Assembly: GCA_008632985.1 (NCBI GenBank)
Contig: QPGO01000014.1
Location: forward strand, 124,001-188,000
From: Psammoneis japonica
Taxonomy: Eukaryota
Direction of reading: 5' to 3'
Length of the DNA: 64,000 nt
The notes beneath the pieces are model-generated. The model did no database searches, was not told the DNA's origin, and saw only the letters and a list, made by a program, of their open reading frames with translations. This document shows, one piece after another, positions 1 to 64,000 of this stretch. Numbering within the stretch: position 1 is the stretch's first letter; every line of letters begins with the position of its first letter. The position numbers were made by a program, and so were the translations under genes.

Positions 1-467
1 ATTCAACATCCCGTGCTTTCGACGATCAATAACTCGTAGATACCCCCCCCCAATTTTTGAGACCAAGATCCAACAGCACCAAAAAGTGATCAATAGGCCT
101 TGGTCTCTGAGTTCATAGGCAACACTGGGCATCCCAAAGAATCCAAAATCACTTGAAATCTTCAGGTAGACTACCGGTCTCGGTGCAGAAACGGAAAACC
201 ATGCTACTAAAGAAATATGCAGTAGATGCTGCATCGTCACGGAAGGCTGCTCGTCAAATGTTCTGAGCTCACCAATCCGATTCCGTTGTTGAGAAACCAC
301 AATGATGTCGCCACGTTTGTTGCATCTAGCCATGATTATTTCGTAAAGTTAGGAGTGTTACCTCCGCGCCTCATTAGGTTGCAGAGACGATGTCAACTGG
401 GTATGTCGTATTCACATATAATGGCCAACAAGATCATCCAAACCAGAACCCAACCAAAAAAGACATT

Positions 468-3400
468 CTAGCGTCTACCTGCCGGTCCACGCCTACTGGA
501 ACGGGCTCCTGATCGGTCTCCGTGTTGCTGTTGCTGACCAGAGGGCGCTTGCGAACCACGTTGAGATTGAAAGCTCCTATGCATCGGTGAGCCTCCACGC
601 CCGCGGCCATCCGCGCCCTCCCTTATTCCTTCCCGATCCATTCTAGGGCGCTTCGTGGAAGGCGGCGCCTCGCGTTCGTTGTTCCAGCCGTCGCCAGTGG
701 GATCAGACTCTCTAGCGGGGGATCTGCCTCTCTTCACTCCGGCTACAGCCTCACTCCGTTGCCAACGCCCTTCTAATCCAGCAGGTGCTCGTCCTCGCTG
801 AGGCCCAGGAGGCCCTCGGTCTCCTCTCCGGTCATCCTGCACTTGTTGGCGGTCTCTGTCGCCCTCAGTTGGCCTGCCACGTGGCTCTTCCCTTCCCCGG
901 CGGCCGGCGTCTCGTGACAAATCTGGATTACTCAATCGGTTGGGGGGCATGGTCACTCCTTTGGGTGGTTCGAAAACGGGGGCTCGAGGATTTAGAACCG
1001 GTGACTAAGATAAACCAAAGAAAGCGTTGGCGGTGTGAGCGACATCATCTTTCATGCACACATCTGCGCATGACCAAAACGGTTCAACATACCTGAACTC
1101 TGGAACCTCCTCCAACCCCTCGGGAAGGAGGTCGTCTCCTTGCGTCTCTTCTATCGTCCCTTCTGCCATCTCGTCGGTCATCCCTACCTCTCGTGTGGCT
1201 TTCTCCAATCTCTGCTGTGATATTCTCACTGTCCCGTTTCATTTCCGCCAACTGCTTCGCTGCTTTCTTCTTCCTTTCTGCAGTAGCTGCACGTTCTTTC
1301 TCTACTCTTGCTTTAGTCACGGAAGCATCCTCTTCCTTCCAAACACCGTCATCACGTGCCTTGGTGACTTGAAACCCGTAGGACTGTGCCATAGCCCTGA
1401 TGTCTTGAAGGGGGTTGCTTTCTTCCTGTAGGGGTACAAGGGAGTCCATAATCTTCTCTCCGAGGAAGGGACGGGTTGGGTACACATCCACGATTCGTGT
1501 AAGAACAATGAGGCAAGCGCGGTTATGCATGTATTCCGAAGACTTGAGGCAACCAAGCGCTGCCTGGCCAATCGTAGCATGCCATTTATTGTACAAGATC
1601 TTGAAGTCGTCGTGCGATGCAGCGATTGCTTCTTCCGCGTTCTCTCCGTCGGAAGACAAGACTGCTCTCTCAATAAATGTCCCCGGCTGTTGAACACCAT
1701 ATTTACCAATCATGGTGTAAGACGCAATGTCAGAGACACACGCCTTCGATAAAACAAAGCTTCAGAAGTTCACGTACCTTTCCTGCGACCTCGTCTTCAA
1801 AAGTGTCTTCGTCGTACCTCCAACGGCTAATTACTTTCCAGGTTTCCCAAAGTAGAATGGCCATGTTTGCAGCTTCACCTTCGGAAACGCAGTACAACGT
1901 TCCAGCTATCGCATCAATCAATCCATCAAGGTACTGGAGAGTGCCGAAACCAGGCACTTCCAATTCGTGGAGCACAAAGGCAAATCTGGCACAGTATAGG
2001 GCATCGTCCGGACTGAGATTGCACCTCGGATAGACACAATGCGTAAGAAACGCCATTGCCTTGGATCGAGACGGCCCATTTGGCGTGGCGTCGCCTTTAG
2101 GCGAAGCAAACAGTTGATCTTTCTTGGTGCTAACTTTATTCCGAACGGCCTCGCAGTGTTTTGTCTGCGTATCCAAGTCTGACGAGAGCGTGGCTGAGCA
2201 ATGTTGGACTCGTTCAAGCTCAACCTCGTCGGATTTGGTAAAAGCCATTGCACGCCTGATTTCGCTGTCCGTCGCGCCTGCCGATGCTGCGGTTGCCGCC
2301 AGTACTGATTTGTGTGCAGCAGCCCCGGCGCCTCCTTGCTGGTGTTGCTTCAAGCGATCCACCTCCTTAGACAATCTTGCAATCTCTGTCTCGTAGCATG
2401 TCTTTGGACAGTAAATGTCGTACATTGAGTGTGAAAAGAAAACATCAAACAGGAGCGGGGTCATGTCTGACCACGCGGAGTCGGGAAGAAACTTCTTCGT
2501 GACGGGCTCGGTGAAGCGGTACTTCCTCAGTGCCATATCCAGTTTGGTCAACTTGTTCCTGCCGGCTTTCTTGCTTGGATCATCCATAGACGCACGAATA
2601 AGAGGTCTACACAACATTGACAAGGATGCCGGATCTAGACCGTACTTCTCGTGTAGTTCCCCCGGGGTTGGCATGAATTCTGCGTACTTGGCAACGACTG
2701 TTTTGTCTGCCCCCTCCTTCTCTTCGTCTGTCGAATCCGTAAGGAATTCAAGCAAAAGCCCCATGACCACCTGGCATGTATCAAAGAGGTTGCCAAGTAG
2801 CTTGATGGGTTTAGAAGTCATTCCCGACTGTTGAAACAAATTCGGGATCGCACTTGAGCCAACAAGATCAGAATCGTAACGCCCATGCCATCCATTTGCA
2901 AAACAGAGCGTATCCGTTGAGATGACTTGACATTTAGCTTTTCCACAACCCCAAAAGCAAAGGTTTCTCGTTTCAACAATTGAGATCCCGATCGGCCCTC
3001 AAGCTGAACATTTGACAAGGATGCTGCAGTTGTGTAGTCAGCAAAGCCGTAGCCACCGGCAGTGGTTAGAAGCGACCGAAGAACACCAAGTTCTACAACA
3101 GAACCATCCTTGAGTCGACGAATGATAAAGCCCAAAATCCCGCGAAATTCTACTTCTGGAAACTTCTTGTACAGTTCACCGGCAAAGTTCTCCAACGATG
3201 CCAACCACTGCGACACATTGACGCCGTCACCTTTCAACGTATTTCGGTTCGCATCCTCGCTGCTTCCCGACGTTAAACGGGACAATACGCAATAACCCAA
3301 GACATCCAAACTCAGTGGCGTAACAAACCGCATGGTTTCCACCATCATTTCAATCAAATTGTCATAGCTCTCAATTTGATTCAAAATAGTGGTAAACACC

Positions 3401-5143
3401 ACAAGGGGGTTGGAGTGCGTCACCTTGGATATCTGTCGTCCCATGTCACGAACATTGTCCTTGGACAAGCGCTTGAGTGAGTATCGCGCCGCCTTTCCCG
3501 CCTCCATTTCGCTCCGAACAAAACAGTGAGCCTTGCTTCGTGACAGTAAGCCAGCCTTTTCCAATCCGCCGCCGAGCCAATCACGATACAACATGTACCG
3601 AGTGGAGTACGACAAGCGACTCAGCACCGACCACAGCTCCGCAGACAAGGCTGGATTCGGAGAAAAGAGGGAGAGGTTCGGCACCAAGAATGTGCTAAAG
3701 AGTTTGTAGGATGGGTCGTTTGGTGACAGGTCCGTCTCGTCGCTAGAGTCACCCTTGCCGAGGAGTACCCCAGCAACCGACAAAGCCGCGTATACAAGAT
3801 TGGATTGTTCTCAATGCATCCTGACTCTACAATGGCATCCAATGGTTCGATTACAGCATCGACGACTTCTTGAAACGAGGACGTATCAGGCAAGCTCGTA
3901 GATGGTGTTTCGTCTTCGCCATCCTCTTTCTCCATACTAGTAGCTTTGCCGTTCACTAGTGAAGGTAGAGGAACGACCTTTTCGTAAATGGGTCGAATAA
4001 AACTTTGGACGTATGCACACACAAAACTACCAACCATCCTTGGCAAAAGGGTGCAGACGTGAGAGAAAACAGTGGTGCTCTTGCCAAACAACTCCAAAGC
4101 ATGTGTCCAGTCCTGTCTTGACAAAAACTCGACTGCCAACTGATGCGGACATTGGTGAAATGCTGGCTCGTGCATGCTGCATGTTTTGCAACAATTCTTC
4201 CGTCTTGTTGTCCTTGCCCTTCCTCCCGAGAGGCGTACACGTCCCAATGACTGAATGTACTGTCGTTCGTTGGATTCAAACGTCTTGTGGGCGTCTTGAA
4301 TGTCAGAAATGGGTGGTAAATGAGGCACAAGAGATGCAGATCCAAGAGTCCATGTTGTGTAAGAAGGACAATTGTCTTGTAGAGAGTCGGAGGTACCGTT
4401 GTGCCGTAATTGGAGAGTTTGAATCCAATCAAGTGCGGAATCTTGGGCAAACAAAAGCCCTTGATGAGGTCTAGAAACGGCGTAGAGTCGTTCTTTTCAA
4501 TTCTTGATTCTAGAACATCCAGTATGAGATCCAAAACGCGGTTGGGATCCAATTCAAAAGCCACAATGCACTCGTTGACATCCATGGCAAGGTTCTTGCT
4601 GTCGGCCGAGCATGATGTCAATAGAAACAAGAGCTTGGCATAGCCTTCGGATTCTTCTTGAAGCAAATTGTATTTTTGCTGTCGATAGTACATGTCTGTA
4701 TTGAGCTTTCGCAAACGCTTCACCATATTTTCCTTGCCCGTGGTGAGCACCCCCGTCACCTCCAAGAGCGGTGGGTCCAACGTGGCTTGGAGCTTTTGTA
4801 CAAAGCGATTCTTCTTGTTGTCGGCATTGGCAACAAGATCCTTGACAATATGGACCAAAGCTTGATAGGACGGATCATTGTCTGGTGATACAAAGGATCC
4901 AACCAACCATAACGCATTCACCAAGGTCGCTTCCAAGTCGGCTTTAGCCCATGCTTGCACAAGTACACGTGAAGCTTCTTTGCTGCGTTTTTCTAGAGTT
5001 GTTTCGTTTTGCTGCTGTGACTCGTCTGAAACGTCATAATCTGTGCCGTACGCCAATGCTTGTAGTACGAGCGACTGGCATTGTTCCGACACAGCAGCTG
5101 CAGAGCAAATGTCATTGGAGGTAGGTAAGGATCGGGACGACAT
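468..5143 (-). CDS. THO2: THO complex subunit 2 (TREX mRNA export)
   Basis: Family motifs YRQQKYNLLQEESEGYAKL, FELDPNRVLDLILD, LKRLSKDNVR..R.ISKVTHSNP, QIESYDNLI and CVYPRC.LSP.DALYCARF. Introns at 1687-1777 and 1005-1092 (GTACGT/GTATGT..AG). The frame also jumps at ~4337, ~4220, ~4160, ~3770 and ~2842, mostly at homopolymers and probably through assembly errors. Confidence 0.93.
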
Positions 5144-5753
5144 TGCTAATGATGATGACAGCGCAATGCTCGTAATCGCGATAAGTCCGCAGAGTCTAAT
5201 CTCTCTCAAGCGCGTCAGAGAAAGCCCTTTGTAGTTTTCAACTAGTTGCCGCTTGAGTGTGAGGTATTGTACTGGAGTGGCAATCTAGAGGAATAGAGCA
5301 ACCTTTCTGCCGCTGCGGCAAGTTTCGCCATGGTGGATTTCTGCGGCGCGACGAGCGACGAACACTGACGCCTGACAGACGCAATGCCACAAGTTTGCTT
5401 GATTTGCCTTTTCTAAAGTTCCAGATTCCTCATTCTAAAACGGACCAAGACGGACTCCTGCGCCAACTTTGAAAAAGCGCGCGAAAATAATGAACTTGCG
5501 TTGAAGTTGGTCGTCGTCATTCGTCATGCTTCACAGAATCCAATGGGAAGTTTGCAAGATCGCAACAAGCAACCTTCTTATTTTCTCCGTGTTGGTTGTT
5601 GTACATAAGGATACCTATCACAAAGAGACAATAACAGATCCATAATACAAGTCTTTTGATCTGTTCTGAGCATCACTCATTTTCTCCGGTGTTTCGGTGT
5701 CAGAGATATCACAAAGACACAAACAGATCCAATTCAAGTTTTGATCGATTGCC

Positions 5754-8700
5754 ATGGTGGAGAACGAGAACAAGGACGTCCGAGTCTCGTTCCGAGGAGA
5801 TGTTGTGTTTGAGTCCCACCATGACGTTCCGTCGTTGCGTTCGAGCAGCGGCGATTCCACCACTAGTAGCAAAGATGGCTCTCAGCATCGGTATTCGAGA
5901 CTACGATCCGGTCTCACGAGGGAGCAAACCAATCGAGATCCGTTTTACTTTTACGAAGTCACCAAAGTGTTGGGAGCCGGATCCATGGGAGAGGTCAAGT
6001 TGGTCAAGAAGCGAGCCAACAAGGTGGGTGGGTCTGCTCGAAGAGATATTCAAGAAGCAGTAAAGAGGCAACAACGAGAAGAAGAATGTCTGAGTATCCC
6101 CGTGGTTGGAAACCTCTTTCAAGTCTGCATGGACGGTGATCTCAAGGATGCCGATTACGACCTAAGTCGCCATTCGATTAGCAGCTTTTTTGGTGGAAAG
6201 GAAGACGCCGTTACAATTTCAACTTCCAGGAGCTTTGGTGATGCTTCTTCTCACGATGGAAGTTACTTGTCGACAGGCTCCGAGAGTGAAATCATCTACG
6301 CCATGAAGTCCATCCACTTACAGCAAGTCACGAGGCAAGAGTTTATTGATGAGCTCCGGAACGAAATTGCCATTCTCAAGGACTTGGACCATCCACACAT
6401 TGTGCGAGCGATTGAAACCTTTGAATTCAAAAAGGAGATTTCCATCGTGATGGAGTTGTGTTCGGGAGGTGATTTGTACTCTCGTGACCCGTATCGTGAG
6501 ACAGAAGCGGCTCGCATTGTTGGTTCTATTCTCAGCGCGATTGCTTATATGCATAAGAGAAGTATTGTGCACCGGGATTTAAAATTTGAGAACGTCCTTT
6601 TTGCCAACACATCTCCGCTATCCGATGTGAAGCTAATTGATTTCGGTCTAAGCAAAGTCTATGTGAATACAAAGCTGACTGACATTACGGGGACCATCTA
6701 CACCATGGCGCCCGAGGTGATACTGGGAAACCATTCCGAAAAAGCAGACATGTGGTCGATTGGTAAGTTTGTATGCTGGTATGCGCAGCTTGTCTCTTTT
6801 TTCTGTGCTTCTGTCCTAACCTTTTTGCCTTTTGATTAGGTGTGATTGCTTTTATGCTCCTTTCTTCTTCACTTCCGTTTTTCGGAAAGAATCGAATGAA
6901 GGTCGTAAAAAAGATTCTCAACAACGACTATGCTTTTGTTGGAAAAGGATGGAAGTACGTGTCACAGGAGGCAAAGCAATTCATCCAAGATCTCCTCGTC
7001 TCGGACCCCGACCAACGTCTGGATGCCGAAAGTGCCTTGGCGTCTGCTTGGTTAAAGGAAAAATACACGCAAACGGCACTCGCGGCAGAAGAAGAAATGG
7101 CTCGATCAACCCTTCTGAACTATGCGGGCTACCCCAAGCTCAAGAAAATGGTAAGAAGGAAAAGGGGGGAAACTTGATAGGGGAAACTTGATATGGGTGT
7201 TTGGTCCCTTACCCTTGCGTGTATTTTTCGTGGAATCTAGGCGCTCATGGTCATTGCTCACAAGTCAAGCAGCGAAGAGATTGGCGTCTTGCGTAAAGTG
7301 TTCAAAAAGTACGATTCTCGTAACGACGGATCAATCTGGTTTGACGAGTTTTGCGATGTCATGGCAGGCTCTGGTCATTCAGAGGAAGACGTGCGGTCCA
7401 TCTTTGACGCGCTGGTGAGTACGATGTTCCGCGACTTTTGCTCTAGAGGATAGCATTGGATTGATACTGACTCCCCCCCCCTCTCGGTTTCGTTTCAGGA
7501 CTTGGATGGCAGTGACAGAATCCGATACACTGAGTTCATTGCCGCCACAATCGAGGCACACGGCGCAATTAGCGAGGCGCGTTTGGCAGAAGCCTTTGAT
7601 CACCTGGATTGTGACGATTCAGGATTCATCACTGCGGAGAATATGTCTGAAATACTTGGCGAAAACGTACCTATGGATGAAGTCGATGCAATCATTGCAG
7701 AAGCAGACTTGTCCGATGCCAATGGCGTCTCCTACAGCGACTTTTTGTCATTGTGGGAAGACAAGCCAGAGATTGACAAAGACGTAAAGATTCACCAGAC
7801 GTTGAGGGAATTGTCCAGTATAAGTGCCGAATCTGACAGCTCCTCGAAAACTGAAGAAACCGACGCTCATGCCGGATTTCTCATGGAGAAGCACCTCCAA
7901 AATACGCTGCACACGTGGAGTCAAGAAATGCAGCTTCCGGCTCAAGAGTTCGCCATGGGATGCAGTTTCTTGCATCAAGTGGCACTGGGAAATCAGTCCG
8001 ATGTGGAGAACATGATGGCAGAACGGCCTACGCTTGCAAACTTTCGAGATTATGACAGAAGAACGGGTCTCCACATTGCGGCTGCGGAGGGACACGTCGG
8101 TGTCTGCCAATATTTGATCAAGAAGGGTGCCCGAGTTAACCGTAGTGACCGTTGGGGAGGCTTCCCGCTGGACGACGCCCACAGGCACCGCCACTCGGAT
8201 GTAGTTAATCTTTTGCGTGAGCACGGAGCCAAATTTGGAAGCACTTCGCAGACCGTCAACCTCATCACCGCTGCTTCGGAAGGTAACGTAGAGGAAGTGA
8301 GGACGCTTTTGGAGTTCGGAAGCATCGATATGAATCAAGGTGACTATGACCACCGTACCGCTCTTCATCTGGCAGCAAACGAAGGACATCTGGAAGTTGT
8401 GAAACTCCTGTTCAAGGCAGGTGCGGATGTCAACGTCAAAGATCGGTGGGGCGATCGACCTCTAGATGACGCAAGAAAGGCAAAGAAAAACTCTGCCGAA
8501 ATTAGGAAAGTTTTGAGTGGAGCCGTTTCCGTTTCCGTTTCCTCCACCGATCAACAAGCGGCGCGAATGCATGATTTGAAGGATCAGTCCGCCCAGCAAA
8601 CAACGGTTACAAAGCCAGACGACGATGCTGGAATGACGCAGCTCCCTGCCCCAGATTTTGCCATGGGATGCAGCGTCCTCCACCAAGCCGCTTTAGGGAA

Positions 8701-9289
8701 CCAGCTCATCCTGGAAAAAACAATTCAGGAACGGCCAGAGCTGGTGAACTTTCGTGATTACGACCGTCGAACGGCATGTCACATTGCAGCTTCGGAAGGC
8801 CACGTTGAAATTTGCCGATATTTAGTCTCGAAAGGAGCCAAGATCAACCGAAGCGATCGGTGGGGAGGGTCGCCTTTAGACGATGCCCATCGGCACCGTC
8901 ATGCAGACGTGGTCAAGTTTTTACGAGAACAAGGAGCCAAGTTCGGGAGCACCTCACAGCTGACGAATTTTATCACGGCTGCGTCAGGAGGCGATAGGGA
9001 GGAAGTGCAGGCCTTCCTTGACTATGGAACCGTCGATGTAAATCAAGGCGACTATGACAAGCGGACAGCTTGTCATCTAGCGGCCGGCGAAGGTCGTCTG
9101 GAGATCGTCACTATGCTTTGTGAGGCGGGGGCGGATGTAAACGTAAAGGATAGGTGGGGACATCGTCCTCTGGATGATGCCAGAAACGCAAAAGAGAATT
9201 CCGCTGAAATTATGAAGGTTCTGATGAAGCACGGGGCGAAGTCCACTTCAATTCCGACCATGATTAGGACAGCATTTTTGAAGGTCTAA
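5754..9289 (+). CDS. Calcium-dependent protein kinase (kinase + EF hands) with C-terminal duplicated ankyrin-repeat module
   Basis: Kinase motifs LGAGSMGEV, HRDLKFEN, DFG and APE. EF hands DSRNDGSI, DLDGSDRI, DCDDSGFI and DLSDANGV. Ankyrin repeats DYDRRT.LH.AA.EGH / DRWG..PLDDA. Introns 6763-6839, 7151-7240 and 7415-7498 restore the frame. Confidence 0.9.
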
Positions 9290-9599
9290 ATCACGGCTCT
9301 GTCCGTTACATTTTAGTTAAACATGCATAGTATTCAATTTTGGCATCAGGTGAAGTCGTGGTGTGGATTACCCTCGTCTCTATCACTCTCGAACGAACTA
9401 TTCAATCGAGTTAGCCGTCACATGTCACTAGCAGAGAATCTAGAGTAGCTAAGATCTAGAGCCACTCTCTCTAGAGGAGGATCTTTATCCAAACTATAGA
9501 TGCAGGTGGGCAAAATGGCTTTGGCCGAAGTGGCAAATCTCAGGTCGTCGTCTCTCTCTAACTTGCTCTCTCCCTCCAAGGCCACCGTGCTTATAATCC

Positions 9600-10525
9600 C
9601 ATGATTTGATGTGCGAAGGCATCAGTGAGAAAGCAGTGTGGGTTTCCATCCAATGGCAACTCATGTCACACGCTTTAGTTTTTTCCATGGCATTTGTCAG
9701 CCCTGTGAGTGACAGTGATGGGTGTGAAATGTCAGACTTGCACAAAAGTGGACAAAAACAATTGAACTCAAAACATGCAGTTCGTGAGTTCAATTCATTG
9801 GACACTGTTGTCGGCTCTTGTCAATTGTGACACTGGGTCTTGTGATTGGAAAGAGACCCATGTGTCTGGACAAAGCATGAAGGCAGAACCCACTCCCACG
9901 CCTTCTTTCACAACACAGAAGACACAGAAAATGACCAGGGCAACACTTCCCCCATTGGTCCTTGTGCACAAGAAACCAACACCAAGCTGCTGCCGCCAAG
10001 GATGTTGCCATGTTCTTGGTGCCTGCCTTTTCTGATGTGCTCCAGCTGTCTGTGATCTCTCTGTGCCTTGGACGAGAGAAGCCCCCTGCAAGCACCCACC
10101 TCCCAGAGACAATCCATTTGCTGTGTGTGTGACACACTTCGTTTTGTGTGCGTGGCAGAAAAACAACATCATGTTCTGTGACAGCCTGGGAACGGGGGTG
10201 CGGCACCACAAGAGAAGCCGTGCACAAGAAGCCGTGCAGCGGATCATGAAAGCCCCTCAATCTGCAAAATTATGACCCATTTGTATGATTGTTGACATTG
10301 TGCAGTCTCAGTCACGTTGTCAGCACTCTCAGAATGGCATTCTTTTGCAGCAGTGCAGCTGCCGCTGTGAGATGTTGTTTTTCTTGAGCCAAAAGAAGGT
10401 TGCGGCGCCGCCCCCCCCCCCCCCAGCAAGCCATGGTGGTGGTCAATCTCCAACTGTGGAGAGAAGTGGTTGCCCTGCTCATCCTCTCAATGCCACTGTC
10501 CCAGTTGCCACAGTTGCTTCTCAAG
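9600..10525. mobile_element. Degenerate repeat island, TpA- and CpG-depleted, probably a TE relic
   Basis: About 3 TA in ~920 bp, with a TG/CA excess and overlapping Cys/His-rich junk ORFs. No family identified. Confidence 0.6.
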
Positions 10526-10807
10526 TAGCCACTCTAGAGAAGGAGCACATGATGTAGCTAGCTAGCACAGTGGCTGCCGTTGCTTTGGTCCTCGCCACGC
10601 ACCACGTCACTGCCATCTGACGTCAGACAGAAACTTTATAAAGCTTTATTCGGAGACGAATGTAAAATTTATCTTGTCAATTTTTCTTCGATTTTCTGCT
10701 CACTTTTTCAGCCGCAGCTAACTCAGACGCAATCCACAACCGTGCAACGGATTGTATCCAAAGTTTAGACTCCTTCTGTTGTGTCAGTAACATCGACGGC
10801 TTGCAAG

Positions 10808-11827
10808 ATGAAACTACAACCAGATTTATCCGTGTTCCTGTGCCTTGTTGGTACCCTCTCGTGGAAGGTGAGATTCTGTCAAGCGTTCACGCCATCTCTT
10901 GGTCGTTCTCCTCATCATGCCGTTCTCTCCCATAGAGCGCCCGGCACTCGTCTCCACAGCATGCTACTCATTGTGGAAGAGTTTGATGAGGACGAGGGAG
11001 AAAATGGTGATGTGGGACCTGATAGCAAAACCGAAAGCGATAAGAACCGAGACATCAGCATGGGCAACAACGACGTTCTACAACCGCAGATTCATTTCAT
11101 CATCCAAGGGAATGGCGATGTTGGCGGCGAAAACGCTTCTTCGTCGTCCTTGGCTTCTTTAATTGCCGACTGGAAGGAGCAGCTAAGTGTCACCCCGGCT
11201 CCTCCTCTGACCACCATGGGGCGAGCTAGACTCGAGAAGGAAATTGCCCTGCTGGAACTGCTAGAGTACGGCGATGAAGCCGCGAGCAAGTTGTCGGCCC
11301 AGTGGCGCAATGCCCGTGGTCCCGCTCCTGCTCAGGTACTGGACGTGGCCGACAGCCTTATGAAGCAGGGGCATCCCATTGCTTGGAGTCAGGCTGAAGC
11401 TATGCTGCTGCAGTTAATCAAAGAACAAGGGGTTCATTGGGTCGCGCCAATCAATTCTTTGGCCACGTTGAAGTACCTGCAGGGAAGAACGGAAGAAAGC
11501 AAAGAGTTGTATGAAGTGGTCTTGTCGCAAAAGCCATGGCACATGGGCGCGTTGGCAGGAATTCATGACACTTGCAAGGCGTTAGATGATTACAAGGGGC
11601 TGGTAACGTGGGATCGAGAACGAATGCCCTCGCTACAAGACGAAAAGGATTACCCCTCACGACGAGGCATGAGGGCAGAATGGACGCAGAGAATGGTCGA
11701 AAAGGCCAAAGCAGCTCTACGACAAGCCGAAGAAGGTTTGCAAGGCTATTTCCATGACACGTACAACACCTTTGGATCCGAAGGAAGTATTCTTACAGAG
11801 ACGGATCACAGCGATGCGTGGCAATGA
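10808..11827 (+). CDS. TPR-like protein, probably plastid-targeted
   Basis: Signal peptide ending CQA-FTP (ASAFAP-like). TPR-like helices (INSLATLKYLQGRTEESKELYEVVLSQKPWHMGALAG). Confidence 0.75.
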   Translation: MKLQPDLSVFLCLVGTLSWKVRFCQAFTPSLGRSPHHAVLSHRAPGTRLHSMLLIVEEFDEDEGENGDVGPDSKTESDKNRDISMGNNDVLQPQIHFIIQGNGDVGGENASSSSLASLIADWKEQLSVTPAPPLTTMGRARLEKEIALLELLEYGDEAASKLSAQWRNARGPAPAQVLDVADSLMKQGHPIAWSQAEAMLLQLIKEQGVHWVAPINSLATLKYLQGRTEESKELYEVVLSQKPWHMGALAGIHDTCKALDDYKGLVTWDRERMPSLQDEKDYPSRRGMRAEWTQRMVEKAKAALRQAEEGLQGYFHDTYNTFGSEGSILTETDHSDAWQ

Positions 11828-11982
11828 CATTATATTAGCTACAGTTTAGGAGGCGTAATTGAACTAAACAGAGCTATTTACCCTGTACCGATGCCGTTCT
11901 GAGTAAATCTACGACAATGTTATTCCCATATTTTTGTAGAATCAAGTAAGTGGTTTAATTCAAGTGCCTCCCAACTTGTTCT

Positions 11983-12501
11983 TTATTCTTGTTTCCCGAA
12001 GAAAGAAACGAAATACGAGTACACCAAAAGAGCGATTAAGGTGAGAGTCGGAACATCGACGCGACCTGTGGTTGACGAGCCAGACCAATCACCGTAAAAG
12101 AATTGACATCCTCCCGACCCCACTTTGGAAATGTTCGACCAACACCTGTCTTGACAAGATCCTTCAAAACCTTGTTCACTTGAATCAGAAAATCTTGATG
12201 TGGTGCAGTTCATATCGTTAAAAACGCCTACGCGTGCCATGCTTGTGGCTTTGTCCATTTCGACAATCACCCATGCAAACAGTCCATTTGGCTTTATAAA
12301 GCATTTGTACATGGGCGTACATTGGTTTTCGAAAAAGGAAGAGCATTGAAGGGGACACGCCGAAAGGTTTCCTGGACAACCACAAAGTGAAATAGAGTTG
12401 GGTGGAGGCGGGGTTGCTGCTTGACTCTGTGTCAGAAATGAGATCAGAACAAGAGTTATCACGAGCACCACGATTGCCGCCATTCTTTGCTTTTTTGACA
12501 T
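11983..12501 (-). CDS. Small Cys-rich cell-surface protein (signal peptide, C-terminal TM or GPI anchor)
   Basis: MSKKQRMAAIVVLVITLVLISFLTQSQA signal, spaced Cys residues, hydrophobic C-terminus. Confidence 0.7.
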   Translation of the reverse strand: MSKKQRMAAIVVLVITLVLISFLTQSQAATPPPPNSISLCGCPGNLSACPLQCSSFFENQCTPMYKCFIKPNGLFAWVIVEMDKATSMARVGVFNDMNCTTSRFSDSSEQGFEGSCQDRCWSNISKVGSGGCQFFYGDWSGSSTTGRVDVPTLTLIALLVYSYFVSFFGKQE

Positions 12502-12861
12502 GCCGAGTCGTTTGCAATGTGATCCTACAAAAAGGCCAAAGGCGTATGAAACTACGCAATAAAGTGGTGTTTGCTTCGCTTGCGTCTTTGACAGCGATCT
12601 TGTTTTGTGGGACTGCAAAAGTGGTCAGTCGCGATGATCGCGAGGTGCAACGCGAATTCTCATCGGTTCTTGCGGTTCGCGTTCCTCTTTTTGGTGAGCT
12701 CGAGTTTTGATGCAATTTTCGGAAGCTTGGAGCTCGCTCGTGGTTTGAGTGTGAGTCTGTCCGTTGACCTATGAGAAACTTCGTCACCAATTTTCATTGA
12801 CCATGATGCTGATGTCGTCGTTGTCTCTTCGGCTCATAGTTCACACACTAGTTCCAATGTC

Positions 12862-14590
12862 ATGCGTGTAATGGGTCGACAGTGGCAATCCTTATTGATT
12901 TCGTTGCTTGTTGTTGCTATTCTTACTGAAACAGCTGATTCGTTTGAATCGTCTTTCATGTTTCTGGCGACACGTCGAGGATTGTTGGCAAGAACATTTC
13001 CGCTTGCATCGTTTATTTCTGAATCGGCAAAGAAAATGAGCTCGTCGTCCTTGGGAGCTACTCGTCTACACGAGATATCGGAAGGACTCGTCAATGAAAA
13101 TATAAAGCATGATGACACTGGATCGTTTCATGCCTGTCTTGTAGTTGCTGGAGGCGGAGGCCAAGCCATTTCTGCTCTGTCTTCCACACCAGGCGCGTCT
13201 GCCTTCTTACTCGAAGGCACTGTCACGTATCATCGAAATTCCTTTCTGAACTACATTGAAAGTTCAGATGGCAAGAACGATGACTCTTTTGTTTCAGAAG
13301 AAATGGCGCAGGAATTGTCTCGTGCGGCTCTGAACCGGGCGCTAAAGTACGTTCCCGATGTGAAATCATACTCGAAATGTGTTGGTGTGGCGTGTACATC
13401 TGCGCTGTTGAAACCCAATGGACGTAAAGGACGCACAAGTCGTGGACATGTATGTGCCACAATGATGAATGGGAAACAGTGGAGTTGTAATGTGACTTTG
13501 GGCAACGGTAGATCCCGTCATGAAGAAGATGCCCTAATGGGATGTTTGATCCTGGAAGGCACGCAGCAGCTCTTGTTTCCCCGTGCCAATCCCAATGAGT
13601 TCAATTATTTAAAATCGTCAGAAGGAGATAAAGCACACGTCTCCTTGAAATGTCTAGCGTCGAATGCGTATGAGGAATCAGTGATTTCATCCGCAGAACG
13701 AATCCTATCGGAAGAAACAAAAGCCGCACTGTTGGTTCCGGTTCAATCTGTCTTTGTACAAGCGCCCAATGTTATCTTGCCATCCAACAAGCCAACGTTG
13801 ATTTTCCCTGGAAGCTTCAATCCACCCCACCAGGGACACTTGGCACTAGCTCAGGCCGCCATTGATGTGGTACAAGAGGAGACCGGTTTGGACGATTTGT
13901 CCGTCTTGATGGAAGTGTCCTTGACCAACGCAGACAAGCCACCCATAATGCCTCAAGAGGTTTCAAGACGAGCGCATTTGTTTTTTAGTCTCGCAAAGGA
14001 CTTGTTGCCGAATAGCTGGGGCATCCTCTTGACGAGTGCGCCGTTGTTTCAGCAAAAGGTACAATTGATTAGGGAAGGTACGGTGCTTTGCTTCTTCGTG
14101 TGGAGCAAGCGTGTCGCTTTCAGCGTCGACTCTTGTGTGCTGATGACTTTTGCTTGTGCTCTATTGTCTCGACACACAGCTGGTAATACCGGAGAACTGA
14201 TCTTTGTAATTGGGACTGACACAATGGTTCGAATCATTAATCCCAAGTACTATGGCAACAGTCAGGACAACATGCTTGCAGCAGTGCGAGATATGAAGCA
14301 ACTGGGGGTCAGGTATGTTGTCGGTGGTCGACTGGAACAAGGACAAGATCAAGGGTGAGTTTTCGCTGATACCATATTATGATATCTACGCGATGTGAAG
14401 AAGCTTTCAATCATCTCACGGATCCGTCTTCTCTCCCCTCGATAGAGCATTCGTCACTGGACAAGAGGAGCTAGAGTCCTTGCCTGCAGATATTCAGGAG
14501 ATGTTCTTATTGGTTCGCGAAGAAGATTTTCGCGTCGACATTAGTAGCACTGAACTTCGGAGAAAAGCGGAGACATCGGCTGCATCATGA
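12862..14590 (+). CDS. CinA/PncC-like domain fused to nucleotidyltransferase (NMN adenylyltransferase-like)
   Basis: GGGGQAISALSSTPGASAFLLEG..Y (CinA-like), FPGSFNPPHQGH (HxGH), IGTDT..RI..PKYY and FRVDISSTELR. Introns at 14078-14179 and 14355-14445. The start codon is uncertain. Confidence 0.8.
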
Positions 14591-14862
14591 TGAGAATCAC
14601 TGAGCCACTCAATACTGCTACCTACGGCAAGGATAACAAGGTTTTGCCGTTCCGCGTTGCAATGACTCTGCCATTGGCAGCGTTGAAACAATCTCAAGCA
14701 AAGGGGTCCTCTCTAGTAGTATGGTAGGTCCAGATAATGTTAATTCTTATTCTACAAACACCGATGTGTACCATACCTATTTGATGAATGAATTCAATGA
14801 AACTTGAGCTTCCAACTATGTCGATAGAAGCAAAACTCTTGTCTGCAGAATCAAGATATCGC

Positions 14863-16692
14863 TTAATAGCTTGGAACTCCAGGAACACCGTGGTCGTACG
14901 AATAGGGTCTCGACGTGTCTGGTGCAGTGCGCGTGGCAGTCGAATATTCCCCCTCGGCTCTAGGATATCCATGAGCGCCAGTGTCGTACTCGTGCGTGTA
15001 CACGCCGGGACGAGAAGTGAGGCGTCTAGCGCCTGCGGTAAACATACCAAACTCCTTTAGAGCGCGACGCACACCTCCGTAAACGGGAAGGAGTTCATCT
15101 GGTGTGGTAGCAGAGATCTTGACGGGGTAATGCTTTTGAGTCAAGATCGTGATGTACCTCCAAGGATAGATCTTCTGCTTGTACTTGACACTCTGCATGG
15201 CCAACTCGGGCTTCTTTTGGTTGTCGTTGTACAGTTTCGCACCGACCAAGCAAAACTGCTTCACTTTAACAGACACCTTGCGGCATCCAGACTGGGTCTC
15301 AATGACAGCAACATCGTATTCCTCCTTCAGGACAAAAAACGAATCTTGATGAGTTAGTCAATATTCAGTTGCTAGTCTCCTAAACGTCATATCGCCATCC
15401 TTACGTACCTTGGACCTGTACATGTTGATCAGATAAGGCTTCGAAATGATTCCTCCAACCACGACGTACTTTTTCTTCCAAGCGTATTCAGTAGTTGGAG
15501 CCTTTAACTCGCACGAATCATACTTGACCATGTGCTCTCCTTCGGCTGTAGTAATCTTGGTATCAGGGACGTGAAAGAGAAGCGGGAGCGGACGTGGGCT
15601 CTCCTTGATGAGGCGGACGGCCTGATCAGCACTGTAAACCTCGGTACCATTCACCTTCAAGAGCACATGACCAAGCGAGACGTTTGCCGAACGAGCCGAA
15701 GAGCCTTCCAAAATGTGAGAAACAACAGGACGGTTTCCGAGGGCCTTGACGAGCGCGGGATCACTCTCCAGGTAGAGAGAATCCTTCACCTGTTGCGCGC
15801 TGAAGAAAATAATACCCAGCGTCTTGGTGTAAATCTTCACGTCGTAGTATTCACCACCAGCGGGAAGCTCTCCGTTTTCGACCGTTGCTTCACCAACGGC
15901 AGGCATCGAAGGGGCTTCAAAACCCATCTGGGCCCACATGTCGTCCTCCGCAGAAGGAAGGGACGAAGGTGCAACGGCCTCAGGCTGAGTCGATGTCGCT
16001 GCAGGAGCAGGTGCCTGCTGCTGCGGCGGAGGCGGCTGCTGGGTAAAGACTCCAAAAGGATCGGCAGCGGGCTCCTGAGGAGCAGGGGGCTGCTGAGTCT
16101 GTTGAACGCCCCAAGGATCCGCAGGAGCTTGAAACGGCACCATCTGCTGCTGCGGCATAGGTGCAGGAGGCTGCTGCTGCTGAGGCTCAACAATACCCCA
16201 TGCGTTGGTAGGCGCTTGCGATGGAACAATTTCCTGAGTAGACGTCATCGGGGGAATGGTGGGAGGTGGCGCCTTAGGAGGAGCGACGCCAGGTGGAGGT
16301 GACGTAGGTCCTGGAAAATTTGGCACAGATGCCGGTGACACTTGTGAGTGCGGCTGGGCAACTGGAGCTCCATAGGGGCTGCCCTTGGCGGGCGGAGAAG
16401 TCTGAGCGCCGTATGGGTTGACTGGCGTCTGAACGGGTGAAACAGGAGCGTCAAATGGGTTGGCAGACGGTGAAGCGACCGGAGGGGTGGGTGGCTGCAT
16501 CTGATTCTGCATAGGACTATTCATTGGTACAGGAGCAGGATGATGAGTCACAGGTGACATGGGCTGCTGCATCGGTTGAGCACTCGGCGATACTTGGTGA
16601 GGCGGGAAAGCTCCTGAAGCCTGCTGATTCGGGTCCGACTGTGGAACAGCGGCCTTCACGTCCTGGGCGAACAGGGCGAACGGATCAGACAT
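14863..16692 (-). CDS. Pro/Gln-rich protein with PDZ-like and PH-like domains
   Basis: DPF/NPF/DPW motifs in a low-complexity N-terminus. PDZ-like GS.A..ANV.LGHVLLKVNG. PH-like WKKKYVVV. Intron at 15325-15408. Confidence 0.75.
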
Positions 16693-17303
16693 GTTTTCGA
16701 ATTCCAACAATACAAGAAAGAACGGCCTCAGTGAAAGTTGCGATGAAAAGTAATGTGAAAGCGATACGTTTTGCCTGTTCTCGGTCGCGAACCTTCACAG
16801 GAACACACAGCAAGAGGCAAAGCGAAAGAAGTGAGGCGTGCAATTTTTTGGGCGAAACAACGCAGATTGGCGCGACCGTTGAACGGTTGCGTTTGAGCAA
16901 AAATTTCATACTATCATGATATGCTTATTCATACTTGAAGAATGTATGCGATCCGATTTCTACTGAAATTTTTGATTCCCGCGCGTTTCGTATTAAAATT
17001 GTATATGAAAATGAAAATAGTAATCATGGGAATTCAATTAAAATTCTTCAAGAAGTGGCATCAAAGATAAAAATCTTTTGTGCCGGATGAAAGAAAGGTG
17101 CGGGACCAACGTCGAGCTACCGGTACAGTAGGGCTACCGGTAAGGCTATGGTACGTAGAGAGCACTCTACCCACCGAGAAACTCTACTAGAGAAGATACA
17201 AAACGGTTAATCATATGCTTATATGAACCACCAAGATGGTGCTTTAGGTAGATTAATACAGTGAATAAACAAACTATTAAAAGCTACAATGCTTTTTGTA
17301 GAG

Positions 17304-18458
17304 TTAGGTTAGCCATGAGCTTGTCCCCTGGTTCTTCTTTCTCCAAATCGATACAATCCCCATAGCCGCTGTGAACGCAGAATACCCCGTTATCGCTGCA
17401 AATAGCGGCGTAATGGCGTTTGCCCCTTGGTAAAGGTAAGCTTTGTAGTATGAAAACACAGGTACAGAGAGGCATAGCGTTGTGAGAGTGGATTGACAAC
17501 TCGAATAGAACGAACCAGACCACTCCTACTTACAAGACAAGGTGCCAAACACCACACTTGCGACAAAGTTTAGTTCAATATAGGTGATTCCCTCCAGTTC
17601 ATCGCGATCTGCCGCTTCTTTAAGTGTAAACGTGACGGCAGCCAGGAGGCAAAGCTTTGCAAACCTGCTCAATCTCGTGCCCAACTGAACCAACTCTCCG
17701 GCTTGAGCAAGCTCAACCATATCAATAAGTTTCGAGAGTTTCATTACCCCAACCGTTATTGTGGCTGCCAAGTATACACCTGATTTCCAGTTGGGGACTT
17801 TATCCAGGGAATCGAGGTTCGACCTGAATCCATCGACAATGTCCCTGAACGGGGATGCTTTCCTGAACTTGTCCCACCCTTTAAGACCGTAAGTGTACCC
17901 CTTGATGGAGTTAATTAGGGCGATTGCACTTGGTACGTACCAAGCTGGTGTTCGAGATCGGGGCAGCAAGTAGGTCACGGCAAGACCTGTTGCGCCATAA
18001 AACGCCAAGCACAGGTTGAGTCTCTTGTACGTTTCGTTCCACAAGCGATCGCTATTTGAAGCACCAATCAGAATACAAGATATCCAAGCTGCCATAAAGG
18101 GCCCGGTGGCGTAGTAGGGAGCAGCTCGGTTCGCAAGAATCAAGCTGACTGTCACGAGGTACCCAATGGTTGTGGCCGCATACCCAAACACTACCCGCTT
18201 CCTACGTCCTTCGATCTTGCGTTCCATTTTATCTGCCCCAGAGTAGTCAGGCATGCCTGACATACTCAGCGTTGAGGTTATAGAGTTTGATGGTAAGCTA
18301 CCGATACTTGTACGCGCAGTAGTCGGCTTTTGATAGCTGGAATGCAAACCGGGGCGCGAAACTCGGTGACTCACTTGAAAGGCGTCACATGCCGACACGA
18401 GGCAAAGAAAAAGCACCGCGATCCTCAGAGGACCACTTTGAGCTGTTCGAGAAACCAT
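17304..18458 (-). CDS. Plastid-targeted multi-pass membrane protein of unknown function, tandem paralog A
   Basis: Signal ending CDA-FQ. Shares ETYKRLNLCLAFYG, YGLKGW and GTRLSR with paralog B. Phase-1 intron at 17441-17533. Confidence 0.8.
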
Positions 18459-18941
18459 GTCTCTTGGTGTTACCCAAGCAATAGCTCTTGCGGGACTCTT
18501 CCAGCAAAAGAAAACGAAGGAACCCAGTCAACTGACCAAACTGCAAAAACCGCGGTGTCAGCGCGAGACGATGCCGATGTTGAAGTTCGCACGAGCGTTG
18601 GATGGAAATCTTTTCGAATGTGTCAAAATGCACGATTTTGTCATTTTACGCACAAGAAGCAGAGAATTCCGACTAATTCTATGTCCAACATAGTCTCCTG
18701 TGCTTTGCACACCAAGCCACGCAGCTTAGCTACTCGTTCGCTCGCTCCGTCCGAGAAGCCGGAGGCTCTCTACTAGAGAGGCTAGCAAGTCGGGGCAAAT
18801 GCAACCTGTAACAAACTTGATCAGGCCTCCTAAGCCACAAGGCATACCTGTACCATGAAGTAGCGATGCAGATTATGATTATGGAAGAACTGGAAGTCGT
18901 TATGAGTTAAGAAGTTCCAAGGACATCGTGAGTCGCACACC

Positions 18942-20025
18942 CTAATTCCTAAGGATTCGACGCAGTTTGTGCCACACAGATGAGGCACCCATGTATGCCA
19001 TGAACACTGAAAACCCTGTGGCCAATGCTACCAATGGTGTGACAGTGTTTCCGGCTTGGTAAAGGTAGGCTTTGAAGTAAAGTATAGATAGCAATCACGT
19101 CAGCGGCTTGACCACAACAAATTAAAAAGAGAAACAACTTTTTTCACGCACCTGACATTGTCCCAAAAACAGCACTTCCAAGAAAGTTTAACACAATGTA
19201 GGCTGTCCTCTCGAGTAGACCATTATCTGCTGAGTCTTTCAGCGTGAATGCAACGGCGGTCAACAACGCAAGCTTCGCGTAGCGGCTTAATCTTGTTCCC
19301 ATCAAAACTAATTCTCCTTCTCTTGCAAACTGAATAACTTCAAAAAGCTTACCCACTGTCATAGCTCCTGATGTCAACGTGGCTGCCAGATATATTGCGG
19401 ATTCCCTGTTTGCAATTTTGTCTAGTGTTTCCAGGTTCGCTTTGAATCCGTCGATAATGTCCTCCTTTGGAGTTTTGTATAGTGTCCATCCTTTGAGACC
19501 ATAACTATAACCGTTTATTGAGTTGACAACAGCAATCACGCTCGGTATTGTCCAAACCAGTGTTCTCGATTGAGGGAAGAAGAACTCTACCCAAATATGA
19601 CAAAGGCCATAAAACGCCAAGCACAGGTTGAGTCTCTTGTAGGTTTCTCCAGCCAAACAATTACTGTTGGCTGCACCTAGTAAAATGCATGACATTCCAG
19701 ATGCCATTAAGGGTCCAGTGGCATAGTAGAGTTTGGCGCCATTGACAAGAATTAAGGCGGTGACTGCGAGATACCCGGCCGCAACGACACCATAACCAGC
19801 GGCGACCCATTGTTTTCTTTCTTTCACCTTGCGCTCCATCTTTGTTTCTGGAACTTCATCAAAGGATGACATTTCGAGGGGAGTAAACTTTCGGTTATTA
19901 CTAGTCTTGAATTGTCGTGGCCTCTGAGAGCAAACATGCCATCGGAAGCGCGACGTTTGCTGGATAATCTGAAAAGCGTCACAGCATGTTGCCACCAAAA
20001 CAAGAAACATCAAAAATTTTCTCAT
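18942..20025 (-). CDS. Plastid-targeted multi-pass membrane protein of unknown function, tandem paralog B
   Basis: MRKFLMFLVLVATCCDA-FQ signal. Same motifs and same intron position (19070-19151) as paralog A. Confidence 0.8.
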
Positions 20026-20759
20026 GTGAGATCTACGAATAAGTCCAACGTCGCTCACTTTGCTACAGAGTGTTGTCAGGTGCAGCGGAAGAACAAAGGC
20101 TGAAATAAGCGGTCCCATTTTGTGGTCGGTGGTCCGTGATGGTCATGCGCCATGCGTTGATTTTTGATTTTCCATCCAACGTCTGTCCGACATAGGTACA
20201 TACGGTAGGGCCATACCAAGGCCATACCGTACGGTACTGTGTACCGTACGTAGGGCTACTTCATAACGCGAACCGAGTTCTATCTGCGCAAGTTCTGCGC
20301 TCCTGCGCTCTCATCGTTCATCGTGCAGCAGAAACACGACAATGGCCATATAACGCCGTTCGTTCTCAAAAACTTAGTGTGGCGGCTAGCATCTGTCTTC
20401 ATAACAAGAGCAAACCCACAATTGTCGGTGCATGATGACGTACTCGCATCCATGTTTGATGATGTTTGCCTTCGCCATATCTATGGTAGGTGGGCAAAAG
20501 GCAAGACTCGACTCAGCACGTATCAATTTAGTTAGGCCGTTCGAGTCGAGCGTATTAATAGCGGGGCATTCACGAACACAACGGAAACGCTGTATCCTGC
20601 ATGCTTTGCTCTGAAGGGAAAATACACAATTTCTGTCGCCTCAAATTCTAACCTAACCTGACGACAATGTGAGTGATACTTGCGGACTGAACTCCATTAT
20701 GCTTTATTTCATGCACTGCATTTTCTCACTTTTGATCGGTCTCTCTTTACTACTGTAGC

Positions 20760-22802
20760 ATGTTTCCCTTTGCATCAAGACGTCGTCGAAGCGTCGATGG
20801 CCACGGCCCATCCAGCGTGCCAAGCGTACACTCCAGTTACCGCCAAACCCGTGCTCCGCGTCCTGCCAGCGGCGCCGACTACTACCAAGCGGAATGGCCG
20901 CGTTGCGTCTATCGGCCGGGTGCCAGTGATAATTCAGCCACACAGGAGGCAACTGGCACAAAAAGGGACAACGAAAAACACAGCGCGGACCAGGAATCAA
21001 ACGACCGAGGCAACGAAGGAACTCAATCTATGAATGCCACGCACGGAACAGGAACTACGGCACACGGGAATAGCCAATCTAGCGAAAAAGATGGTGATCA
21101 GAATGCGGAGAAGACCAGCTCCACCGCTGGTGAAGGAGAAGAAGACCAAGCTTCCGATAGAAGCAGCCATGCTTCTAGTCATACCTCAGCATCTCGCTCT
21201 CCATCCAACAATAGTGGAACGACTACCAGTCCTTCACCCCCTGCCAAAAGGCTCACACGATCTGAGTCGGATCGCCGAGACGGAAACCAGCAGCTTCGTA
21301 GCAGCCGCGAAGACGGCATTTCCCAGTTTATGCGCAAGCAGAGGCTGGAGGCAGCTATTCGGAGCTACAACAGCGCCCTCTCGCAAGCTCATGATAGCCA
21401 TGACTATTTGTCTGCCTTGAAGAATCTCGCCGTGGCGCATCAAGAGATGAGCCTTGTCTACCTTCGCGAGCTGGAGGATTTGGCTCCTCTGAGCAAGGCC
21501 GCTGCCGCCAAAACAACGAAAGATCCTCCAAGACAAGTCCGGGACGTTCGGGAAAAGCTGCAGTTTACATCCAAGGCGGTGATCAAATACGCCGGCCAAG
21601 CCATTAGCAAAGCCGTCTCTTTAGTGAAGGCTGACAAGACCAAAGCGACGCAGTGGTGGCAGTGGCAAGTGAACGTTGCTGCGACGGCCGCCGTGTTTGC
21701 CCACAGACTCTTTCACTCCTTGAAGAAAACCGCAACCGACTATGATGATTTCATGACCGCCTTGTACCCAATCGTGTATCAACATGATGTGCAAGATTTG
21801 CCCGAAATTCAGTTTGTGCTGTGCTTCGAGCTCACTCGTTTCCACCACAACTGTGCCCACAAGGATCGTCTGGATGTGGCTCCCGATCCTAATGTCATCT
21901 TGCATGCCGCGCACACGTATCGTTCCTTGGAAGAATGCCGTGTGGCAAGCAAGAGTCTTCTTCTGAACAAGGAAACCGCCAAGTACCTTCGCAAATCGAA
22001 AGACTTCTTTCCCGACGATGAAGATGACGAGGCACTCCACCCATCGCTTCAGCTTTGCGTCGACTCTCTTGTTGAAGTCTCCGTCCTTGAGGCCGAAATA
22101 AACTACCTCGACGCCAGGGTTCAGTCTCTCCACTACATTCAGGAAGGCGACCACCTTCTTTCTTGTGGAACCAACGGCATTGAAACTGAGGAGCCAGAGC
22201 TTGTTTGGATGGCGATTGATTCGTTTCAGCACGCCGTTCTTCTTGTGCAAGGTGTCGACCTGGAAACAGAAGCCGCCGCTTCGAGTCGTATCGGCCGGTG
22301 CTACACCCACTATCTGGCCCATTCCAAAACAAGAGGGAAAAACTACGCGAAACACGCCATGGAGATTGCGCTGTCGTTGCACCCTCACCTTGTGTTGGAC
22401 AACGAGAAGTGGTTTGTGGAAGCCAAGAAGATTGTGGAGGACTTTCAAGCCAAGACCCGCCTTAACGACGAGAAACGAGAGGCCGAAGAGGCTGCGCCTC
22501 ACTTGGCAGCACTCAGGGATACGCTCCAAACGATGGCGACAATGTCCGAGAAGAAGGAGACCGACAAGCTTCTTTCGTATGTCTACGAAAAGCATCCTCC
22601 CAAGAACAAGGCCCACCGACGCGTGACGACGAAAAAAGACAGCGATGGAAACGAAACGGCGGTAAACTTCTACACGCAGCTGAGGAATTGCCTCATTCAC
22701 TACCATCCGGACAAGAACAGAAACCACGGGAAGGAATGGCAGGTCCTTTGCAGCGAGATCTCCAAATACGTGAACGATCTGTATCAGGACCACAAAGACT
22801 AG
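20760..22802 (+). CDS. Helical/TPR-like protein with C-terminal J-domain-like motif
   Basis: 680-aa intronless ORF. C-terminal LRNCLIHYHPDKN...WQVLCSEISKYVN carries the HPD motif. Confidence 0.75.
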   Translation: MFPFASRRRRSVDGHGPSSVPSVHSSYRQTRAPRPASGADYYQAEWPRCVYRPGASDNSATQEATGTKRDNEKHSADQESNDRGNEGTQSMNATHGTGTTAHGNSQSSEKDGDQNAEKTSSTAGEGEEDQASDRSSHASSHTSASRSPSNNSGTTTSPSPPAKRLTRSESDRRDGNQQLRSSREDGISQFMRKQRLEAAIRSYNSALSQAHDSHDYLSALKNLAVAHQEMSLVYLRELEDLAPLSKAAAAKTTKDPPRQVRDVREKLQFTSKAVIKYAGQAISKAVSLVKADKTKATQWWQWQVNVAATAAVFAHRLFHSLKKTATDYDDFMTALYPIVYQHDVQDLPEIQFVLCFELTRFHHNCAHKDRLDVAPDPNVILHAAHTYRSLEECRVASKSLLLNKETAKYLRKSKDFFPDDEDDEALHPSLQLCVDSLVEVSVLEAEINYLDARVQSLHYIQEGDHLLSCGTNGIETEEPELVWMAIDSFQHAVLLVQGVDLETEAAASSRIGRCYTHYLAHSKTRGKNYAKHAMEIALSLHPHLVLDNEKWFVEAKKIVEDFQAKTRLNDEKREAEEAAPHLAALRDTLQTMATMSEKKETDKLLSYVYEKHPPKNKAHRRVTTKKDSDGNETAVNFYTQLRNCLIHYHPDKNRNHGKEWQVLCSEISKYVNDLYQDHKD

Positions 22803-23143
22803 TACTGTACTATAGTAAAGCTTTGTGAAGAATTGGCTTACTGTAGTAGTATTTCCCAACAGAGATATTTCAAAAGCACCTCTAGACCTATTGGTCATCT
22901 TGATCTCACCCTCAACCCGGCGCAAGTGAAGATGCGCAATGTGTCGCGCAGACATCCACCGCGAGCACCACCATCACAAAGATCTATCTGCGACCTTTTC
23001 TTCTCATGCACAACAAACGTGCCTCCCTCTGCTGTTGCCTTCCGCTCTACATAGGCTTCCTTAATCTTCTATTTTAAAAAAGCGCAGATCAAGATTAGTC
23101 TGCAATCCTATCTGTCTTCTTTCTTCCTTCTCCGTATCAGCTA

Positions 23144-24025
23144 ATGAGACCAACAGCCGCTTTATCGAGAGTGTTCAAAAGCTCTCCCGCCGTGCTGCAA
23201 GAATGGAGGGTGTCGAGCCCAAGACAAGGTGGCACTCGAGGACTTCCTCGGCACATCATATTGCTTCGTCATGGAGAAAGCCTAGGAAATGTAGATCAAA
23301 ACTTGTTTACAATCATGCCCGACTGGAAAATACCTTTGAGTGACAAAGGCAAAGCCCAGGCCAGGGATGCGGGTCATCGTATCCAATCCATGATTGCAAA
23401 AGGATCACCTTTGGTTGTCTATGTTTCCCCGTATCTCAGAACAAAGCAAACACTGGAACAAGTGCAGAGTGTTTTGAAGAATCCGGTTTTATTTACGAGG
23501 GAGGAACCTCGATTGCGAGAACAAGACTTTGGTAATTTTCAAGATACCGAAAGGATAAAGAAGGCAAAACTGGAGAGGCCGCAGTTTGGTCGATTCTTTT
23601 ATCGGTTTCCCAATGGCGAGTCCGGGGCAGACGTTTTCGATAGGGTCTCTGCCTTTTGTGGGACCTTTCGACAAGATATGGAACAAATTGTCAACAGTCG
23701 TGGCACCGAAGCGGAGAGCGAAATAGAAAACTGTACGGCTCTTTTCGTCACTCATGGAATTACGGCCCGACTATTTTTGATGAGATGGCTTCACTGGAGT
23801 GTCGATGAATTTGAAGTTCTACACAATCCTCCAAACTGTGGTATATTGCATCTTCAGCGAGATGGGTCAGCTTATTGTTTGAGTAAAAAATCGACAGAGC
23901 TGATAAAAGCACCGGGAGAGTCCGGGGGCGCATTGCAGATTGGGCATCAACTAGAGTGGCGCCAGCATTCGCGTTCAGACCAAGCGGCATTTGCAGCTTT
24001 AGTCGAAACAGCATGGGGTACCTAA
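23144..24025 (+). CDS. Histidine phosphatase (phosphoglycerate mutase-like, DET1-type)
   Basis: IILLRHGESLGN, YVSPYLRTKQT, EPRLREQDFGNFQ, RFFYRFPNGESGADVFDRV and VTHG motifs. Confidence 0.92.
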   Translation: MRPTAALSRVFKSSPAVLQEWRVSSPRQGGTRGLPRHIILLRHGESLGNVDQNLFTIMPDWKIPLSDKGKAQARDAGHRIQSMIAKGSPLVVYVSPYLRTKQTLEQVQSVLKNPVLFTREEPRLREQDFGNFQDTERIKKAKLERPQFGRFFYRFPNGESGADVFDRVSAFCGTFRQDMEQIVNSRGTEAESEIENCTALFVTHGITARLFLMRWLHWSVDEFEVLHNPPNCGILHLQRDGSAYCLSKKSTELIKAPGESGGALQIGHQLEWRQHSRSDQAAFAALVETAWGT

Positions 24026-24299
24026 TTGAATTATGTAGGCGTTTGATTTTTTTGGATGGCAATGGATGGATTCTCTTGGTAAAGGAACAAAACTGACTAC
24101 GGTGGGCGTTATTGTTGCCGTTGTCCGTGGCAAACGAAAAAGTGACTTGGATTGATGGATTGATTGATTCACTTCTGAGGGGTTCAATTTGATTATTTTC
24201 TTCAATCAGTCATTCATAGAACATGCTGGATATTTCGCAACTTGGTACTTAGCACTACTTTCCTTCCAACTTGAATGGCGAAACCACAGAGGCAGTTCG

Positions 24300-25490
24300 T
24301 CCGCCCCGCCCCCCCCTGCACTCAGCATTGCGGCAGCACCGAAGCCAGGACCACGGAAAGCAGGGCGATGTGGGGAAGTTTCGCAAACAACCAAGTGACT
24401 CTAGTAGAGAAACGTAATCATGCGTGCGTCCTTCACCAACTAGAAACCAACCAACACAAGAACCAAGCCCAAGGCACAGAATGATGATGATGAGAAACCA
24501 CTGATGAAGAAGATAAAGCTGCCTCCTTTTGTAAAGCATGTTTCAACAAAGCTTCCAATGGTTTGGCCTCCGCTCCTTGCAAGGTTGGCAGTGCCAAGAC
24601 ATGCACTGGAGCCAGGGCCATGGTCAGTGGAGTGATGTGGGGAGGGTCACAAACAACTGCAGCTGGAGAAATTTGGCCATGCATGTGGTCCTTCAACCAA
24701 CTGACGCAGGAGCCAAGCCCAACATGCACAGAGTGCTGATGACAAGAAACGGCTGGTGAAGAAGAAGCTGCCTCCTTTGGCAAAGTGTTTCAAAACCCAC
24801 AATTTGGACTCTGCTCTTTGCAAAGTTGGCAATGTCAACATGTGCATCTGCCTCCCTGCACCTGGCATTGTGGCAGCACCAGGACAGAGGTCAGTGTGTG
24901 TGAGGGAGGGTTCACAAAAACAGCTGAGCAGCAGCTGGAAAAACTCAACACCACGCACGTGGTCACCCTCCTGACTGACTGGAAATCAACCAATGCAAGG
25001 CCAAGCTCAAGATGTGGAGTGCTGATGACAAGAAACACCATTGAAGAAGAAACATCTGCCTCCTTTTGCAAGCACTTCAAAGGGACCTCTCCTGTGATTT
25101 GGGCTCAAATCCTTGCAAAGCTGGAAGTGTCAAGATGTGCATCCACCTGCCCCCACCCCCACCCTGCACTTGGCATTGTGGCAGAGCACCAGGCTGAGGA
25201 ACATGGTCAGCAGGACACTGTGGGGAGGCTCACAAACAACTGAGCAAAACACCAAAGAAACTTGGCTGTGAGGGGGCATGTTGCTGGGCCCTCCTTCACC
25301 ACCTGGCACCTGGAAACCAACCACAGCGAAAACCAAGCCCAAGGCATGGAATGCTGGTGTGATGAGAAACCACTGCAGTGAAGAATAAGTTGCGTTCTTT
25401 CATGAAGCATTTCAAAGCCTCCGATGATTAGGAATCTGCTCCTGCTCCCGCTGCAAGGTTAGCAGTGTGTCATGCAGTTCTGAAGTTGAT
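24300..25490. repeat. Degenerate tandem array of a ~270-330 bp unit (about 4 copies)
   Basis: Recurring block CCAAGCCCAA..GATGA(C/G)AAGAAAC..GAAGA..CTGCCTCCTTT..TGCAAGGTTGGCAGTG at ~24460, 24710, 25000 and 25330. Confidence 0.8.
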
Positions 25491-25540
25491 GAGCAAACGG
25501 CGTGTGAGCTGTTGGATGGGCTGGGGCGGCACTGTAAATA

Positions 25541-25705
25541 ACTGGCGAGAGTGACGACTGAAGCCGACCGGCACCGGCCGAGGACATTTTTGATGGGCTG
25601 AAGGACATGTCTGAAGGCACGCAGTGCCTGAAGACATGGCCTGAAGCCTATCAAAAATGTCCGAAGCACGGTGATGGGTAGGCTGAAGTCTTCAGTATCG
25701 CCAGT
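25541..25705. mobile_element. Putative MITE (165 bp, TA-flanked)
   Basis: TA|ACTGGCGA...ACTGAAG at the left and CTTCAGTATCGCCAGT|TA at the right, with internal CTGAAG repeats. Confidence 0.45.
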
Positions 25706-26440
25706 TATATTGGTAACTGGATAAGCAGGATTATATACTGTATATATCTATAAAAGACAGTCGGAGTAGCCAATGCTCATACTTACCACGTAGGATTCTA
25801 CGTAACAGTCACAATTTGAATCGATTTTCCGGGACCGCTTTCGTGCAGAATTTCACACACACAATACTCACTTTCACGACGACGACACGCCATGGACTCA
25901 CGGCCGCTTATAAATCGACTGACGCACCGCAATTCGGGAGGTAAGAGCAATGTGTATGACTAATTTTGATGATTGTGATTCGTTGGGAGCGTTGGATTTT
26001 TTGCTGTGGCGTTGCGTTGTGCTGTTTTGACGCCGTTTCGATGAGTTTCATGCATGGTGCGTGTTGCTGTTGCTTTTGTTCGTCGCGGCGCGCCTCTTTT
26101 TTGCTCGCTTCAACTACTCATAGTGGTGCAACGATACCCCACTATTGTGCTTTCCTGTTGCGTCTTTTTGGCTCACTGTTGCTGTTTTGCGGCGCTTTGG
26201 GTGTCATCGTGGCTCAATCCGGTTCGTCGGACGCATCAGCGTGATGACTCGCACTGCATTCGTGTGGCTTTTACCGTTGGCATTCCAACTTCATAATAAT
26301 AAACTTAATAGACATAATAATGTATAAATTCAAATTGCATAAACTTAATATTTATATGTATATACATTATACTAGTCTACGGTCATAGTCTGTAATAAAT
26401 TGCTGCGTTATGTGAATTTATCAGCTACGTTATGTAAATT

Positions 26441-26588
26441 TGTCACTCGCCTCGGCACGCACCCGGTCACTCGCCTTGTTACTGACGTCATATTTGGGTC
26501 ACTCGCCTCGGCACTCGGTCACTAGCCTGTTACTGACGTCATATTTGGGTCACTCGCCTCGGCACCCGGTCACTCGCCTCGGCACTCA
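26441..26588. repeat. Minisatellite: 6x GTCACTCGCC with 2x TTACTGACGTCATATTTG
   Basis: Read directly from the sequence. One copy has the variant GTCACTAGCC. Confidence 0.9.
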
Positions 26589-27144
26589 ACGAACCCTTTA
26601 AGTAATGAAATGACCCCTCTAAGTGACGAAACGTCATCACCGACCGTCTGACCCCCCTGCTAGCCAGTTACGCATAGCATCGCATGCATGTAGAAATCTA
26701 CGTGAAGTTGGTACTAGCGTCGCTCCCCCTCTGCACGTCTCGCACCTCGCACCTCGCACTTTCGACGATGTTGACGATGTCGTGTCGGACGGCGGTGGTA
26801 GCCTTGGTAGAAGGAGACCAACCAGGAACCCCACCCTCCGTGCCTATGGCATCGTATAATAACTTTTATGTACAGTGACAGTAATCAATCCGTTGAAGCT
26901 CTAGGCTGGGGACGTGCTCTTTCTGAAAAGTTTTCCTTCCGTTTTTCCTGCTGACGAAGGCAACGTCGAGACGACGAAACTGTTTTCAAATATGCATCCA
27001 ATATTTTTCAAAATGCATTTTTGGCGGAGCATCCTCTGTAGCTCTCTGGCATGCCGCCACACTTCTCGTGCATTTTCCTTATCATAATTTCACTTGTTTA
27101 CCCTCCGTGCAGCAGTCGCAATCTGAAAAATTGGCATTTACACC

Positions 27145-28491
27145 ATGAGCCGCCCCTCATTGAAATTTCTAGCCATGGCGCTGCTTCTTGGCGGCTTGGT
27201 TCCATCTCTTAACGCACAATGTGCCGACACACCGTTAGCCTGTGGCGCTGGCTGCTACAATGACGGCGGTGGAACTTGCACGGAGGTTGGTCAAGGTTAC
27301 TACAGTCCAGCAGACAATAGTGCCCGGTTTGCGTGTGACCGCGGTGAATACTCTGACGTGAACAATGCAGAATCGTGCAGTCTGTGCTCGCCTGGAAGCT
27401 TCAGTGGTTTGACCGGGTCAACCTCCTGTACCGACTGCCCTCCTAACTTTTATCAAGACATGGCTGGTCAACGACTTTGCTTGGGTTGTACTCCAGGATA
27501 CACGGGTTCGGGGGCAAATTCCTTCACCATTGATCCCAATGATGGCTTCACCAGGATTTGTCAGCTGGCAACTCCGTCACCTACTGACGTGCCGTCCGAA
27601 TCTCCGTCGATGAGTCCAACGACAAGTCCGAGTTCTACTCCTTCCCTTGTACCATCCTCAAGCCCATCGCAGTTTCCAAGCACAACGCCGTCTGTTTCCC
27701 CCTCCATGGTTCCGTCCCTGACACCATCCGTGTCGCCATCCTTCACGCCATCCGTGCTGCCATCCTCAAGCCCTTCGGTGACGCATTCCGGTGTTCCGTC
27801 AACGACTCCATCGGACGTTCCATCGACGGTACCATCCTCCAGCCCGTCTCTGGCTCCGTCGATTTCTCCTTCTGACATTCCTTCGGTTGCTCCATCTGAC
27901 GTTCCCTCCGTGGCCCCGTCCGTCACGAGAAGTGGTACACCAAGCACGGAGCCGTCACTGCATCCGACTCAAGTTCCTTCGGTAGTTCCTACAGACGAAC
28001 CCAGTGATGTCCCATCGTTGAGCCCTTCGGTTTCCATGGCGCCGTCCTTGGTGACGGACAACAATTTGGACAATGATGGAAATGATGGGGGGCCAAGTGC
28101 AGGAGCATTGGCTGGAATCATTGTGGTTGCCATTGCAGGTGCGGCCTTTTTCGGTCTCTTGTTTTTCTTGTATATCAGACGCCAAGACGACGACGAGGAG
28201 GACGAAGAGGATGACACTCGCGAGTTTGATTCCAATGACGACATTCACGATATTGAATTGGAAACACCCAGCGATAGCGGCGGTGCGGCGACGGCTGCGT
28301 TCATGTACGATGAAGCCGATCCCAAGTCAATGGCTTACGCATCTTCTTCTTCGGCGGCTGCCAAGAAGGATTCTGGCGAAAAGGGCTTTTCCAACATGAA
28401 GGAGGATATTTTGGTGGATGGACAACCCATGGCAGAAGCCACCATGGTTGCTGACCTTGACGGCGCTCTTGATCATCGTGGAGTTCTCTAA
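27145..28491 (+). CDS. Type I membrane protein: Cys-rich (TNFR/GCC2_GCC3-like) ectodomain, PSxx repeat stalk, TM helix, acidic tail
   Basis: Signal peptide, C..G.YS....C..C..G.F repeats, many PS repeats and the TM segment GALAGIIVVAIAGAAFFGLLFFLYIRR. Confidence 0.85.
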   Translation: MSRPSLKFLAMALLLGGLVPSLNAQCADTPLACGAGCYNDGGGTCTEVGQGYYSPADNSARFACDRGEYSDVNNAESCSLCSPGSFSGLTGSTSCTDCPPNFYQDMAGQRLCLGCTPGYTGSGANSFTIDPNDGFTRICQLATPSPTDVPSESPSMSPTTSPSSTPSLVPSSSPSQFPSTTPSVSPSMVPSLTPSVSPSFTPSVLPSSSPSVTHSGVPSTTPSDVPSTVPSSSPSLAPSISPSDIPSVAPSDVPSVAPSVTRSGTPSTEPSLHPTQVPSVVPTDEPSDVPSLSPSVSMAPSLVTDNNLDNDGNDGGPSAGALAGIIVVAIAGAAFFGLLFFLYIRRQDDDEEDEEDDTREFDSNDDIHDIELETPSDSGGAATAAFMYDEADPKSMAYASSSSAAAKKDSGEKGFSNMKEDILVDGQPMAEATMVADLDGALDHRGVL

Positions 28492-29108
28492 AACCTAACT
28501 TCTCATATTAGATTCTAACGTTGAGATCACCGCCTTATACTGTCTTTCGAACCAGTGAAATGATCAATTTAAAAACAAGTCGACAGTACTGTATCAACAG
28601 TGCCGCGCTTCCGACGACGCGTTTCTGAAACTACAGTTTATTGAAACTTTCTGACGTTCGCCCGACGACCGGACTCTCTCCAGTAGTCTATCGGTTCTGA
28701 CACTTCTCCCTAAGGGATGTTGCATCAGCAGAAAGCATTGTAGAAGCCACTTTGCTACTCCGTAATATTAGGTAAGTTAGACTGTACCGTACGGCACGGT
28801 CGCGGTTAGGCAGGTGCCTCTAGAGCTAGGGCCTCTAGATAGGTTCTTCGTTTCTCACAGGAATTTCAACGCCTAAACCTGATAATGATGGAGCGCGATA
28901 GTGCGCATGCTGACGAATGCTGACGTGTTCGTTCGTTTTCCGCATTTTGATTGGCTGAGCGGAAATGGCGGGAAAATAACACAAGAGATTGGAAATCACA
29001 TCAGTCGCATCAAGACGCACACAACACACACACACACTCGAGCAACACTCGTTTGGCCTTTTGCGTTGCTGTTGTTGCAAGTCGTCAAGTAAATCTTCCA
29101 CAGGCATT

Positions 29109-30651
29109 ATGTTATCTGGTTCTACTAGAGTTCTTTTGAGGAACTCCTCACGAGCCTTGACTCGCAGTGCTCCAAAGGGCATTACAACTTCGGCACGTTT
29201 CAAAAGCACCGCAGCTCAAGACGATGACAACAGTCCGGCCTCGTTTAGTCCTGAGAAAATGGAAACAGATCGTCGTTATCAGGGAACTGTCGAGGTTCCC
29301 GAATCCTTATTGAACGACAAGAATGAAGCTGGTCCTTATAGTATTCGGGGTAAATTTCGTGAAGGCCGCGCCGTTTATCTAGACGGAAGTGCCACAACAC
29401 CGCTGGATCCGCGTGTCCTTGATGCCATGCTTCCCTACATGGTAAGTCTTCGATGTTACCGAAATTCGTTAGAAAGGCGATACCTTCTCACTTTTTATTT
29501 TTATCTGTTAGATTGGTTCGTTTGGTAATCCCCATTCGAGGACTCACGCGTTTGGTTGGGAGTCGGAACGCGTGGTGGAGAAAGCCAGAGGTCAGGTTGC
29601 CAATTTGATTGGAGCATCCGCCAAGGAAATTATTTTCACCAGTGGTGCCACTGAATCGAACAATTTAAGCATCAAGGGCGCGGCGCACTTTTATCGCAAA
29701 CGTGGCAAGCACGTAATTACAACGCAAACAGAGCACAAGTGTGTCTTGGATTCCTGTCGGTCTCTGGAACAAGAAGGTTATGAAGTGACTTATCTCAATG
29801 TCAAGGATGCCACTGGCCGTGTCGATATGGACGAACTCAAGGCTGCGATTCGTGATGACACAATTTTGGTTTCTGTCATGGCTGTCAACAATGAAATCGG
29901 TACTCTCCAACCCATCAAGGAGATTGGAGAATTGTGTCGTTCCAAAAAGATTGTCTTTCACACGGACGCTGCACAAATGTTGGGTAAAATGCCTATTGAT
30001 GTGAATGATCTAAAGATTGATCTCATGTCCATGTCGGGACACAAGGTTTACGGTCCCAAGGGAGTCGGTGCTCTCTATGTAAGGCGACGACCTCGAGTGC
30101 GACTCGAGCCCATTTTTAGCGGTGGTGGACAAGAGCGAGGATTGCGCAGTGGGACCTTGCCTCATGTACTGTGCGTCGGATTTGGTGCCGCTTGTGAGTT
30201 GGCGCAAAATGAAATGAAACACGATGAGGCATGGATCGGATACTTGTCCAATAAGCTCGAAAGTGGCATTCGTGAGCAGATTCCCGAAGTCACTCAAAAC
30301 GGAGATCCGCTCTATCGGTACCCCGGTTGTCTCAACTATTCATTCGCCTATGTTGAGGGTGAATCTTTGCTCATGGCTCTCAAGAACGTGGCTGTCTCGT
30401 CGGGATCAGCGTGTACCTCGGCCAGTTTGGAGCCGAGTTATGTGTTGAGGGCGTTGGGTGTTGACGATGAATTGGCGCATTCAAGTCTGAGATTCGGCAT
30501 TGGACGTTTCACAACCGAAGAAGAGGTTGACTTCACTTTGGAACTATTGACCGAACATGTTACCCGCCTTCGTGAAATGAGCCCTCTTTGGGAAATGGTG
30601 CAGGAAGGTATTGACTTGAAGGAGATTCAGTGGTCCCAAGATGCTCATTAA
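29109..30651 (+). CDS. NFS1: Mitochondrial cysteine desulfurase
   Basis: [44 protein letters not shown] and [17 protein letters not shown]. Arg/Ser-rich transit peptide. Intron at 29442-29511. Confidence 0.97.
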
Positions 30652-31379
30652 AATGTGGGCAACTCGAATTTCCTCATTATAGTTTAGATACTCGTTCTGT
30701 AGTAGATACTAATTTTCCAGTTGATTAGGATTATTTAGTCACCACGTACGAGATACGTCCTTCCTCGATTCTTCGAAGTTTGACCACCTACTCTACGTGC
30801 CGTACCGTGTTCTTTATGCCTTAGTAACTCTAGCTAGAGCTAGAGTAGGCCTACTAGCTACTCTCTAGCTAGGGCCTCTAGAGCTCTACTCTCTCTCTGC
30901 TGTGTAGAAATAGAAAAAGAGTAGACTCTCTGGCTAGCTAGAGAGTAGATCTATTGTACTTCTAATACGATGCAAAAAAGTAGTGTGCGCTTTCTTTACT
31001 TGTACGACTGGGATAGCAAGTTGGTGTTCGATGACACCGAACACCGCCATCAGTGGAGTTCGCAGATCCAAGATCCAAGATCACGCAGATCACATCGCAG
31101 ATTCGCAGTCAGGGGGAAACAATGGCGTTCAGACCTTTCAACAGTGAGATCGCATTGACAAAGGATACCGACCATCACTTTTTGTTCCTCATTGTGGCGT
31201 AGCACGGCGAGGAAATTGGAGATCTGATGCTTCACGAATGTTAACACAATAACGAGTAATCACGCGGTCTAAGAATTCTGAATACAAATAACCGAACTTT
31301 CGTGTCCGTTCAATCGTTGGTTGGACACATAAAACGAAAAACAACTCCGAAACAGCAAGAATTTTATTAACAATACAAA

Positions 31380-32582
31380 ATGAAACTCTCTTTTCCAGTT
31401 CTCCTCATGTCCACGCAGTGGTTAGACACTGTCGATGGTAACCGGCATTTCCAAGACGATCATAAAATCGCCCCAATCACCGGTCAGTGGAGTTTTCGAG
31501 TAGGCGCGTCTCGTAATCTCGCCGAGGGCTACGGTCGGATCTACTCGGACGCATCGTGTGTCGGTGTGAGTTGCGGCAAGGGCCCCTTTTGTATCGAGTT
31601 GCGAAACAGGGACACCAGTGACAAGGCCAAGCTCACGTTGGGTGATTGCAGCGGTCCGGGATGGAGGTTGGACAGCGACGGTTTCTTCCATAGTGAAGTG
31701 GATGATACGAAATGTATGCAAGCCTCTCAAACGGGAAGACCCGAAGAGGGTCAAAGGATTCGAATGTTTAGCTGCGATCCGGATAATGCACTTCAGCAAT
31801 TCGTGTATGAGGGAGGGCAGCGGATCAAACCAATTGGTGACTTGGATCTGTGCATGGTGTGGCAAGGGGATACTCCTGACGTTCATGACGACAATATCAT
31901 CCTCAAGCAGTGTGATGATGTCAGTGAGAGAAATGCCTGGAGTGGAGACTTTCCTGTGGAAGAAGGCTGCAGTCTATCTGACCCACAGAAATGCGCTCTC
32001 TATCGTAGCTACGATGAAAGCACATGCCCGTCGTTCTTTCCCACGTTTGTCGAGTTTCTGTGTCCAGAGTTCTACATGATCCCCCCCTCTGGTATTGACA
32101 AGGCATTGGCTGACGAATGGTGTGCGGACGAGGTACCTGCAAGGGATTCGACTTGTCTCCAGCGTTGTTCGAGTTACCTTCGGAATTGCTGCCCGTTTGT
32201 GACCGCAATCTATAGTCCTGGATTTGGAGACAGTACCTTTGCATGGGTAGACGAGAGTATTGTGTACAACACAAACGATATCCCCGGAGGCGTTGAACGT
32301 GGACCAAACTCGTCGGGAGAACCCGGATCGTTTGAATTTGTCTACGATGATAACGTGATGGAGTGGCTCTCGTACCAGTTTCAAGTCAGTCATTTCAATG
32401 GCTTTATGAATTCTCCCTTTGCCGCAGGCGTGGAGTCCATTGAAAGTGTCCGGGCAGCAGGTATTGCTCACGATGGATTATCGGAAAACATCTCGGCCCA
32501 ATTTGGAGTGACTGCGGTGACAAGCCTGTCCGATGAGGAACTCGGTGATGCCGTCAATAACTTTCTCGCATCGAACAAGTAG
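31380..32582 (+). CDS. Secreted protein with ricin B-type lectin domain
   Basis: N-terminal signal-like segment. Beta-trefoil pattern: FCIE..L.LGDC..W, KCMQA..IRMFSC...LQQF, LCMVW..IILKQC..NAW. Confidence 0.75.
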   Translation: MKLSFPVLLMSTQWLDTVDGNRHFQDDHKIAPITGQWSFRVGASRNLAEGYGRIYSDASCVGVSCGKGPFCIELRNRDTSDKAKLTLGDCSGPGWRLDSDGFFHSEVDDTKCMQASQTGRPEEGQRIRMFSCDPDNALQQFVYEGGQRIKPIGDLDLCMVWQGDTPDVHDDNIILKQCDDVSERNAWSGDFPVEEGCSLSDPQKCALYRSYDESTCPSFFPTFVEFLCPEFYMIPPSGIDKALADEWCADEVPARDSTCLQRCSSYLRNCCPFVTAIYSPGFGDSTFAWVDESIVYNTNDIPGGVERGPNSSGEPGSFEFVYDDNVMEWLSYQFQVSHFNGFMNSPFAAGVESIESVRAAGIAHDGLSENISAQFGVTAVTSLSDEELGDAVNNFLASNK

Positions 32583-33661
32583 GTCTGTGGTGGAGGTCAC
32601 TAAGGGGGGCTCTATTCATCTTCATTGCAGTCTACCTGATTCGTTCCTTATTACATGGTTTCTCCCTACCAGCATGCATTCTCGTACGTTGACGTGATAA
32701 AAGTAGCTATACATTCATTTATGTTCTTCTTAAAATTTACACTGTGCAAAAATGTGTTGCGAGAAAGTATGGCAGTAGATCGGCATGGCCGACCATTGGG
32801 TTGTGGATTTCCCATTTCATCGCCACAGACCTAACGACGACGGTAATATGACTGCAATTAGCCCAATTTCCTCAATTGAAAATCATTCCCCTCGCGACGG
32901 GATGCCATTTACACACATGGCGGATCCTTTCAGGCCCATTTCCCTGTCAAAGTGGCCCTCGGCACTTTGACTTCTTGCACCCAACAAGACATCATTGCCT
33001 CCGTCCATTCGACACCGATGCCCGCCGCACCTCACATATGTTTTTGGTGATCCTGTCGATCTGAAGTCAAGCGTGGATGCCTGCGGCTTGTCAACTCGCA
33101 CCTTGCCACTGACTGCGAAAAATCTTTTTGGGCAAGGCTGTCGCCGCGATTGGCTTGGACTGCAACTCAGCAACACTTCATCCCCAACCCTTAACGCCAC
33201 TGGCTTGCCCCAGCTCTTCTTAGACCAGATTGATCATCATGTCCAATTCCAACTTGAGTCTGTTGCGGAGCCCACCATTCTGACCATGCACAAACTCCTC
33301 ACAACAAAAGGGATCTCTATCACACGTAGCACGGGAATTCCTTGCAACCTACCGTATAATTCTACCGGACACGAACACTTGGCTGAATTCGGCGGTTTAC
33401 TGGTAGTTGGACCACCAAGCGAAAGCAATAGAAAAGAAGAAAGCCACACGAAAAGGCTTTCACTCTACACCTTCGACTACTGCATACCTAGCTAGTTCTA
33501 TGACATTCAAAAAAGTCTTGGAAGTGTGATTTGAATGATGGTTTTTTGAAAATTTACAACCGTTTGCTGCGGGACTGCTCCAAAAAGCACTCATGGCGAA
33601 TAGGCAAAAATAGCACCGTGGCAAGCTTGCATTGATCAATTGCTTCTTTCAAGACGGGAGG

Positions 33662-34485
33662 CTAGAAAAACTCAGGATCTGGCCCGGGTGGGGCTGGCTG
33701 ACCCTTAGGACGCTTCTTTTCGGCCTTCAACTGACGGCGACGTTCTCGCACGTCGGGGTTGGATTTGGCGCCGCGTAACATGCTCCCAATGTCACCGCCA
33801 TTGCCGGTCAGGGACATGTCTGAGATTCGCTGCATCACTTTGCCCGCCCGTTTCATTGTCTCTCGCTCCTTGGCAGCTTCCTTGCAATTCTTCTTGTGTC
33901 GCTCCTTCCAGTCCTTGGTCTGACACTCGCGACTGCAGTAGACAGCGATCTTGCATCCACTGCAGCGCGGAAATTGGGGGCGTCGTGTCGTTCCGTTCGG
34001 AAGCAGCCGATGGCATTGCAGCCGCAGCACCCAATCTTTCGCGGTCCCATCGTGACGGTACTGTATTTATACCATTCTGGCACCGGACTCGGAACTCCCG
34101 AATTTCGCTCTTTTTCCAAAATAGTCAAGTGCCCCTCCAGATCACAGGGGTCAACGCCATCGCAGGCAATGAGCATGCGAAGCATCCGAGACCGCAGACC
34201 CTTGCTGAGCTGCCTTTGCTGTACCGGCAAGATACGCTTGTAATGCGTTCGATACTCCGTGAGAATCTCGTCGGTTATGCCCAGGGCAGGAAGGCGTCGC
34301 TCAAAAGCACGTCGGCTTGCAGCTTCTGGGGTGTTATTTGCCATTGTGGCATCCTCGACCGCCCACTTTCGAAGAAGGGGGGAGCAGGTCGGAATCTCAC
34401 ACTCTTGGGGGTCAAGGAGATATTCCTCACGCTCCTCCGGAGTCATGAGATCCTCTCGGCCGCTGTAAAGGTCTGCTGGATTCAT
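33662..34485 (-). CDS. MYND zinc-finger protein
   Basis: C(NAIG)C...RCSGCKIAVYCSRECQTKDWKERHKKNC. Two ORFs join if one C is added to the C5 run at ~33976-33980. Confidence 0.8.
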
Positions 34486-35095
34486 TGTCCGTCTGCATTG
34501 TTCATGAAATGAGCAAGATTTGGGTTCGTTTTTTGCGATCAACGATCAACAAAGCTACTGAAACGCAAAATTTGCGAATCGCAAATTAATTTATAAAAAC
34601 AAATAGCTCGAATTTTTTCACGATGAAAGGACGTGCGAGGTCTCTGAGTGCTTCATTTTTCGCTTCAAATGAGCAAATGCCACTGTTTCGACAACCGAAG
34701 GTCTGTAAGTGACATGAAATAACAAACCAATCAGATTATTATCATTATGAAGAGCTATATGACGTTTTGTTTGTGAGGAAAGGCGGTGTAATAATCCAAA
34801 AAGGTCATTTTTTGTTGAAATCTTGCGATGCGTCGGCATGAGTTGCTGTCACGAGAAGGCAATTTCCTTTGAAAATAAGGATTTCTTGTCATTTCTTGTG
34901 CATCATATCTTTTCTTAATCGAAGTAGAAAGAACGCCTGCACCTTGAATTGCACCAGAGGATGTTGGCCGCGTCGCAAAGACGATCTTGGAGGGTGACAA
35001 GGGTCGTTTCTCGACTCGCCGCGTGATGATTGTGCGGGGATTCGGAATTTGTCGCAAATTTTGCGATGTCGCAAATTTTGCGATTCGGTAGAAAG

Positions 35096-35302
35096 TGGGG
35101 GACGTCTTCGGAAGTGAGACTGTCGAAGAAAGTTACGTAGATTTTGTACAAAAACAGTCTGTCAATCAGTGCGATTGGGTATTTGGGACCTCTGGACAGA
35201 TCCCTACGTGTTTTTTTTTTGCGTACAAATTGTACTGGGAAAACCCCAAACGCACTGGCGATCAGACCGCCTTCGACGATCTCACTTCCAAAGACGCCCC
35301 CC
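35096..35302. mobile_element. Putative MITE / inverted repeat (~207 bp)
   Basis: GGGGGACGTCTTCGGAAGTGAGACTGTCGAAG matches the reverse complement of CTTCGACGATCTCACTTCCAAAGACGCCCCCC with about 4 mismatches. No clear target-site duplication. Confidence 0.6.
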
Positions 35303-35359
35303 AAAAGGCGGGCAGCGTGTTGCGGGTTGGCGGCGGTTGGCGGTGACCGAGCCCAAAAG

Positions 35360-38300
35360 TCACCCGGATGTTAAATCTTTTGTTTGGTGGTGTTGAATTG
35401 CGGAAGCGCCACGCACACGCAGCAGTTGGCGACGATGGCAGCTTGGGTGCAAGTTACACTACAACAACATTGCAAACTGAACAATGAATGTGATGCCCGC
35501 ATGATCAGCAAGTTTTGTTGCAAGCAACAGTGAGCCACAACAGAGCGATTGTGGCACATGGAAAATCTTGCTGTGCTTGCTTGTCGAGTTGTCTGAGAGC
35601 TCTCTGCGGAAGTTGTTGCAAGCTTCTGGTTCTTTCGGGATGCAGCCAACTGTGTGTCCTGGGTGCATGATTTTGTGACACACTTTGATTTTGTGACACA
35701 CTTCATCTTGCAGCATCCCCTTCTGGACACTGACTTGGCAAAGGGCAACCTGGAACCTTGCAAGATGTCTCTTGCTTTGAGAGCTCACCATCGCTCCACG
35801 AGACTCACTGTCATCCTCCGCCCTCCACACCTGTGGATGAGGCACATCATGTGGTTGGCACATTTGGGAAAAAGGCGCCATGTGATGGCAACGTTGTTTT
35901 GGAAAACCACAGGTGGCACTTGTGGTGGAAAGGCAGTCAGCTGTGGGAGGAAGTGGCAGAGGATGGGGGGAGACAGGCTGAGGACACCCTGCCTGCCAGC
36001 TGCAGCTCTGCACATGGCATCACCTGATTCCTTGGCAGCACATGCAAGAAAGCTTTCTCCAGCCATGCTGTCCTCTTGTCTTGGCACCACTCAATGGCTT
36101 GTGAGTTGCAGCCAAGCCGCCAGCCATCTTTTCTGGAGTGCACCACTCGAGAGCATCAGCTGCAACCTTGGCGTGTTGGCTTCTTGCAATGCTCACCAAT
36201 GCACTTGATTCTTCCACCCTTGCAGCACTTGGCACTTGGAAACATGCTCTAGATGCTGTTTGCAAATGTTGTTCTCTTCAAGAGCAAACTTGTTCCACTC
36301 TCCATTGTGAGTCCATGCGAAGTCTCCTCGTGGACTCTCGCAGAAGCAAGATGGACGATGCACCAGGGTCACATGCAGGCAATTTGTCACCATGCCCTCC
36401 TGGCATGTTTCATGCTGAATTCTCTGTAAAAAAGTTTTTTGCACATGTGGAAACATGCAAGGATTCCAGAGGCATCGCAACAAACCATCCGTCTGACTTC
36501 CACGAGAGTCCATGAGGAGACCTTGGTGTGCGTGCAAGCACGCACGAAGAACGGTCGATGCACAGACTCATGATGGAGAGTGGAGCAGATCAGTGCACAC
36601 AGAACTTTGGATCCTCAGTGAAGGACAAGGTGTTGCAATGAAGTTGTCAGATTGCTCGTGGGTTCCAACCCAGCTGTGCCTTGTGGTTCTTGTGCACTTC
36701 AGAGAGCAGAATGACTCTGCACAGTGATTTGGCAACAACGTGGTCCAAGGCACAACCCCAGCATTTCTGTTTCACTTCAAACATGTCTTCACACATTTCA
36801 TTGATGACATCAAGTGCTGAACCATTGCAGTGCCCAGTGAGGCTGATTTAGTTTGCTGGCCTGGCAGCTGCAGAGTGTTGATGGTGCACGGCCATGTGGT
36901 CATCACTGGACCCACACATGTGTGGCCAAACACCAAGGATGACTTGGTCAGCTTTTGGAGCATTGGCTCTGGCCATCCATGTCTGTCATGCTTTGCCCCA
37001 TTGCACTGGGCAGCCTTGCACACAAACCAGCTGCTGCTGGCAGATCCACAAGCTCATGTGCTTGATTGCTTCTGAGACAAGCTCTGCCCTTTTTGCGCCA
37101 TTTCATTGAAGAGGGTCTTTCCCATTTTTGTGCCAACTTTGCCCCCAAAGAAATCAACAATGGCTTTCAATTGCTCAGCTTGCTGCAGACCCTCAGCACT
37201 TTTTTGTCATTGCCACCAAAAGTTCTTTTCATCAAAAACAAAGTCATTGTCATTCTTGATGTCACTGCCCATGTCACCTGTGCTCAAATCCACTCTCCTT
37301 GCAACAATGATTGTTTGACCTCTGCTTTTGGCTTGCAGAAACAATTTCTCCAGAGAAAAGCTTTTGCATCAACACAATTTTGTGTTGGCAACCTCAAGGA
37401 AACACTTTTGCACATTGCAAAGCCACACTGCTGCATCTTTTTGCTGGATGCAAACCCAGCTCAGCATGGCACATGTTCCATCACATGAAGCACACTGACA
37501 AGGAGTCTCTGAATCACTCCAGCTGCCACCAGTGGTGACTTTGTCATCATTTTTGAATGGCTTTGTTGCCTCCCCATCTTTGCAACATCTCAAGTCAATG
37601 CTGCTCACATGTGCACTTGAGCTGGTGCTGCTGCGCATTGTTGGCAAGCTCTTTTGTGTTTGTGCGCCAAAGAATCAACGCCCATGGCCCTGGAAGAGCA
37701 GTGCCAAGTGAAAAAAGCTCAAACCCATTTCAAAGTTCCACCACCGGGTGTCAGAAAAAGACATTTTTCACACACAGAATCAACGCCAGATGTTGCACAG
37801 AAATGCCAATCCATGCAGCAGATGGAGAGTTGTCAAGTGGTGCTGAAGGATGATCCAAGTGCGTGCTCACAAGCACCACAACAGGGACAGCGCTTTCACC
37901 ATGCAAGGAGGTGAAGAAATTGGTTGGCCAACAATGGGAGAAAAAGAAGTCATTGAGAACTGATGGATGTGCACAATCTCTGAAAGCACCTCCACAGCAA
38001 GAGGGCAAGTCTGATCTGCCCAGTGTGCCAAGCACACCTTTTCAGGGTGGGTGCTGCATGGCAAAGAAGAGGGTGAGAGGCACACAAAACAGCAGACCGG
38101 GAGCAGAGCAAGTTTGTTTTTTGGGGGGACACGTGCAGCTCAAAGTTTGACCTGGACCTCAGCGCTCAGCACCCAAACACAACCCGGACGTTCAATCCTT
38201 GTTTTGTTGAAGGGAATGCAACATGCATGGTTGCGATGGCACACAGCAGTTGGCGACAATGCAATGGAAGCTTGGGTGTCAAATTGCACTGCAACAGCAT

Positions 38301-41300
38301 TGCAAACTGCTGAACAATGAATGTGATGACCATGGGTTCAGCAAATTTTGTTGTGAGTGACAGCAAGCCACAACTGAGTGATCTTTCAGAGTGCACAAAA
38401 TCTTTTGTGCTGGATTTGGAGATGTGGCTGAGCCACCCACCATCTCTTCTGGAGCTCACTTAAGAGCATCAGCTGTGACTTGGCAAGCTGGCTTCTCGCG
38501 GTGCTTCCTGCTGCACTTGATTCTTCTGCAATTTCTTGTGGCACTTGGAAATGTGTTTGATTGTTGGTTCTTTCAAAGTGCCTCTTCTTGAGCCAACACC
38601 AGCCAAACAAAGTGTCTTGTCCCCTCTGTTGCAGATCAGCCCATGCAGCCTGGGTTTAAATCCATTTCTCCTTGCAGTGATGGTCATTTGATCTCCACTC
38701 AGCTTGCTTCTCTGGAGAAAAGCTTTTGCATCAATTTCAGTTTTGTGTTGGTGGCAACCTTGAGCAACCACTCTCTTGCACTGCAAAACCATCATGCTGC
38801 TGCTGCTGATGCTGCAACTTTGCTGGTTGTGAGCCCAGTGCAGCAGGGTGTTTGTTCCACCACAGGAAGTGCGCCAATGACGGGTCTCTTGGTCCTTCCA
38901 TCTGCCACCAACAGCAACTTGGTTGTTGTTTTTGAGTGACCCCTCATTGTGTCTCCATCTTTGTGACATCTTCAATTGCAATGTGGCCCAAGCTCATGAC
39001 AGCTGCATTGAAGATTTTGAGGGAGCTGCACATGACATGACCACTTTGCCTTTTAAGATCCAAGGGACAATGCTCTGAAGTTCTCCAAGTTGATTGCCAA
39101 AACAAGCAACAAAGGTGGCTGCTTTGATGTGCAAACACAAAGCCTCCAGTCTGCACTGACAGCACTTCTTTGGTGCGAAGGCATTTCATGGAATGGCCTG
39201 CTCTAACCCCAATGTGTTTGGCATCTTTGAGCTGCATTGTGCCCAGTGCACTGTTCTGAGTTGTTCCAGGCTGCTGCTGCCAAGCTGGCTGCCCATGCAT
39301 CCAGCACATCTTGCCATCTCCCATTGCTGCACAGCCTGCCCCACACATGCACCCTCACATCTGTTGGGTCCTGCCTCCAAGTCATCTTCAGCACTGGTCA
39401 GAGCTTTGACAGCCATCTCTTTCATGAAGCTGACTTCAGTGGGTCAGTTGAAACTCCACCTGAGCTTCTTCAACTTGGCAGGATGGCCAACAGGGTTCTG
39501 CTTCTCCCACCAACAATGGCACTGGCACATTGTCCCAAGAGCTTCAAGCAATGGGTGGCACAGTGATGTCACAAAGCATGAAACCCTGGACATGCAACAG
39601 GTGATTTTGGAAAAATGGATCTGAAGGATTTTTTTGGGCCTGATGGATTGACAAAAAATGGTGTCCATGACCCAAATGTTTTAGAGTCTTTACTGCCACA
39701 CCATGATGAGTGTCACTGGCTTAAAGTGCTCCATGAGATTCTGTCAGCTAGCCCAGAACACAGCAAAACAGAACAGAGAAGCAAAGGCACCTCAATGCCC
39801 CAACACAACAATGACAATGACCACCCTCATTGGCATCAAATTTCTGCCTTGTGACAACAAAAACATTCTGGCTTCTTTTTTAGTCAGGTGCTGACTTCAG
39901 TGGCTTTCAATTGAAAAGTTTCTGCACCTTCCTCTCAGGCTGTTTTGACCACCTGCTCTAAAGTCATTCAACAAAAAGATGTTGCTGTCAAATTCACTTG
40001 ATTTAAATCAGCAGTCTGCACAGTTGTTTCTGCATCATGCAGATCCACTTCAGTTGCCTCATGCACCCACTTTTTGCAATGCAACAAAGACCTGCAAAAA
40101 TCCCATGAATGCAGCAGGTCCATGATTCTGGAAAGAAGCACACAAGACACCATCATTTGCCATTTTCTTTGCAACACATGTCACACCCACTTCATGTTGT
40201 TGATTGGCACCACTTTTGCAGTCTCAAAGCTGAAAGAAGTTGTCAAAAACAACCACACACCATCATTGGCCAGAGCTGGAATTGGCTGCCAAGGTGCTGG
40301 GTTGGCTTCAACCAGAACACTTGGTCATGGAGCCCTCACACCAAAGCCGGTCCATTGACACACACAGTTGATGCAATGAGCCCAAGCTTCCAGTGATTTC
40401 AAGACCCCCTTCAGTGTCTTCTGGTGTGCTGGGCAGTGGCACCACCAGCAGCAGGAGAGACAGTGTGTGCTGGCACAGCAGCTTCTGGCAGCCCAACAGC
40501 TGGCACCTTTTGCTGTGACAACAAACTGCACACTGCAGCTTGCAAGCAGCCACAACTGCCACTGAGGCCAATGGCCAGGGAAGGTCAGAGATTTTGGCCT
40601 TCTCTGGTCAAACCAAATTGGTCAATGGTGGGGAGGTCATGCAACCTCTTTTTGGGGCCACGTGCCTGCATCTCTTCTGCCAGAGGTGAGAAAGGTTTGC
40701 TCTGTGCATTGGGGTCCCTGTGTTTTGTTGAGAGTGCATTGTTGGAGCAGAGCAACAGCCCACTGTCACTTGGCACTGGCTCAGGTCTTGACAACATGTG
40801 TGAAAAATGTGTGGCATGCTTGGGGGGCTGCGCTGCCTTGCCCTGTTTTGCCAGAAATGGAGGTCCCACGTGGCAGACGAGCCTTGGAACTTGGAGCAAC
40901 AGGGCAAGTTGCTCAATGATGCCAAAGAGTGGTGCCAAGTCTAACAAGGGCATTTAAAAGCTTGCATGAGCCAAGAAAGCCCCCAAAACCCAAAAAGTCA
41001 AGGCCACCATTGCAGGCTCCTGTGGAAGGAAAATTGTGTTGAGAGTCAAAAGCAGGAGAAGAGGAGGAGGCTCAGGATGCATTTGCCCATGCTTTTTGTG
41101 GTGCAGAGGACAGAATGACCAATGAGGTGTGAAAGAGAGTTGGAGCCATCCCAGCAGAAGTCAGACAAGGGATGGTGGCTGAGCGAGTGCAGCAGCAGCA
41201 GCAAAAGGAGCGGCAGCGCTCTTCAGCGTGATGGAGCGGGTGCCAACAAAGCTTTTCTTTGTGACCATCAGCTGAGTGAAAACAAGATCAGATTTTTGAA

Positions 41301-41650
41301 CAGAGCTGGGTACAAGTTGTGGCAACAGCTCCATTTCAGGGCAGGTGTTGTGCAGCAAAAAAGCTGGTCGCACGACTGCCCTCCTCAGATTTTTGCTGGG
41401 GGTGGCAGAGGAGAGGGTTGGCGAGGAGGTGCAGAACAAATCAACGCAACCTGGTCTGTGCCCCATTGTTGGATGTTTTTCATTTTGCACTAGCCCTGAT
41501 CAAGTGCAGAAACCAGTGCTGCAATGAGCACATCCACAACTTGTGCACGATGCAACAGTGCATGGTGGATGAGAGCACGCGGCCATGGCCAATGGGCTGA
41601 GTGCGCGCTGCTGCACGCAAAGACAGAGACCAAATGTGTTGCATTCAATG
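35360..41650. mobile_element. Degenerate repeat island made of two diverged ~3 kb related units, TpA- and CpG-depleted
   Basis: Matching blocks 35360-35580 vs 38180-38410, 36120-36170 vs 38440-38485 and 37350-37395 vs 38712-38762. Family not identifiable. Confidence 0.65.
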
Positions 41651-41940
41651 AGTGCACTGTTTCCATTATTTTTAAGTTTAGTGGTGGGGTTGTAGTCTAA
41701 GAACAGCAACCGAAACTTTCGATTTGTTCTCCACTCTTTTGCACCGCGACACTGCTGCTGTTGCTTGAGGGGAATTTCATTTATAGTTTTTGGGCGTTGT
41801 GCTTTCTGTGGACTAATACAAAATTTATTCTTTATATACATTAATGAAGCAATGGGGCCTTGCTCAATTCTCAACGGTCCGCGAAAGAAATTTGAAATCG
41901 GGCCTCACAAAATCGAGGGATTGCGGTACACGGTACCACC

Positions 41941-42290
41941 GGTACTTCAATGCAGAGCCCTTGCGTTGAGACACTCCAAAGGCTATCTTTTGAGACGAAA
42001 AAAAAACAGAAGATTCACAAAGATTCTAAATGTTTTGAAACGTTCGGCGTAACAAGGTTGAGGGAGATCAGCGGTGTTCGGCATTCGGCACAGGTACTTC
42101 AATGCTGAACCCTGACGTTGAGATACTCCGAAGGCTCTCTTTCGAGAGAAAAGATTCACAAAGATTCTAAAATGTTTAGTCCTGTCAGTGAGGATCATGT
42201 GGAACTTTTGCTCGGCAAGACTTGAGCATTGTTACCCTTCACATCAGGAGACTTTGTTTCACTATGTAGCTGAGATTCGACTGAGATTCC
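41941..42290. promoter_or_regulatory. Duplicated promoter block with clustered GAATCT (PSR-type) motifs upstream of the phosphatase
   Basis: A ~90 bp direct repeat at 41941 and 42093. Minus-strand YGAATCTH matches at 42010, 42151 and 42272, plus three near-matches. Confidence 0.6.
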
Positions 42291-42424
42291 AGAAATTTTC
42301 ATTGTGGTTGAAAAATTGACAATGAGTTGGATCTTGTTGCTGCCGATGAAGGTTTCAACAAGACTCGTTCTTGGTTTCAAACCTTGATTAATCTTCTCAT
42401 TATTCTGCAAAAAGCGATTTTATC

Positions 42425-44878
42425 ATGAAGCTTTCTGCCTTTTCACTTGCAGCTTGCTTGCTACTTCCCATGGGAGCAGCCGGTCACAATGTCGTTGCCA
42501 ATGCCCTTGATGCCGGTGGAGACCATCACACTCGGGGCAGACGTGTTCTGAAAGGAAAGGGGAAAGACGACAGCACCAAGGAGTCAAAGTCAAAAACAAA
42601 GTCTGATAAGTCCTCCAAGTCGTCGAAGTCCAAGTCGCCGAAGTCCTCTAAGTCATCCGAGTCATCGAAATCCAAGAAAGCTGGCAAGAAAGGCGGCTAT
42701 TTCAACCGCGTCGCCTCGTTCCCCGTCTGTGCCCAAGTCGGTAGCTCTTGTGAGTCTGACGATGAGACAGCCTCGGAAATCGTCACTGTCACTAAGGACG
42801 AGAAGACTATCATCTACTCCAACGAACCGCAAGGACACATTGGTTTTGTTGACATCACTGATCCAAGTCATCCAATGGGTATGGGAACTGTTGGAATCAA
42901 TGGAGATGTCACTTCCGTGGCTGTTATTGGACCGTATGCTCTGGCGGCTTCCAGCACCGGTGCCGACTTTGTGAATACTGCTGGCGAGCTCAATGTGATT
43001 GACATCGAGACAATGACGTCGGTACACATCCTTTCTCTTGGAGGCCAGCCCGACGCAGTGGCCGTCAGCCCTGATGGACGCTATGCTGGGATTGCGATTG
43101 AGAACGAACGTGATGAGGATTTCCCGACAGAAGGAGAAGGGAGAATCCCACAGTTGCCAGCAGGGTTCTTTGTTATCGTTGATATGGAAAATACGGACCC
43201 AACTCAATGGACAATGCAAAGCGTTGCCCTCACGGGCCTTACAGGCGTCCTGGAGCCTTCTGACCCTGAGCCAGAGTTTGTGTCAATCAATTCTCAAAAC
43301 GTTGCCGCCATTACTCTCCAGGAAAACAATGCCATCGTTCTTGTTGACATGGAAACCGCGCAAGTCATTTCAAGCTTTTCTGCTGGTAAAGTCGATCTGA
43401 CCCAGATTGACACCATTGAAGAGTCAGATCTCGGTCCTGGAGCTCTTATTGCCCCGGTCAGCTCTCTCTCCCAAGTTCCGCGTGAACCTGATGGCGTTAT
43501 ATGGATTAGCGACGATCTGTTTGCCACGGCGGATGAAGGTGATATGGATGGTGGATCGCGAGGTTTTACTATATTTAACAAAATGGGAGACATCGTCTAT
43601 ACGTCTGGAAATGACTTGGAACATCTTGTCACCAGCATTGGTCATTATCCTGATAACCGTTCAGAGAACAAGGGCAGCGAATCCGAAAGTGTGTATTTTG
43701 GAATTTACGGCAAAGACCATCTCTTGTTTGTCAATGTGGAGAGATCCAATGTCGTCGTTGTCTATGACGTCTCTGATCCTACACACCCCGAGTTTATCCA
43801 GGTTCTTCCTGCTGGTGTAGGACCAGAAGGTTTAGTGACTTTGACCAAGCGCAACCTTGCGGTTGTCGCCTGCGAAGAGGACGCTCGCGAGGACAAGATT
43901 CGATCTGTTCTTACCATTTACGAGCGCGGCTTCAAAGAACCCCAGTACCCCACGATTGCTTCCACTTTCCGTTCAGACAAAACGCCAATTCCGTTTGGCG
44001 CTCTCTCTGGACTTGGTCCAGATCCTCACGACGACTGTATCCTCTACTCAATTGAGGACAGCTTTTACCAACAGAGCCGCATCTTTCAACTCGATGTATG
44101 CTCGTATCCGGCTGCGCTCGAGGCGGAGCTTCGTATCGTCGATTCAAACGGCGTATTTGCGGCAGTCGACACATTTGGTCTCATCAATCCCGATAACACC
44201 GTGAATATTGACCCCGAAGGCATTGCAGCCATTTACGACGACGAAGGCTTGCACTTCTTTGTTGCTTCTGAAGGTGCTGGTGGAAATGACCCTACCCGGC
44301 CGGTAGCCAAGTTGAATCAGATTTTTAAGGTCGACTACACAGGTGTTATTGAGGAAGTAATTGGACTTCCAGCTGATGTCAATGCTAAACAGATACGCTT
44401 CGGTTTTGAGGGTCTCGCATATTACAAAGGCCGCTTGTATGTCGCCTTCCAGCGTGCATGGTTTGGAGAAGCAAATCCAAGAATCGGCATTTACGATTTA
44501 GAGTCGCAGACTTGGGAGTTTGTCTTTTACGAGCTTGACGTACCCGAATCCCCAAACGGCGGATGGGTTGGCTTGTCCGACATAACATCCCTCGGAGACT
44601 ACAGGTTCCTAGTCCTAGAACGGGACAATCAAGGTGGACCAGACGCGAGAATCAAAAAGGTCTACAAGATTGACCTCTCCGGTCTTTCGGATGGAGACCT
44701 TGTCCCCGAAAAGATCCTGTATCGTGATGTGATCCCTGACATTGAGGATCTAGGTGCTCCAATTTTTGAAAAGTTGGAAGGTCTCGCTTGTAACGACTAC
44801 GGAGTTTGGGTTGTAAACGACAATGATGGCGTGGATGACAATAGCGGAGATATCCAGCTCCTGTATTATGATCACTAG
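42425..44878 (+). CDS. Secreted alkaline phosphatase-like / phytase-like esterase (beta-propeller)
   Basis: Signal peptide and K/S linker. Motifs GQPDAVAVSPDG..IAIENERDE, DPEPEFVSIN, TADEGD..GGSRGF, GPEG, RFGFEGL, LERDNQGG and EKLEG..NDNDG. Intronless. Confidence 0.85.
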   Translation: MKLSAFSLAACLLLPMGAAGHNVVANALDAGGDHHTRGRRVLKGKGKDDSTKESKSKTKSDKSSKSSKSKSPKSSKSSESSKSKKAGKKGGYFNRVASFPVCAQVGSSCESDDETASEIVTVTKDEKTIIYSNEPQGHIGFVDITDPSHPMGMGTVGINGDVTSVAVIGPYALAASSTGADFVNTAGELNVIDIETMTSVHILSLGGQPDAVAVSPDGRYAGIAIENERDEDFPTEGEGRIPQLPAGFFVIVDMENTDPTQWTMQSVALTGLTGVLEPSDPEPEFVSINSQNVAAITLQENNAIVLVDMETAQVISSFSAGKVDLTQIDTIEESDLGPGALIAPVSSLSQVPREPDGVIWISDDLFATADEGDMDGGSRGFTIFNKMGDIVYTSGNDLEHLVTSIGHYPDNRSENKGSESESVYFGIYGKDHLLFVNVERSNVVVVYDVSDPTHPEFIQVLPAGVGPEGLVTLTKRNLAVVACEEDAREDKIRSVLTIYERGFKEPQYPTIASTFRSDKTPIPFGALSGLGPDPHDDCILYSIEDSFYQQSRIFQLDVCSYPAALEAELRIVDSNGVFAAVDTFGLINPDNTVNIDPEGIAAIYDDEGLHFFVASEGAGGNDPTRPVAKLNQIFKVDYTGVIEEVIGLPADVNAKQIRFGFEGLAYYKGRLYVAFQRAWFGEANPRIGIYDLESQTWEFVFYELDVPESPNGGWVGLSDITSLGDYRFLVLERDNQGGPDARIKKVYKIDLSGLSDGDLVPEKILYRDVIPDIEDLGAPIFEKLEGLACNDYGVWVVNDNDGVDDNSGDIQLLYYDH

Positions 44879-45399
44879 CTCCCTTGATAAAGGTTTCGTC
44901 GATGCCTGGTCGTGGGAGGTGGATTTGCGACCTGTTTGGCTCGACACGTGGGGAAAAAAAAACAGTTAGAAGTTAGTTACTTCACGCCACTATCTTCTTC
45001 GATCCAGTTCGCACTTTCTTTTGCTGCTCCGCTCGGAGAATGATTACTGCCAGTCTCGCTTTCGCGCCTACAACCCGTCACACGAAGCTCTTTCTCGGTC
45101 TCTTTTCACATTACTTTTTGCCTTGTTTACAACGATTGGAATGAATAGACGTGTCATACAATGCGGCGAACATGGCGTGAAGCTCACCTCAAAAAGTTAA
45201 ATGGATATGCTGGCTTGTCGAAAGCCACTTTTCCCGATAATCACATTGACAAGAGTTGCTTTTCCTTGCGCGGTGCATTGAGCCGCGTCATTTGTTACCT
45301 TTTGTGTGACAAGATGTCCTTGTCATCCCAAAGCTTGAGCAGCTTTCTGACAGTCAACAGTCCAAGTGTTCCAAGCTACACACTGCTGCATAGGCTGGC

Positions 45400-48300
45400 C
45401 ATGTTTGCCCAGGTCAGTCTGTCACTGATGTGGCATGGACCACTTTGAAACCTGTTCCAAGGGGGTTGCACCTGTGATTCCCATGGTGTGAACCCTCCTC
45501 CCACAGTGCATTGGTTGCTGCATCTGTGTTGATCATGCCTCTGGTTTCATTCGTGTTGAGCATCATCAAGTTACTTTCTTTGCTGTTGAGATGATGTGAG
45601 ACAAGAAGCATTCAAGAAGATGGCAAGTGGTCACAGTGTAATCTCATGTGGGAGCAACATGACAGTGGGTGCTCAAGGCCAACCAGTTTGAATCAAATGT
45701 GCCAGAAATGCTCAGCAGCTCATCCACCATTGCAGGGTCAACTGCCACAATCAGAGTTGTTTCTCTGAGTGCTCCATTCAGTGCAAATCTGAGCTGTGGT
45801 CCTTCACAAATCTGTTCACACCAGACTTCATCCTGCCAACATCTTTGCCAGATTTGTCATCCCATGTTGTTGTTTTTGCATGACTGCCATGCTTGGGGTG
45901 CCCTGTTCCCACATCTTGGAGCCCCAAGCTGCAGCAAAATCACAAGCCCCCTCTTTCATCAACAGCCATGGCCAAGATGCAGAGCATTTTGGGGCTTCAC
46001 CTCAGTCTGTTTCAGCAAGGTCCCACTGGCTCTGAATGAAAATGTCAGCTTTGTGCTGCACCTGATGATCTGTTCTCAATGTGAGCACATCAACCACAGG
46101 GGGATGCCCCACCTGTTTTGCACTGGGAAGACCTCTGTTTAGAGAGCTTCACCCAAGCACCATCAGACTTGTCCAATGGCTCCTTGTTCCTTCAAGATGA
46201 TTGGCTTGCTCCTGCAATTTTGAGCAGGAATTGCAGCATGAAGAGCGAGAGCACAACACCAGAAACTTGCCTCAGCAGCATGATGTGCCCAAGTCCTCCA
46301 GAGTTCCAGCACTGGCAGGAGCAGCAGAACCAAGGCCATTGGCCCCACCTCAGGAGCTGCCATTGCAGCCACCTCAAACACCCAGTCCACCAACAAGTCA
46401 GCAGCTGGCCCACCACTGTCTCTGCAACACATCTGCCCCACCTCCACAGGGCAGAGAAAACTGTCAAGACATTCCAGTCACATGCCTGACTGCTCCAGTC
46501 TCCACCGGTCAAACCCACAATGTGGGCTCACAAAGAAAGGGTGGGGGTGCATGCACATCAACTTATTTTGATGGCAAAGCTTGTCTGTCCTGAGCTGGGC
46601 CATCCAAAGTTGGAGCACAAAATGACCAAAACTTGCCTGCCTTGCTGAAATCCAGACCTGCCATGATGGCAGCATTTTGGACATTCAAAGCCCCAGGGTC
46701 TGTGCCACCAAGACAAAGAAAGATGGTGATGATGTGCCAAATGTGCAAGGAGTTTTCACAAGTGAGTTTGCAGAGCAGCATGCCGGGGCAATGAAGGCTG
46801 ATGTTGCCACATGTGTCCACTGTAAAACACAAAAAATGTCAAGCACGAGGTGTCCATGACTGCCGCGCTGAAGTCCACGATGGCTTTCAAGTTGAAGCAC
46901 CCACCTGGCAGGACTCTGCTGAAACTCAAGGCATGATTTTGTTGTCCAGGCAGGCTCAGCAGTTGCCAGCTGTTTGTCTGTTGTTGTGTGTTTTGCTGCA
47001 AGAAGGTTGTTGGACAACACATCAGGTTGACTGTGCAGGTGTGTGCTGCCCCCCCCCCCCCCTCCCACACACACACACTCACACACACAAGTGTTTTGGC
47101 CGGCCCCAGGAGCTCCAGCTGCAATGTTGTGCTGACAGGGGAGGCAGCTTTGCTTGCAAGAGCTGCAACCAAGGGCTTTTTTCATGTGGCCAAAGAACCA
47201 CACTGTTGCTGAGCATGGCGCTGGCAACACAAGCTCAAGAAGCTGACATTGTGCCCAGCACTCATCCAGTTCATCAGAGGTGGGGTGTTTGCAGTTTTTG
47301 TGTTGGTCCATTGGGTTTTGGCTCCTTGGGTGCAGGTTGACTCTCATTTGCTGCAACAAACCTGCATTTTTCTCACACAACCCCGCCTGACTCCTGCAGT
47401 CCCCACATGATTTGTGCAGAGTGGGGAAATTTAATTGGTGCCTCCTTGATTTAATTTGTCTGATTTTGCAAGAAACAGATGCATTCTTCCAAATTCTCCC
47501 AGTGGTCATCCTTCCCACGTGTTCTCTACACAGACATGCTGTGCAAATCACAAGCTCTTTTTTTGGTGATGCTGTTTCTTTTTTTTGCACAAATTGCCAC
47601 CTCTTTTTTTGTGCTGTTTTCCAACCACAACAAAAATTTTAACCTGCACCTCCAGTTGTGCCAATGTCCCATTCAGCCTGCAAAGTTTGTTCACTTCAAA
47701 ATTTTTGTTTTGTTCAGCTGGATCTGTGCAACAAAATTTCGCTCACAATTTCTTGCTTTTTGGCTCAGTTGCAGTTTCATTTTGCAACCGGAACAACACA
47801 TCTCCACACAGCTGCTGTGTCATGGGTCACTGTTCATCCCCTCCTGGCAATTTTAAGGTGTGCAGGGGATGCCGCCACTCTCATCCATCAAAACAGCTGT
47901 GGCAGAAAGCAGCAAAGAGGGTGCAGAAGGGAAGTTGCCATGTTGAGAACCATCTTCATCTTTTCACAGTTCTTCAGTGCTGCTTCAAGGGGTTGGTGCT
48001 GGAGACATCCAGTGTGCTGCCAGGGTCAATCTCATGCCCCCCATGCTTGCAAGGGGTGCAGCCGGTTGTTCTGTGCTTTTTGCTGGCTTTTCTGACATTG
48101 CTGCCAGGGTTCATCCCATTGCCCCCCTTTTCTGTGGGTGGTGCAGTGATGTCAGTGAACGTGCCCTTCAATGACTTTGTCAGGGTGCACCCCACACTCC
48201 CTCCTCACTTTGGGGACACAGCTGCTGGATCCTGCTTTTTAGGCTTGAAAGCCAGAGAGTGTGCAGCCAGGGTTCATCCCATGACTCCCACCTTTTTGGG

Positions 48301-50400
48301 GGGTGCAGCCATTGTGGGATCCCCCATTGTTTTTGTGTGGATGATTGTCATGATGCATTGTCCCATGGTTTTGGAGATGGTGTTGACATCAGTGGCATTT
48401 TTCTACAGACCACTTCACAGGCTTTGCCGTGGTTCATCCCACATCTGTCATGATGCATTGTTCCATGGTTTTGGAGATGGTGTTGACATCAGCAGCCTTT
48501 TTTTCTGCAGACCACTTTGCAGGCTTTGCCATGGTTCATCCCACATCTGTCATGATGCATTGTTCCATGGTTTCGGAGACAGTGTTGACATCAGCAGCCT
48601 TTTTTTCTGCAGACCACTTCACAGGCTTTGTCATGGTTCATCCCATGTCCCCCCTTCTTCTTGGAGATTGATCCACTCTGTTCACTGCATCTTTCCCCTG
48701 CAATCCCGCTGCATCTTTGCCTCCCACTTGCTTCAGCCTCTGAAGGAGCATTGTCTGTGCCCCAGATCCCTCACATGTCTGTCACTGTCCAAGCAGCACC
48801 TCCTCAAGCACCCACTCTCTCCTTCTCTCATTCCGGTGATTCATTGATTGGTTTGTCTGCAATGGATCCTGTCTTGAACAGCCCAGTTGTGTGCAGCCCC
48901 AAATTTCCCAATTGTGCCACCTGATCTCTTGTTGTGATTCCTCCAAAGCCACCAACCATCCCCTGGTCAGTGCCCACCCATGGAGAGAACTCAAGAACAT
49001 GGGGGTGGTGCATGAAGACCCCAAAAAATTGTGCTGGAAGAACATTTCCTCACTTTGCAAGCTGGGGTGCTGGGCTGGCCACAAGTGCTGCGTGCACATT
49101 GCTTGCATTCAATTCATGCTGCCTGATCTTGGCTGGGGTCAGGCATCCATTTGTGTTGATGGGAAGCACTGTCATCACATGATGGCACATTTGGACATTT
49201 GCAGGGCTGCTGTTGACTTTTGTCACAAAGCCAACATCTTGTTTGACATGTGTCTTCCAAACAAGAATCGCTGCAATGACAGCAGTGCCACAATTTGAAT
49301 CCCTGCCACCTCAGGGGTTTTTGCCTCAGTCACTTGGTGGGTTTGGCCATTGTGAAAATCAATGCCAAGCTTTGACATGAGAACAGGACCCCCCCCTGTG
49401 CTGCACTCAGCACTGCTTGTTTGTCCTCCTGACCTGTGAGGAATGACACAATGAGTGTTTCCACATGTGCGATGTCATTCTGCACAGCCAAGAATCTGAC
49501 AATGCAGGCTGCTCTCATGGAGCCAGGATGGGAGAGTGCTACACTGTGATTTTGGAAATGGCACCCATTGTCCCAAACTTCAAGAACTTGGGTGCAAACC
49601 ATCCAATGGGATTCCTGGCAACAACTGGGTGCTTGCCTTTCTGCTTCATGCATCTCACAGATGTCACAAAGAACAGAAAGGCAATGAAAGCTTGGACACT
49701 TCCCATGCTTCAAGAAAATCCATTGAATGCAGAGACAATTGGTGAAACAGTGGAGAACACAATGAAAAACATTTGTGCTGCCTTTGCTGACCAATCAGGA
49801 GAAATTGTCAGTTGCCGTGGTGATGAAAACTGAGTCTGCAAGGGCTGTCACACAGTGTGCACTGGGGACTCAGATGATCACTTCTTTGACATGGCTCATC
49901 TTGGTCAAAACCTGTTTGTTGCTAAAGAAGCCTTTGTTGAAGTCATTTCTGCCAACAAGAAAAACATTGGACAAGTTGTCAGGGTGAAAGGTGGCCTTCA
50001 TCAGACTGTGCCATTTGGTGGAGAACACATTTCCATTGTTGATTTCAAAAAGGCCTGTTCCTGCCTCTGGATGACAGAGAGATGGTCACGTTGGAAAATT
50101 CAACAATGAAATCTGTGAAAAACTTGATGATCCCAGGAGGAATGGTGCACCAGTTTGTCTGCATGCAGTGCCGGCTGTTGGCAGTCCAAACAGGTGGCTG
50201 CAGTGTTGCTTTTTGTTGGACAGAAAACAAACTTCTCTGCTCTCATTGGTTGGACCACCATTCTGTTTTTTAACAACCACTCAAGTGCACCCTTTGTTCC
50301 CTGCTTGCACTGCTGAGCTGGGATCTGCTCTGCTGGCACATGCACATCTGTGAACAGCTCCATCTAATCCATGTGTTTGTGCACGTCATGCACTCAGCAC
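45400..50400. mobile_element. Highly degenerate repeat-derived sequence, TpA- and CpG-depleted
   Basis: Same composition as the other islands, with broken protein-like frames. Family not identified. Confidence 0.55.
48346..48645. repeat. Tandem repeat of ~101 bp, 3 copies
   Basis: TGTCATGATGCATTGTTCCATGGTTTTGGAGATGGTGTTGACATCAG... starting at 48346, 48446 and 48548. Confidence 0.9.
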
Positions 50401-52439
50401 CTGGTCTCATGACATTGCTTGTCTCTCAACAGTGCTGTCATCTTGTGTGGTTTCCAAATGTGCACTCCAGGCTTGACACCTTCATGTGATGTTGGCAGAT
50501 CCTGCTCAAACAATTCACAATCTGGGTTGCCCATTTGTCACTTCTCTAAGATCTGTGACCTCATGAGCTGGTGGAAATTGTGGATGTGGTGCATCTCTCA
50601 TGCAGAGTTGTGCAGGGAAGTTGCAGCCACACTTGAATCTGACATGTGGAGTCAATGCCAGCAGCACTGCAGGACTGACCACAATTGGAATGAAAGATGC
50701 ACAGTGACCATGGTCAGAGACCATGACACTCCAGCAACTGGAGGGTGTCCCTGCAAATGGGGACCAAAGAAATCAAAGACCAACTCTCAAATGATTGGGC
50801 CCCCATGAACAATTGGGTGCTGATGCAAACACCCGAGGGAACGGAAGAATCAAAACAAGTTGATGGTGACATGGAGCCAATGGCATCCACCCCTCCTAAA
50901 CTCAAACCACCTTGGAAGAAGATGCAGCAACCGAGGTGTCATCAACACCAGCAATGCCCAAAAATCTCCTGGAAAATTGCCCCAACCTCAAGCCAGGCTG
51001 CCCCACATTCATCACAGCCAATCCCACTGCCCTGGACATGGTGGCGGCAGAGGCAATGCATTGATGATGTCACACACTGCAACAAGCACTTGTGCCACTG
51101 GTGCCAGTGAATCACAGAGAGCCCACTGCAGTGCACACCTGGTCCCTGGCAACCCGGGGCACAACCCATGCTCTCCTCTGGCACCCTTGACCACCAACAA
51201 TGCAGAGATGAGGACAACATGGAGGAGGACTCCAATCTGGTCCATGACATCTCAGACCAGAACAATTGCCTCCAAGAGAAGGAGGGTGGGAAGTCCCGAA
51301 ATGACTCTGACACTGCTCCAGTCACAGGAACCCCAAAGGACCAACAAGTTGTGAGCAACACAGGAAGCAGGCCTTCAACAGTGACCCAACCCAGAAGACT
51401 TGTGCAATGACTCATGCCAGCAGTGCAGGTTGCATCTAGAACCCACAAATGTGGGTGCATGCTCATCATCAAGCTCAGTGCAAAGAAAGAAAGAGCCAAT
51501 GCTGGGAAATGCCACATGAGATCCTGATGGAGATGTTCTCCATGCTTCAAGAAGCAGACACGTCTTGCATGTTGCATCCACCATGGAGGGAAGGTTTGAA
51601 CAAAAAATCTCTGTCCAAACCAGAGGGGTCACCCAAAAACAATGCCCAGATGTGGGGCCACATGCACAAGCACTGCATCATGGAAAAAGAGGTGGAGGCC
51701 TTCTGTGATGTCTTCGTTGGGAGCAACAAATCTCACAATGCCATTGTGGAGAGGATGCAAACTGTTTCTTCCAGGACAATGACATTGGATTGTGCCCCAA
51801 CTCCCCAACTCAGCTCCACTCCCCCTCAGGAACTCTCTGGGCTGGGTGGCTGCTCCACTGCTTTGAGGATCATGACCACGAGGCCCTCAAGGTGGCATTC
51901 CAGAAGGCCACAGGACAGGAAGTTTGCTTTAGATGGAGGAACATCAACACGAGGGACCCAGGGCAGAGGAGGGACATGACAACCAATGAAGTGCATGTCT
52001 TCAAGGCTGAAGCTTGCTCTGAGAAAGAGCATCAGGCAACAAAAGCTGTGCAGCAAATTCAAAGGGCAAAGTTGCTAAAATTGTCCCCAACCACAGGAAC
52101 ATCTTCAATGACAGGTCCAAGCAAGAACAGAGGTCAAACATCTTTGCTCAGTGGCAGAAGCTCAGGCAGAAAAGCAAGAACAGGCAACCTCAATCAACAA
52201 GACGTGTGGCTCAACCTCACAACCATGGCAATGAAAAAACCAGAGTGCCTGCTTCTGGCTCTGACAATCTTGGAAAACCAGGCAAAGTGCACAATGGCCC
52301 CAGCACTCAAAAGAGGCCTCCCCAGTGCTGGCATGTGCAGGAACATGACCAGGGATGCAGTCTGCAGACCACTCACATGCCAAGGGCTTGGCACAAACCA
52401 CCTCTTCATCACCAAAGCAATCTCTCAAATTGGAATGAT

Positions 52440-52717
52440 TGACAGAAATTGAAGGCAAATGGCAAGAATTCAAACAACAACTCCTCACTGCTGTCTAAAT
52501 GGCAGATGAGTCTCTGCTCAGAGACCATTGCAGGAGCCGAAAGATGTGCAAGTCAGTGCAATCGGGCTGCTGTCATTGTTCTTGTGAGCCGTGTGGCTCG
52601 AAAGCAAACTGCATCGCGCGTGCACGCGCGGAGCTAAAGAGCACACAAAACTGTGCGCGGCAAACTAAACAGCGCGCAACATGTCGCGCGCACCCAAATC
52701 CTGTTCAAATCCTGTCA
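52440..52717 (-). repeat. 3' LTR (278 bp)
   Basis: Direct repeat of 60979-61233 and adjacent to the polypurine tract. Confidence 0.93.
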
Positions 52718-52719
52718 CT

Positions 52720-55700
52720 CCCCAGTTTGCTTGAGGAGTCACAGAAACAGATTCGACTTTGGATGGAATGAAGTTCCAGAACATGAGGGGGCGGAGAAGG
52801 TCCCAGACTTGGGAGCAACCCCAATGCTTGCTGAGAATGTCAGCAGGGTTGCGGGAGCCTTCGATGAAGTGGAGCTCAAGGTGACCAGAGGCAATTGCCT
52901 CGCACACGGTGGAATGATGGTGCGGTGTGTCGCTTGTGTAACTTGGAGTGCGGGATGGTGGCACTGTCTACAACCGACTTGTTGTCACCGAACATGCAAC
53001 TGATGTCACGGATCGGGACGCCGAGGCAGCGCAGGGTGATGCGCAGGTCGACAATCTGCTCGACACAAGTCCTTGCGGCAACAAATTCAGACCCGCAGGT
53101 CACAGTCTCCATGGTGGCTTGCTTCTTAGAGAACCAATCAGCCGGGAATTTGTTGAGGAAGTGGAGCATTCCCATGACAGAGCGTCCGGTGAGCATGCAA
53201 TGATGCAAGTTTGCATCGACGCAGTGGGTGGCAGTGACAAACTTGCCAAGGGGCGGTGGAGCGTCCTTCGGGATCATCTCTTCTGCTTCGCCGTACACGG
53301 AATGCATCCATTCATGGGCCGGAGCAGGGAGATCCAAACAGTCGGGCTCTTCCGTGCGGACGCGGAGAGCGCCGTGTTGCATCTTGGAGAGGCAACCACA
53401 GATGCGTTTGGCACGATCCAAGTGGCCTTGATGGGGTGCAGCTCGGAAGCTAGAGAGTGACATGACGGCCGTGGCAATGTCAATTCGACCAAGGGACACT
53501 GCCCATTGGAGGGAACCAACAAGAGACTGGAACTGTTGAATGCCATCGGGCCCCAGCAGTTCGGAAGTGTCCATTTCGGGGTGGTCACCCTTCTCCAGAG
53601 GGGACAGGGCGTTGGTGGCAGGTTTCTCCCCAAACAGTCGTGTGCAGCTGTCGACCATGCATTCGATGTACTTGCGCGGAGACAGGCACAAGGTGCCATC
53701 AGGATCCCGGGAAAAGTCGCAGCCTGGATGGAACTCAATTGGTCCCGCACCCTTGAGCTTGAACTTGCACTTTTCTGTGAGAGTGTCGACGAAAGATTGA
53801 GGGTCCTTCATGGCAATGGCGAGGTCATCCACACAAACGGCAACACATTTGCAGTGGTCGCCGTTCCTGTGCATCCAAATGTCGGGTTCGGCGCGGCAGG
53901 GGAAGAAACCTTCAGCTCGCAGGCAGTCGGCAAAGCGCTCGTGCCAGCGGAGGCCGGAGCTGCGCAGTCCATGCAGGGCCTTGTGGATGACAAGAATGTG
54001 GCCTTCGAGTTTGCCAAATTCGGGTCCAGCTGCAATGTGCAGCTTCTCCTTGGTGGTGGCTTCAAGGTGGGCATTGCCAATGTCGGTGGCCCATGTCTCC
54101 AACTCGCTGAGTTCGGCCAGGAAAATCATCAGCCGAAGGCAACAAAGGGAGACTGCTCCGGAGCAGACACTGTCAACAGGTACGTCCGTGAGGTGTCCAT
54201 CGGCTGTGAGCCGTGCCTTGTGGCGGCCGTCGTGTTTCACGTCGCACACTGGGTGCACTCGGATCTTCTTGTGTCCCGCAGGAGGAGTGGAAGACTCGGA
54301 GGGCCCGCAGTCATGAAAGACTTCGTATTCATCGAGTTGGTCCATCTCGAGATTAGTTGTGTCTCCCCATTTGCGGTTGCCGTTGCGTTCGTCTAGTGAC
54401 ATGGCGTGTTTGTAGTTCCGGGGAACTTTGCATCCGCACTTGCAGCGAGGTGCAGTGTGGAAGGAGCAAAGCTTGGCTTGGTTGGCCATGCGGAGTGGCT
54501 TCTTCTGGCGCCTCGCGATGGTGCGGAACCGCTTCCAGCCATCAGTGTTGAGAAGTCCGTTCTCTTGTGCATGGATGGTGCAGGTGACAGGGTTGTCCTT
54601 GGTGATGATGGCAAGAGGCTCGGACGTGATCTCCCCACTTTCCCATTCAAGCACAATGTTGTAGCTTGAGCCTTTCCAGGTTGGGTCATGAGGCTTCAGA
54701 GGTCCTTCGTGTGACACAATGCATCGAAATTTCCAAACAGTGGTGTCTTCGTCTTCTTGCTCAATGTGATTCATGATGTCGTTGCAGGCCAGGACTTCCT
54801 CGCATTTGTCGTTGTTGACAGAGCAGACACACTCAGTGAGCTCGGGGTTGCCGTTCACTTTCCAGTCATGATCTTCAACGGCCTTGACGATGCGAGCTCT
54901 GTGGCATTGTCCGTCCTCTTGTGGCTGCATGAGGAAGGCGCATCCGATGATGTCTTGCGGATCAAAAACTGGCATCTTGGGTGTCCTGATCTCCCCATCA
55001 GGTGAATTGACGGGGTTGTCATCATGGCGAGATTTGATGATGGGTTCAGGTGGCTCCCCATCAGGAGGATCAAGACGCAGGTTTTGAACGGAAGGATCGG
55101 CAGCAGCAGAACGTACATTTGACCAGTGGAGGATCTTCTGAGTGTCATCAGAAAGAATCTTAAAGGTCATCTGGTGGCCGACGTGCTCAGCAATTCCAAC
55201 AAAGTGTCCACGCAACTCACGGGATTCGGACGGCCAATCAGAGTCATCGAGGTGGAAGCACACAGGTTCCCACCAGTGAAAGCGAAGCAATGGGCTGATG
55301 TCCGGGGTGGAGCCAGTGAGAGTCTTGAGGGGCGTGCGCCAGTGGAGACGTGGGGATGCTGTGTGGTTGAGTGTGAAGCACACGCACATGAGTGCCAGCA
55401 GCCATGTGTGGGCAGGCGAACCGAAACGGTCCATGACGGTGTTCGCCATGCGCTTCATGGTCTGGTGTTGACGTTCGGCAAAGTTTTGGTGTTGCTGGTG
55501 AGGCTCGCTTTGCCAGCTGGAGACAAAGAGGGCTCATGGAATCCCAAGCACCTTGTTGCTGATCTCAACTTGAGCACGGATCCTCGAGTGTGTTGACAAA
55601 CTCCATGTCCGTTTTGGTGCCGTAGACGTCAGTGATGGCAGACTCGGTGCCAACAAACAGTTGGGCGCTGGTGCAACCAGAGTCAACGGCCAGGGTGTCG

Positions 55701-58301
55701 GCACAAACGGTGTCAGTGGCGATGGGCTCGTTGTGGCGGTGCACATTAAGGGTGGGGTTGGGCGATTTGCAGGCCTTCTTAAGGTGCGCACCGGCGGGCA
55801 TGCGGGCGCATTGCGTGGTGCAGTCGAAAGTGCGACGAACCGTGTCGGCAGGTTGGAAACCAAAGCAGGGCCGAAGAGACTCGTGGGGGGGGGTCCGTGG
55901 GCTGCACATTGCACTCCAGAGGCGGAACGTCACCATCCTTGGGGTCAATCGTGTGCAGATGACACTCGTAGAAGACGTCTTCATTCAGAATGAGGTGGTC
56001 ATCGAGGGCGGACGCGTGATCAGCAGACAAGGAGGCGGACATGACAGCCTTGTTGACAACGACACGGTGACGGCAGTTGCCGCACTTGTCAAACAGGTTG
56101 GCAGTGGGATCGTCCTGCAGGTCCGAGATCGCATCGCACCACTGGTCGTCGTCAGTGACAGAGTGATCGAGGACGGAAGGGTCCCATGTGTCATTGCCGG
56201 TGAGGATGACATGTGGCAGGGTGTCCCATTCGTCGTCAGTGCAGGGCCGCATGGCAACACAAGGCAAGCCACCCTTGATGTCAATTGGGATGACACAGCC
56301 ATCAGGTGTGGCGATGCGCTGCAAGCCATTGGGCACCTTGACAGAGCGATCGTTGACATCGTGTTTGCACCATTCGAGCTGGCCACAGGAGTGAATGGTC
56401 TTGCCCTTTCCTGTGCATGCGTGCTGATGGAGGATGGCGACAACGGGACCACGCTGTGTCTCAATGATGGCACCAGCGGTGACAATGGGGATGTCCACCA
56501 ATTGATGGTCATCAATGCCCTGAACGTCGACTTGGCGAGAGGTGCGCGCAATGACGCGAACGTTGTCGCCAGCAATGCTGCCGTTGGCTCCACGATCGAC
56601 TGGAGCACCAGTGCGTGTGGAGTGATGAGCGGAGGCAGAACAAACGACATTGTGGTTGTTGACGCAGCGGCAAGTGCGGCCATTGAGTTCCATGTTGTCT
56701 GGAGGAGTGGGCGAGGCAGAGGGAGCGGCGGATGGGCCCGGTCGACCAGCTTTGGGGGCTTGGTTAGGGGACAACAGGTGTTGCAGATCACCGGGTGGCA
56801 GTGGCCTGCGCTTGGTGAGATGCGCCAGAATGGGATTGTCTGAAGTGGCATCCCCAGGCGGGGCGGGATCACCAGAGTCAGCAAGAGTCGTGGCGGACAA
56901 GTTGACATCACCGTCACTCCCAAGTCGTTGGTCGTGAAGGTTGACCACAATGGACTCGTGCCAGTTGCTGGCTCGTGGGTTGCGAGGAGGCGGACGAGAA
57001 TGCTCAAGGATGATCGCCTTGGAGGAATGGGGCAATGAATCCCAAATCCGTTGGTGGTCGGGAGGGAGACGTTTCCATTGGTCGCCGGTGAGGCTGGGAC
57101 CGTGGGTGCAGGCAGCGTGAGCCTGAAGGACGTCAATGTTGCTGTCGATGTCATGGAACACATCATCGGATGGTTCCTCGGAGCAGACGTCATGTGCGCA
57201 TGTGGCGCGGCGGGGAGCTCGAGGTGTTGTCTTGGGTTGAAACGTGCTGTCACATTGAGCCGCCGCGGAGAGGAGCAAGCCACAATGTTGATCGCATGTG
57301 AGGCTCTTGCCACTCTGCGTGCGATGTTGATCAGCTTGGTTCTTGACGGCGCGGAGTTCCTCGACAGGATGTGCGGCATTCTCGAGCATGACGCGCTTCT
57401 GTCCTTCAGAGAAGTGGTCACTGGCCGGGATGAGTGCCTCGCACTTGTGCAACTGATCCTGCCAATGAAGGATGAACCCATGGGTCAGACCTTTCCAAGT
57501 GCCATCACCAAGGCGTGTGGTGGTGAGGTGCGTGAGCAAGGTGGAGGACTCGACAGAGGCGTGGGTGGAGGCGAGCGCACACTCGGACAAGGAGCGGCAG
57601 ACGGTCTGGGCATCAGAAGACCCCACATTTTTGCGAATGAGAGCTTTGCCCTTGTCGGTGAGAAGGATGCATTCGAAGACGGCGAACATGCACTTTTGTT
57701 GTTCAGCAAAGAGCAGTTTGTCTTCGGGGGTGGTTGGTTTGTACGACGAGTCTAAAATGCACTCGACGTCTTGGGCACGGGCTTGTGCCACAAGTGAGGT
57801 GTGCCAAGTGTGCCACTGCTTGTCGGATTTGAGAGCCGTGAAGGCAGTGGGGTCACGCTTGATGCCTCGCTTGAAATCTCGCACTGGGTCGCGTGCCTTG
57901 GTCGGGTTGGTGACATGCGGAGGTGCAAGAGGTGAGCTGCCGACGGACACAGAAGACATGCAGTCGGGGCTGAGGCAGCAGGCAAGGAACTCATCGTGCG
58001 TGAACAACGAGGAGTCATTGGCAACATCAAGGCCTTTGTGTGCTTTGACAATGTGCAGACCAACTTGAGCTGCTGACATGTTCTTATGACCTCGGGGCAA
58101 TGGGATCACATTGGTGCTGTCATCGCACTCAAGCGAGTCGATTTGGGAAGGTGTGAACGTGAACAGTTCTTGGCATGAGTCCGTGCCGTCATGGGTCAAA
58201 GCCAAATGAAGAGGGCTTCCAGCACCTCGGGCAAGCACAGTTCCAACAACGTGCTTGAAACCATCGGTTTGTTGCTGACGAGTGAGAACCATGGCAGACA
58301 A
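52720..58301 (-). pseudogene. Copia gag-pol pseudogene
   Basis: Gag FKRGIKRD, protease VDRGANG, integrase ATDT/SEPHQQHQNFAER, RT DVKHDGRHKARL/DIGNA/CVDD and RNase H VDAN/SEFVA/GDN/NPADILSK. Disrupted by frameshifts (~55890, ~52895), a short deletion (~55580) and a TGA stop (~55535). Confidence 0.93.
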
Positions 58302-59075
58302 AGACGGTGTCAGGACAAGCGATTCTTGTCAGGATGCGGAGGCAGACTTGAAACTTGAGTGGAAATGGACTTGACTTGAAATGGACTTGACTTGAAATCT
58401 TGAACCATCTTAAAATCAGAAGTTGCCGGGTTGTGTCATCCCGCTCGTTGTCAAGTGCTAAACTTCCCATCCGGTCTGCAGAGTTGTGCTGGCACGTCCA
58501 AACCCGCAGCCAGCAGCACTTTGGGTTGCTTGCGAGCGGAGCAGCGGGTTGTGAACCCCTGCAGGTGGGCTGACTGGAGGTGGACAAGACCCCCGAACCG
58601 TTCTCATTTTACATCGGTCAGATTTCCCGATCAGGCTGGCCAGTTGACGCAGGCGTTGGGCGCTGTGGACAAACAAACAAACGCGGGAAAACACCCTCGC
58701 CCCAACGCAGGGGCTGCAATCACGGCCACTTGCTCTCACAGTCGTCCTCGTGGACCCAGTGGAACTGTGGAGCACCAGCAGTCCGGGGCAGATCAGGTGC
58801 AATGGACTCGGCGTGCTTGTAGAGTGGCAGCAAAGCCGCAGTCCAAAGAGTGGGTTCAAGTTCTTGGCCGTGAAGACATGTGTGTGCATGTGTCTTCAGC
58901 GATGATGATCCTTGAACATGCAGGGTTCTTGACCGTTAACCATTGAATGGGTGCATCAAGGGATGAGGATCAAGGACAGACTTGGACACAACCGTTGAAT
59001 GTGTGTCTTCAGCGATGAGAAGTGGCACAATCAATCCAGACATCCAGCGGTGAGGAGACTTGATGGTGACGTTAA

Positions 59076-60819
59076 CGGGGACCCCCCGCAAGTCTGTACG
59101 ACCATCCGATGGAGCATTTTTTGCGAGTGAAACGCAACCCTTCTCGTGTTGTCACCGCGATAATTTCCTTTTCAGTCTGTTGCATGCCAACCTTGTTGTA
59201 GCTGTCCTGCTGGCGATCCTTTTCAACAAATCGTTTGTTCTGCTCCTGTTGCTGAGGTTTGGTCAAAACGATCGCCAGCAGAAAGTGCGTTTTGACAACA
59301 ACAATTGTGTTTCTGAATGTCGACGTTGCCAAGCGCAGTGATGCTCCAAACTCCTCCAAGCCCACCCAAATGGAAGAAAAAGCTGACGAAAAGAAGCATG
59401 CAATCCCGGTGCACAATGTGTGGTGCTGGCATGGAAGAAACCCGGGGTTTCAGTGCCAGGAGTGAGTCACAAAATGTTGATGTTCTTTGTCATGTTGTTT
59501 CAATGTCTCGCATCTCACAAACATTTGTTTGGTCATTGCAACTGTCCAGCTGTCATTCCTTTCCTGTGAATCATTTGTTCTGCTCCCATTGATGAGTCTT
59601 GATCAAAAGGATTGACAGCAGAAGGTGTCATTTTATGACAACAATTGTGTGTCTCTGTGTCGTCATTGCCAAGCAGCGATGCAACAATCGCCTCCACCAA
59701 TGCCACCCAAATGGAGGTAAAGCCAATGAAAAGAAATGGAGGAAGAAGCGCAAGCAGGAGATTGCAATGCCCCCAAGCTGTCTCTTTGTCACTGAAGAAG
59801 CTTTGAATGTGAAAATGACCACAAATGGTGTCTTTTTGCGGATTGGTGGTGTCAATCAAATGTGCGCACATTGTCAGAGGTGCCAGAGACCAAAAAAGAA
59901 TGCCAAACTTTCTCCTGAGGGATGTTTGCAATGCCTGACAAATGAAGATCTCCTGCCCAATGCATGTCATCCTCCAAGCTGTCTAAACCTTTCTGGTCTC
60001 ACTTGCCACCTGGCCAGCAAACTGTCATTGAACAAATCGTTCTTCCAAATCAAAGGCCACGTGGCGAGATTTGCAGGGAATGGAACTAAGGGAACTTTGA
60101 AACTGAATCCGTTCTCACACTGTAGTTCTCTAGCATGCCTTGCTTCGTCTATTTTCGTCTCCCATCGCGCAATGCTGGAAGCTGTGAAAGCCCAACAAAG
60201 ATCTCCTGCCTCATGCATGTCATCGCTTGTCCAAAGGACACGACACTTTTTCTCCTTTTGAGCAAATGACACCTGGTGGCTTTTCCAAATCATCACTGTC
60301 ATGCATTTTTGAGTCTCTTGTTTTACCAGTTTTTGCTGCTTCATTCAAAAATCGGTCGCTGGGGCCCCAAATGATGCGCACCAACAGCGAGCAGGTCACG
60401 ACAACTCTCTCGTTGTTGTTGCTTGATTTTCGACCGACTGTCTTTCCTCCTCCTCATTGGAAACAGAATGAGTCTCACCGCTTTATTTTGTTGCTGTTTG
60501 CTTGCATCGGTTGAGTGACAGCAGTGCTTGCCGCGGCAGTCGTCTTTGCGCAGAACAACTGAATTTGAGGTGCCTTTGAGGGCGGACGAGACATCGGACT
60601 TGTGGAGTCCTGGAAAGCCACCACGTTGTAATGCCTTCAGCATAAGGTCACCATCCATCCATGTGCACCGCAACGTAGCCGGAAAGGCGGTGACAAGAAG
60701 CCTTGCGGCCTCTGTAATCTTCATCGTTGATTTGCTGTTTTTGTGATGGAAAAAATGCAGCGCATTTGTCATGGAGCGGAAGCAGCGCGGACAACGTACA
60801 GACTTGCGGGGGGTCCCCG
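59076..60819. mobile_element. Non-autonomous DNA transposon with 25-bp perfect TIRs, TTAA-flanked, nested in the Copia leader
   Basis: TTAA|CGGGGACCCCCCGCAAGTCTGTACG ... CGTACAGACTTGCGGGGGGTCCCCG|TTAA. Internal ~170 bp duplication (59230 vs 59570). Confidence 0.88.
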
Positions 60820-60978
60820 TTAAATTCCTGCCGATGCCTGGCATTGAATTCGCGCAGACTTGCCGATGTGCGTAGAACATGTGCGGAGGTCCATGCAGAA
60901 TTGAGGTGGCGTCGTTGGTAAATCAACGACGACGATGGCGGTTGCTCAATGGGTTGACAATGAGCAAGACTGTCAATC

Positions 60979-61233
60979 TGACAGAAATTGAAGGCAAATG
61001 GCAAGAATTCAAACAACAACTCCTTGCTGCTGTCTAAATGGCAGATGAGTCTCCACTCAGAGACCGTTGCAGGAGCCGAAAGACGTGTGAGTCGGTGTGA
61101 TTGGGCTGCTGTCATCATTCTTGTGAGCCGTGTGGCTCGAAAGCAAACTGCATCGCGCGCGCACGCGCGGAACTAAAGAGCACACAAAACTATGTGCGGC
61201 AAACTAAACAGCGCGCGACATCAAATCCTGTCA
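60979..61233 (-). repeat. 5' LTR (255 bp)
   Basis: Direct repeat of 52440-52717 that lacks 23 bp. Confidence 0.93.
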
Positions 61234-64000
61234 ATGATCATGAAACACTCCCAGCTTGGCACTGTCACTGGTGACTTGTTGGTCAAGGCCAACCTTCAAC
61301 AGCATCAGTTAGAACTCAGGCTGCCAGGCCAATTTTTTGACAACAACTTCAACGAGTTTCGCCATCTTGCCACTTGCTTCTGGACCAAGGATGCACGGAA
61401 ATTTCCATCTCTAAACAACACCAGGATAGAAGCAGATCTGTGGACACTTTCCCTGCACTGGGAAAATGACAAGTTCCTCATCAAAGAGTTCCACAGAGCA
61501 GGTTTCCAGGGAAAGAAACTGGCCCGAATCAGTCTCTGCAAGCTGCACCTGTGTGTCAACACTGTTTCTGACATGGTCATGGACAATGGAAGGAGGGTCC
61601 TTCAAAATCATTGGAATGGGCAACTGGGCCTGCCAAGGCACAACCCCCATCATGACAATTGGACTGGCTGGAACAGGGCAACCCCTCACAGAATGATTGG
61701 AGAAAGTGGAGAGAGGTCTTAGAAACAGTCATTGGACCACAGAAATCTGTCATCAATGACCTGTTGCAACAGCAGATGGACAACCTGTTGCACAAATGGC
61801 CACATTTCCTGTTCGTTGTAGAGCAGTGGGTTTGCAAGCACACCCAAGTGGGAAACTGGAGATGCTCTGCTTCTGTTCTAGGTCACCCAACAAGAACAAT
61901 GAGTTCTTTGTGTTGCCACTGTGCTGGAGAGACCAACAAACTGCCAGACAACCTGTTGAGAACAAGAATTCATGGGAACGACACAGCAATGATGTCAACT
62001 GGTGTTGTGCAGAAATTTGGTTGCACAGAGCCGTGTGCCCCAATGAATCTCTAGGAAGCAATTGACAGGCTCCACGCAGACATCAACTGGCTGGCAGAAG
62101 ACTTCAAAAATGATGATGATGGCACTGAGGTTGCTTGCACAACCTCCAAAGGAACTGCCACAGTGACATCTGATGAGTCTCATTTGAGTGGCAAAGGTGC
62201 ATCTGCTTGGACCACACAGGGAACCCAGGATGACCACAAAACTGAAGGCATGAATGCAGCAAGAGGCAACCCTTCCAATGTGAATGTGTGCCAAGCAGAA
62301 ATTGTCAGACAACTGTGATGACATGCATCATTTGCGATTTTCATGATGTCACCCAGGGACAGGTTTCTCTTGGATGTGACAGCAACCAGGCCTTGAAGAG
62401 CTCCAACAACCCTGGGTTGCAAACTCACCAAAAATCAAAAGCAGCGCAATGTGTTGTCAGCACTGCACTCCTGGATTCAAAAATCACAGGTGTGATGGAC
62501 CACTGTCAACATGAAAGGGTGCATGGACAAAATGACATTGCCTGCAAGGACCCAGACCATCCCTCCAGGCTAAATGCAGACATGGACTCAAGGGCCAAAG
62601 AATGAATGGCTGACATGCTGAACAATCCCACCTGCACAGCAAGTGCAGGTGGAAATGTGGTCACTTTGGATCAGAAACAGGAAAGTCATGTCCAATGCTG
62701 CAGATTCAATGCAACATGCAACCAGATGGCAGGAAAATGCTGCAGTGCTGAGCAGAAAAAGGGAGATTTTCCTCACTGAGCATCAGAGACGTCAGTTGGG
62801 ACTTCCAGGTAAAAGCGACATCCAATCTGACACCATCCAGACAACAATGGGCAGCAAAGCATGTGTCTGGATCATGCAGGGTCAACAAGATGCTGTGCAC
62901 ATGGGGCAAATCTCTGGCGCAGTCCTGCCCACAATGCCTTTTCCCCCAGTGGATGACTCAAACCACATGCTGGAATGTCAGGTGGAGAGTGCGGTGGAGA
63001 CATTGCACAACTGCTCAGCGACACTTCAAGAGTGGTTGTGCAAAGCAGAGATCAATCTAGAAATCACCAAAATCATGCTGCAGAGACTTCAGGAATGGAA
63101 AGAGGGTGTTCCAATGCAACAAATTCACTCACAAAATGATCTCATCTGGCAGGTGGTTGACTCTCAGGATTGGACAGGATGGGGCAGATTTGTTGAAGGG
63201 GGTGCATGTCTTTGGATTGGAAGTTTGCTCAGAATGCATGCCACAAATGGGCAAACTCCAGGAGACAAGGCCAAAGGCAGGTCAGATTTCTCATTGTCAA
63301 GGCTTGCAACGCATCATGGGACCAATGGGAACACCACAACAGCACAGTCCACCCGGCCAACATGATGCCAACAGAGGCACAAGCCAAAGCCATTCAGGGT
63401 TGGGTTTGAGGTGAGTTTGCATCAGGTCCTCAACAAGAACTTCCACCAATTGACATGAGGACATTCAAAGGAACTCTGGATGAGTTTTTGAGCAGCACTC
63501 TGGAATGCCTCCAAGCCTGGCTGAACAATGTGAGTGCAGCTCACAACTCTTTCTGATGACTGCAAGCAGAGCAACAACACCAGGCACATGAGCTCATGCT
63601 AGATTGGCTGCAGAGTGCCAACAACAACGTTCAACATTTACAATGAAGGGTGGGGCCTTCTTGTTGTCATTGTTCACATTTCATGTGGTTGATCCAAACC
63701 AGTTGGGTGACCTCTTCTGGAAACTTGGGTGATGTAAAAGCCATTTGGCAGTGCAACAAGCAGTGATCTTTGAGTCATTTGTTTGTTTGGGTTGCCCATT
63801 TGTTCTTGGGTTTTGACACCCTGTCTTGGCTTCTCTTCCTTGAGGGTGGGGCTGTCTTTGAACACCACAAACACCTTTTTTTGTCAAAGACACCACAACT
63901 GGATCAAACATGGGATCCCCAACCAATGTGTGTGCCTTTGCGTGTCATTCCAAAATGGTTGACTCAAACTGGTTGGTGTCTCTCTTTAGAAGATGGCTGC

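Follow-up and report, generated by a model that had tools for sequence, protein, structure and literature searches.

In the window, i.e. the whole stretch of 64,000 nucleotides analysed here, TpA dinucleotides have changed into TpG or CpA, and within a Copia retrotransposon this change postdates the insertion and hit each LTR independently. Both strands are affected, and the effect ends within about 100 bp of the neighbouring genes. As a whole, the data make it quite probable that non-genic foreign or mobile DNA underwent a post-integration TpA to TpG/CpA hypermutation, accompanied by a separate and slower loss of CpG. TpA-erasing hypermutation of mobile DNA has been reported once before, in an unrelated alga.

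Dinucleotide composition of the blocks and of the genes

Dinucleotide contents are expressed as observed/expected ratios (o/e), the expectation being derived from base composition, and TA (TpA) is quoted before CG (CpG). In four blocks, located at 24.55-25.3, 35.45-41.6, 45.3-52.4 and 61.2-64 kb, TpA o/e is 0.00-0.08 and CpG o/e 0.09-0.17, vs. 0.53-0.61 and 0.92-1.04 in the genic DNA of the window. The TA deficit is found in every block (Poisson p of 1e-27 to 1e-81 vs. the genic TA density of 36.6 per kb), while TG and CA are raised, to 1.8-1.9 in the old blocks vs. 1.45/1.57 in the Copia element, in agreement with the first-pass annotation, which had both losses converge on TG/CA. With TA o/e of 0.00-0.12 and enriched TG/CA, this DNA lies beyond the thresholds (Rho TpA ≤ 0.43, Rho CpA+TpG ≥ 1.52) of the preprint discussed below. 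Block borders are sharp, falling within about 100 bp in a 100-bp profile, and TG and CA are intermixed, with no strand runs (|z| ≤ 1.7). As for the flanking bases, ATA/TAT are nearly lost (3/57 in the old blocks vs. 556/1,258 in genes), the surviving contexts being TAA, TAG and TAC.

The smallest block (24550..25300; TA 0.00, CG 0.09) is a TA- and CG-free island made of diverged repeats of ca. 250 bp, whose self-matches (24445-24883 vs. 24695-25193) contain 12 CA/TG doublets; no array was detected in it by TRF. Block R1 (35450..41600; TA 0.05, CG 0.17, TG/CA 1.80/1.86) carries internal diverged duplications with 4, 17 and 2 CA/TG doublets, and none of its scanned ORFs gave a credible Pfam family match. 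R2 (45300..52434; TA 0.05, CG 0.09), the left flank of the Copia insertion, has 23 TA vs. 452 expected from base composition, and 11 of the 14 differences within its 102-bp tandem repeat (48,346-48,645) fall in YR dinucleotides. R3 (61239..64000; TA 0.08, CG 0.12) is the right flank and continues past the window end. The TA-poor texture first described for 45400..64000 is thus present there, and it recurs further out, at 35,450-41,600 and 24,550-25,300.

Altogether, 217 stop-to-stop ORFs of at least 70 aa were found in 29.5 kb, of which 190 were scanned with Pfam, and the sole credible match among these was RVT_2 in the Copia element. Concerning the R2 and R3 flanks, the Pfam scan of their ORFs returned no credible family match, although heavy mutation could mask a domain, and tblastn against Copia polyproteins gave 0 matches. 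The host sequence and the 45-52 kb relic had been described as having lost both TA and CG, which holds (0.05/0.09 in R2 and 0.08/0.12 in R3), but the label of "LINE" given to the host is not supported, as neither a reverse transcriptase nor an endonuclease family was found by Pfam in any ORF scanned from the flanks or old blocks. In the scanned ORFs of the window, Pfam recognised no deaminase domain.

An intact host gene, phytase-like / choice-of-anchor I (42425..44878, plus strand; 817-aa ORF, PF13449 3.8e-44), lies unmutated between two hypermutated blocks, with TA o/e of 0.53 and CG o/e of 0.96. Its nearest named relatives belong to marine gammaproteobacteria (ca. 55% identity). For a host gene, every named relative comes from a diatom.

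The Copia element and the timing of TpA and CpG loss

The element nested between R2 and R3 (52,440-61,233; TA 0.12, CG 0.78) is a Ty1/Copia LTR retrotransposon, with TG..CA LTRs, a 5-bp target-site duplication (TSD) and RVT_2 in a gag-pol polyprotein. It is on the minus strand, its 3' LTR (52440..52717, 278 bp) containing a 23-bp insertion relative to the 5' LTR (60979..61233, 255 bp) with which it is paired. The identical 5-mer ATGAT flanks both LTRs (52435..52439 and 61234..61238), which argues against a recombinant element and bears out the nesting proposed at first pass. So does its composition the claim that this Copia is CpG-rich and almost TA-free: its CpG shows no depletion compared to the genic density (p=0.31), and the CpG-rich stretch at 52,600-52,690 was found again, located in an LTR.

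The gag-pol region (52749..58292, minus strand; RVT_2, PF07727, 1.1e-18; TA 0.08, CG 0.79) is dead, with at least three frame breaks, YVDD changed to CVDD and Tyr codons turned into Cys or His. Its GC content is 0.566 vs. 0.49 in genes. The tblastn match to a full-length polyprotein (P0001, residues 1-1880) is split into four segments, integrase and gag were not recovered in the Pfam scan of the Copia ORFs, and the nearest named relative is a protein of Fistulifera solaris (53% identity).

Sequencing run X1, which is possibly the source of the window assembly and thus brings no independent support for the sequence, gave a summed depth, not to be read as copy number, of 40,000-130,000 for Copia vs. 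73-199 for R2 and 70-174 for R3. A 1.75-kb stretch (59070..60817, minus strand; TA 0.15, CG 0.68) is missing from most family copies: depth is only 397-5,972 there, and in contigs position 59,069 is followed by 60,818. Among family copies of the same run, 949 of the 1,184 variable places are transitions; of the 33 best-supported difference groups, 22 are changes from one YR to another, among them 4 CA/TG doublets and 3 places at which TA is still present in other family copies. The locus is present in the sequencing runs of one study only.

The two LTRs align over 255 bases with 19 differences, 18 of which are in YR dinucleotides (5 CA/TG doublets, 7 CG vs. TG/CA and 1 TA vs. TG among the classes), vs. 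1 change at 119 non-YR sites. CpG loss alone would produce 0.51 CA/TG doublets; since 5 were seen (Poisson p=1.9e-4), an ancestral TA must have been mutated independently in each LTR. Twelve CG/CG sites are kept, and the post-insertion loss amounts to ca. 95% of susceptible TpA and ca. 23% of CpG. With the low counts of a single LTR pair, TpA is estimated to disappear about 12 times (at least about 6 times) faster than CpG in the same element; CpG loss is itself about 50 times background, and this within-element comparison provides a first relative calibration of the three rates. A simple one-rate model fails, as TA is retained in both LTRs at three sites, all CTAAA, so that context matters. 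Moreover, LTR divergence is 7.5% overall vs. 0.8% at unaffected sites, and standard LTR dating would therefore overestimate the age about ninefold.

It had been suggested from the nesting order that TA conversion is faster than, and separable from, CpG loss. Both properties are retained here on account of the LTR pair; nesting order alone does not prove them. Equal scaling of the two losses, which had been named as the contrary outcome, was not found, CG o/e going from 0.78 to 0.09 while TA o/e stays at or below 0.12 in every block. The term "clock" used at first pass may be the wrong word, given the episodic bursts in the one experimental system.

Proposed process and alternative explanations

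The process favoured here would be a local DNA-level hypermutation in which TpA base pairs of either strand undergo A:T>G:C transitions, leaving TpA all but absent. In the same blocks, CpG would be turned more slowly into TpG/CpA, for which deamination of 5-methylcytosine is the most likely cause; the methyl part of this decay, already assumed by the first-pass annotation, is a probable reading of a mark that a sequence does not display. Both routes would end in TG/CA and hence give the TGCA-like texture noted earlier. The agent of first choice would be a chromatin-targeted DNA adenine deaminase, the resulting inosine being read as G, as proposed for the chlorarachniophyte Bigelowiella natans. 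Such a process would presumably act as a genome defence, by destroying the Tyr codons, and with them the reverse transcriptase active-site motif, in each new copy. The flank preference weakens the specific guess of a deaminase: ADAT acts on A34 after U33, followed by G, A or C, and ADAR disfavours a 3' U, unlike the loss of ATA/TAT found here.

A different chemistry with the same outcome is unlikely, though it is the most serious competitor: either a lesion on the thymine of TpA, e.g. hydroxylation to 5hmU mispairing with G, or T:G repair biased towards C:G. TpA being its own reverse complement, A to G in the second position and T to C in the first are inseparable on sequence alone, and all the counts given here fit either reading. 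The early loss of ATA/TAT, which departs from ADAT or ADAR flanks, also speaks for this alternative; in dinoflagellates TpA is a site of 5hmU enrichment, and the rarity of CTAG in E. coli is classically ascribed to VSP repair. A 1000-fold, burst-like rate, as measured in B. natans (Mettrop et al., bioRxiv 10.64898/2026.01.13.699255), would on the other hand be more readily attained by an editing enzyme than by biased repair. Less likely still is a single deaminase acting efficiently on the A of TpA and inefficiently on the C of CpG, instead of methyl-CpG decay. The two losses do have blocks, borders and products in common, and the same preprint (10.64898/2026.01.13.699255) mentions that amphioxus ADAT2 edits DNA at both A and C and that ADAT2 of Trypanosoma is able to deaminate both RNA (at A) and DNA (at C), a dual activity that would suit such an enzyme. 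Against it, LTR retrotransposons of the diatom P. tricornutum are reported to be cytosine-methylated, in a CpG context according to preliminary bisulfite data (PMC2806351). Furthermore, related Copia elements of other hosts combine low CG with normal TA (TA/CG o/e of 0.57/0.10 for L072 and 0.85/0.35 for L068), and the repeats of L078 have undergone 27 CG losses with 41 TA/TA sites kept; CpG decay thus exists without the TA process.

Known A-to-I editing has a UA>UG-like preference, and the element is a retrotransposon, so that ADAR- or ADAT-like editing of a transcript before reverse transcription, passed on by copy-and-paste, could be imagined. It is very improbable: both LTRs are copied from one template and yet are 5 CA/TG doublets apart, both strands are affected (Tyr>Cys 7, Tyr>His 4) without strand runs, and the same signature is carried by blocks that show no retroelement features and have roughly single-copy depth. 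A native composition or selection that kept the elements always TA-poor, e.g. through a UA-cleaving RNase or stop-codon avoidance, has practically nothing left to commend it apart from the under-representation of TA in genes too. Of 15 conserved-Tyr columns in a homologue alignment, the Copia copy has Cys in 7 (TGY), His in 4 (CAY), Tyr in 3 and Phe in 1, vs. conserved residues kept at 38/38 Gly, 28/28 Pro and 9/9 Trp, and the reverse transcriptase active site is among the conserved sites where Tyr was replaced; a second alignment, of 11 homologues and 22 Tyr columns, gave Cys 11, His 4, Tyr 4, Phe 2 and Trp 1. Accordingly, Tyr, Cys and His make up 0.6, 4.5 and 5.6% of the copy vs. homologue medians of 3.8, 1.2 and 3.1%. 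TA o/e is 0.31-1.06 in the related pol regions, 80 in all, vs. 0.11 in the Copia copy, and 11 related elements with LTR-like repeats show 0, 0, 0, 0, 1, 0, 0, 0, 0, 1 and 3 CA/TG doublets, with 4-130 TA/TA sites kept. The Tyr columns, the relatives and the post-insertion LTR doublets refute native TA-poverty of the family, a possibility raised at the outset, for the Copia though not for the old blocks. Finally, modified bases can give systematic errors on some sequencing platforms, but an assembly or base-calling artefact is scarcely credible: contigs of run X1 (k-mer depth ca. 60), perhaps the assembly source, match the flanks with 0-1 differences per piece of 370-2,582 bp, TG or CA occurs at the same site in different copies, and the changes are coherent at the codon level.

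Comparison with known systems and significance

Post-integration hypermutation at TpA, the reading retained here, has its closest counterpart in B. natans. According to the main text of Mettrop et al. (bioRxiv 10.64898/2026.01.13.699255), integrated viral DNA undergoes there a TpA-restricted A:T>G:C hypermutation: 230 of 231 de novo mutations were A>G or T>C, all of these on TpA, at a rate ca. 1000-fold above background, in some lines only and in episodic bursts. Reverse transcriptase and DDE domains were also reported to be over-represented in the TpA-poor predicted CDS of B. natans. The resemblance lies in TpA>TpG/CpA on both strands, with TpA loss and CpA+TpG gain confined to foreign DNA next to normal neighbours, the changes being observed de novo in B. 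natans and reconstructed from history here. The differences concern the host, which groups with diatoms (stramenopiles) and not with Rhizaria, the targets, an LTR retrotransposon family and further blocks vs. NCLDV or virophage, the saturation of the depletion (o/e of 0.05-0.12 vs. 0.45 in the B. natans NCLDV region), and the post-insertion timing, obtained from an LTR pair vs. mutation-accumulation lines. The main text of that preprint contains neither "CpG" nor "context", while its supplementary tables may hold context data; what is added here to its account is the second lineage, the LTR retrotransposon target, the flank preference and the timing vs. CpG decay.

Fungal RIP in ascomycetes is likewise a transition hypermutation of mobile or foreign DNA that kills copies and distorts dinucleotides and GC, but it converts CpA into TpA, at the expense of GC, whereas the process here destroys TpA and raises GC. 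Identity with RIP was rejected, the C:G>T:A direction being absent and TpA being destroyed with TG/CA enriched. R2 and R3, at about single-copy depth (70-200; a present-day depth, not a copy number), are affected as well, so that a dependence on duplication is not evident. As for 5-methylcytosine decay, its CG>TG/CA changes confined to non-genic blocks account only for the slower of the two signatures. APOBEC3 and ADAR footprints in animal retroelements are similar deaminase-type, context-specific transition clusters; they arise before integration, on cDNA or RNA, and are strand-asymmetric, in contrast to the post-integration, strand-symmetric changes described here. Compared to Ty1/Copia elements of the diatom CoDi-like type, with which it has RVT_2, TG..CA LTRs and a 5-bp TSD in common, the present copy is dead, its codons having been altered by hypermutation.

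It is a tentative possibility that distant SAR lineages (a diatom-like stramenopile and a chlorarachniophyte) have in common a chromatin-guided DNA-editing defence specific for TpA, the mirror image of RIP. If such a defence exists, every new insertion, whatever its copy number, would become TA-free well before CpG decay or ordinary mutation shows, and LTR-based insertion ages would be inflated by an order of magnitude. TAA and TAG stops would be lost, leaving GC-enriched, six-frame-open DNA that misleads gene callers and could seed genes, and the ATA/TAT-first preference would point to an enzyme other than ADAT/ADAR or to thymine-directed chemistry. In the TA-free DNA studied here, TAA/TAG triplets are already about 5-fold fewer, making its 217 stop-to-stop ORFs a source of false gene models, and similarity-based domain searches are defeated by the hypermutation, as integrase and gag illustrate. 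Should the process be genome-wide, this would be a second major eukaryotic lineage that defends its genome by mutation, in a direction contrary to that of RIP; diatoms being ecologically dominant and transformable, the editor could be sought by genetics.

Dinucleotide landscape and the nested Copia element

As a whole, the window has a G+C content of 49-50%, an observed/expected (o/e) ratio of 0.37 for TA, and ratios of 1.38 for TG and CA each. The TA shortage is concentrated in blocks, whose edges are sharp to about 100 bp in a 100-bp profile: R1 (35,450-41,600; TA o/e 0.05, CG o/e 0.17), R2 (45,300-52,434; 0.05 and 0.09), R3 (61,239-64,000; 0.08 and 0.12) and the Copia element between R2 and R3 (52,440-61,233; 0.12 and 0.78), vs. 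0.55-0.61 and 0.92-1.04 in genic DNA, and 0.53 and 0.96 in the intact 817-aa gene between R1 and R2. Set against genic TA density, the block TA counts give Poisson p-values of 1e-27 to 1e-81, while the CpG density of the Copia is not lower than the genic one (Poisson p = 0.31). Along the window, CG o/e grades from 0.78 in the Copia through ca. 0.27 at 35.5-38.5 kb to less than 0.12, TA o/e being 0.12 or lower throughout this gradient, and no low-CpG block with normal TA occurs within the window.

The pattern described by the first-pass annotation, a CpG-rich yet TA-poor Copia between older flanks low in both dinucleotides, was thus borne out. It had been placed at 45,400-64,000, where the texture is indeed present, but it is not confined to this stretch, since it recurs in R1 and in an island at 24,550-25,300. 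This 750-bp island, located between two genes, has no TA and five CpG (o/e 0.00 and 0.09) and consists of repeats of about 250 bp, 67-72% identical, with 12 CA/TG doublets (CA in one copy, TG in the other); no tandem array was detected by TRF at 24-26 kb.

Nested between R2 and R3 is a Ty1/Copia retrotransposon in minus orientation (RVT_2 Pfam match, 1.1e-18), with minus-strand LTRs at 52,440-52,717 and 60,979-61,233, TG..CA ends, and identical copies of a 5-bp target-site duplication, ATGAT, flanking both LTRs. Given this nesting, R2 and R3 are the two parts of a single older sequence that the Copia interrupted. By tblastn, the full-length relative P0001 (residues 1-1880) aligns in four segments, from 58,292 down to 52,749, which implies three or more breaks in the frame. 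A 23-bp insertion in the LTR at 52,440-52,717 duplicates the terminal sequence of that LTR. A 1.75-kb stretch at 59,070-60,817 is absent from most family members, the depth falling about 100-fold and contigs skipping it; it contains a diverged internal duplication (59,196-59,395 vs. 59,536-59,735, 74% identity).

As for the older blocks, the first-pass annotation had labelled the host sequence of the Copia a LINE. Between 34,500 and 64,000, stop-to-stop ORFs of 70 aa or longer number 217, with all six frames open and ORFs of 400-860 aa overlapping on both Copia strands. A Pfam scan covered 190 of them, the other 27 being in the host gene region at 42.4-45 kb, at 33.7-34.5 kb (two) or, as small overlapping ORFs, inside the Copia. 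RVT_2 in the Copia was the sole credible match; three matches below the curated cut-offs (E 0.004-0.008) were judged to be due to chance. No reverse transcriptase or endonuclease family was matched by any scanned ORF of the flanks or R1, and no Copia remnants came up in the old blocks when 11 Copia polyproteins were used as tblastn queries, for which reasons the LINE label was dropped as unsupported.

Direction, timing and rates of TA loss

Both LTRs of one insertion are identical at integration. Those of this Copia now display 19 differences over 255 aligned bases, 18 of which lie within pyrimidine-purine (YR) dinucleotides, including five CA/TG doublets, seven CG vs. TG/CA and one TA vs. TG; outside YR, one difference was found in 119 sites. 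A doublet implies that an ancestral TA or CG was altered in both LTRs, differently. With 12 CG kept in both LTRs and seven half-lost, the CpG loss per LTR is 0.23, from which only 0.51 doublets are expected (p = 1.9e-4), indicating that the five observed come from TA. Solving for TA puts its loss per LTR at about 95% among some 11 susceptible sites; three further TA survive in both LTRs, all in CTAAA. The first-pass annotation had proposed to set TpA and CpG loss against divergence at other sites: done within this one element, the comparison yields exponential rates about 12 times higher for TA than for CpG, or about six times with a lower value of 0.77 for TA loss. The rate for CpG is itself ca. 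50-fold the non-YR rate, a figure based on a single non-YR event.

The codons of pol tell the same direction. Its ORF contains 0.6% Tyr, 4.5% Cys and 5.6% His, vs. medians of 3.8, 1.2 and 3.1%, respectively, in 150 database relatives. Conserved-Tyr columns were defined as Tyr in at least 70% of at least eight aligned homologues, 40 of the 150 being used. Among 15 such columns, the Copia copy has Cys in seven (TGY), His in four (CAY), Tyr in three (all TAC) and Phe in one, while other conserved residues are retained (Gly 38/38, Pro 28/28, Trp 9/9, His 11/11, Lys 10/10). A second alignment, with 11 homologues, gave Cys 11, His 4, Tyr 4, Phe 2 and Trp 1 over 22 Tyr columns, and the RT motif YVDD has become CVDD. 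Both TA>TG and TA>CA are present on the coding strand. Concerning conserved Arg, four of 25 were changed, to His, Cys or Trp, and these changes mark CpG decay.

Repeats within the old blocks carry similar differences. The 102-bp tandem repeat of R2 (48,346-48,645; about three copies, 92% identical) has 14 differences, 11 of them YR-to-YR and eight accounted for by four CA/TG doublets, and one internal repeat pair of R1 has 17 doublets; by comparison, two genic paralogue pairs have three doublets in 182 differences and five in 223. Surviving TA are rarely in ATA/TAT (3/57 in the old blocks and 8/55 in the Copia vs. 556/1,258 in genes; Fisher p = 1.7e-10 and 5.5e-6, respectively), and CTAA and TTAA are over-represented among them. 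TG and CA are intermixed, no strand-coordinated tracts being found by a runs test (|z| at most 1.7). From genes to old blocks, TAA drops from 7.9 to 1.6 per kb and TAG from 8.8 to 1.3, whereas TGA increases; it is because of this depletion that long ORFs are so numerous in all frames, and TA-free DNA with long open frames is a trap for gene callers.

Family copies and related elements

The locus was matched in four sequencing runs, all from one study and none listed as RNA. At 80% likeness or more, the summed depth is 42,726-130,816 over the Copia interior vs. 70-200 over the flanks, although depth should not be read as copy number. Transitions make up 949 of the 1,184 variable places in run X1. 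The best-supported 40 of its 1,209 rows of differences were grouped into 33 sites, 22 of them YR-to-YR: CpG is lost in the window but kept in most copies at 11 sites, kept in the window with CA in other copies at three, and CA/TG doublets occur at four; TA is still present in other copies with TG/CA in the window at three, and kept in the window but lost elsewhere at one. The commonest likeness class is that of contigs 90-95% like the window (4,844/12,491), which is roughly what independent saturation alone would give, as an estimate rather than a test. No empty-site contig spanning the insertion was seen among the 15 of 129 joints listed.

The Copia family is not natively TA-poor, as indicated by the conserved Tyr replaced by Cys or His and by 80 related pol regions from metagenome contigs, whose TA o/e ranges from 0.31 to 1.06, none being near the 0.11 of the window copy; the scan pattern and score ranking for these relatives favour little-mutated copies. 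Many combine low CpG with ordinary TA (TA/CG o/e of 0.57/0.10 in L072, 0.85/0.35 in L068 and 0.86/0.33 in L071), so CpG decay without TA loss is common elsewhere. LTR-like direct repeats were present in 11 of 43 related loci of at least 5.5 kb; these pairs have 0, 0, 0, 0, 1, 0, 0, 0, 0, 1 and 3 doublets and keep 4-130 TA/TA sites, the two most diverged being dominated by CpG loss (six CG vs. two TA losses in L019, 27 vs. eight in L078). The two losses do not scale together: the window copy has lost TA with only slight CpG decay, many relatives show the reverse, and this is a double dissociation. Three pol fragments belonging to different Copia families, with 50-55% identity to the window pol and originating from ENA and JGI metagenome assemblies, are also Tyr-poor and Cys/His-rich (Tyr>Cys + His in 9 + 3 of 13 columns for P0068, 3 + 4 of 10 for P0137 and 5 + 3 of 11 for P0038), which suggests the same process in environmental organisms.

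Host, mechanism and precedent

Host genes are dense, with long ORFs. For an NMNAT/PncC-like ORF, all nine organism-named matches among the 120 listed are diatoms (Striatella, Thalassiosira, Cyclostephanos, Attheya, Detonula and Asterionellopsis; 30-46% identity), and Fistulifera solaris, also a diatom, is the source of the one organism-named Copia relative; no informative lineage signal came from an atlas search with a host ORF of 680 aa. The host is accordingly placed as a diatom or close ochrophyte relative, kept broad because the identities are modest. The phytase-like/choice-of-anchor I gene at 42,425-44,878 (+) looks like an old bacterial acquisition, its nearest named relatives being marine gammaproteobacteria at about 55% identity (Paraglaciecola, Agaribacter, Teredinibacter, Oleiphilus), with one eukaryotic transcriptome protein at 56%; despite its foreign descent and its position wedged between hypermutated blocks, its TA and CpG are normal. 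Two adjacent paralogous ORFs without Pfam family (17,526-18,458 and 19,144-20,118, both minus; about 65% DNA identity) and an internal duplication (69% identity) in the Ank/EF-hand gene at 7502-9289 were also observed.

Judged from sequence, the change runs from TA to TG/CA, followed integration, affected both strands, is local and preceded CpG loss. The editor would be a chromatin-targeted DNA adenine deaminase, but, TpA being palindromic, damage directed at its thymine or a bias in T:G repair fits equally well. The ATA/TAT preference is not among the known neighbour rules of ADAT or ADAR. Editing of the RNA before integration is contradicted by the differences within the LTR pair and by strand symmetry. 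It is unlikely that a single enzyme produced both the TA and CpG signatures, relatives showing CpG decay without TA loss. An artefact is also unlikely, accurate X1 contigs matching the flanks with 0-1 differences, even if X1 may be the source of the assembly itself.

A precedent exists in the chlorarachniophyte Bigelowiella natans (bioRxiv 10.64898/2026.01.13.699255), where, in mutation-accumulation lines, two integrated viral regions received 231 of the 302 nuclear point mutations that arose; 230 of the 231 were A>G or T>C, every one of them on TpA, and they were seen in 11 of 15 lines. Reverse transcriptase and DDE domains are over-represented in its 324 predicted CDS with low TpA, and an ADAT2-like protein is the proposed editor; the words "CpG" and "context" are absent from the main text of the preprint. 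Within the openly searchable full-text literature, this preprint was the only account of TpA>TpG/CpA hypermutation retrieved, and a term search of two diatom transposon papers, one of them PMC2806351, returned no mention of TpA or hypermutation. In the latter, LTR elements of P. tricornutum are described as cytosine-methylated, with a CpG context indicated by preliminary bisulfite data.

The view that TA loss is faster than, and separable from, CpG loss is therefore supported by the LTR pair, the codons and the relatives, and the observation behind it is confirmed. Two terms of the first-pass annotation go too far, LINE and "methyl", a role of methylation in the CpG decay being putative. "Clock" is nevertheless a loose term, as the TpA process may act in bursts. 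In comparison with B. natans, the lineage is different, the target is a retrotransposon and TA loss is saturated; on its sequence features, the window is a second, saturated instance of this type of process, and what it newly provides is a first relative calibration of TpA loss against CpG decay.

Follow-up and report, generated by a model that had tools for sequence, protein, structure and literature searches.

The element and the surrounding window

The window analysed is a stretch of 64,000 nt of the nuclear genome of the diatom Psammoneis japonica (contig QPGO01000014.1), in which positions 52440-61233 correspond to one Ty1/copia retrotransposon lying on the minus strand. The two copies of a 5-bp target-site duplication, ATGAT, were read directly on its left (52435-52439) and on its right (61234-61238). 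The LTRs, delimited by a repeat search and by reading, both start with TGACA and end with TGTCA (TG..CA termini). LTR A (52440-52717, minus strand, 278 nt) is the 3' LTR in the orientation of the element and LTR B (60979-61233, minus strand, 255 nt) the 5' LTR, the difference in length being due to 23 extra nt at about 52683-52705, near the right end of LTR A. An intact 5-bp target duplication together with TG..CA ends indicates one insertion event, and hence LTRs copied from one template.

A purine-rich run that adjoins the 3' LTR on the sense strand of the element (52718-52730, minus strand) is, from reading of the sequence, likely the polypurine tract. The pol region (52731-56960, minus strand) was delimited by tblastn with 9 long homologues, whose alignments span 56960 to 52731, and comprises an integrase core, a reverse transcriptase (RVT_2, E = 1.1e-18) located downstream of it, and part of an RNase H. 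Its longest open frame (52876-55458, minus strand, 860 aa) was supported by homologue alignment, and tblastn located three frame breaks near 55915, 55579 and 52905. The upstream 4 kb (56961-60978, minus strand) is where gag is expected; a Pfam search of the element gave no match there and gag was not recognised. This part contains a diverged internal direct repeat (59196-59395 and 59536-59735) and a nested insertion of 1.75 kb (59072-60823) with perfect inverted ends of 29 nt (59072-59100 matching 60823-60795) that include TTAA on both sides. The nested insertion, classed as a DNA transposon, is absent from other copies of the family, as the joints of sequencing-run contigs skip 59069-60818. 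The RVT_2-type reverse transcriptase, the upstream integrase, the direct LTRs with TG..CA ends and the 5-bp target duplication are those of Ty1/copia elements. Since pol is broken three times and has lost 16 of 21 conserved Tyr and has CVDD as its catalytic motif, and gag is unrecognised, the coding sequence indicates a dead copy of its family that is not autonomous.

Dinucleotide composition (observed/expected ratio, obs/exp) revealed a mosaic within the window. Pfam-supported ORFs showed values of 0.49 for TA and 0.94 for CG, and the remaining 19.3 kb of the genic part 0.61 and 0.91, respectively. Repeat blocks showed 0.05-0.12 for TA and 0.10-0.31 for CG, with sharp borders (within 500 nt). 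One older block (35501-41500), delimited in 500-nt steps (TA 0.00-0.15, CG 0.00-0.30), contains internal repeats with many CA/TG swaps. Another (45501-52434), recognised by its composition, hosts the insertion of the element and includes a tandem array (about 100 nt) at 48298-48645; over 46001-52439, the ratios were 0.05 for TA, 0.10 for CG, 1.78 for CA and 1.86 for TG. By the same measure the depleted block resumes to the right of the element (61239-64000; TA 0.08, CG 0.12), and the element itself showed 0.12 for TA and 0.78 for CG. In 14 alignments of non-LTR repeats, tandem array included, CA/TG represented 44 of the 179 adjacent double differences and the next class 8, so the process is independent of reverse transcription and of editing of element RNA. 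The old blocks also carry many differences outside pyrimidine-purine (YR) dinucleotides. As TA obs/exp was at least 0.49 (median 0.71) in 79 related loci, TpA depletion is not a trait of the clade to which the element belongs.

Differences between the two LTRs

The LTR core was compared over 243 gap-free nt (52440-52682 against 60979-61221, 92% identity). All 19 mismatched nucleotides were transitions (19/19) and were grouped as 14 sites, 13 of them within the TA/CG/TG/CA set, which is the count that an earlier note on this DNA had reached by eye. The five CA/TG sites and the single direct TA site that it had reported were both found in this core. The five are adjacent double changes, all located within 52486-52578: LTR A reads CA at 52486-7, 52549-50 and 52559-60 and TG at 52515-6 and 52577-8, and the partners in LTR B, 8539 nt rightward, have the opposite form (61025-6, 61088-9, 61098-9, 61054-5 and 61116-7, respectively). 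Seven further sites involve CG (CG against TG at four, CG against CA at three), one is TA against TG (52653, TA being in the right-hand LTR, LTR B), and one falls outside the set (52633, G against A).

When 19 changes were placed at random on 243 positions, five or more adjacent pairs were obtained in 0.8% of 100,000 placements. Mismatches were almost restricted to positions within pyrimidine-purine dinucleotides (18/19, on 130 positions), with one on the 113 positions elsewhere. Ten pairs of terminal repeats from related metagenome elements, used as controls, had 37 of 111 mismatches of this type (Fisher p = 3.7e-7 against 18/19). The two repeats both keep CG at 12 sites, and the CA and TG sites that they have in common are balanced (19 and 18). 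Each LTR contains both the CA and the TG form at the differing sites, which implies that both strands were hit after the LTR copies had separated. The comparison thus supports mutation of chromosomal DNA, on both strands and after insertion, the timing following from the identity of LTRs at insertion; this was the central claim of the earlier note, and the non-LTR repeats, which behave alike, bear it out.

Ancestral state of the swapped sites

Since CA and TG can both derive from TA or from CG, the caveat already formulated in the earlier note, that such a pair alone does not separate the two ancestors, stands for the five LTR sites, and the codons of pol were used to estimate both kinds of loss. 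Tyr represents 0.6% of the 860-aa frame, against 4.1% in 120 homologues, and the catalytic-motif column, YVDD in the consensus of 30 homologues, reads CVDD in this copy. Columns were considered as conserved for Tyr when it was kept in at least 80% of the 30 homologues; the 21 columns so defined hold 5 Tyr, 11 Cys (TGY), 3 His (CAY) and 2 Phe, so that 14 of 19 Tyr codons changed to TGY or CAY. Losses were 6/34 for conserved CGN Arg codons, and all other conserved column classes showed 44 changes on 431 columns. CpG was lost at 7 of 38 chances in the LTRs, a rate of 0.18 as in pol. The number of visible double hits expected between the LTRs is 0.33 from CpG decay and 3.35 from TpA loss, for 5 observed. 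A homogeneous TpA model at the pol rate nevertheless fits the LTRs poorly (none/single/visible double 3/1/5 against 0.86/4.79/3.35 expected, chi-square 9.2) and needs refractory sites together with near-saturation elsewhere; the three TAs common to both LTRs all lie within CTAAA.

Other copies of the family were examined in 11,630 contigs of one sequencing run, details being taken from the best 40 of 1010 differing places, with the five LTR CA/TG sites falling outside these 40. The run possibly comes from the same sample as the source of the assembly of the window, and is not an independent confirmation of every letter. Differences from this copy were overwhelmingly transitions. CA/TG swaps relative to the family majority were found at 52918-9, 53315-6 and 58619-20. 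At 52918-9, the other copies have C (94%) or T (6%) followed by A (99.85%) or G (0.15%), which means that TA is present and CG virtually absent among them; at 53315-6, the share of TA exceeds that of CG by at least 15.5%. CG-only ancestry was therefore not seen at these two swap sites, where the family carries TA and little or no CG. At 52558, 52997 and 56697, which are TG or CA in this copy, TA is likewise the commoner family state. One TA loss is common to both LTRs (52557-8, TG in both, TA in 62% of family depth), and would also be produced by double hits in the same direction after insertion. LTR A has TG at 52621, and so has one contig of the family, so the CG of LTR B is either a gain or a state that the family has lost recurrently. 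Among the best 40 of 1010 places, 13 show a CpG loss found in this copy alone and only 3 a TpA loss, an excess that we think reflects the ranking, since the rest of the family is itself mixed at TpA sites.

Each of the five CA/TG sites of the LTRs very probably derives from a TA lost on opposite strands in the two repeats, an ancestry reached indirectly rather than polarised site by site: TA ancestors are favoured by the losses of 14/19 Tyr against 6/34 CGN codons, by the 0.33 doubles expected from CpG decay against 5, and by the TA found at two other swap sites. Decay of methylated CpG alone would require that all five were once CG, with the C of one strand lost in one LTR and that of the opposite strand in the other. 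CpG decay clearly operates at this locus, with CG present in one LTR at seven single sites, the 13 private CpG losses among the best 40 of 1010 places and a CG obs/exp of 0.10-0.12 in the flanking blocks, and diatom transposons are described as methylated in the available part of a published article (PMC9998398). The counts even become compatible with it if they are restricted to 52480-52600 with a local loss probability near 0.7. Over the whole core, however, the 12 CG sites intact in both LTRs give the rate of 0.18 at which five or more visible doubles have a probability of 2.6e-5. The 97-98% of family depth that keeps CG at 52555 and 52678 shows that CpG loss is slow in the family, and neither the changes of Tyr to Cys or His nor the TA obs/exp of 0.12 is explained, so that CpG decay as the sole process is highly improbable.

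The differences could also have been imported into the LTRs, by short tracts of ectopic gene conversion or by an assembly consensus mixing copies, TpA and CpG mutation being then real but having taken place elsewhere. Although the family has a very high copy number (the 11,630 contigs), 9 of the 14 sites, all five doubles included, are grouped inside 52486-52578, and three swaps relative to the family majority exist in the element, the target duplication has stayed intact and the two LTRs have the same ends. Moreover, CA and TG alternate between the LTRs without any single tract of foreign states, the differences run on to 52678, and only one is of non-YR type, whereas the control pairs differ mostly at such positions. 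We regard import as unlikely.

Still less likely is an artefact in which modified bases at TA and CG in repeats were miscalled, strand by strand, by the long-read basecaller. Such errors would stay in modified regions, yield randomly either CA or TG, and make identical LTRs differ at these dinucleotides alone. The best run contained no more than 0.47 of the words sampled from the element, and 10 of the best 40 of 1010 places (those at 55918-58620) are without any contig bearing the letter of this copy; against this, 1,918 contigs of the run were at least 99% alike to it, and its private G at 52919 is carried by a residue of about 47 in depth, which is about the depth of a single contig (35-84). 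The same signature was real in Illumina mutation-accumulation lines of Bigelowiella natans, according to the available part of a preprint (bioRxiv 10.64898/2026.01.13.699255). CG obs/exp is 0.78 in the element against 0.10 in the older flanks, an age gradient that fits real decay and not miscalls at methylated sites, and the old blocks differ at many non-YR positions too.

Adenosine deaminases of the ADAR type prefer a 5' U or T, which matches the TpA context, their editing leaves clustered transitions in retroelements, and retroelement editing by such enzymes is known in animals. If one had acted before integration, on element RNA or on single-stranded cDNA, uneven copying would have left the LTRs unlike. 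TG does exceed CA on the sense strand (1.71 against 1.37 in pol; 11 Cys against 3 His among lost Tyr, binomial p = 0.057), and the TA loss at 52557-8 is common to both LTRs. RNA editing, however, leads to identical LTRs and to changes on one strand; here 14 sites differ, both forms occur in both LTRs, the CA and TG sites common to them are balanced, and the swaps extend to non-LTR repeats with their tandem array and the depletion to the flanking blocks. Editing of this kind is thus very improbable, in line with the argument of the earlier note against ADAR-type editing.

Proposed process and comparison with known systems

The interpretation that we consider probable is a single insertion followed by TpA hypermutation and slower CpG decay on chromosomal DNA. 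A Ty1/copia element inserted once into an older repeat block, after which nearly all changes were transitions at the two self-complementary pyrimidine-purine dinucleotides. The fast process converts TpA to TpG or CpA (A:T to G:C on either strand), with about 74% of ancestral TpA lost per copy, a rate that exceeds that of CpG roughly 7-fold and the per-nucleotide background roughly 150-fold. The slower one, CpG to TpG or CpA with about 18% lost per copy, would be the ordinary loss of methylated CpG that silenced repeats undergo. The same TpA lost on opposite strands in the two LTRs would then give CA in one and TG in the other. Targeting may depend on repeat or chromatin state, judging from one 64-kb window, and the candidate chemistry, a proposal taken from B. 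natans, would be the deamination of DNA adenines at TpA by an enzyme. Only repeat blocks are affected, the genic and intergenic DNA next to them being spared, and the process thereby resembles a targeted genome-defence mutator rather than a genome-wide bias.

In the chlorarachniophyte B. natans, the available part of the preprint by Mettrop et al. (bioRxiv 10.64898/2026.01.13.699255) reports de novo A:T to G:C mutations only at TpA, which hit both strands of integrated DNA that is silent, arise at a rate about 1000-fold that of the genome and stay within particular foreign or silent regions; as a long-term trace, TpA is depleted and CpA and TpG enriched, TpA-poor genes being enriched in reverse-transcriptase and DDE domains, and an ADAT2-like enzyme is named as a candidate. 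As far as this text allows comparison, three features are shared: TpA changes to TpG or CpA (here, the 14 conserved TAY codons now TGY or CAY, the TA-against-TG site of the LTRs and the TA of the family), both strands of chromosomal DNA are hit, and the changes are restricted to silent or foreign regions (here, TA obs/exp of 0.05-0.12 against 0.49-0.61 in the genic part of one window). On the same basis, the host here is a stramenopile and B. natans a rhizarian; the targets are an LTR retrotransposon, a nested DNA transposon and unclassified repeats instead of giant-virus and virophage inserts; depletion is near saturation (0.05-0.12 against 0.45 in the NCLDV region of B. natans); and the evidence is historical (LTR pair, codon losses) instead of de novo mutations in lines. 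Changes are also not almost exclusively A:T to G:C as in B. natans, CpG being lost too (7 LTR sites, 6/34 CGN codons), in the same blocks as TpA. These CpG changes are attributed to a second, ordinary process, methylated-CpG decay, which accounts for them and for the CG obs/exp of 0.10 in the old blocks; it cannot remove TpA and is about 7 times slower in the element than TpA loss.

Fungal RIP likewise consists of transition hypermutation limited to repeats, kills transposons, and produces sharp regional contrasts and inflated LTR divergence. In RIP, C becomes T, for the most part at CpA, and TpA thereby arises, whereas TpA is destroyed here and CpA and TpG are created; RIP was rejected, as TpA is lost and not gained (TA obs/exp 0.12), in a direction given by the Tyr codons. 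Editing of the ADAR or APOBEC type, which concerns one strand and is identical in both LTRs, differs by the same features as above, repeats other than retroelements also being affected here. A literature search found no report of TpA hypermutation in diatoms and, to our knowledge, destruction of chromosomal TpA by a cellular system was not known until the 2026 preprint, which concerns a single chlorarachniophyte. Diatoms possess RID-like DNMT4 genes whose function is given as unknown in the available part of PMC9998398; a cytosine enzyme such as DNMT4 does not explain an A:T to G:C change. That diatoms have a repeat-targeted defence mutator which acts on double-stranded chromosomal DNA by deaminating the adenine of TpA, related to that of Bigelowiella or convergent with it, is proposed tentatively, at somewhat less than an even chance.

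If this is true, the defence erases TpA from transposons while ordinary sites change by under 1%, and removes Tyr codons and, presumably, TATA-like signals. It may then be widespread in the SAR supergroup and, in major marine algae, shape both the repeat landscape and the ages that transposons seem to have. With a diatom as a second, independent case, adenine-directed editing of genomes would look like a defence general to eukaryotes, and the case would bring a retrotransposon target, near-saturation and evidence of another kind (two LTRs flanked by an intact target duplication). Diatoms, a group with genetic tools, are where the enzyme could be sought, and LTR pairs offer a simple assay, as natural mutation-accumulation experiments.

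In such genomes, LTR-divergence dating, Kimura-distance repeat landscapes and ORF-based gene calls would be badly biased, the last because TAA and TAG stops disappear along with TA, so that long false reading frames arise. For the LTR pair, the Jukes-Cantor distance was 0.083 when all positions were counted and 0.0089 when pyrimidine-purine dinucleotides were left out, a value that corresponds to 1 mismatch in 113 positions; the great overestimate of insertion age predicted in the earlier note amounts on these figures to about ninefold.

Structure of the element and differences between its LTRs

The Ty1/copia element (52440-61233) is encoded on the minus strand. Its ends contain a gap-free direct repeat of 243 nt with 92% identity (52440-52682 and 60979-61221), of which no third copy was found within the 64-kb window. 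The left LTR (LTR A, 52440-52717) and the right LTR (LTR B, 60979-61233) both read TGACA...TGTCA at their ends, and the target duplication ATGAT (52435-52439 and 61234-61238) directly flanks them, as expected for one Ty1/copia insertion. Near its right end LTR A carries 23 extra nt (52683-52705) that repeat the adjacent CAAATCCTGT motif, and that are either a small post-insertion duplication or a loss from LTR B. An 860-aa frame on the minus strand (52876-55458) matched RVT_2 (E = 1.1e-18) and had 833 relatives with E <= 0.001 among 5723 candidates, the closest being 65% identical. According to an alignment of nine long homologues, pol homology spans 56960 to 52731, and its frame is broken near 55915, 55579 and 52905. 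In the 4 kb upstream of pol, no gag match was found and the strands are not asymmetric (TG 1.50, CA 1.48); an Rfam search of the 64-kb window gave zero matches.

In the 243-nt LTR core 19 nucleotides differ, all of them transitions (19/19), and they are grouped in 14 sites: 5 adjacent CA/TG doubles (52486-7, 52515-6, 52549-50, 52559-60 and 52577-8), 4 CG/TG, 3 CG/CA, 1 TA/TG, and 1 (52633) outside the TA/CG/TG/CA set. This recount reproduced the figures of the earlier note, namely 14 sites with 13 in that set, five CA-versus-TG sites and one direct TA site. The pattern is beyond chance. At least 5 adjacent pairs arose in 0.8% of 100,000 random placements of 19 changes, and 18 of the 19 mismatches fall within the 130 positions of pyrimidine-purine (YR) dinucleotides. 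Control terminal-repeat pairs (the 10 pairs with 90-99.9% identity among 79 related copia loci from metagenomes, picked by intact conserved peptides, one with Tyr, and hence biased to undamaged copies) had 37 YR-type mismatches (Fisher p = 3.7e-7) and 72 transitions (Fisher p = 8e-4) among 111.

CA and TG forms are each present in both LTRs. Since LTRs are copied from one template, both strands must have been hit after two copies existed, which supports the claim of the earlier note that mutation occurred on DNA, on both strands, after insertion. Its argument against ADAR-type editing likewise stands: the LTR differences cannot stem from editing of the element RNA. A pre-integration contribution may have been made to the losses of TpA (TA to TG or CA) that are common to both LTRs, as the pol sense strand has 11 Tyr-to-Cys versus 3 Tyr-to-His changes (binomial p = 0.057) and a TG value of 1.71 versus 1.37 for CA over 52731-56960; against it, the sites shared by the LTRs are balanced (19 CA, 18 TG).

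CA/TG swaps also made up 44 of the 179 adjacent double differences (next class, 8) in 14 other repeat alignments of the window, some of which overlap and two of which lie in genes. The repeat pair 37267/38639 has 14 such swaps in 358 nt, and a tandem array of ~100-nt units (48346-48645) has 4 with zero other doubles. As the same swaps occur in repeats other than LTRs, the process is independent of retrotransposition.

Ancestral state of the CA/TG sites

Three kinds of observation on this same element point to a TA ancestor for most of the five CA/TG sites. The 860-aa frame was aligned with 30 homologues, and columns with Tyr conserved to at least 80% (n = 21) were retained; this copy has Tyr in 5 of them, Cys in 11 (all TGY), His in 3 (CAY) and Phe in 2, with 44 changes in the remaining 431 conserved columns. 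The catalytic motif reads CVDD versus the consensus YVDD. Compared with 120 homologues, the whole frame has 0.6% vs 4.1% Tyr, 4.6% vs 1.2% Cys and 5.5% vs 3.5% His. TA was thus lost from 14 of 19 ancestral TAY codons (0.74), and 6 of 34 conserved CGN Arg codons became TGY, TGG or CAY (0.18). All 5 surviving conserved Tyr codons of pol are TAC.

In the LTRs, CpG was lost at the same rate as in pol: 38 opportunities gave 7 hits, and 12 CG sites survive in the two LTRs alike. With CpG decay at 0.18, the LTR comparison should reveal 0.33 double hits on opposite strands (probability of 5 or more, 2.6e-5), and with TpA loss at 0.74 it should reveal 3.35, so that about 0.9 of the expected doubles would lie on TA. 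The fit of a uniform TpA loss of 0.74 is poor, with 0.86/4.79/3.35 sites expected and 3/1/5 observed in the none, single and double classes (chi-square 9.2). Both LTRs retain TpA at three sites (52497, 52637 and 52666, with their LTR B partners), each of them within CTAAA, a context that may be refractory or mark a protected site; if these sites are refractory, TpA loss at the remaining LTR sites would be about 0.95. No clear effect of flanking bases on TpA survival appeared in window-wide NTAN counts. Of the 55 TpA that survive in the whole element, 9 lie in CTAAA.

Other copies of the element were sought in four runs of one study, contigs being placed on the element at 80% likeness. This family is very abundant (11,630 matching contigs in the largest run); the run used may be the same sample behind the assembly. 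Differences from the family were A>G at 233 places, T>C at 203, G>A at 199 and C>T at 174, with 13-38 for each transversion. Site-level states were available for the best 40 of 1010 differing places, and the five CA/TG LTR sites are outside these 40. Among the 40 places listed, this copy shows 3 CA/TG swap pairs against the family, 2 of them resolvable from depths when the excess of TA over CG is computed by subtracting the frequency of G at the second position from the frequency of T at the first. At 52918-9 the other copies have T in 5.8% and G in 0.15% (TA exceeding CG by 5.6%), and at 53315-6 they have T in 29.5% and G in 14% (TA exceeding CG by 15.5%). TA is the commoner form in the family at 52558 (62%), 52997 (64%) and 56697 (100%), where this copy has TG or CA. 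CpG losses private to this copy account for 13 of the 40 rows listed, an excess that probably reflects the ranking, other copies being split at TpA sites. Some family copies lack 3 nt at 52577; as a weak indication, an ATT duplication would put TA there, and a CAT duplication would give the CA of LTR B.

The letter of this copy is absent from all contigs in 10 of the 40 rows listed. Some of the LTR differences could have come from other copies, through ectopic conversion or through a consensus that mixes copies. A degenerate LTR pattern matched only the two LTRs within the window, and it had no match in metagenome, viral and prokaryote-genome contigs. In the protein collection the nearest relatives of pol reach 65% identity near full length and 67% among shorter matches, so that other copies of this family are not in that collection.

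A 1.75-kb insertion nested in the element (59072-60823; TA observed/expected 0.16, CG 0.68) is bounded by perfect inverted ends of 29 nt, each including TTAA, and thus resembles an insertion with a piggyBac-type TTAA target duplication. Run contigs join 59069 to 60818, which indicates that the insertion is missing from other family copies; depth over 59188-60622 was 232-2048, versus 18,000-96,000 elsewhere.

Regional distribution of the depletion

Compact genic DNA (THOC2, kinase, ankyrin/EF-hand protein, histidine phosphatase, lectin) makes up the left half of the window. A cysteine-desulfurase frame (29512-30651) is 83-89% identical to proteins of Seminavis, Attheya, Nitzschia, Epithemia, Cylindrotheca and Pseudo-nitzschia, and the host is, judging by such protein similarity, a diatom. 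Observed/expected ratios for TA and CG are 0.49 and 0.94 in Pfam-supported frames, and 0.61 and 0.91 in the remaining 19.3 kb of 1-34 kb. They are 0.12 and 0.31 in the block at 35-42.4 kb, 0.05 and 0.10 at 46-52.4 kb, 0.08 and 0.12 at 61.2-64 kb, and 0.12 and 0.78 in the element. CA and TG reach 1.7-1.9 in the depleted blocks, whose borders at about 35.5, 41.5 and 45.5 kb are each sharp to one 500-nt step. TpA loss appears to be tied to repeats or their chromatin, as judged within one 64-kb window.

A genome-wide mutational bias was rejected because non-ORF DNA of the genic part has a TA ratio of 0.61: non-coding DNA beside genes is undepleted, which argues against such a bias being restrained by selection. 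GC-biased gene conversion was rejected as TpA alone is affected (AA, AT and TT are normal), and simple-sequence composition as the depleted blocks are complex in sequence. In the 79 related elements of other origin the TA ratio is at least 0.49 (median 0.71), and 1 of 120 near-length homologues is Tyr-poor (P0066, Tyr 1.7%), so that depletion characterises this genome, not the clade to which the element belongs. P0066 lies on a 46.8-kb contig from another source, has Cys raised to 2.2%, and may be a copy that has lost part of its TpA in another organism.

The gradient of TA and CG fits two clocks, with old blocks poor in both and the younger element poor in TA with little CG lost. This age gradient of CG speaks against long-read miscalls at modified TA and CG as the origin of the pattern, as does the match of 1,918 contigs to this copy at 99% or above, and we regard such an artefact as very improbable.

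The depleted block at 35.5-41.5 kb is built of diverged duplications (35416/38240, 36115/38431 and 37267/38639), and no Pfam match was found in it (duplications over 35416-38983). Inside another depleted block, most differences between the copies of the tandem array of ~100-nt units (48298-48645) are CA/TG swaps or single sites of the TA/TG and CG/CA kinds, so that survivors of both dinucleotides can be seen. An island at 42392-44878, with an 828-aa phytase-like/choice-of-anchor I gene, lies between two depleted blocks and is near-normal (TA 0.31-0.70, CG 0.73-1.12), both ratios falling again less than about 600 nt past the gene end.

Rates, chemistry and dating

The change runs from TA to TG or CA, on both strands, in restricted regions and together with CpG loss. 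Its rate is about 7 times that of CpG loss and about 150 times the per-nucleotide background (1 in 113). CpG loss would result from deamination of 5-methylcytosine in methylated transposons, and TpA loss, by analogy with the chemistry proposed for Bigelowiella natans, from enzymatic deamination, in DNA, of adenine preceded by T, the resulting inosine then being read as G. Either strand of TpA could be hit because the dinucleotide is self-complementary.

For 15 mutation-accumulation lines of B. natans, a 2026 preprint (bioRxiv 10.64898/2026.01.13.699255) counts 302 nuclear mutations, 231 of them within two viral regions integrated in the genome; almost all of these were A-to-G or T-to-C changes, each at TpA, and their rate was about 1000 times that of the genome. 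The preprint offers an ADAT2-like protein as a candidate enzyme. This is the only precedent found for TpA loss; no description of TpA loss or of a RIP-like process in diatoms was found in full-text literature, with most subscription journals outside its coverage. The diatom signature shares the defining features of the B. natans process as far as these can be read from sequence, and the diatom case would thus belong with that very recently described process. It differs in that the diatom DNA also has CpG-type changes, ascribed to a second, ordinary process, and appears new in its targets (repeats, among them an LTR retrotransposon), its host group, its far deeper depletion and the kind of evidence. 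Fungal RIP makes TpA; the diatom process does the reverse.

Through the loss of TAA and TAG, long spurious frames now fill the repeats (45 of at least 80 aa over 9.5 kb). The LTR distance is 0.083 overall versus 0.0089 outside YR dinucleotides (1 of 113 mismatched), and dating by LTR divergence would therefore overestimate the age of the insertion about ninefold, with a wide error, in line with the overestimate anticipated in the earlier note.

Follow-up and report, generated by a model that had tools for sequence, protein, structure and literature searches.

Loss of TA dinucleotides by transitions at 5'-TAY-3' in repeated DNA of the diatom Psammoneis japonica

The window analysed here comprises 64,000 nucleotides of Psammoneis japonica (assembly GCA_008632985.1, contig QPGO01000014.1, positions 124,001 to 188,000) and contains a full-length but dead Ty1/Copia LTR retrotransposon of 8,794 bp (52440–61233, minus strand), identified by its LTR pair, a 5-bp target-site duplication and an RVT_2 domain (E 1e-18). 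In element sense, the 278-bp 3' LTR (52440–52717, minus strand), with the ends TG...CA, is 92.2% identical to the 255-bp 5' LTR (60979–61233, minus strand) over 243 aligned bp, and direct reading of the sequence places the duplication ATGAT at 52435–52439 and 61234–61238. Comparison by tblastn with seven full-length relatives traced a polyprotein remnant with the protease, integrase, RT and RNase H region (52752–56942, minus strand) through four segments in frames -3, -1, -2 and -3, separated by at least three frameshifts near 55915, 55579 and 52903. The element resembles the CoDi-type Ty1/Copia elements of diatoms in its RVT_2 domain, LTRs, 5-bp target duplication and the gene order of full-length relatives, but differs in being dead and stripped of TA; a word search of the paper describing CoDi elements (PMC2806351) found no transitions in the mutational sense, hypermutation, TpA or RIP. 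The best relatives of the element are marine metagenome sequences, and the best named matches of a flanking housekeeping gene are diatoms. The family is very abundant, with a summed contig depth of 4e4–1e5 in the public run X1 compared to 61 for single-copy DNA.

Within the element, the stretch 52720–58301 (5,582 bp) contains 342 CG and 22 TA, in agreement with the initial annotation, which counted roughly two dozen TA in ~6.3 kb. The window's own genes (37.1 TA/kb) predict 207 TA (Poisson p ~1e-60), and the pol of two related elements (~35 TA/kb) predicts ~196 (Poisson p ~1e-56). The observed-to-expected ratio (o/e) in 1-kb windows from 53001 to 58001 is 0.02–0.13 for TA and 0.66–0.87 for CG. 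Among 40 related pol or element DNA loci, TA o/e is 0.58–0.83 in all six loci of one set and 0.57–0.92 in 33 of the 34 loci of a second, the outlier (0.33) being a 438-bp piece, compared to ~0.1 in the pol of the Copia copy.

The loss is apparent in the encoded proteins. The 860-aa 'pol' open reading frame (ORF; 52876–55458, minus strand) has 5 Tyr, 40 Cys and 47 His residues and the 840-aa ORF (55779–58301, minus strand) has 2 Tyr, reproducing the earlier Tyr counts, whereas 41 homologues contain a mean of 4.0% Tyr (range 1.7–5.0%). The 27 columns in which Tyr is conserved among these homologues read C at 15, H at 4, F at 2, W at 1 and Y at 5 in the Copia copy, and all five retained Tyr residues are encoded by TAC. 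At 53824–53835 (minus strand) the catalytic motif of the RT reads CVDD in place of YVDD (TGT GTG GAT GAC). All nine Tyr-less motifs quoted in the initial annotation are present, with CVDD at exactly that position. Two of the ancestral motifs proposed for them differ slightly, since F, not Y, predominates among the homologues in VxDVK and as the final residue of KYKYGx. The replacement of Tyr by Cys and His is thus real and consistent with TA to TG and TA to CA changes on both strands. To call the element 'recoded' is too strong, since the copy is dead, with CVDD for YVDD and at least three frameshifts. Nor is there evidence that the 840-aa ORF is an intact gag gene: its match to Copia proteins by tblastn is limited to the part downstream of ~56942, and it is long in large part because TAA and TAG are absent, which opens long ORFs in all six frames.

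TA-poor DNA makes up ~26 kb of the window, comprising the LTR element, a nested DNA transposon, older repeats in which CG is also nearly gone and a small tandem array. The nested element (59072–60823) is a low-copy, non-autonomous, piggyBac-like transposon with perfect terminal inverted arms of 29 nt, each retaining GTAC and including the TTAA of a piggyBac-like target duplication; one X1 contig skips 59070–60817. Its TA o/e of 0.14 and TG/CA o/e of 1.59/1.42 lie outside all 123 normal 1.75-kb windows, a yardstick from which the element's native TA content may differ. The Copia element is inserted into an older repeat without TA and CG (45300–52439), to which single-copy X1 contigs match exactly and which continues past the element and runs off the window (61234–64000). 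By composition, a second old domain without TA and CG spans 35500–41650, and 9600–10300 is a small intergenic island in which TA is missing, CG scarce and TG/CA abundant. The intergenic array (24437–25467) consists of about four tandem units of ~270–330 bp that are 67–72% alike, again without TA and CG. A search of the old repeats recovered no Pfam family and no protein family; their class being unassignable on this basis, they may all be retroelements.

The domain edges are sharp (~50–150 bp, as at 35500–41650) and lie at element ends. The domain that has kept its CG coincides with the LTR-to-LTR span bounded by the target-site duplication, and composition is normal in the 3.6 kb of unique DNA that separate two repeat blocks. 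The loss is therefore confined to repeats, as initially proposed, and affects both transposon classes; it is not a property of the Copia element alone, as the DNA transposon and the other repeats share it (~26.5 kb in the window). The accompanying claim that flanking genes use TA normally holds for the genes at 1–35 kb and 41.7–45.3 kb, but the immediate flanks at 45.3–52.4 kb and 61.2–64 kb lack TA and CG.

When the ten strand-merged dinucleotide classes were compared with normal DNA, only TA (to 0.09 and 0.17 of the normal value) and CG (to 0.14, in the old repeats) fell, and CA/TG rose (to 1.59 and 1.31); all remaining classes stayed at 0.80–1.27. On the sense strand of pol, the Copia copy differs from two relatives by ~-80 TA, ~+35 TG and ~+52 CA, and both strands are affected about equally. 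Tetranucleotide survival revealed a narrower target than the TpA first suggested: TA is lost, but as 5'-TAY-3' to TGY on either strand, with YTAR refractory. Survival was 0.47 for TTAA, 0.40 for CTAA and 0.20 for CTAG, compared to 0.016 for ATAC and 0 for ATAT, which occurs 80 times in normal regions; TAT is affected harder than TAC. YTAR survival is level at 0.34–0.40 in the old repeats, the Copia element and the nested element, whereas RTAY survival is 0.011, 0.083 and 0.11, respectively. Relative to related elements, YTAR shows a small drop (from 6.1 to 4.3 per kb), and the gain of TG is concentrated in TGY (+26.3 per kb) over TGR (+7.7 per kb).

CpG decay accompanies the TA loss and is separable from it. 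In the older repeats, 86% of CG has gone to TG/CA, and TCG is worst affected (survival of 0.04 for TCGA versus 0.32 for CCGG), whereas the Copia element has lost 83–90% of TA with CG at ~0.8–0.97 of normal. Private CG to TG/CA changes are already present in the Copia copy, and the metagenome relatives L003–L005 show CG loss alone. The initial statement that the pattern is not 5-methylcytosine (5mC) deamination thus stands for TA, given a Copia CG content of ~0.8 of expectation, and needs amending for CpG, which has gone to TpG/CpA in the older repeats and has begun to do so in the Copia element. The signature recurs in public Copia relatives: C or H occupies conserved Tyr columns in 7 of 388 (3 of 240 and 4 of 148), and the Arg (CGN) codons are nearly intact in five of these seven.

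Over 243 bp, 14 events separate the two LTRs, without a single transversion: five CA<>TG doubles, seven CG<>TG/CA, one TA<>TG at a TAT site and one other transition. Only 3 of 173 and 4 of 200 events were CA<>TG in two gene-paralogue controls, and by our estimate from LTR counts ~0.5–0.7 such doubles would be expected from CG. This comparison suggests that some changes are later than the LTR duplication. Among 40 listed places of the 339 that vary between family copies, a partial sample from contigs that favour majority states, other copies read CG at 16 where the Copia copy has TG/CA, TA at 3 and TG<>CA doubles at 2; some copies still have TA, accounting for 41% of depth at 54032 and for 15% at 54245. 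Taken at face value, and not firmly, most former TA sites share their changed state among several hundred copies at least 90% alike, a pattern expected from a mutated founder, or from mutation in the course of copying, more than from independent mutation in place. The Copia copy itself may have been mutated in place, or its ancestor may have been a founder that already carried the changes and was mobilised in trans afterwards.

We favour, with moderate confidence, a mutator that would act at the DNA level on repeats and convert A:T to G:C at TAY, accompanied by separate CpG decay. Repeated DNA in the diatom nucleus would be subject to dinucleotide-specific transitions acting on the DNA itself, A to G at 5'-TAY-3' on either strand, so that TA becomes TG or CA; YTAR would be largely spared because it contains no TAY on either strand. 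A second, separable process would convert CG to TG/CA, TCG most of all, resembling methylcytosine deamination and lagging behind TA loss. As both processes end at element ends and spare the genes between, the target would be the repeat itself and not its region, with recognition through homology, small RNA or a chromatin mark bound to repeats. We infer an enzymatic origin, with transposon silencing as its role or the mutations as a by-product. Adenine could be deaminated to hypoxanthine by a TadA/ADAT-like enzyme working on DNA, or a TET/JBP-type dioxygenase could oxidise thymine via 5-hydroxymethyluracil (5hmU) to 5fU, which mispairs with G; we lean slightly towards adenine deamination. ADAT/TadA-type enzymes act on A preceded by U, the bacterial TadA context is UAC, and a 3' purine is favoured in ADAR editing and in fungal editing of the ADAT type. 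The context found here points cleanly to no known enzyme, the 5'-T and 3'-Y resembling TadA but TAT being hit harder than TAC. In accordance with the initial annotation, no candidate effector gene was found within the 64-kb window. A literature search returned no description of such TA-directed repeat mutation, and the pattern suggests that repeated DNA is the target of a mutation process not described before.

Other explanations were weighed against the same data. Modified bases in repeats might be miscalled as TG/CA in the consensus; the records give no sequencing platform for either the window's assembly or X1, and X1 may be the source data of that assembly. With that limit on its independence, X1 contigs (word depth ~61) match 41501–52464 except for 2 letters and a single 1-base insertion, and one 6.8-kb contig spans the edge between normal and depleted DNA at ~45.3 kb. 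Contig depth is 55–89 compared to 61 for unique DNA, no letter differs in six of seven depleted-domain pieces, and a split depth would be expected of miscalls that depend on the strand. Open stretches of 840 and 860 codons remain, the changes consist of clean transitions, and the same protein-level signature is seen in the seven relatives from other public assemblies, so that an artefact is highly improbable. We give scarcely more weight to a native composition under selection, in which functional elements would avoid TA, for example to escape a TA/UA-directed nuclease. Avoidance of UpA and CpG is known in viruses and the family is very abundant, but the catalytic YVDD has become CVDD, C or H stands at 19 of 27 conserved Tyr columns, at least three frameshifts are present, and non-coding LTRs, the DNA transposon and unclassified repeats are depleted equally. 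The open frames carry no weight here because TA to TG/CA creates no stop, the only such change being TAA to TGA, from stop to stop.

Error-prone repair, in which processing of T:G mismatches after 5mC deamination in methylated repeats would recruit the low-fidelity Pol eta and yield A to G at WA, would account for TA loss and CpG decay in the same domains, and TA is the strongest Pol eta hotspot. However, this candidate of the initial annotation fits poorly: AA shows no depletion, at 1.00 of normal in old repeats and 0.80 in the Copia element, which is richer in GC; loss needs a 5' T and a 3' pyrimidine; and the Copia element lost TA with CG kept, which means that TA loss need not follow CpG deamination. 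The seven relatives likewise lost Tyr codons, five of them with Arg codons nearly intact, and we regard this route as improbable. Editing coupled to retrotransposition deserves more weight, although we still consider it unlikely. A deaminase acting on adenine in ssDNA or RNA would edit element RNA (UA) and minus-strand cDNA (TA) in each round, and lineages would gather TA to TG/CA changes and insert already depleted. Edges exactly at element ends agree with this, as do the apparently shared former TA sites with TA in some copies, which suggest stepwise accumulation in lineages; LTR divergence is possible if editing follows LTR synthesis. Against it, near-equal strands would need two substrates edited to similar extents, and a family bearing CVDD and frameshifts would depend on helpers acting in trans. 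Moreover, a cut-and-paste DNA transposon without an RNA or cDNA stage is also TA-poor with TG/CA excess, and the local tandem array is depleted too.

The repeat-directed mutator that we prefer can be compared with several known systems. CpG decay by 5mC deamination in methylated transposons resembles the CG to TG/CA change in the older repeats, but it cannot account for the TA loss, a faster change that takes place with CG nearly intact; the chemistry of TA loss cannot be cytosine deamination. TCG-biased hypermutation has been reported in basidiomycete repeats, and TCG is likewise hardest affected in the old repeats here. APOBEC3 editing of cDNA and A-to-I RNA editing by ADAR/ADAT also inactivate mobile elements by clustered transitions; these act on one strand (G to A, or A to G on the transcript) of cDNA or RNA, and the 3'-pyrimidine rule found here is opposite to the preference of ADAR and fungal editing. 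RNA editing as the cause is a poor fit, because the two strands are affected to a similar degree and the loss extends to a DNA transposon. In dinoflagellates, another algal group, 5hmU (TET/JBP) is a thymine modification that is enriched in repeats and silences them; older work cited in PMC11572971 has it replacing T preferentially in TA and TC, and a second study found no sequence preference (PMC11071213). As described in the relevant passages of these sources, it is a modification and not a mutation, with no T to C outcome reported, and 5hmU in this diatom is hypothetical. Repeat-induced point mutation (RIP) of filamentous fungi is similar in its repeat-confined transitions on both strands, its dinucleotide preference, the death of transposons and edges at or near repeat ends, and diatom DNMT4 is described in a passage of PMC9998398 as RID-related and of unknown function. 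RIP converts C:G to T:A (CpA to TpA) and raises TA and AT, whereas here, as the initial annotation recognised, the direction is the opposite: A:T becomes G:C at TAY, and TA vanishes.

We profiled the TA and CG content of the window in 1-kb and 250-bp steps, which told three kinds of DNA apart. Genes (1–35.4 and 41.7–45.3 kb) have observed/expected ratios (o/e) of 0.3–0.9 for TA and ~1 for CG; unclassified old repeats (35.5–41.65, 45.3–52.44 and 61.23–64 kb) have o/e values of 0.0–0.1 for both dinucleotides and of ~1.85 for TG/CA; and a Copia element with a nested insert has lost TA and retained CG. The edges between depleted and normal DNA are sharp to ~50–150 bp. The domain that kept its CG corresponds exactly to the LTR-to-LTR span of the Copia element, which means that a younger element was inserted into an older one and that the losses of TA and CG are separable, with the TA loss being the earlier. 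When ten strand-merged dinucleotide classes were expressed relative to the normal-gene regions of the window, only TA (0.09 in the old repeats and 0.17 in Copia) and CG (0.14 in the old repeats) fell and only CA/TG (1.31–1.59) rose, while the others stayed at 0.80–1.27, including AA at 1.00 in the old repeats and 0.80 in Copia. Every depleted domain consists of repeat or transposon sequence, and the changes fall on both strands. In the attempt to classify the old repeats, no Pfam family was found in 42 ORFs of at least 120 aa, or in the six frames of 45300–52439 read through with X at stops.

Smaller features with a similar composition lie between genes. An island of 0.7 kb at 9600–10300, flanked by an ankyrin/EF-hand gene and the ORF that follows it, is nearly devoid of TA, low in CG and rich in TG/CA, and is probably a transposon fragment or a solo LTR. 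A tandem array at 24437–25467, consisting of ~4 units of ~270–330 bp that are 67–72% alike, lacks TA and CG and resembles nothing elsewhere in the window. Within an old repeat, a 102-bp unit is repeated three times in tandem at 48346–48645 (92% matches), and CA/TG doubles (CA in one copy, TG in the other) make up two of the six differences between the first and second units and two of the four between the second and third. The neighbouring paralogous ORFs of ~333 aa at 17526–18527 and 19144–20142 (minus strand; 65–67% DNA likeness) match no Pfam family, and their TA and CG contents are normal. The flanking genes of the window are diatom-like, the best named matches of the cysteine desulfurase being diatom proteins.

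The Copia element spans 52440–61233 on the minus strand as a complete Ty1/Copia LTR retrotransposon, bounded by LTRs of 278 bp (52440–52717) and 255 bp (60979–61233) that both have TG...CA ends, with a perfect 5-bp target-site duplication (ATGAT) on both sides. Its Copia-type reverse transcriptase matched RVT_2 in Pfam (PF07727; E = 1.1e-18, 68 bits, cut-off 31.6), and 833 protein homologues were detected at E ≤ 0.001 with a best identity of 65%; same-family copies were absent from the protein collection searched, where the best matches were 65–66% identical in both length classes. The tblastn matches of seven Copia polyproteins to the window were confined to 52731–56942. A direct count of 52720–58301 (5,582 bp) gave 22 TA and 342 CG, compared with ~200 TA expected from the genes of the window (37 TA per kb) or from pol in two related elements (~35 per kb) (Poisson p ~1e-56 to 1e-60). 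The 860-aa ORF contains 5 Tyr, 40 Cys and 47 His and the 840-aa ORF 2 Tyr; the mean Tyr content of 41 homologues is 4.0%. At 27 alignment columns with conserved Tyr, the window copy has Cys at 15, His at 4, Phe at 2, Trp at 1 and Tyr at 5, and the five surviving Tyr codons are all TAC. The loss of TA and Tyr from Copia that the initial annotation described was thus borne out, with Cys or His at 19 of the 27 columns, and every motif that it quoted was found, including CVDD at 53824–53835 in place of YVDD.

Full-length relatives align with the window copy in four successive frames, indicating at least three frameshifts. The element has neither the single open polyprotein nor the catalytic YxDD of an autonomous element. 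Because CVDD replaces YVDD and the frame is broken, the window Copia is, judged by its coding sequence, a dead family member. Its long ORFs carry no evidential weight, since a change of TA to TG or CA never makes a stop codon and deletes TAA and TAG; in the stripped repeats (45300–64000), each of the six frames holds ORFs of 150–500 aa. With TAA and TAG nearly gone, false protein predictions by gene callers are likely across this region. Contigs of the public sequencing run X1 that stack on Copia have a summed depth of 4e4–1e5, compared with 61 for the adjoining unique DNA, which points to a family of several hundred copies.

The insert nested inside Copia (59072–60823, 1.75 kb) is bounded by inverted arms of 29 nt that are 100% complementary, with TTAA at both ends, and its empty site is present in one X1 contig. 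No transposase gene was recognised in it, its ORFs of at least 120 aa having no Pfam family, and its copy number is far below that of Copia. An internal direct repeat of 200 bp (59196/59536) is 74–77% alike. These features suggest a cut-and-paste DNA transposon, piggyBac-like by its TTAA, the sole basis for naming the superfamily, and non-autonomous if it is a member. Its TA o/e of 0.14 and TG/CA o/e of 1.59/1.42 lie beyond those of all 123 normal windows of 1.75 kb.

Several observations bear on whether the sequence is authentic. X1 contigs, with a word depth of ~61, differ from 41501–52464 by two letters and one 1-base insertion, and a single 6.8-kb X1 contig runs from normal DNA across the edge at ~45.3 kb into the depleted domain. 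Miscalls of modified bases, considered as the source of TG and CA, would be strand-dependent and would split the depth, whereas the X1 depth in the depleted domain (55–89) equals that outside, in a run that may itself be the source data of the window. A unique stretch of the window was almost absent from two other public runs, X2 and X3, with four short partial matches in X2. In other public assemblies, Cys or His occupies conserved Tyr columns in 3 of 240 relatives and 4 of 148 cluster representatives, and these Tyr-stripped relatives constitute independent support for a real sequence. Conserved Arg residues are almost intact in five of the seven, while P0507 kept 9 of 16 and P0422 12 of 21. 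The TA o/e of related Copia DNA was 0.57–0.92 in 39 of 40 loci and 0.33 in the fortieth, a 438-bp piece; the L007–L040 part of this sample is somewhat biased against stripped copies because one of its two search patterns contained Tyr. CpG decay without TA loss exists in other hosts; the metagenome Copia loci L003–L005, L008 and L017 have lost CG (o/e 0.02–0.26) and have normal TA (0.58–0.67). The 34 contigs of L007–L040 come from metagenome-assembled genomes filed as bacterial or archaeal and encode Copia polyproteins of diatom type, 13 of these contigs sitting in one Sphingobacteriaceae bin, which looks like eukaryotic contamination of these bins.

The fraction of TA that survives varies greatly with the flanking bases, from 0.47 for TTAA, 0.40 for CTAA and 0.20 for CTAG down to 0.016 (ATAC) and 0 (ATAT). 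YTAR survives alike in the old repeats, Copia and the nested insert (0.34–0.40); the corresponding values are 0.056, 0.085 and 0.34 for one-sided TAY sites and 0.011, 0.083 and 0.11 for RTAY. Relative to related Copia DNA, YTAR is hardly lower (from 6.1 to 4.3 per kb), and TG has been gained by 26.3 per kb as TGY and by 7.7 per kb as TGR. The simplest statement of the apparent rule is that A changes to G in 5'-TAY-3' on either strand. Proteins lose Tyr because in-frame TAY encodes tyrosine, and Cys exceeds His because TAY is always present on the sense strand and on the antisense strand only after a purine; the codon numbers behind this comparison are small. The pol sense strand differs from that of two relatives by a loss of ~80 TA and gains of ~35 TG and ~52 CA; these similar gains, with that of CA at least as large as that of TG, indicate that both strands are affected about equally. 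Among CG sites in the old repeats, TCG is the most depleted, with survival of 0.04 for TCGA and 0.32 for CCGG.

Evidence on the timing of the loss points in two directions. The two LTRs of one element are identical at insertion. Here, they differ by 14 events over 243 bp, comprising five CA/TG doubles, seven changes between CG and TG/CA, one between TA and TG at a TAT site, one other transition and no transversions; in two control pairs of gene paralogues, CA/TG doubles account for 3 of 173 and 4 of 200 events. A double implies that the ancestral dinucleotide was TA or CG and that each LTR then changed it on its own. As only 0.5–0.7 doubles would be expected from CG, estimated from the retained and singly changed CG, most of the five should derive from TA, and some TA loss should therefore postdate the LTR duplication. 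A CG origin of all five is unlikely by these counts and becomes possible if CpG rates vary strongly among sites. Between copies, 339 places vary; among the 40 listed, 16 are CG elsewhere and TG or CA in the window copy, TA occurs in other copies at three, and two are TG/CA doubles. The 16 places represent CpG decay private to the window copy, in which it has put His for Arg and Lys for Glu into conserved columns. Independent mutation of several hundred copies should have left variation at almost every former TA site. A deterministic outcome as the cause of the shared states was rejected, since the bias at one-sided sites (~72:28) is too weak and independent copies should even so differ at ~40% of sites. 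At face value, the majority of TA-loss states appear common to the family copies, which may reflect a stripped founder later multiplied in trans; the 40 places listed are a fraction of the 339, and contigs favour majority paths.

The route by which TA was lost can be narrowed by these patterns. A process confined to RNA or cDNA fits poorly, as the strands are equally affected and the nested DNA transposon, which has no RNA stage, is also depleted. DNA polymerase eta, a candidate of the initial annotation because of its WA to WG signature, also fits poorly: AA is at 1.00/0.80 of normal while TA is at 0.09/0.17, a 3'-pyrimidine requirement is seen, and the loss of TA runs ahead of that of CpG. 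The dead catalytic motif, together with the frameshifts and with non-coding parts that are just as depleted, rules out selection for a TA-free element that still works, and GC-biased gene conversion was rejected because TA alone is affected and A/T in other contexts is not. With RNA or cDNA routes and polymerase eta fitting poorly and selection excluded, we lean towards a repeat-guided mutator of A:T pairs acting at the DNA level, accompanied by a separate CpG decay.

Such a mutator would be guided to repeats and would erase TA in transposons of both classes, taking along all tyrosine codons and all TAA and TAG stops. It could be a naturally occurring deaminase of DNA adenine that is specific for 5'-TAY-3', resembling TadA/ADAT-like enzymes, whose natural context is a 5' U/T. 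Alternatively, an enzyme that oxidises thymine in the complementary RTA context could produce 5hmU or 5fU; 5fU pairs with G. That some diatoms possess a genome-defence mutator of A:T pairs that works on double-stranded DNA in the nucleus, as a truly new enzyme system, is a more tentative proposal, which we rate at somewhat less than even odds.

If true, this would be the first known repeat-directed hypermutation system acting on A:T rather than C:G pairs. Removal of TpA through A:T to G:C transitions requires a chemistry other than cytosine deamination and a route of targeting, and the enzyme, if found, could turn out to be a naturally occurring editor of DNA adenine or a thymine oxidase that is mutagenic. 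For annotation, the loss of Tyr codons and of two stop codons out of three means that every frame fills with long false ORFs, and stripped transposons evade homology searches, as exemplified by the 7 kb of old repeat with no Pfam family. The loss of TA also offers a second dinucleotide clock, besides CpG decay, for the order of insertions, and raises the question of how a TA-stripped family attains several hundred copies.

To our knowledge, the described repeat- or retroelement-directed DNA mutators (RIP, APOBEC) all deaminate cytosine, and we know of no described repeat-directed mutator of A:T pairs. Searches of the accessible full-text literature brought up no description of transposons losing TpA, whether in diatoms or in other eukaryotes, nor did word searches of the CoDi description paper (PMC2806351) and a 2025 diatom-transposon preprint (10.1101/2025.10.24.684338). 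A lead for the thymine-oxidation route is the 5hmU system of another alga: passages of one study report that dinoflagellate TET/JBP enzymes make 5hmU, silencing transposons, and cite older work placing 5hmU preferentially in TA and TC (PMC11572971), while part of a second study reports no sequence preference (PMC11071213). For the CG part of the pattern, a further paper reports diatom DNMT4, whose function it gives as unknown, to be a relative of RID, the enzyme of fungal RIP (PMC9998398). CpG decay by 5mC deamination, which turns CG into TG/CA in silenced repeats, describes the CG component only. APOBEC-type mutation is a strand-asymmetric G to A change on the coding strand, whereas here the sense strand carries A to G and T to C changes at roughly similar frequencies. 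RNA editing by ADAR/ADAT, fixed by reverse transcription, differs in that A would change to G solely on the strand that is transcribed and solely in retro-copied sequence. Fungal RIP converts C:G to T:A, mostly CpA to TpA, and leaves an excess of TA; the process seen in the window runs in the opposite direction, so that the two are alike in outcome and reversed in direction and chemistry.
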